24,000 nt of DNA from Geminicoccaceae bacterium (GTDB lineage Bacteria; Pseudomonadota; Alphaproteobacteria; Geminicoccales; Geminicoccaceae): assembly GCA_050331695.1 (NCBI GenBank), contig JBHJGP010000025.1:95967-119966 (forward strand), written 5' to 3'. The notes below the pieces were generated by a model that was not told where the DNA came from, made no database searches, and was given only the letters and a program-made list of their open reading frames with translations. Position numbers and translations under genes: made by a program. Below are positions 1-24,000 of the stretch, piece after piece (position 1 is the stretch's first letter; every line of letters starts with the position of its first letter).

Positions 1-945
1 AAGTTCCGCAATAATCAGCATGTCATGAATATCGCCCAGCGGATCGTCACGCGGGTCGGTCGCCGGGTCGACGAAACCAATCCGATCTGTGATGCCCGCC
101 TGGACGACGGCTCCCGTGTCAACATCATCGCTCCGCCGCTGGCCTTGGACGGCTGTTCGATCTCGATCCGTAAATTCTCGAAGAAATCGATCACGCTCGA
201 TCAGATGGTCCGACAAAGCAATGTCAGCGAGGACCTGGCCAAGGTGCTGAAGATTGCCGCCGCCTGCGGTCTTAACATCGTCATCTCCGGTGGCACCGGA
301 TCCGGTAAGACGACGATGTTGAACGCCATGTCTCAGCTGATCGACGCTGGCGAGCGTATCGTCACGATCGAGGACGCGGCGGAACTGAAGCTGCAGCAGC
401 CCCATGTGGTTCGCCTGGAGACCCGGCCGCCCAACCTGGAAGGCCAGGGTGAGATCACCATGCGTGATCTGGTCAAGAACGCGCTTCGGATGCGACCCGA
501 CCGGATCATCTGCGGTGAGGTTCGCGGCGCCGAGGCGATGGACATGCTGCAGGCGATGAACACCGGCCATGACGGGTCGATGTGCACGCTTCACGCCAAC
601 AATCCCCGCGAAGCGCTTACGCGCATGGAGAACATGGTCGGCATGGCGGCCGCGACCCTGCCGCCGAAGGCGCTGAAGCATCAGATCGTCGGCGCGGTCA
701 ATCTGATCATTCAGGTCTCACGGATGCGGGACGGCGTCCGCCGGGTTACCCACGTGACCGAGATCATCGGCATGGAAGGCGAGGTCATCACCACCCAGGA
801 TCTGTTCCTCTACGTCTATGAGGGCGAGAACCGCGACGGCACCCTCAAGGGCAATTTCGAGAGCGCTCGGGTCCGGCCTCACTTCACCAAGCGGGCCGCC
901 TATTACGGGCTGGACCGGGCACTTCTGCAAGCGACGACGGGCTGA
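1..945 (+). CDS. cpaF: Tad/Flp pilus secretion ATPase CpaF/TadA, C-terminal part (5' end lies upstream of the window)
   Basis: Frame 1 is open from base 1 (KFRNNQHV precedes the ATG at 25), so track ORF 25..945 is a truncated view. Has Walker [10 protein letters not shown], then [21 protein letters not shown] and [14 protein letters not shown] boxes typical of CpaF/VirB11-type ATPases. tadB and tadC follow immediately. Confidence 0.9.
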
Positions 946-950
946 CCCTG

Positions 951-1952
951 ATGCTGACCCAGTTGCTCGCGGCCGATGCTATGCCGATGATCCTGGTGTT
1001 CGCTGGCGTCGCCATCGCGCTTTGGCTGATGTTGGCCCAGTTCGATCCGGCCGCGGCCAAGGCGGCGAAGATGCAAAAGCGGATGGAGCGGATCGCGTCG
1101 CCGGAGAAAATAGGGCCGGCGGACGAGGAGCAGGCGCTGAAGTCGCTTCGGCGCAACGATCGCACCGGGGCGTTCAGCAATCGGATCTCGCGAATTCTGC
1201 CGAGCGCGCGGCTGTTGCGCAATCGCATGGACCGGGCCAACGTGCCCCTTTCGATCGCCGGATACGTTCTGATATGTGTCGTCGTCTGGCTCGGTGCGTC
1301 GGCGGGCTTGCTCCTGGCGGCAGGGTTCGCGCCGCTGACGAGCGCCATTTTGGGCTTCGTTATCGGCGCTGGTCTGCCCCATCTCGTGATCGGCAAGATG
1401 ATCAAGAGGCGAGCGGTCAAGTTTACGGCCCAGTTGCCCGAAGCCCTGGATCTGATCGTCCGCAGCCTCCGATCAGGTCTACCGGCCACCGAGGCGATCC
1501 AGGTGATCGGCCAGGAGATGCAGGAACCGGTGGCTTCCCAATTCGCCGATATCGGCGCTCAGGTTCAGATCGGCGTCTCCATCGATGAGGCGTTGTGGGC
1601 AACCTCCGACCGCCTTCAGATCCAAGAGTTCAAATATTTCGCCATCAGCCTGGCCATCCAGCAGGAGACCGGTGGCAATCTGGCTGAGATCCTCGAGAAT
1701 CTGTCGGCGATCATCCGAAAGCGCGAGCAGCTCAAGCTCAAGGTTAAGGCGCTTTCCTCGGAAGCACGGGCGTCGGCGCTGATCATCGGCTCCCTGCCTT
1801 TCATCATGGGCATCATTCTCTACATCGTCGATCCCGGCTACATCTCGCAGTTCTGGATCGATCCCCGCGGCCCCATTCTCCTCGGCATCGGGGGCGCCAG
1901 CATGCTCACAGGCATTCTGGTCATGGCCAAACTGATTAAGTTCGAAGCATGA
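951..1952 (+). CDS. tadB: Flp pilus assembly inner-membrane protein TadB (type II secretion system F family)
   Basis: 333 aa with an ATG 6 nt after the cpaF stop. Hydrophobic N-terminus, a central GspF-like soluble domain (LPEALDLIVRSLRSGLP...) and C-terminal TM segments. Canonical position after cpaF, and ATGA overlap with the next gene. Confidence 0.85.
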   Translation: MLTQLLAADAMPMILVFAGVAIALWLMLAQFDPAAAKAAKMQKRMERIASPEKIGPADEEQALKSLRRNDRTGAFSNRISRILPSARLLRNRMDRANVPLSIAGYVLICVVVWLGASAGLLLAAGFAPLTSAILGFVIGAGLPHLVIGKMIKRRAVKFTAQLPEALDLIVRSLRSGLPATEAIQVIGQEMQEPVASQFADIGAQVQIGVSIDEALWATSDRLQIQEFKYFAISLAIQQETGGNLAEILENLSAIIRKREQLKLKVKALSSEARASALIIGSLPFIMGIILYIVDPGYISQFWIDPRGPILLGIGGASMLTGILVMAKLIKFEA

Positions 1953-2908
1953 TGGAATTTCTGACAAATCAGCCCTCGGAACTGCTGGTGACCCTCGTTG
2001 CCGGGGGCGGCGCCTTCGCGGTCGTGATGATGATCTGGTACGGCCTGATGGAGGCAAGTCCGGTCAAGCACCGGATGCAGTACGTTCAGGATTATCAGCG
2101 CCGGGCCGGTCCGACGACCAGACCGTCCCGGTCCCGCGAGCGGCCTACCGCCATGGGCACGATGCGCGGCATCGTCGCCAAGGCGAAGCTGATGCAGGCG
2201 TCCCAGACCAACGCGCGCACGCTCAAACTGGCCCGGGCGGGCTACCGGTCCCGCGACTCGATCATCGTCTATCTGTTCGCCAAGTTGGTGAGCCCGTTCA
2301 TCTTCGGCGCTTTGTCGCTGGTGGTCGGATCATTTGCCTTGCCCGAGGCCAGCATGTCCCAGACCGGTCTGATCGGCATGGGCGGCGTGTTGCTCGGCTT
2401 CTACGCGCCGGAACTCTATCTGAGTAACATCGCGAGCCGGCGTCAGCAGGCCATGCAGAAAGCCCTGCCCGACGCCCTCGATCTCATGGTTGTCTGCGCC
2501 GAGGCAGGCCTGAGCCTTGATGCCAGTCTCGGCCGGGTTGCCAACGAGCTCGCTCATTCCTGTGCGGAGCTGGCGGATGAGTTGTCGGTCACCGCGGTCG
2601 AACTGGCCTTTCTGCCTGAGCGCAAGACCGCGCTGACCAATCTCGCTATGCGCGCCGATCTGCAAGCGATCAGGGCGGTGGTCAATACCCTCAGTCAAAC
2701 GGAAAAATACGGTACGCCGCTCTCCCAGAGCCTTCGGGTTCTGGCCAACGAGTTTCGCGAGCAGCGCATGCTCAAGGCCGAAGAGAAGGCCGCACGCCTG
2801 CCGGCGGTCCTCACCGTTCCGATGATCCTTTTCATTTTGCCCACCTTGTTCATCGTGCTGGTCGGTCCCGCCATGCTCGACCTCTACGATAAATTTTTGA
2901 ATAAGTGA
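1949..2908 (+). CDS. tadC: Flp pilus assembly inner-membrane protein TadC (type II secretion system F family)
   Basis: 319 aa. Its ATG overlaps the tadB stop (ATGA at 1949-1952). GspF-like core (LPDALDLMVVCAEAGLSLD...) and C-terminal TM helices. It is a paralogue of the preceding gene, as in tad loci. Confidence 0.85.
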   Translation: MMEFLTNQPSELLVTLVAGGGAFAVVMMIWYGLMEASPVKHRMQYVQDYQRRAGPTTRPSRSRERPTAMGTMRGIVAKAKLMQASQTNARTLKLARAGYRSRDSIIVYLFAKLVSPFIFGALSLVVGSFALPEASMSQTGLIGMGGVLLGFYAPELYLSNIASRRQQAMQKALPDALDLMVVCAEAGLSLDASLGRVANELAHSCAELADELSVTAVELAFLPERKTALTNLAMRADLQAIRAVVNTLSQTEKYGTPLSQSLRVLANEFREQRMLKAEEKAARLPAVLTVPMILFILPTLFIVLVGPAMLDLYDKFLNK

Positions 2909-3456
2909 CGCCCGCCGGCGCTATTGTCTGATTGAGCCGACATTGCTGAATGGGTCGGCCATCTTTGGACCGCTGCTCCGAGCGGCGATGACTTGGCCGG
3001 CTAAGCGAAGCAACAGCGAGGCGGAAGCTTCACTCTAGGACTTTTCGTCTTGGCGGCGTGACCGGTAGGCATTGACGCGACCCGCTCACTCGATCGAGCC
3101 TTTTGTCGGTGTCGCGGTGCAGAAGCGTTCGCGTCGGTGTTGCGGGGCCGGTATGGCTGAGACCTCACCACAGCTAGGCCGTGGCGGCAATTTAACAGAT
3201 CCGCCTTGCCATACCTTGGCATCCTACAGTCCGGTCAAGTGACTAAGTCGGAGAAGCGACGCGATATGGTGGAGGGTATGAGGTCCATCCTTTGCCGCGT
3301 TTCGTTTCATCTTGCTTACTTTCCGGCCGTCATCCTGGCTGTCGGTCGCTGCCAAAGATCGGTTCCCAACGATGGGGCGCATCGCTCGAACCGTTTTAAC
3401 GGCGCCGAGCCGGCGAAATCTGTGGTTTGACTGACCTCCTTCTAGACGAAGGCTGC

Positions 3457-5511
3457 TCAAGCAATCGAAAAACTTTGTCTCGCGGCGGCCTTCTTTAGAA
3501 ATGGACTTGTTGGCGCAAGGCTGCCCTCTTCGACGAACGCCTCGAGTTTCGCCACCACCTGGTCCAGGCCGGTCGCTTCGCCCCAATACATCAGTCCTCC
3601 CCGCCATCGGGGAAAGCCATAGCCATGGATTTCAACGAGATCGATTTCGAACGGACGGGTCGCGATGCCCTCGTCCAGGATCCGGGCGCCGGTGTCGATC
3701 ATCGGAAACAAAAGCCGCTCACGGATCTCCTCGCCGGAAAAGGACCGGGGCCGGGTTCCGGCCTTGATCCGTTCCGCGGCGATGACGCGCTCCACCTCCG
3801 GCGAGGGCGCCGGCCGACCATCATCAGACGAAAAATCGTACCAACCGCGGCCCGCTTTCCGGCCGAGGCGGTTCAGGGAAACCAGGCGATCGGCAATCGG
3901 TGCGAACGGCTCTTCACCGCGCTTTCTCGCAGCCTTGCGCTGGTAGTGGGCGATGTCGAGGCCTGCCAGGTCCTGAACCTGGAAAGGTCCCATAGGCATG
4001 CCGAATTCACGCATTGCCGCGTCCACATCCCAGGGCGAGGCGCCTTGGATAACCACGCGCTCGGCCTGGGTTCGGTAGGTCTTGAGAATGCGGTTGCCGA
4101 TGAACCCGTCGCAGACGCCCGCCGCGACACCGATCTTTCCCAATCTTTTTGCCAGCGCAAAGGCTGCGGCCAGAACATCGGGGCGGCACGCATCGGTGCG
4201 AACGATCTCGATCAGTTTCATCACGTTGGCTGGGCTGAAGAAATGAAGACCGATCACCCGTTCAGGCGCTCTAGTCACCTCGGCCAGTTTATTGGGGTCC
4301 AGGTAGGATGTGTTGGTCGCGAGGATGGTGTGGGGCGAACAAGCGGTGTCGAGCCGTTGGAACACGGCGCGCTTGACCCCGAGATCCTCGAATACGGCTT
4401 CGATCACCAAATCGGCGGAACCCAGCTGGCCATAGTCCGTGGTGGGCGTTAACGCTGCCATCCGCGCTTGGCGTTCGTCTTCGTCCAACCGGCCCCTGGC
4501 GACGCTGCGATCGTAGATTTTACGAATATGGGCGAGGCCCTTCTCGAGGCTCGCCTCGTCCCGCTCCACCAGTGTCACCGGCAGGCCCGCGTCCTGAAGC
4601 GCTACCGTGATGCCGCTCCCCATGGTCCCGCCGCCGACAACACCAACCGTTTCGATCGATCGGGGCTGGACGCCCTCGAGCTCTGCAAGGTCGGCGACCG
4701 TTATCTCGGCCGTAAAAACGTGATGCAGCGCCTTCGCCTGGTCCGAGCTTCGTAACTCAAGATAGGTTCGACGCGCGCGGACGATCGCGGCTTCGAAGCT
4801 TTCTTCAGCCGCTTTTTCGAGGCAATCGAGCGCGCCCAGCGGCGCTTGCTGGCCCCAGGCCTTTCGGGCAATCCTGCGCCGTTGCTCGGTCCAGAAGTCC
4901 GCTGACGGCGAGGGTTGGGGGGGCCTTTCCCGTAATGGCCGCAAGTTTGCAGCCCTGACGGCCAAACCGATGGCGGCCTCTTCCAAATCGTCGGCGGCGA
5001 GCTCGTCGACGAGCCCCACGGACAAGGCACGGGCAGCATCGATCGGACGGCCGTCCGCGATCATGTCCACGGCCGCATCGAGAGGGACCAGTCGTGGCAG
5101 TCTCGCGGTGCCGCCGCCGGCGGGGATGAGCCCCAGACCCACTTCCGGAAAGCTGAGTTGGGCGCCTTCCGCAGCCACCCGAACCCGGCAGGCAAGCGCC
5201 AGATAAAGCCCGTGGCCTTCGGCTCTCCCATGGACGGCGGCGATCCAGGGTTTTTTGGCCCGTTCCACCTGTTCGAGAAGATCGGCCAGGTCCGGCGTCT
5301 CGACAGCTTCGCCTGTCAGTTCCGCGTCGGTCGAGGCGATGAAGGTGGCACCGGAACCGCAGAGGACGACGGCGATGAGCTTTTCGTTCTTGTCCAGGGT
5401 TTCAACGAGTTGTCGAAGATCGCGGCGCGCCGAGTGGTCCAGGGCATTGACGGGAGGGTTGTCGACCCTGACCACCGCGATCTTTCCCTTGATCTCGCAC
5501 GCTACCGCCAC
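3457..5511 (-). CDS. Fused enoyl-CoA hydratase/isomerase-like (crotonase) + 3-hydroxyacyl-CoA dehydrogenase, FadN/FadB-like; candidate PaaH (and possibly PaaF) function
   Basis: 684 aa with a GTG start at 5511 preceded by GGGGAGAAGG. N-terminal crotonase fold (VDNPPVNAL..., FPEVGLGLIPAGGGT). Central Rossmann motif VGVVGGGTMGSGI and 3-hydroxyacyl-CoA dehydrogenase C-terminal domains. Divergently transcribed from paaG. Confidence 0.85.
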   Translation of the reverse strand: MAVACEIKGKIAVVRVDNPPVNALDHSARRDLRQLVETLDKNEKLIAVVLCGSGATFIASTDAELTGEAVETPDLADLLEQVERAKKPWIAAVHGRAEGHGLYLALACRVRVAAEGAQLSFPEVGLGLIPAGGGTARLPRLVPLDAAVDMIADGRPIDAARALSVGLVDELAADDLEEAAIGLAVRAANLRPLRERPPQPSPSADFWTEQRRRIARKAWGQQAPLGALDCLEKAAEESFEAAIVRARRTYLELRSSDQAKALHHVFTAEITVADLAELEGVQPRSIETVGVVGGGTMGSGITVALQDAGLPVTLVERDEASLEKGLAHIRKIYDRSVARGRLDEDERQARMAALTPTTDYGQLGSADLVIEAVFEDLGVKRAVFQRLDTACSPHTILATNTSYLDPNKLAEVTRAPERVIGLHFFSPANVMKLIEIVRTDACRPDVLAAAFALAKRLGKIGVAAGVCDGFIGNRILKTYRTQAERVVIQGASPWDVDAAMREFGMPMGPFQVQDLAGLDIAHYQRKAARKRGEEPFAPIADRLVSLNRLGRKAGRGWYDFSSDDGRPAPSPEVERVIAAERIKAGTRPRSFSGEEIRERLLFPMIDTGARILDEGIATRPFEIDLVEIHGYGFPRWRGGLMYWGEATGLDQVVAKLEAFVEEGSLAPTSPFLKKAAARQSFSIA

Positions 5512-5513
5512 GG

Positions 5514-5523
5514 CCTTCTCCCC
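5514..5523 (-). promoter_or_regulatory. Shine-Dalgarno-containing 10-mer GGGGAGAAGG for the fused dehydrogenase gene (left arm of an inverted repeat)
   Basis: The plus strand reads CCTTCTCCCC. On the minus strand this is GGGGAGAAGG-CC-GTG(5511). Confidence 0.6.
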
Positions 5524-5598
5524 ATAGCCTGTTTCTGGTTACCTGCAGAAGAAGGCGGGGCCAAGCCATGCCTCGGTCAAGGCGCGGACTGACGGGAC

Positions 5599-5608
5599 GG
5601 GGAGAAGG
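5599..5608 (+). promoter_or_regulatory. Shine-Dalgarno-containing 10-mer GGGGAGAAGG for paaG (right arm of an inverted repeat)
   Basis: GGGGAGAAGG-TG-ATG(5611). Same 10-mer and same spacing as the divergent gene. Confidence 0.6.
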
Positions 5609-5610
5609 TG

Positions 5611-6405
5611 ATGAGCGACGAGCAGACGGTTCTGGCGAAGAGCGAAGGGGGTGTCCTACGTCTGACCTTAAACCGACCCGAGAAGCTGAACGCCTTCACG
5701 GATGCCATGCATCGCGAGCTCTTCGCCAGGCTGACGGCCGCCCGGGAAACGGACCAGATTAGGTCAATCCTGTTGACCGGCGCCGGCCGCGCCTTCTGTG
5801 CCGGTCAGGATCTGGACGAGCGAGACCCCGCAAGGATGGAGGGACCACTGGACCTGGGTGAGACCCTCGATACCTTCTACAACCCGCTGGTCCGCCTGAT
5901 CCGGGCGATCGAGAAGCCGGTCGTCTGTGCGGTCAATGGCGTCGCGGCCGGAGCCGGGGCCAACATAGCGCTGGCCTGCGACATCGTCCTGGCGGCGAGG
6001 TCGGCAAAATTCATCGAGGCTTTCGCCAAAATCGGCCTGGTGCCCGATTGCGGTGGCAGTTGGTCGATCACCAGGCTGATCGGCGAGGCCCGAGCCAAGG
6101 CTCTCTGCCTTACCGCCATGCCGCTGGACGCGGAAACGGCCGCGTCCTGGGGGCTGATCTGGAAAGCGGTGCCGGATGAGCGGCTGACGGACGAGGCCAT
6201 GGAACTGGCCAGTGCACTCGCCGCGGGGCCGACCTATGGTTTGGGGCTCACCAAGCGAGCCGTTCAGGAGGCCGCGACCAACTCGCTCGACGCGCAACTG
6301 GATCTGGAACGGGACCTGCAGCGCCTGGCCGGCCGTTCGGAGGACTATGCCGAGGGCGTCGCGGCGTTTCTCGGTAAGCGCAAGCCAAGCTTCAAAGGCC
6401 GTTAA
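5611..6405 (+). CDS. paaG: 1,2-epoxyphenylacetyl-CoA isomerase PaaG (crotonase family)
   Basis: Near full-length resemblance to remembered E. coli PaaG (FYNPLVR..., CAVNGVAAGAGA, ARSAKF..AF.K.GL.PDCGG.W, QLDLERD.QRLAGRS.DY.EGV.AFL.KR.P.F.G). ATG 5611 lies 6 nt after the GGAG core. The track start at 5608 is an in-frame GTG one codon upstream. Confidence 0.9.
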   Translation: MSDEQTVLAKSEGGVLRLTLNRPEKLNAFTDAMHRELFARLTAARETDQIRSILLTGAGRAFCAGQDLDERDPARMEGPLDLGETLDTFYNPLVRLIRAIEKPVVCAVNGVAAGAGANIALACDIVLAARSAKFIEAFAKIGLVPDCGGSWSITRLIGEARAKALCLTAMPLDAETAASWGLIWKAVPDERLTDEAMELASALAAGPTYGLGLTKRAVQEAATNSLDAQLDLERDLQRLAGRSEDYAEGVAAFLGKRKPSFKGR

Positions 6406-6483
6406 GTGGTCAGTGCCGCCGGTGTTGGCGGATTGGGTGCGTTACCCGCGCGAGATGCCGCCAGGTGATTGGCGTTAACCCGG

Positions 6484-7104
6484 TTATTCCTGAGCGGTCT
6501 TCTTCAGCCGATCCATGAACAAAGGATCGAAGGCCGGCGCCTCGATCCGGCGCCGGTCCGGTTCGACTTTCCTCAAAGGTTCGGCCGGTTTCAGTTTGGC
6601 ATGAGCTTCCTGGGCCAGGCGCTGATAGACGCCGGTGCCACGGGATTTCCAATCGATTTCATCGTCACTCAGCTCACGGATCACCCGCGCTGGCGCGCCG
6701 ACCACCATGCTCCTGGGCGGTATCCGTGCGCCCGCCTTCACGAAGGCCAGAGCGGCGACGATGCTATTGGCGCCGATCACCGCGTCGTCCATGACCACGG
6801 CATTCATGCCGACAAGCGCGTTTTGGCCGATGCGGCAGCCATGAAGGACGGCGCCGTGGCCGATATGGCCATGCTCTTCGATCACGGCTTCCAGATTGGG
6901 AAAGCTGTGAACGACACAGGTTTCCTGCACATTGGAACCTGCCTCGATCCGGATACGGCCGAAATCACCCCGAAGGCAGGCACCGGGGCCGATGTAGCAG
7001 CCGGCGCCGACGATGACGTCGCCAATGAGGATCGCCGCCGGATGAACGAAGGCGGAGGGATCCACCACCGGCACGATGTCGTCATAGGCGTAGATCTGAG
7101 CCAT
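6484..7104 (-). CDS. paaY: PaaY, hexapeptide-repeat (gamma-carbonic-anhydrase-like) protein of the phenylacetate pathway
   Basis: 206 aa. The N-terminus (IYAYDDIVPVVDPSAFVHPAAILIGDVIVGAGCYIGPGACLRGDFGRI) is a typical left-handed beta-helix PaaY/CaiE sequence. The start overlaps the paaZ stop by one base (TGATG, 7102-7106). Confidence 0.85.
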   Translation of the reverse strand: MAQIYAYDDIVPVVDPSAFVHPAAILIGDVIVGAGCYIGPGACLRGDFGRIRIEAGSNVQETCVVHSFPNLEAVIEEHGHIGHGAVLHGCRIGQNALVGMNAVVMDDAVIGANSIVAALAFVKAGARIPPRSMVVGAPARVIRELSDDEIDWKSRGTGVYQRLAQEAHAKLKPAEPLRKVEPDRRRIEAPAFDPLFMDRLKKTAQE

Positions 7105-9155
7105 CAGTGCCGGCTCTTGGCGACCAGCGTCAGGACATCGTACTGGGCGACCAAGGCGGCGTCTTGATTGGTCACCGCGCAGTCCCAGCGGACCTCGCCG
7201 TAAGCCTCGGTTTCCCGGGGATTGATGTCCTTGCAGGTGAGGGTCACCTGAAGCGCGTCATCCGGGTTAACGGGCGTGAGAAAGCGCAGATTGTCGGCGC
7301 CGTAGTTGGCAAGCACTGGCCCCGGATCGGGGTCGACGAACAGGCCAGCGGCAAACGACAGAACGAGATAGCCGTGGGCGACCCTGCCATCGAAGAACGG
7401 ATTGGCCTTGGCGGCCTGCTCATCCATGTGGGCGTAGAAGGTATCGCCTGTGAAGGCGGCGAAATGCTCGATGTCCTCCAGGGTCACGGTCCTCGCGGCG
7501 GTGACCAGCTGATCGCCGATCTCCAGCTCCTGAAGCGATTTACGAAAAGGATGCACACCGTCGGTTTGGGCCGCGGCACCTGATATCCAGCGACCGGCCA
7601 CCTGCGTCAGCATGGTCGGTGAACCCTGGACCGCGCTCCGCTGCATGAAATGCATAACGCTCCGCATACCGCCCAATTCCTCGCCGCCGCCGGCGCGGCC
7701 GGGCCCGCCATGAACCAGGACCGGGAGCGGCGAGCCGTGGCCGGTGGAGGATCTGGCGGTTTCGCAATTGCCGATCAGAACGCGGCCATGCCAGGGGGCG
7801 AGACCGGCTACCGCATCCCGCGCGAAATTTTCGTCATGGGTGAAGATCGAGGACACCAGACTGCCGCCGCCGGCCCGCGCCAGGGATATGGCACCGTCCA
7901 CGCCGTCATAAGCCATCACCGTGGCGACCGGTCCGAACGCTTCGATCTCGTGAACCTTCGAGCCGCTTTCGGACTTGTCGCAATAGAGCAGGACCGGCGC
8001 CTGGAATGCGCCTCGCTCGCCATCGCCTGACACGAGCGAAACCGTGTCCAGGCTGCCGGCAACGATCTCCGCATCGCCCGCCAACTCGCGAATACGGTCT
8101 CGAACCTCATCTCGCTGGGCGACGCTGGCCAGGGGGCCCATCCGGACTTGGTCGTCCCGGGGAAGACCAATCGCTACCTTGTCGAGACGGGCCCTCAGCG
8201 CCTGGACCACCGCGTCCACATGGCCCCTAGGCACCATGGCCCGGCGGATGGCAGTGCATTTCTGTCCGGCCTTTGCGGTCATTTCCCGACCGATCTCGCG
8301 AACGAACAGATTGAATTCCTCGGTGCCCGGCAGAGCGTCCGGCCCCAGAATGGCGCAATTGAGACTGTCGGCCTCCATGGTGAAGCGGACGGCCTGATCG
8401 ATCACGCGTGGATGTGCCTTGAGCTTTCGCCCCGTCGAAGCGGAGCCTGTGAAGGTGACGACATCCTGGCAGGTCAGGTGGTCCATCAGGTCACCGACGG
8501 AGCCGGCCACCAACTGCAAAGCCCCTTTCGGCAAGACCTCCATGTCGATGATCCGCCGGACCAAGAGTTCGGCGAGATAGGCGGTCTGGCGCGCGGGCTT
8601 GATGATGGCCGGCATGCCGGCGAGCCAGGTCGGCGCCAGTTTTTCGAGCATGCCCCAGCAGGGAAAGTTGAAGGCATTGATGTGCACCGCGACACCTTCG
8701 AGCGGGCTCATCAGATGGACGCCGCTGAAACTCCCATCCTTGGACAAGGGCTCCAGGCTCCCGTCCATAAGGAGCCGGGTGTTCGGCAGTTCACGGCGAC
8801 CCTTCGAGGCATAGGACAAGAGCGTGCTGATGCCGCCCTCGATGTCGATCCAGCTATCGGACCGGGTGGCCCCGGTGGCGCTCGAGAGCTCGTAGAATTC
8901 CTCCTTCAGCTCAAGGAGCCCCAGACCGATGGTCTTCATCATCAAGGCCCGCTGGTGGAAGGTCATGGCCCGGAGTGCTGGGCCACCTCGCCGTCGGCCG
9001 TGGTCGAGCGCCGCCGCCATATCGAGCCCGTCGGCATCGACGACGGCCACCGGCTCACCGGTCGCGGCGTCGTTGAGCAGGATGCCGGCGCCCTTGCCTC
9101 TGAGCCATTCGCCCCCGAGATAGCTTTCGAGACGGCGGGGTTCACAGGCGGTCAT
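7104..9155 (-). CDS. paaZ: Bifunctional PaaZ: oxepin-CoA hydrolase (MaoC/hot-dog) + 3-oxo-5,6-dehydrosuberyl-CoA semialdehyde dehydrogenase
   Basis: 683 aa. N-terminal aldehyde dehydrogenase domain with catalytic-Cys motif GQKCTAIRR. C-terminal MaoC hydratase domain with FTGDTFYAHMD (Asp/His pair). Length and domain order match PaaZ. Confidence 0.9.
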   Translation of the reverse strand: MTACEPRRLESYLGGEWLRGKGAGILLNDAATGEPVAVVDADGLDMAAALDHGRRRGGPALRAMTFHQRALMMKTIGLGLLELKEEFYELSSATGATRSDSWIDIEGGISTLLSYASKGRRELPNTRLLMDGSLEPLSKDGSFSGVHLMSPLEGVAVHINAFNFPCWGMLEKLAPTWLAGMPAIIKPARQTAYLAELLVRRIIDMEVLPKGALQLVAGSVGDLMDHLTCQDVVTFTGSASTGRKLKAHPRVIDQAVRFTMEADSLNCAILGPDALPGTEEFNLFVREIGREMTAKAGQKCTAIRRAMVPRGHVDAVVQALRARLDKVAIGLPRDDQVRMGPLASVAQRDEVRDRIRELAGDAEIVAGSLDTVSLVSGDGERGAFQAPVLLYCDKSESGSKVHEIEAFGPVATVMAYDGVDGAISLARAGGGSLVSSIFTHDENFARDAVAGLAPWHGRVLIGNCETARSSTGHGSPLPVLVHGGPGRAGGGEELGGMRSVMHFMQRSAVQGSPTMLTQVAGRWISGAAAQTDGVHPFRKSLQELEIGDQLVTAARTVTLEDIEHFAAFTGDTFYAHMDEQAAKANPFFDGRVAHGYLVLSFAAGLFVDPDPGPVLANYGADNLRFLTPVNPDDALQVTLTCKDINPRETEAYGEVRWDCAVTNQDAALVAQYDVLTLVAKSRH

Positions 9156-9172
9156 GGTCTAGATCCATGGGC

Positions 9173-9682
9173 TCAGATGCATTTGAAATAGTCGAAGGGC
9201 TCAAGGCAGGAGAGGCACCGGTAGCTCGCCTTGCACGGGGTCGAGCCGAACTGGCTGATCCGTTCGGTCGCGCAGGAGCCGCAGCGGGGGCAGGCGATCG
9301 GTGGCTTGGTCAGGGAGCCGAAGCCAGTCGCGGCATTACCTTTGACCGGCGGGACGATGCCGTAGGCCAGAAGTTTTTCCCGGCCCTCATCGCTGATCCA
9401 GTCGGTGGTCCAGGCGGGCGAAAGCTGACGCTCGAGAACCAGTTTCCCGATACCTTTGTTGCGCAGATGGTTCTCGATCTCGATATTGATGACCGCCGTC
9501 GCCGGACAGCCTGAATAAGTGGGCGTGATCAATAGCTTCAGCGTGTCGCCGTCCCAACCCACATGGCGGATGACGCCCAGATCAACCAACGATATGCAAG
9601 GGATTTCCGGGTCCGGGATTTCGTGGAGCCACGCCCAGATTTCTGTCAATGCAGGACGGCTCGTGGTTTGGGAGCCGGTCAC
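9173..9682 (-). CDS. paaD: Phenylacetyl-CoA 1,2-epoxidase subunit PaaD (PaaJ in alternative nomenclature)
   Basis: 169 aa. Has IPDPEIPCISLVDLGVIR (DUF59-like) plus a C-terminal Cys cluster CPRCGS...CLSC typical of PaaD. 4-nt overlap with paaC. Confidence 0.85.
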   Translation of the reverse strand: MTGSQTTSRPALTEIWAWLHEIPDPEIPCISLVDLGVIRHVGWDGDTLKLLITPTYSGCPATAVINIEIENHLRNKGIGKLVLERQLSPAWTTDWISDEGREKLLAYGIVPPVKGNAATGFGSLTKPPIACPRCGSCATERISQFGSTPCKASYRCLSCLEPFDYFKCI

Positions 9683-10446
9683 CAGACGGCTCCCGGATGG
9701 TTGCGCTGCAGCACCTGCATCTCGGCGAGCAGATAACCCAGATGCTCGGTGTGAACGCCCTGGCGGCCGCCTTTCTGAATATGACCGTCTTCCGGGTGTT
9801 CCAGCATGCCGGCGGTAAAGGCTCGGGCCACATGCTCATCCCACCGGTCCCGGAGAGATGATGGTTTTGGCGCCGTACCCCGGTCGGCCAAAGCTTGATC
9901 GATCTCATCATCCAGGAACATCTCGCCCGTGTAGGGCCAGAGCAGGTCGACCGCGGTCTGGAGCCGGCGGTTGCTCTCGTCGGTGCCGTCTCCCAGACGG
10001 ACCACGCGGTCGCCGCTCCGCTCCAAATGATACGCCGCTTCCTTACGCGCCTTTTCAGCGATTTCGGCGACCCGGCTTTCGCTGGAGCGCTCCAGTTCCC
10101 CCAGCAGACCAAAATGCCAGGCGTCGAACAGAAATTGCCGCATCAATGTTTGGCCGAAATCGCCGTTCGGCTGCTCGACCAGGAGCAGATTGTGGAACTC
10201 ACGGGAATCCCGCAGATAGGCCAGATCGTCGGCGGTTCGCCCGACCCCTTCCACCTCGCCGGCGAGGGCGAGCCAGAGTTGGGTCTGGCCGATCAGATCG
10301 AGGGCCGTGTTGGCGAGCGCGATGTCCTCTTCCAACACAGGCCCGCGGCCGCACCATTCCGAGACGCGGTGGCCGAGAACAAGGGTGGTATCGCCCATAC
10401 GGGTAAGAAATTGGAACAGCGCCGGGGCGTCTGATCCCGCCATCAC
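9679..10446 (-). CDS. paaC: Phenylacetyl-CoA 1,2-epoxidase structural subunit PaaC
   Basis: 255 aa ferritin-like helical protein (LGDTTLVLGHRVSEWCG.GP.LEEDIALAN.ALDLIGQ). Located between paaB and paaD with 4-nt overlaps on both sides. Confidence 0.85.
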   Translation of the reverse strand: MMAGSDAPALFQFLTRMGDTTLVLGHRVSEWCGRGPVLEEDIALANTALDLIGQTQLWLALAGEVEGVGRTADDLAYLRDSREFHNLLLVEQPNGDFGQTLMRQFLFDAWHFGLLGELERSSESRVAEIAEKARKEAAYHLERSGDRVVRLGDGTDESNRRLQTAVDLLWPYTGEMFLDDEIDQALADRGTAPKPSSLRDRWDEHVARAFTAGMLEHPEDGHIQKGGRQGVHTEHLGYLLAEMQVLQRNHPGAVW

Positions 10447-10727
10447 ATGTGGCCCACCTCGTCGGGCACATCGAAAAAGGTGGGATGACGGTAGACCTTG
10501 CTGTCAGCGGGATCGAACATCGGTCCCTTTTCCGCCGGCGAACTCGCCGTGATCTCGCTCGATCTCACGACCCAGATGCTGACGCCTTCCTTTCGTCGGG
10601 TGTAGACGTCGCGGGCGTTCCTGATCGCCATCTCCGCGTCCGGCGCATGTAGGCTGCCGACGTGCCGGTGGTTCAAGCCCTGCTGACCGCGAACGAAAAT
10701 CTCCCAAAGGGGCCACTCAGTAGACAT
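10443..10727 (-). CDS. paaB: Phenylacetyl-CoA 1,2-epoxidase subunit PaaB
   Basis: 94 aa with the WPLWEIFVR...HVGSLHAPD signature of PaaB. Starts 15 nt after the paaA stop. Confidence 0.9.
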   Translation of the reverse strand: MSTEWPLWEIFVRGQQGLNHRHVGSLHAPDAEMAIRNARDVYTRRKEGVSIWVVRSSEITASSPAEKGPMFDPADSKVYRHPTFFDVPDEVGHM

Positions 10728-10742
10728 CGCACGCCACGCCGG

Positions 10743-11735
10743 TCATTCGGCCGCGACCGGGGTAGCCGCGTGCTTCTCGGCGTGGGCGCTCAGACCCTCG
10801 CGAACCCAGGCGCCATCCTCCCACGCCTGGCGCCGGGCCGTGAGGCGCTCGCGGTTGCAGGGCCCGTTACCCTTGATCACCTCGAAGAATTCTTTCCAGT
10901 CGGGCTCGCCGAAATCGTACGCGTTTCGCGCTTCGTTCCATTTGAGCTCAGGGTCCGGGATGGAAAGGCCCAGATAATCGGCTTGGGGAACGGTCTGGTC
11001 GACGAATTTTTGTCTGAGCTCGTCATTGGAATTGAGCTTGATTTTCCAGGCCATCGACTGGGCGGAATGAATGGAATCGCCGTCCGCCGGTCCGAACATC
11101 ATCAGTGACGGCCACCACCAGCGGTTCAACGCGTCCTGGGCCATCGCTTTCTGCGCGGCCGTGCCCTTGCAAAGCTTGACCATGATGTCGAAGCCCTGGC
11201 GTTGGTGAAAGCTCTCCTCCTTGCAGATCCGGATCATCGCCCGGCTGTAGGGACCATAGGAACAGCGCTGTAGCGGCACCTGATTCATAATCGCCGCGCC
11301 GTCGACCAGCCAGCCTATGGCGCCGATATCGGCCCAGGTCAGGGTCGGATAGTTGAAGATCGACGAGTACTTGGCCTTGCCACTGTGGAGCTGCTCATAC
11401 ATCTCGTCGCGGCTGATGCCGAGGGTCTCGGCGGCGCAGTAGAGGTAGAGCCCGTGGCCGGCTTCGTCCTGAACCTTGGCGAGGAGGATCGCTTTGCGCT
11501 CCAGGTTCGGCGCCCGAGTGATCCAATTGCCTTCGGGCAACTGGCCGACAATTTCCGAGTGGGCGTGCTGGCTGATCTGGCGGATCAAGGTTTTGCGGTA
11601 GCCCTCGGGCATCCATTCCTTGGGCTCGATCTTTTCGCCTCGATCGATACGCTCCTGGAATGCGCGCTCCTCAGGCGTCATCTCGTCGAGTTTCTTGACG
11701 CCCCTACCGTCCGTCTTGACCATTTGCGCGTACAT
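10743..11735 (-). CDS. paaA: Phenylacetyl-CoA 1,2-epoxidase catalytic (di-iron) subunit PaaA
   Basis: [11 protein letters not shown] and DEAGHG di-iron ligand regions, giving 330 aa from ATG 11735. That ATG is preceded by GGGAG (11741-11745). The longer track ORF (to 11819) would overlap the thiolase by 58 nt and adds an Arg/His-rich non-homologous extension. Confidence 0.9.
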
Positions 11736-11761
11736 CACAGGCTCCCGATCGTCGCCAGTAT

Positions 11762-12967
11762 TCAGATCCGCTCGACAATGATGGCGATGCCCTGGCCGAC
11801 GCCGATGCACATTATGCAAAGGGCATGGCGACCACCGCTTCGGCGCAGTTGATGGGCCGCCGTCACGACGAGCCTAGCCCCGCTCATGCCGAGCGGATGA
11901 CCGATGGCGATCGCGCCGCCATTGGGATTAACGTAGTCTGCGTCGTCCGGAACGCCAAGATCACGCAAGACGGCGAGCGCCTGGGCGGCGAACGCCTCGT
12001 TAAGCTCGATCACGTCCATCTGCTCGAGACTGAGCCCCGTTTTCGCCAGAACCCTGCGGGCCGCGGGCACCGGGCCGACGCCCATGATCCGGGGCTCGAC
12101 CCCGGCTGTCGCCATCGCCAGGACCCGCGCGAGCGGCGTCAACCCATGGGTCTCCGCAGCCTGCCCGCTCGCCAGCAACAAAGCAGCGGCGCCGTCATTG
12201 ACGCCCGACGCATTACCCGCCGTCACACTTCCATCCCGGCCGTTGATACCGGGCAAGCCCGAAAGCTTATTGAGCGTTGTGCCGGGACGCGGATGCTCGT
12301 CCCGGTCGATCAGCAAGTCTTCGTCTTTGCGCTGCTTAACTGAAACGGGCACGATCTCATCGGCGAACAAACCCGCTTCTTGAGCTGCCGCCCACCGGGC
12401 CTGGCTGCGGGCCGCGAAGGCATCCTGATCGGCGCGGCTCACCTGAAAGGCTTCCGCCACATTGTCGGCCGTCTCGGGCATGGTGTCGGTGCCATAGGCC
12501 GCCTCGAAGGCTGGGTTTATGAACCTCCAGCCGATCGTCGTGTCGTAGACCGCCGTGGACCTGGCGAACGCCATTTCGCTCTTCGGCATGACGAACGGCG
12601 CCCGGGACATGCTCTCGACCCCGCCGGCGATCACCAGATCCAGCTCGCCCGTTTTGATGCCGCGGGCGGCGCTGCCCACGGCGTCCATGCCGGAGCCGCA
12701 AAGCCGATTGATGGTCGAGCCCGGCACCTCGATCGGCAGGCCGGCTAGCAGCGCCGCAAAGCGAGCCACATTGCGATTATCCTCGCCCGCCTGATTGGCG
12801 CATCCGTAGAGAACGTCGTCGAGGCGGGTCCAGTCGACCTCGCCGTTACGTTCGGCCAGTGCTTTGATCGGCACGGCCGCCAGATCGTCGGCCCGCACGC
12901 TCGACAACACGCCGCCATATCGACCGATCGGCGTTCGCACAGCGTCGCAGATAAAGGCTTCACCCAT
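11762..12967 (-). CDS. paaJ: 3-oxoadipyl-CoA / 3-oxo-5,6-dehydrosuberyl-CoA thiolase (PaaJ/PcaF)
   Basis: Thiolase motifs [11 protein letters not shown] (nucleophile Cys), [18 protein letters not shown] and CIGVGQG. Strong resemblance to remembered PcaF (FICDA.RTPIGR.GG...[14 protein letters not shown]). ATG 12967 gives the canonical ~401-aa length. In-frame GTG 12994 and ATG 12991 (GAGG 9-12 nt upstream) are alternative starts. Confidence 0.88.
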
Positions 12968-13048
12968 GGCAGCGCGCTTCGAAGACGACATCACTCATCA
13001 TGACCTCAACGGTCGCATTGCAGGAACACAATTATACACGAGTTTCAC

Positions 13049-14593
13049 TCAGGGCGCGGAGACAAGCGAGCGCTCGCCGACCAGGTCGGTGCGTGTTTTT
13101 TCAAAGTTTTCCGGGTCGGAGACGACGCGCGGGACCTTATGCTGGCCGCCCAGCTTTCCCCGGCGGCGCATCCACTCGGCAAACCGTCCGGGCGGTAGGA
13201 GCTCCACTTGCGGACGGTCGAGGCCGGTTCCTCCATGGCGGTGGGCGGCATAGTCATCGTTGAGCCGGCCCAAGGTCTCATCGATGCTCGAACTGAGCGC
13301 ATCGACGATCCCGGCGTCGGCCGGCCTCGCCGTTTCGATCAGATAAACGTGGCGGCCAAGCTCGCCCTGCTCATCGGGCAGATGCCCTCCGACCATGAAA
13401 TCTGTGATCTCGAGACCGGCTTCGGTGGCGGCCGCGGCGACGGCCTGCTCGAGTTCCGTTTCGATCACATGCTCGCCGAACATCGAGAGCGTGAAGGTGA
13501 CGCGGCCCGTGACCAACAGCCGGGGCGGTTTGACGGAGACGAACGATACCGTGTCGCCGAGCACGTAGCTCCAAAGACCGGCCGCCGTGGTGACGACGAT
13601 CGCGTAGTTGATCCCGGGCTCGATATTGCCCAGCCAGTGGCGGGTCGGCGCATCGGTGCCCAGCTCTTCGACCGGCACGAACTCGAAGAAGATCCGGTCG
13701 TCGAAGCAGAGGAGGAGCCCATCCTCAGGCGTGGCATCGGCGAACGCGATGAACCCCTCGCTGGCGGGATAGACCTCGCGAGTGCTAGCCCCCGTCTTCT
13801 CGAGGAACGGGCGAAATCGGCCCTCGTAGGGTGCCCAGTTGACGCCGCCATGGACCAAGAGCTCGAGGTTGCGCAGAGGCGACACGTCGTAGCGCTGCTC
13901 GAGCCGGTCGATCAGGATCAAGAGCCAGCTCGGAATGCCGCCCAGGACCGTGATGTTTTGACCGGCCATGGCGTCTACCAGGCGGTTCAGTTTCTCGTCC
14001 CAGTCATCGAGCAATGCGATATCGAGGGGCGGAAAGGCGAGGGGGCGCAGAATGGAGGGAGCCTGAGCGGTGATGACGCCCGAAAGATCGCCGCTTTTCA
14101 CCCCAGGTGCTTGCTCCACCAGGGAGGTCGAGCCGCCGAGCATGAAGATCTTGCCGCTGAGAGACCGGCTCTCGGGATGCGCCGTCACATGAGCCCCTAG
14201 CACATGATAGCCCGTGCGGCGCTGGTGGCGAAGCATCGCCCTGGTCACCGGAATGTATTTACTGCGGCCCGTGGTCGTGCCTGAACTCACCGCAAAATAA
14301 GGGATGCGTCCGGGCCAGGTGGCATCGATGATGATCGGAAACGAATTCTTCCAGTAGGTCTCCCAGAAATCGTTGTAGTCGCGAAGTGGAACGCTTTTTT
14401 GATAGGCCTCAACCGAGTCAATCCGGTCAAATCGATGCTGGCGGCCGAAACGGGTGCTCGCTGCCCGCTTGACCAAAGACAACAGGTGCCGCCGCTGAAA
14501 CAAGGATGCTTCGGCTCGGCGCAGGCCTTTGATCCGCCGGTCCGCCCATAACCGGAAGGGGGGCGTGAGATCGATCAACTGTCCGGGCGCCAT
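13049..14593 (-). CDS. Bacterial GH3-family protein (GH3 auxin-responsive-promoter domain; acyl-adenylate-forming amido-synthetase-like enzyme)
   Basis: 514 aa with no signal peptide. All three GH3/ANL nucleotide motifs are present: SSGTTTGRSKYIP (14258-14287 encodes SSGTTTGRSK), YPASEG and YVLGD. The bacterial GH3 C-terminal signature GKLGGQHKVPRV is also present. The start overlaps the 3' end of the upstream acylase gene by 19 nt. Confidence 0.85.
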   Translation of the reverse strand: MAPGQLIDLTPPFRLWADRRIKGLRRAEASLFQRRHLLSLVKRAASTRFGRQHRFDRIDSVEAYQKSVPLRDYNDFWETYWKNSFPIIIDATWPGRIPYFAVSSGTTTGRSKYIPVTRAMLRHQRRTGYHVLGAHVTAHPESRSLSGKIFMLGGSTSLVEQAPGVKSGDLSGVITAQAPSILRPLAFPPLDIALLDDWDEKLNRLVDAMAGQNITVLGGIPSWLLILIDRLEQRYDVSPLRNLELLVHGGVNWAPYEGRFRPFLEKTGASTREVYPASEGFIAFADATPEDGLLLCFDDRIFFEFVPVEELGTDAPTRHWLGNIEPGINYAIVVTTAAGLWSYVLGDTVSFVSVKPPRLLVTGRVTFTLSMFGEHVIETELEQAVAAAATEAGLEITDFMVGGHLPDEQGELGRHVYLIETARPADAGIVDALSSSIDETLGRLNDDYAAHRHGGTGLDRPQVELLPPGRFAEWMRRRGKLGGQHKVPRVVSDPENFEKTRTDLVGERSLVSAP

Positions 14594-16848
14594 TCCTGCT
14601 TGTGGGGAAACGAACGGGCAATGGTTTCAGGCTGCAACGGCAAGTGCACATATGCGCCGTCGCGCCAGAGTTCGACCTGGTCACTGAACGTCGTGCTGCC
14701 AAGCCAACCGTCCTGGCCGCCGAACAAAACAAACCAGTTGGCATCATCTTCGGCCATGTCTGAGATGTGCCGCGCCTGGGCGCCGAAGCTGGCGTTGTGG
14801 CGTTCCCGGACGAGATTGTGCGAGCGTTTCATCAGGGTCTCTCGCGAACCTGCGGTGGGCAGATCGTTAAGCTGGAAGAAGCGTCCCACCACCGGAACAT
14901 TGCCCAAGATGTGTTGGACTTTCACCCGGTGCATCTCGCCCCAGTTGGCATGGTTCGCGGCGTCGCTTGCGGCCTCATCGACCGCCTCCTGAAGAAGTTG
15001 TTTGCGCTCCTCGTCGGCGATGCCGCTTAGGTCATCCACCAGATGAAGGATCAAGCTGCCCCATGCACCATCCACCCTCGACACCACCTTCTCCGGCCCA
15101 CGCCCGTATAGATTACGGGTGATATGGTAGAGGACAGTTTCGAAGACCACAGCGCCCTGGGAATCTTCACCATAACCTCCATCCCACTCGGCAAGTTGAC
15201 CGACGCTGGGGTGATTGATCCCGGCGCTCTCGAGACATTCCACGAGTTTGTTAGCCAAGCCCCGCGCTGATGCCGAGCTGACGTCTGTTTGAATGGATTG
15301 CAGAGCGGCCACGTCGATTTTGCCGTTGTCTCTGACCAGCGTGGCCATGCGATCGATCCGGTCACTCGGGCTGAAGAAATAACCGGCCGGGCGATTGATA
15401 TAGTCGGGCCGGTCGTTCGCTGACGCAATGAAGCCGCTTTCCGGATCGACCAGCCAAGCCATGTCCAAAGCGGTATCGACACCGTTCCACAGCGCACCGT
15501 TAGCCGGCGGTTCGACCACCAGATCACTGTCGAGGCTGTGCGAGCGTTTGGGCAGCCACGCCGCCATCAGCTTGGCGATACGCCCATCACGGTCGACGAC
15601 GAGCATGTTTTGCGCTGACACGCCATAGGATCGGAAGGCCTCGCGAAACGCTTCGACATTTTCCGCTCGCATCGCCCGCAAAAAGGCGGTGATCTCATCG
15701 CTGGTCCCATGACCAACCCATTTCAGCGCCAAGGTTTCTCCGGGACGGGCCTGGACGAAGCGGCTGTCGGAGATCACCGGACCGAAAGGCGACAGGCGGA
15801 CGTCGACCCGGGCGTCGCGCCAAAGCCGGGTCTTGATTTTCTCTTCTCGGACCTCGATCTCGCTGGTCGGTAGGGCGTCGACATCCACCAGATCGCTGCT
15901 GCTGGCGCGGGCATTGGTGCCGCCCCAGGCGATGGTCTGGCTGCGGCCGAGGGCGATGAAGGGAAGGCCCGGAATCATCATACCTACCGCATGGTAGGAG
16001 GGCGACTTCACGCCTGCGAGGAGCCAGAGATTGGGCAGGTTCAGGCCCAGATGCGGATCGTTGGCGATCAGCGGCGCGCCTTTCTTCGAACGGCTCGGGC
16101 CGATGACGAGCGAATTGCTGCCCGATCGGCTGAGACCGCCGAGCAGGTTCTCGAGCACCGCTTGTTCGGTGGGCTGGTCGTCGCTCTCCGGGTCCGGCAG
16201 GTCGTCGATCGGCGGTATCCCGTGGCCGGCCACCCGCAGCCTTTGCCAGGTCTGGGGCCAGTCCGGGGCAAGCCTCGCTTCCAGCGCGCCAAATGCGGCG
16301 AGCCATGTCACATCCGTGCCGGCGAGGCGACCGACCGTCACCAGATCCTCCGGCGTCCAGACCTCGTCCCGGAGACCGAGAAGACCGAACTCCGGCGGTT
16401 TGGCCGTCTGCGCCTGGTGCCAGTTCAAGCCAGCGACAAAGGCATCGACGAACAGACGGGTATCATCCGGCCAGGCGGCAACGACGTCGGCCGAACTCCG
16501 ACCGAACCCCAACATCCGGAGACTTCGGTCGATATCATGGGCGAATGGGCCGGCGATCTCGCTCAGACGGCCCTGGCTGATCTGTTTCAAAAGACGCATT
16601 TGGCCGGCGCGCAGATGGTGATGAACCACGCCGAGCGCAAACGCCAGATCCCGGTCGGTCTGGGCGTGGATGAACGGCACGTGATGCTCGTTCCAATGGA
16701 CCTGAACCGGTTTCTCGAGCGGCATTTGCGTTTGGGGCAACGCGTCGAGGCGCATTTCGATCGATCGTTTGGCTGGCCAAAGGGCAGCACAGGCTGACAA
16801 CAACATAACCCCTACCAAGCAACTGACGGTACGCAGGAACGGAAACAT
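14575..16848 (-). CDS. Penicillin acylase (penicillin amidase/AHL-acylase) family Ntn-hydrolase, predicted lipoprotein
   Basis: 757 aa from ATG 16848. The N-terminus MFPFLRTVSCLVGVMLLSAC carries a lipobox L-S-A-C (Cys codon 16789-16791). An acidic spacer is followed by G|SNSLVIGP...ANDPHL, the autoprocessing site with the N-terminal nucleophile Ser of the beta chain (Ser codon 16117-16119). The track ORF start at 16947 is a GTG that adds 33 non-signal-like residues. Confidence 0.85.
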   Translation of the reverse strand: MFPFLRTVSCLVGVMLLSACAALWPAKRSIEMRLDALPQTQMPLEKPVQVHWNEHHVPFIHAQTDRDLAFALGVVHHHLRAGQMRLLKQISQGRLSEIAGPFAHDIDRSLRMLGFGRSSADVVAAWPDDTRLFVDAFVAGLNWHQAQTAKPPEFGLLGLRDEVWTPEDLVTVGRLAGTDVTWLAAFGALEARLAPDWPQTWQRLRVAGHGIPPIDDLPDPESDDQPTEQAVLENLLGGLSRSGSNSLVIGPSRSKKGAPLIANDPHLGLNLPNLWLLAGVKSPSYHAVGMMIPGLPFIALGRSQTIAWGGTNARASSSDLVDVDALPTSEIEVREEKIKTRLWRDARVDVRLSPFGPVISDSRFVQARPGETLALKWVGHGTSDEITAFLRAMRAENVEAFREAFRSYGVSAQNMLVVDRDGRIAKLMAAWLPKRSHSLDSDLVVEPPANGALWNGVDTALDMAWLVDPESGFIASANDRPDYINRPAGYFFSPSDRIDRMATLVRDNGKIDVAALQSIQTDVSSASARGLANKLVECLESAGINHPSVGQLAEWDGGYGEDSQGAVVFETVLYHITRNLYGRGPEKVVSRVDGAWGSLILHLVDDLSGIADEERKQLLQEAVDEAASDAANHANWGEMHRVKVQHILGNVPVVGRFFQLNDLPTAGSRETLMKRSHNLVRERHNASFGAQARHISDMAEDDANWFVLFGGQDGWLGSTTFSDQVELWRDGAYVHLPLQPETIARSFPHKQEWRPDS

Positions 16849-16866
16849 AGCTTTACGGCACCGTTT
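16846..16866. repeat. Copy 1 of repeated motif CATAGC-N3-ACGGCACCGTTT (core ACGG-NN-CCGT is palindromic); overlaps the acylase start codon
   Basis: Read directly. CATAGC at 16846-16851 (CAT is the reverse complement of the acylase ATG). ACGGCACCGTTT at 16855-16866. Confidence 0.5.
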
Positions 16867-16964
16867 GAGTATCGATCGCGCAGGTGACCTCGCCTCAAAC
16901 CCCCGGGAAGAAAAGAGGGTCCCGCTGACGCAACAGCCGTTTCCCACCCAATTCGCCGCAAAGT

Positions 16965-16983
16965 CATAGCGACGGTGCCGTTT
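16965..16983. repeat. Copy 2 of repeated motif CATAGC-N1-ACGGTGCCGTTT
   Basis: Read directly. CATAGC at 16965-16970 and ACGGTGCCGTTT at 16972-16983. The 10-bp core is the exact reverse complement of the copy-1 core, with identical flanks. Confidence 0.5.
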
Positions 16984-16989
16984 CGCGGG

Positions 16990-17018
16990 CTTTCACAAAG
17001 TCGTCATCGATCGGTCAT
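16990..17018 (+). promoter_or_regulatory. Candidate Pho box (PhoB binding site) upstream of phnC
   Basis: Three 7-mers in 11-bp register: CTTTCAC (16990), TCGTCAT (17001) and CGGTCAT (17012). They match the CTGTCAT Pho-box half-site at 5/7, 5/7 and 6/7, and the last one ends 57 nt before the phnC ATG (58 nt end to start). Confidence 0.45.
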
Positions 17019-17075
17019 CGAACCGCCTCCGACAACTTCTACGAGCATTCGCCAGAGCCGCAACACGGTGATTGC

Positions 17076-17867
17076 ATGCTAGAGGTCGATAGCCTGACCA
17101 AGAGGTTCGGCGCAACCCAGGCGGTAGACGGCATTTCGATCCGCGTCGAACCGGGCCAGTTCGTTGGCATCATTGGCAGGTCTGGCGCCGGCAAATCGAC
17201 GTTTCTTCGCCTGATCAACAGACTGGTCGAGCCAACCAGCGGTCGGGTTTTGGCCGATGGCCGTGAGATCACCGCGCTTCGCGGGCGCGCTCTCAGGCTG
17301 TGGCGAGCCCAATGCGCAATGATCTTCCAGCAGTTCAATCTGGTCGAGCGGCTCGACGTTCTGACCAATGTTCTGATCGGCCGGATCGCTCATCAGGGTC
17401 TTCTAGCGACAATCGGACGACATTTCAGTGACGCGGAGCGCACCCTGGCGATCCAGGCGCTGGACCGACTCGATCTGGCGCCTCAGGCCCTGCAGCGGGC
17501 CGGCACGCTCTCCGGCGGTCAACAGCAGCGCGTCGCGATCGCCAAGGCATTGGTCCAGAACCCGAAATTCCTTCTGGCGGACGAACCGATCGCGTCGCTC
17601 GATCCGGCAAACGCGGCCAAGGTGATGGACGCGCTCGCCACGATCAATCGCCAGGACGGGATTACGGTCCTGGTCAACCTTCACACACTCGACACCGCCC
17701 GCGCCTACTGCCGGCGGATCGTCGCGATGCACAGTGGCCGTGTCGTTTTCGACGGTGAACCGTCCTTGCTCACCGACCAACGGGTTCGCGAGATTTACGG
17801 TGCCGAGGGGTTGGTGACGGGCGCCTTAAATCTTGATCCGCCGTCGGCCGTCGCCACTGCAGCCTGA
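17076..17867 (+). CDS. phnC: Phosphonate/phosphate ABC transporter ATP-binding protein PhnC (PhoC-like)
   Basis: 263 aa. Has Walker [10 protein letters not shown], signature LSGGQQQRV and Walker B LLADEP. PhnC-specific N-terminal context (LTKRFG...[38 protein letters not shown]). Confidence 0.9.
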
Positions 17868-17879
17868 ACCGCTTCAACC

Positions 17880-17907
17880 GGACGTCCGCAACAATCAGCG
17901 GACGTCC
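17880..17907 (+). promoter_or_regulatory. Perfect 10-bp stem / 8-nt loop hairpin between phnC and phnD
   Basis: GGACGTCCGC (17880-17889), loop aacaatca, GCGGACGTCC (17898-17907). No U-tract follows. The phnD SD GGGGAGAG lies 12 nt downstream. Confidence 0.5.
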
Positions 17908-17929
17908 TCAATCCACTTGGGGAGAGACA

Positions 17930-18847
17930 ATGAATTACGCACTCATCGCCGGCAGCGCCGTCTGTTTGGGGATCGCACTGACGGGCGCCGCGCTGGCCGA
18001 AGGATGGCAGGATCAGTACAAGACGATCCGGTTTGGCATCCTCTCCGGCGAAAACGAGAAGGATCGGATTGCGCGCTACACGCCATTCGAAAAATATCTG
18101 GAAGCCGAACTCGGTGCCGAGGTCGAGATCTTCACCGCGGGCAGCTATGACGGCGTCATTCAGGCGATCGCCGCCGATCAGATCGAGTTCGCGTTCTTCG
18201 GCTCCTCCTCCTACGCGGCGGCCTATACCGAAACCGACGGCGGCGTCGAACCGCTCCTGTCCCGCCTGCAAGAGGACGGCTCCACCGGTTACTATTCGGT
18301 TGTCGCTGTCCGCTGCGACTCGGGCTACGAATCGCTCGACGATCTGGAGGGCAAGGTCTTGGCCTTCGCCGATCCGGATTCCACCTCCGGTTATGCCGTT
18401 CCCTATTACAATCTGACCCAGGACGGCTACGATCCAAAATCCTACTTCTCGGCGACACCGTTTTCAGGCGCCCACGAGACCGGCGTGCTCGGCGTCTACA
18501 ACAACCAGTACGATGCGGCCGCCACCTACATCACAAATGAGACCAACGGCATCCCCCAGCGGATGGTGACCAAGGGCATGATCGAAGAGGGGCAGATCTG
18601 CTGGATCTGGCAGTCGCCCGAAATCACCTCGGGGCCGTTCACCGCTCGCGGCAATTTGCCCGAAGATCTCAAGGCCGACATGAAACAGGCGGTGATGGAC
18701 GTGGTCGAGAAAGATCCGACCGCGTTCGAGGAGATGACCGGCGCCGAGGATTCCACCCAGGTGGGCTGGATCGAGGTCGACCATGAGCGCTACCAGTGGA
18801 TCGTCGACATGCGCGAGTGGCTGAAGCAGCAGCGCCGCGCCGGCTGA
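17930..18847 (+). CDS. phnD: Phosphonate/phosphate ABC transporter periplasmic substrate-binding protein PhnD (PhoD-like)
   Basis: 305 aa with a signal peptide (MNYALIAGSAVCLGIALTGAALA). PhnD-family core (IRFGILSGEN..., YDGVIQA....IEFAFFG..SY, FADP.STSGY). Confidence 0.88.
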   Translation: MNYALIAGSAVCLGIALTGAALAEGWQDQYKTIRFGILSGENEKDRIARYTPFEKYLEAELGAEVEIFTAGSYDGVIQAIAADQIEFAFFGSSSYAAAYTETDGGVEPLLSRLQEDGSTGYYSVVAVRCDSGYESLDDLEGKVLAFADPDSTSGYAVPYYNLTQDGYDPKSYFSATPFSGAHETGVLGVYNNQYDAAATYITNETNGIPQRMVTKGMIEEGQICWIWQSPEITSGPFTARGNLPEDLKADMKQAVMDVVEKDPTAFEEMTGAEDSTQVGWIEVDHERYQWIVDMREWLKQQRRAG

Positions 18848-18862
18848 TTTGAGCTAGGTTTC

Positions 18863-18896
18863 GCCCGCGCCGATCAACGAAGCGATCGGCGCGGGC
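18863..18896 (+). promoter_or_regulatory. Perfect 13-bp stem / 8-nt loop hairpin between phnD and the first phnE
   Basis: GCCCGCGCCGATC (18863-18875), loop aacgaagc, GATCGGCGCGGGC (18884-18896). No downstream U-tract, so more likely an intercistronic stabiliser or attenuator than a full terminator. Confidence 0.5.
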
Positions 18897-18922
18897 TCGA
18901 ACTCAGCCGCCCCCAAAAAACG

Positions 18923-19858
18923 TTGGCTCTCGCCCAAACGGCCGCCGGATACCGATCACCGGCGGTTCTCGCCTTCGAGACCGCCTATCAGGCGCATCGG
19001 CGGCAGTCCCGCCGGATCTTCGCCTTGTCGACCGTGCTGTTCGGGATGGCCTTCGTCATCACCGCCTCGATCAGCGGTTTTTTCGATCTGACCGAAGTAT
19101 CGTTGCCCACCGGCGAGCGGGTCGAACGATGGAAGCTGCTGGCGGGGCTGCCGCGCCTGGGCGAATATCTCGAGAAAACCCTGCCGTCGCTTGCCTGGGA
19201 AACCCTTGGCGCCGATCTGGCCAATTGGTTTTGGCGCTGGCGTGTCTGGCTCGATCTTTTGATCGAAACCGTGCTGATCGCCTTTCTCGCGACCATGTTC
19301 GGCGTTATCGGCGGTTTTCTCCTCAGCTTTCCGGCATCGCGAAATCTGGCGCCCAACCGCGCCGTTTTGTGGGTGAGCCGCCGCTATCTGGAGATCGCCC
19401 GCACGGTGCCGGAGCTGGTCTGGGCCCTAATCTTCGTCTTCTGCCTCGGTGTCGGGCCGATGGCAGGGGTCTGTGCGATCGGCCTGCACGCCACCGGTGC
19501 TCTCGGAAAACTCTATTCGGAGGTCAATGAGAACATCGACATGCGGCCGCTGGACGGGGTTAAGGCCTCCGGCGGCAGCTGGTTCCAGATGATCCGTTTC
19601 GGCGTCGTGCCACAGGTCATCCCCAACATCATCTCCTACACACTGCTTCGCTTCGAGATCAATGTGCGCTCGTCCTCGATCATCGGCTATGTCGGCGCCG
19701 GCGGGCTCGGCCAGGAGATCCGCACCGCCGTATCGCTCCAGGAATACACCGATCTGTCAGCGCTTTTTCTGATCATCCTGGCGACGGTGATCGCCATCGA
19801 CTATGGCAGCGAGCGGCTGCGTCACCGGATCATCGGCCTTACGGGAGAGCCTGCGTGA
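18923..19858 (+). CDS. phnE: Phosphonate/phosphate ABC transporter permease PhnE (first of two; PhoE-like)
   Basis: 311 aa from a TTG start (uncertain). Multi-TM protein with the PhnE/BPD-transporter EAA-loop region (EVNENIDMRPLDGVKASGGSWFQMIRFGVVPQV). The stop overlaps the next start (GTGA at 19855-19858). Confidence 0.85.
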   Translation: MALAQTAAGYRSPAVLAFETAYQAHRRQSRRIFALSTVLFGMAFVITASISGFFDLTEVSLPTGERVERWKLLAGLPRLGEYLEKTLPSLAWETLGADLANWFWRWRVWLDLLIETVLIAFLATMFGVIGGFLLSFPASRNLAPNRAVLWVSRRYLEIARTVPELVWALIFVFCLGVGPMAGVCAIGLHATGALGKLYSEVNENIDMRPLDGVKASGGSWFQMIRFGVVPQVIPNIISYTLLRFEINVRSSSIIGYVGAGGLGQEIRTAVSLQEYTDLSALFLIILATVIAIDYGSERLRHRIIGLTGEPA

Positions 19859-20733
19859 CCCCGAACAAGGAACTTTCCGCGCTCACGCAAGAGGATATTG
19901 CCGCGGCGAAGGCGGCGATACCCAGGGCCTTTTCGGCGAGCCGGCCGGAGCGCTTGGGGCGAACCCTCGCTTGGCTGCTCTTTTTTGGCCTGGTCGGCTG
20001 GTGCTTGTACGACTTCAACTTCTCGCCGCTCCGCATCCTCGAGGGGCTGAGCCGTCTCGGCACCATCATCTCCTTCATGTTCCCGCCCCACATCTGGCAG
20101 AGCTGGGAAGCGTTCTCGGAGGTGCTTAAGGGTCTCGGTGAGACGGTGGCGATGGCCTTCATGGGAACCTTGCTCGGCGCGGTGGTGGCGTTCCCGCTCT
20201 CGTTTCTTGGCGCCAAGAATATTCTCAAACTCAATATCTTGCGTCTTGGGATGAGGCGCACCTTCGACGTGCTTCGCGCCGTCGAGCAACTCATCCTGGC
20301 GTTGATCTTCATCCGAGCTTTCGGCCTCGGCCCGCTCGCCGGCGTTCTCGCGATCGCGGTCTCGGAGGTCGGGACCATGTCGAAACTGTTCTCCGAGGCG
20401 ATCGAGAATACCTCCGAAAAACCGGTGGAAGGGGTCAAGTCGTCTGGCGGTTCGCGGCTGCAAACCATCCGCTTCGGCACGATCCCTCAGGCCATGCCGG
20501 TGGTCCTCTCGATCATTCTCTACAATTTCGAATCCAATACCCGCTCCGGCACGATCCTCGGCATCGTCGGTGCCGGCGGCATCGGTTTCCTTCTCGCCGA
20601 CCGGATCGCGGCCTATCGCTGGGACGAAGCGTGGTCGATCATTTTCCTGATCATCGCCACGGTCTACGTGATCGACGCCATTTCGGCCTGGCTGAGGATG
20701 AAAATCATCGGTCGATGGGAGATGACCCGCTAA
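19855..20733 (+). CDS. phnE: Phosphonate/phosphate ABC transporter permease PhnE (second copy; PhoT-like)
   Basis: 292 aa from a GTG start overlapping the upstream stop. Paralogous to the previous gene (EAIENTSEKPVEGVKSSGGSRLQTIRFGTIPQAMP). Confidence 0.85.
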   Translation: MTPNKELSALTQEDIAAAKAAIPRAFSASRPERLGRTLAWLLFFGLVGWCLYDFNFSPLRILEGLSRLGTIISFMFPPHIWQSWEAFSEVLKGLGETVAMAFMGTLLGAVVAFPLSFLGAKNILKLNILRLGMRRTFDVLRAVEQLILALIFIRAFGLGPLAGVLAIAVSEVGTMSKLFSEAIENTSEKPVEGVKSSGGSRLQTIRFGTIPQAMPVVLSIILYNFESNTRSGTILGIVGAGGIGFLLADRIAAYRWDEAWSIIFLIIATVYVIDAISAWLRMKIIGRWEMTR

Positions 20734-20786
20734 CCTGGCCTCGAAAACCGGACCAGGCGGCTATAAGGCTTGGCCGGCCGGCGGTG

Positions 20787-21731
20787 ATGGGGGACCGGGT
20801 GGTGACAAAGCCGATCAGAATAGCTGTCATGGGTCTGGGCAAGATCGCCCGCGACCAACATCTGCCGTCGATCGCCGAGAGTCCCGATTTCGAGTTGGTG
20901 GCAACGGTCAGCCGGTCATCGGCGCTCGACGCTACACCGAACTATGAGACGATCGATGCGTTACTGGCGGAGGATCTGGGCCTAGACGCGGTCAGTCTGT
21001 GCATGCCGCCTCAGGCCAGGTTCCAACCGGCGATGGCGGCAATTCGGGCCGGCAAGCATGTGATGCTCGAGAAACCGCCGGGCGCCACCCTGCTGGAAGT
21101 CCAGATCCTGGATCGCGCCGCCCGGACTGCCGGCATCAGCCTGTTCGCCACCTGGCACTCGCGCCATGCCCCGGCCGTCGAAATCGCCAAGGACCATCTG
21201 GCCGGCGATGTCATCAAGAACGTACGGATCGACTGGAAAGAAAGCGTTCGGAAATGGCATCCCGGTCAGGAATGGATCTGGCAGCCCGGCGGGCTCGGCG
21301 TGTTCGATCCGGGCATCAACGCACTCTCGATCCTGACCACGATCCTGCCGACGGACGTCTTCCTCGAGCGATCGAAGCTCGCCTTCCCACGAAACAAGGA
21401 TGCACCCATCGCCGCCGATCTAGTGTTCTCCGACGGCGGTGATCTCCGCGTCGAAGCCCATTTCGATTGGCGGGTCGAAGGGGGCGAGATCTGGGAGATC
21501 AGCGTCGAGACGGCGGATAGGGAACTGCAACTGAAAGCGGGAGGCAGCGAGCTTCTCGTCGACGGCGAACCGGTTCCGGCCGGAGGTTCGGGGGAGTATG
21601 CCGGGGTTTACCGGCGTTTCGCCGATCTGACCGAGCGGGGCAAGTCGGACGTTGATCTGCGCCCGTTGGCCCAGGTGGCCGACGCGTTTCTCCTCGGCAA
21701 GCGGATCGAGGTGGAACCGTTCCACGACTGA
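20787..21731 (+). CDS. Gfo/Idh/MocA-family NAD(P)-dependent sugar dehydrogenase, D-galactose 1-dehydrogenase-like
   Basis: N-terminal Rossmann IRIAVMGLGKIARDQHLPSI and the EKPP motif (HVMLEKPPGAT). Length is ~310 aa. The start is ambiguous: ATG 20787, or GTG 20799/20802 behind GGGGGA. The track ORF start at 20631 lies inside phnE and is rejected. Confidence 0.7.
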   Translation: MGDRVVTKPIRIAVMGLGKIARDQHLPSIAESPDFELVATVSRSSALDATPNYETIDALLAEDLGLDAVSLCMPPQARFQPAMAAIRAGKHVMLEKPPGATLLEVQILDRAARTAGISLFATWHSRHAPAVEIAKDHLAGDVIKNVRIDWKESVRKWHPGQEWIWQPGGLGVFDPGINALSILTTILPTDVFLERSKLAFPRNKDAPIAADLVFSDGGDLRVEAHFDWRVEGGEIWEISVETADRELQLKAGGSELLVDGEPVPAGGSGEYAGVYRRFADLTERGKSDVDLRPLAQVADAFLLGKRIEVEPFHD

Positions 21732-21837
21732 TCGCTGCGGCTTGACTGTCCGGTGAAACAGGAAATGATGACGGCGCCGATGAAGCGCCCCTTGGACTGG
21801 TGGTCGACGATGACAAAGCAAAAACTCGGATCGCCTT

Positions 21838-22347
21838 TTGCCTAGCTGGGTCACGCGCTTTGTCCACGGCATCGAGAGCGTGAACCGCTGGATCGGCCGC
21901 GGCGCCATGCTCCTCATTTTCGCGATGATGGGCATCCTGCTCTACTCATCGGTGATGAAAACCGTTTCCATCCCGCCGCTCTGGACCCTGGAGATGGCCC
22001 AGTTCGTGATGGTCGCCTACTACATGCTGGGAGGCCCCTATTCCCTTCAGCAAGACGCCCATGTGCGGATGGACCTGGCCTACAGCCGCTGGTCACCCCG
22101 GACCAAGGCCGCGGTCGATGGTGTCACCATCCTGTTCTTGATCTTCTTCTTGGGTCTTCTGCTCTACGGCGGGATCTCGAGCTCGACCTACGCCCTCGAA
22201 TATGGCGAGCGCAGCTACTCGGCCTGGCGTCCCTACATGGCGCCAATCAAGATCCTGATGACGGTCGCCATCTTTTTGATGCTGCTCCAGGCCGTCGCGG
22301 TTTTTTGCCGGAATGTGGCTTCGGCCCGGGGCGAACCTTTGCCGTGA
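21838..22347 (+). CDS. TRAP transporter small permease subunit (DctQ family)
   Basis: 169 aa with four predicted TM segments. Immediately precedes, and overlaps by 4 nt, a DctM-type gene. The TTG start has no clear SD, so the start is uncertain. Confidence 0.75.
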   Translation: MPSWVTRFVHGIESVNRWIGRGAMLLIFAMMGILLYSSVMKTVSIPPLWTLEMAQFVMVAYYMLGGPYSLQQDAHVRMDLAYSRWSPRTKAAVDGVTILFLIFFLGLLLYGGISSSTYALEYGERSYSAWRPYMAPIKILMTVAIFLMLLQAVAVFCRNVASARGEPLP

Positions 22348-23666
22348 GCTACGAGCTTATCGCCATCACCATGTTCGCGACCATGATGGCGATGCTGCTC
22401 ACCGGTCAGCGGGTGTTCGGCGCCATCGGCTTCGTCGCCGTCGCCGGTGCGTTGTTGCTCTGGGGGCAGGGCGGCTCCGAGATCGCCTTCTCGGCGGCGA
22501 TGAAGCTGATGAAATGGTATCCGCTGCTCACGCTGCCTTTGTTCATCTACATGGGCTACATGCTGTCCGAGACGCGGATCGCCGACGACCTGTACGAGGC
22601 GTTCCACGTCTGGTTCGGCCCGATCCGCGGCGGCCTCGCCATCGGCACGATCATGCTGATGGTGGTGATCTCGGCGATGAACGGCCTTTCGGTCGCTGGC
22701 ATGGCGATCGGCGCCACCATCGCCCTGCCGGAACTCCTTCGCCGGGGCTACGACAAGGTCATGGTCACCGGCGTCATCCAGGCCGGCTCATCACTCGGCA
22801 TCCTGGTGCCGCCAAGCGTTGTGCTGGTGCTCTACGGCATGATCGCGCGCCAGCCCGTGGGTCAGCTTTGGCTTGCCGGCGTCGTGCCGGGCCTGCTCAT
22901 GGCAAGCCTATTCATCCTCTACATTTGGGTTCGCTGCCGGCTTCAGCCGCAGCTCGGCCCGGCGCTGAGCGAAGACGAACGCGCCATGCCGCTCGCGGAC
23001 AAGTTGAAGCTGCTGCGTGCCGGGATCCTGCCGTTTCTGATCTTTTTCTCGATGACGGGCCTGTTCGTGATGGGCGTGACCAGCCTAGTCGAAAGCTCGG
23101 CCGTGGGCGCACTCGCGGCAACCGTCGCTGCCTTGGTCAAGCGCCGGCTCACCATGACCGTGATGGAGGAGGTGGTCAGGAAGACGCTGATGATCTCGTG
23201 TATGTTCATGTGGATCATCCTCGCAGCACTGTGCTTCGGCGCCGTGTTCGACGGGCTTGGTGCCGTGCGCGCCATCGAAGGCTTTTTCCTCGACCGGCTG
23301 GGGCGCGGACCGTGGGAGGTTCTGATCCTGATGCAGTTGTCCTACCTGCTCATGGGCATGTTCCTGGACGACACGGCGATGCTGGTCATCGTGGCGCCGC
23401 TCTACGTGCCCTTGGTGGGTCAGCTCGGCTTCGATCTGATCTGGTACGGGGTGCTCTACACCATCACCTGCCAGATCGCCTACATGACCCCACCCTTCGG
23501 CTACAACCTGTTCCTGATGCGGGCGATGGCACCGCCCGAAATCTCGCTCGGCGATATCTACCGCTCGATCCTGCCCTTCGTGCTGGTCATGATCGTGGGC
23601 CTGGCGCTGGTCATGGCGTTCCCGGGCATTGCCATGTGGCTGCCGAACGCGGTCTATGGGAAATGA
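22344..23666 (+). CDS. TRAP transporter large permease subunit (DctM family)
   Basis: About 440 aa polytopic membrane protein. DctM-like stretches (LLTLPLFIYMGYML, SAMNGLSVAG, PPSVVLVLYG, TPPFGYNLF). In-frame GTG 22344 overlaps the dctQ-like stop (GTGA). The track start at 22305 would overlap by 43 nt. Confidence 0.85.
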   Translation: MSYELIAITMFATMMAMLLTGQRVFGAIGFVAVAGALLLWGQGGSEIAFSAAMKLMKWYPLLTLPLFIYMGYMLSETRIADDLYEAFHVWFGPIRGGLAIGTIMLMVVISAMNGLSVAGMAIGATIALPELLRRGYDKVMVTGVIQAGSSLGILVPPSVVLVLYGMIARQPVGQLWLAGVVPGLLMASLFILYIWVRCRLQPQLGPALSEDERAMPLADKLKLLRAGILPFLIFFSMTGLFVMGVTSLVESSAVGALAATVAALVKRRLTMTVMEEVVRKTLMISCMFMWIILAALCFGAVFDGLGAVRAIEGFFLDRLGRGPWEVLILMQLSYLLMGMFLDDTAMLVIVAPLYVPLVGQLGFDLIWYGVLYTITCQIAYMTPPFGYNLFLMRAMAPPEISLGDIYRSILPFVLVMIVGLALVMAFPGIAMWLPNAVYGK

Positions 23667-23728
23667 GGGGTGAGGCCCACCGATCTGAACGACCAGACGT
23701 GACAAGGAAAAACCATGGAGAGGGTGAA

Positions 23729-24000
23729 ATGACCAACAAAGTCGATCCGCAGCGCCGCAAGTTCCTGACCGCGGCAGGCGTCGGCGGCGTCGCCGCGGCC
23801 GCCTCGACCTTCCCCGCGCCTTACGTCAAGGCCCAGTCACCCATCCGCTGGCGGCTCCAGACCTATGCCGGTCCGGCGCTGGCCGAACATGTGATCAAGC
23901 CCTCGATCGACGCCTTCAACAAGGTGGCGAACGGGGAGATGGAGATCGAACTCTATTTCGCCGATCAACTGGTCCCCACCTCCGAACTGTTCCGGGCGAT
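23729..24000 (+). CDS. TRAP transporter substrate-binding protein (DctP family) with twin-arginine signal; 3' end beyond the window
   Basis: Not in the ORF track because it runs off the end. ATG 23729 follows GGAGAGGG. The translation is MTNKVDPQRRKFLTAAGVGGVAAAASTFPAPYVKAQSPIRWRLQTYAG..., a Tat motif (RRKFL) followed by a DctP-like mature N-terminus. Confidence 0.7.
   Translation, partial: MTNKVDPQRRKFLTAAGVGGVAAAASTFPAPYVKAQSPIRWRLQTYAGPALAEHVIKPSIDAFNKVANGEMEIELYFADQLVPTSELFRA

Follow-up and report, generated by a model that had tools for sequence, protein, structure and literature searches.

A conserved acylase-GH3 pair

A gene for a penicillin-amidase-family acylase followed by a gene of the GH3 family is an arrangement kept across many alphaproteobacterial families while the surroundings change, and the stop codon of the first gene often overlaps the start codon of the second. 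In the window, a stretch of 24,000 nucleotides from a Geminicoccaceae bacterium, the acylase (14575..16848) and GH3 (13049..14593) genes reside on the minus strand, and phenylacetate (paa) catabolic genes follow. The pair is plausibly an ancient, autonomous bicistronic unit that serves N-acyl-amino-acid (aminolipid-type) metabolism and lies outside the phenylacetate pathway. We favour this explanation tentatively, and give it somewhat less than an even chance.

Counted from the ATG of GH3, the overlap with the acylase stop spans 19 nt (14575..14593, minus strand; ATGGCGCCCGGACAGTTGA). An in-frame TTG at 14578 is an alternative GH3 start, and would reduce the overlap to 4 nt (TTGA). Among 69 homologous pairs, a 4-nt overlap is the most frequent arrangement, found in 21; three pairs overlap by 1 nt, and 11 are separated by 0-20 nt. 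Codons overlap, or the gap does not exceed 20 nt, in 35 of the 69 pairs. Seen from GH3, the acylase gene is the immediate upstream neighbour, on the same strand, at 43 of 71 GTDB species-representative loci, and occupies another place in the locus at three more. Seen from the acylase, GH3 is the next gene downstream at 37 of 63 metagenome loci, and a further eight have it at another place. In both search directions the genes are thus adjacent in about 60% of the homologous loci, which goes beyond chance. The paired state is scattered over the whole tree of the acylase subfamily, and the closest acylases (64-66% identity) are unpaired. The conserved, often overlapping pairing supports the notion, advanced in an earlier note on this DNA, that the two genes form a functionally coupled unit made of a predicted exported amide hydrolase and a predicted cytoplasmic ATP-dependent synthetase. 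We found no published description of this pairing, which is mentioned neither in the paper on the GH3 protein OlsH (PMC12493201) nor in a 2026 review.

What surrounds the pair is variable. At 48 of 75 pair loci the next gene downstream runs toward the pair, in convergent orientation, and no Pfam family recurs among the 25 same-strand downstream neighbours scanned. Different loci have no flanking gene cluster in common, and no dedicated transporter is conserved beside the pair. The absence of a conserved transporter fits a membrane-permeant acyl substrate.

The acylase and its relatives

The longest form of the acylase ORF (14575..16947) starts at a GTG. The ATG at 16848 gives a protein of 757 aa with the N-terminus MFPFLRTVSCLVGVMLLSAC; alignments to homologues begin at this residue, and the Cys is kept. 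The precursor matches PF01804 with 477.6 bits, above the cut-off, over model positions 1-674 of 675, and comprises a signal peptide (residues 1-19), an alpha part, a spacer around 210-243, and a beta part starting at Ser244. The signal peptide ends in a lipobox, LSAC (residues 17-20; 16789..16800, minus strand), typical of bacterial lipoproteins. Its Cys, the predicted site of lipidation, is kept in most of 20 aligned homologues. In the autoprocessing site G-SNS (residues 243-246; 16111..16122, minus strand) G243, S244 and N245 are invariant in alignments of 20 and of 26 homologues, and Ser244, the predicted N-terminal nucleophile of the beta chain, aligns with beta-chain residue 1 of solved acylases. 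Lipobox and G-SNS site had both been recognized in the earlier note, and are confirmed. The AF2 model (pLDDT 87.7, pTM 0.90) and Foldseek searches support the alpha-spacer-beta precursor layout and the acylase fold, with residues 210-225 of the spacer disordered. As judged from its sequence, the Ntn-hydrolase precursor is intact, and its lipoprotein signal is conserved. The protein is 100% identical to an NCBI protein (P0121) from a Geminicoccaceae MAG.

The nearest relatives of the acylase are D-succinylase and cephalosporin acylases. D-succinylase from Cupriavidus sp. P4-10-C (7EA4/7EBY), the best Foldseek match of the model (TM 0.78), and class III cephalosporin (glutaryl-7-ACA) acylase (4HSR/4HST) are the nearest solved structures both by sequence and by fold. 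Both share the Ser nucleophile and the precursor layout with the acylase, but identity is 22-24%, 24% at most, and their substrate preference is not transferable. Penicillin G acylases (PGAs) are more remote (15-18% identity, phmmer E 4e-17 to 9e-4), and a PGA-like assignment was rejected since D-succinylase and the cephalosporin acylases are nearer. When residues 1-80 of 1ai4_B are aligned by BLASTP, without gaps, Leu occupies the positions of both PGA beta-Phe24 and beta-Phe57, which belong to the phenylacetyl (acyl) pocket. The aromatic acyl pocket of a strict PGA is thus not found in this protein.

The GH3 protein and its likeness to OlsH

The GH3 gene encodes a putative acyl-acid amido synthetase of 514 aa, which lacks a hydrophobic N-terminus and is predicted to be cytoplasmic. 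The Pfam domains GH3, GH3_M and GH3_C (PF03321, PF23571, PF23572) are all matched, with 79, 50.1 and 64.7 bits against a gathering cut-off of 23.6. The three nucleotide-binding motifs of the family (SSGTT..K; Y.(A/S)SE; Y..GD) are present, and invariant in 25 sequences. Motif 1, SSGTTTGRSKYIP, covers residues 103-115 (14249..14287, minus strand). Motif 2, YPASEG, covers residues 275-280 (13754..13771, minus strand), Y275, P276, A277, S278 and E279 being invariant in 25 sequences. Motif 3, YVLGDTV, covers residues 343-349 (13547..13567, minus strand), with G346, D347, T348 and V349 also invariant in 25 sequences. Here too the earlier reading, of a protein devoid of signal peptide and retaining the three adenylation motifs, proved correct. 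The AF2 model (pLDDT 89.9) has the two-domain GH3 fold, and its top 27 Foldseek matches are plant GH3 structures, mostly at TM 0.73-0.78. Plant enzymes such as JAR1, GH3.5, GH3.6 and OsGH3-8 share fold (TM ~0.75) and adenylation motifs with the bacterial protein, but are only 17-19% identical to it, with a similarity that sequence comparison picks up mostly in the C-terminal half.

The sole NCBIfam family matched is OlsH, lyso-ornithine lipid synthetase (equivalog model NF052613; 553.5 bits, E 4e-166), though the equivalog cut-off of 620 bits is not reached. Relatives of the GH3 protein score 515-628 on this model, and one of them, the acylase-paired P0030, passes the cut-off. OlsH was characterised in 2025 as an enzyme joining free fatty acid to ornithine in an ATP-dependent manner; the S115A mutant is inactive, hence the Ser of motif 1 is essential (PMC12493201). 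According to the earlier note, no function had been established for bacterial GH3 proteins. This view is out of date, because OlsH has been characterised and the GH3 protein is a near miss of the OlsH model. OlsH from Singulisphaera acidiphila (Sinac_1599) belongs to the same family, has the same domain set, and carries the three nucleotide-binding motifs, the motif-1 Ser included (PMC12493201). The GH3 gene thus appears to encode an intact adenylating enzyme of the GH3 family, predicted to be cytoplasmic, with OlsH as its nearest characterised relative. On these sequence comparisons, the protein most resembles a fatty-acid–ornithine ligase, and an auxin-conjugating identity seems less apt.

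The genetic contexts of OlsH and of the GH3 gene differ. OlsH of planctomycetes sits in an operon with OlsG and with the O-acyltransferase OlsI, an alpha/beta-hydrolase, whereas the GH3 gene described here lacks either partner, and is paired with an Ntn acylase gene, unlike OlsH as described. No alpha/beta-hydrolase or methyltransferase gene adjoins the pair in the window. In one related locus (L014) an alpha/beta-hydrolase gene is found downstream of the pair. Where the closest GH3 relatives reside (L001 and L165; 59-60% identity), the pair is followed by OlsC-like (379 bits), LpxL-type acyltransferase and OlsA-like (197 bits) genes. This ornithine-lipid cluster context is limited to one lineage, formed by the same two loci, and as evidence has no wider base than the paa adjacency in the window, which is likewise confined to a single lineage. 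The authors of the OlsH study expect homologues outside planctomycetes to have other substrates (PMC12493201).

Possible roles of the pair, and the phenylacetate genes

In the aminolipid-type module that we tentatively propose, GH3 would act in the cytoplasm, coupling an amino acid to a fatty acid or to some other hydrophobic acid that passes the membrane without help, and the lipoprotein acylase would, on the periplasmic side, cleave N-acyl amide bonds belonging to the same chemical class. Free fatty acids, which OlsH-type ligases require, are in short supply within cells (PMC12493201), and the acylase may release the fatty acid for such a ligase. Alternatively, it may turn over the product of the ligase itself in the envelope. 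The position ahead of paaJ would be a lineage-specific juxtaposition, due to chance; read-through into the paa genes is possible, but not required. Several points speak against this reading. The GH3 score stays below the OlsH cut-off (553.5 vs 620), and neither OlsI nor OlsG accompanies the gene. Succinyl or glutaryl amides, rather than fatty acyl amides, are the substrates of the nearest solved relatives of the acylase. The confinement of the ornithine-lipid cluster to one lineage, the other substrates expected of OlsH homologues outside planctomycetes, and the lack of a terminator-like site on the minus strand between GH3 and paaJ also count against it.

A role in quorum quenching or scavenging seems unlikely. 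According to this hypothesis, the acylase would act on exogenous AHLs or other foreign N-acyl amides, and GH3 would capture the freed fatty acid as N-acyl amino acid, in line with the dependence of OlsH-type ligases on a scarce substrate (PMC12493201). The acylase is a predicted periplasmic lipoprotein, and its Ntn fold is common to the AHL acylases PvdQ and MacQ, which strip fatty acyl chains off amides in the periplasm. Yet, among the solved relatives of the acylase none are more distant than PvdQ and MacQ (E ~1e-12, 14-16% identity), and the PvdQ model NF051460 yields 24.3 bits against a cut-off of 950. The survey of neighbours, which was general and not luxI/luxR-specific, revealed no recurrent family of any kind, and therefore no quorum-sensing gene is consistently linked to the pair.

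Decidedly unlikely is the model put forward in the earlier note, which sees in the two genes a part of the paa operon dedicated to phenylacetyl amides. In the periplasm, the acylase would free phenylacetate (PAA) from conjugates such as PAA-Asp/Glu, phenylacetylglutamine or beta-lactams, and GH3 would handle PAA inside the cell. The layout on which this model had been built is accurate in all respects, from gene coordinates and the 19-nt overlap to the same-strand order of the paa genes: curated models confirmed paaJ, paaA, paaB, paaC, paaD, paaZ and paaY after GH3. With the GTG at 12994 as the start of paaJ, the gap between GH3 and paaJ measures 54 nt (12995..13048, minus strand); with the ATG at 12967, where PcaF/PaaJ models start aligning, it measures 81 nt. 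No terminator-like site was found in this gap on the minus strand, and co-transcription with the paa genes is therefore possible. Also in favor of the phenylacetyl-amide model, paaK is missing from the window, and PaaK1/2 are among the next Foldseek matches of the GH3 model after plant GH3s. The idea of an acylase scavenging PAA amides is not new, since E. coli PGA, which is repressed by PaaX, is regarded as having this role (PMC9493321). The E. coli enzyme belongs to the same superfamily as the acylase (16-18% identity), is periplasmic, as predicted for the acylase, and has a documented regulatory tie to paa genes (PMC9493321). In contrast to the acylase, it lacks a GH3 partner, and the paa adjacency of the pair described here is not conserved.

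Indeed, paaA, paaB, paaC, paaD or paaZ genes were found near the pair in none of about 160 related loci (L001-L166), where matches were limited to unrelated thiolases and weak diiron paralogues. Conserved membership in a paa cluster was accordingly rejected. The neighbourhood survey that the earlier note had called for thus upheld the adjacency of GH3 and acylase, but not that of the pair and paa genes. Of the paired loci whose downstream sequence is readable, the closest (L002 and L014; acylases 59-60% identical) carry unrelated genes there. A perfect -10 hexamer, TATAAT, is found at 13031-13036, inside the GH3-paaJ gap. Assignment of the pair to the PAA pathway is further weakened by the frequent convergence of the downstream gene, the remoteness of the acylase from PGAs, its Leu residues at the two Phe positions, and the likeness of GH3 to OlsH. 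Moreover, both proteins retain all family-invariant residues, GH3 keeping every residue that is invariant in 24 relatives found away from paa genes, and therefore there is no sign of functional change. As far as the sequence goes, the pair may still act on phenylacetyl substrates in this one lineage.

It is very unlikely that GH3 equips a metabolite derived from an amino acid with a fatty-acyl “handle”, and that the acylase removes this handle after export. PvdQ, a member of the same superfamily, provides a precedent, as in pyoverdine maturation it reverses an acylation made earlier in the cytoplasm. Acylase and GH3 have opposite chemistry in opposite compartments, and the overlaps suggest that their genes are co-translated, yet no biosynthetic genes (NRPS, exporter) are conserved beside the pair. 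That the two genes are neighbours through descent alone, with no functional link, is highly improbable: the adjacent gene is not the partner in about 40% of the loci, and the closest acylases are solitary, but adjacency endures while every flanking gene turns over, pairing rates are similar in the two search directions, and stop/start overlaps are frequent.

On its other side, the acylase gene is separated from the divergent phnC by an intergenic region (16849..17075). This hosts a Pho-box-like direct repeat at 16992-17018, oriented toward phnC, which is the sole exact GTCAY-N6-GTCAY in the window.

The acylase-GH3 pair and the adjoining paa genes

The acylase ORF spans 14575..16947 on the minus strand. 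Translation from the ATG at 16848 yields a protein of 757 aa, with the N-terminus MFPFLRTVSCLVGVMLLSAC, which carries a lipobox (LSAC, residues 17-20) and a G-SNS site (residues 243-246). Alignments with homologues begin at this ATG, and the homologues retain both the Cys of the lipobox and the triplet GSN. An NCBI protein from a Geminicoccaceae MAG, P0121, is identical to the acylase, which places the source among the alphaproteobacteria of this family. Its annotation gives a length of 726 aa with Met32 as start, the window interval 16755-16848 (minus strand) being affected. Since such a start drops the signal peptide and the lipobox that homologues conserve, the deposited start codon is probably wrong. 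The PF01804 match covers the acylase at full length, and the AF2 model (pTM 0.90) places a disordered spacer just ahead of Ser244. The enzyme belongs to the penicillin-amidase Ntn family, but is neither a penicillin G acylase (PGA), nor PvdQ, nor a member of another characterised subfamily.

The GH3 gene (13049-14593, minus strand) encodes a protein of 514 aa lacking a signal peptide and carrying all three nucleotide-binding motifs. Its sole NCBIfam match is the model of OlsH (lyso-ornithine lipid synthetase), at 553.5 bits (E 4e-166), just below the curated cut-off of 620 bits. Against that model, alphaproteobacterial relatives obtain 515-628 bits, and one acylase-paired relative, the database protein P0030, exceeds the cut-off. 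The protein belongs to the GH3 family, and narrowly misses the OlsH equivalog. Its AF2 model (pLDDT 89.9) is best superposed on plant GH3 enzymes (TM ~0.75, 17-19% identity), and PaaK ranks well below them in the fold comparison. The premise of the earlier note, that no function is established for bacterial GH3 proteins, is out of date, since OlsH of Singulisphaera acidiphila was characterised in 2025 as a fatty acid-ornithine ligase (PMC12493201). The enzyme joins free fatty acid and ornithine using ATP and Mg2+, with no need of CoA or ACP, and is inactive in living E. coli, which its authors blame on free-fatty-acid shortage (PMC12493201). OlsH-type GH3 enzymes were recognised only in 2025, and their products characterised in planctomycetes only.

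The coordinates and features attributed by the earlier note to the acylase, GH3, their overlap and the paa order are all present in the sequence. Acylase and GH3 genes overlap by 19 nt, and an in-frame TTG at 14578 gives an alternative overlap of 4 nt (TTGA). The paaJ, paaA, paaB, paaC, paaD, paaZ and paaY genes, each identified by a curated model, follow on the same strand. The paa cluster (3457-12994) lacks paaE, paaD being directly followed by paaZ, and paaK, paaI, paaX and paaR were not found within the 24-kb window. A fused FadB/FadJ-like enoyl-CoA hydratase/3-hydroxyacyl-CoA dehydrogenase (3457-5511) seems to fill the PaaH/PaaF role; a PaaG-like hydratase (5608-6405) is encoded on the opposite strand. 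At the edge of the window (25-2908, plus strand), a T2SSE-family ATPase and two T2SSF-family membrane proteins, Tad/type IV pilus-like, are unrelated to the pair.

The gap between GH3 and paaJ measures 54 or 81 nt, according to the start codon chosen for paaJ. A perfect TATAAT hexamer (13031-13036, minus strand), spotted by eye in this gap in a genome of ~62% G+C, may be a separate promoter of the paa genes; no recognisable -35 partner accompanies it, and a promoter/terminator scan of 11500-17300 returned counts at chance level. A terminator-like hairpin followed by a T-run lies on the plus strand within the 3' end of GH3 (13075-13101), where no plus-strand gene ends; such sites occur around it at chance frequency.

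Distribution of the pair in related genomes

Two sets of loci were collected, each from the best 80 matches: one by running a GH3 alignment against a single genome from each GTDB species, the other by running an acylase alignment against metagenome contigs. Genes in the fetched loci were called by tblastn and a simple GC3-weighted ORF picker. In the GTDB set, 71 loci extend far enough upstream of GH3: 43 of them have an acylase homologue immediately ahead of GH3 in the same orientation, and 3 more have one at another place in the locus. In the metagenome set GH3 directly follows the acylase in 37/63 loci and is found elsewhere in the locus in 8 more. Both sets, being the best matches to the window proteins, sample the alphaproteobacterial clade rather than all bacterial GH3. 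Carriers include Geminicoccaceae, Fodinicurvata, Aquibaculum, Acetobacteraceae, Micropepsaceae, Dongiaceae, Defluviicoccus and others. A rough neighbour-joining tree of 132 acylases shows paired members throughout the subfamily, alongside patches of lone genes. Junctions are often tight: of 69 pairs, start and stop overlap by 4 nt in 21 and by 1 nt in 3, and a gap of 0-20 nt separates the genes in 11.

ORF clustering of 81 loci revealed no third conserved gene beside the pair, and flanking clusters vary from locus to locus. The gene after GH3 is convergent in 48/75 loci, and no Pfam family recurred among the 25 same-strand downstream genes scanned. Judged by the refuting condition that the earlier note set, synteny is conserved between acylase and GH3, but not with paa: paaA, B, C, D and Z are in none of the related loci retrieved. 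The few 'Paa' matches correspond to generic thiolases or weak diiron paralogues. A PaaJ-like thiolase 6.3 kb from the pair at locus L043 adjoins amine oxidase/DUF1365 genes, and was discarded as paa context. That GH3 substitutes for the PaaK missing from the window was also rejected, because the family is kept without paa neighbours and the fold is closer to plant GH3 than to PaaK.

GH3 genes devoid of an acylase were observed as tandem duplicates in Minwuia and Kordiimonadales (L010, L013, L047), and in six loci, mostly of Bdellovibrionota (L020, L027, L030, L038, L066, L071), which share a conserved downstream gene set. The latter, by sequence reading, includes look-alikes of a membrane protein, a Fur-type regulator and a fatty-acid desaturase.

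Lipid and phosphate genes near the pair

The closest GH3 relatives retrieved (L001 and L165, 59-60% identity) reside in loci where the pair heads a gene cluster. The best matches of the genes that come next are OlsC (379 bits, cut-off 450), secondary acyltransferases of the LpxL type, and OlsA (197 bits, cut-off 300). Judged by sequence, the cluster is an ornithine-lipid-type gene set; it is found beside the pair in one lineage only, and as a context is no broader than the paa adjacency of the window. In the same loci a second GH3 gene, 44% identical to that of the window, is divergent from the pair and is followed by genes for an AroA-like carboxyvinyltransferase and a PhyH/halogenase-like Fe(II) oxygenase, making up a separate GH3 cluster (L001 3012-7055, L165 3086-7081). 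At L014, where the paired acylase is 59% identical to that of the window, an alpha/beta-hydrolase gene comes right after GH3 (11599-12405, plus strand); its product has the fold found in the OlsI O-acyltransferase, but matched no specific curated family.

The closest acylases retrieved (L162, L163, L164; 64-66% identity) are unpaired. The lone acylase adjoins a phosphonate-type ABC transporter at L163, and phytase and PhoD genes at L164. Phosphate-scavenging genes flank acylases of the window clade at L162, L163, L164 and L002, and likewise in the window, where the acylase gene is divergent from phnCDEE. This proximity may stem from synteny within the lineage or from a common regulation. The acylase/phnC intergenic region contains a Pho-box-like direct repeat with an 11-bp period, TTCAC-N6-GTCAT-N6-GTCAT (16992-17018, plus strand), 58 nt ahead of the start of phnC. 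No other exact GTCAY-N6-GTCAY occurs in the 24-kb window, and the repeat faces phnC. Counting this motif with up to one mismatch revealed no enrichment upstream of acylases (11/116, against 7.25±2.8 in random windows from the same loci). Ornithine-lipid synthesis is induced by phosphate limitation in many bacteria (PMC12971839); a link of the pair to phosphate limitation is a lead, not a finding.

Possible roles of the pair

Both enzymes are intact in sequence, their predicted compartments are opposite, and the pairing is conserved. The best-supported reading, which we hold tentatively, is that the pair serves N-acyl-amino-acid metabolism as an autonomous bicistronic module. GH3 would couple an amino acid to a fatty acid or to some other hydrophobic acid, and the acylase would cleave in the periplasm amides of the same class. 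The acylase could either release the fatty acid needed by the OlsH-type ligase, or turn over the ligase product in the envelope. A membrane-permeant acyl group is favoured, since no conserved transporter lies beside the pair.

A bolder version is possible rather than likely. The acylase would be the first amidohydrolase dedicated to bacterial aminolipids (N-acyl amino acids, lyso-ornithine-lipid-type), forming with the OlsH-like ligase a make-and-break cycle across the inner membrane, which would feed free fatty acids to the ligase or remodel phosphorus-free lipids, possibly under phosphate limitation. The words acylase and amidase occur neither in the OlsH paper (PMC12493201) nor in a 2026 ornithine-lipid review; as the latter uses none of the words degradation, turnover, catabolism or recycling, it describes no degrading enzyme. 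Neither text describes the acylase-GH3 pairing, and a search of a library of papers found no description of it. A periplasmic amide hydrolase beside an alphaproteobacterial OlsH-like gene in ~60% of the loci is a testable lead, concerning either aminolipid turnover or the source of the free fatty acid used by the ligase.

That the acylase scavenges AHL or foreign amides is unlikely. Among solved structures the acylase stands closest to D-succinylase and cephalosporin/glutaryl acylases (22-24% identity); more remote are penicillin G acylases, as well as PvdQ and MacQ, which are AHL acylases. Quite doubtful is the phenylacetyl-amide module of the paa operon proposed by the earlier note. Physical adjacency to paa genes and the PGA/PaaX precedent of E. 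coli speak for it, but this adjacency is confined to one lineage, which leaves the auxin/phenylacetate story unsupported and makes single-genome operon context an unsafe guide to function. When the acylase is aligned without gaps to residues 1-80 of the beta chain of E. coli PGA, it has Leu at the positions of Phe24 and Phe57, which according to the PGA structural literature line the phenylacetyl pocket. It is very improbable that the acylase, like PvdQ, takes off an acyl handle once the product is exported. That acylase and GH3 are functionally unlinked is hardly credible. The pair is real and widespread, and can be tested in cultured carriers, among them Indioceanicola profundi, Fodinicurvata, Aquibaculum, Craurococcus roseus and Siccirubricoccus deserti.
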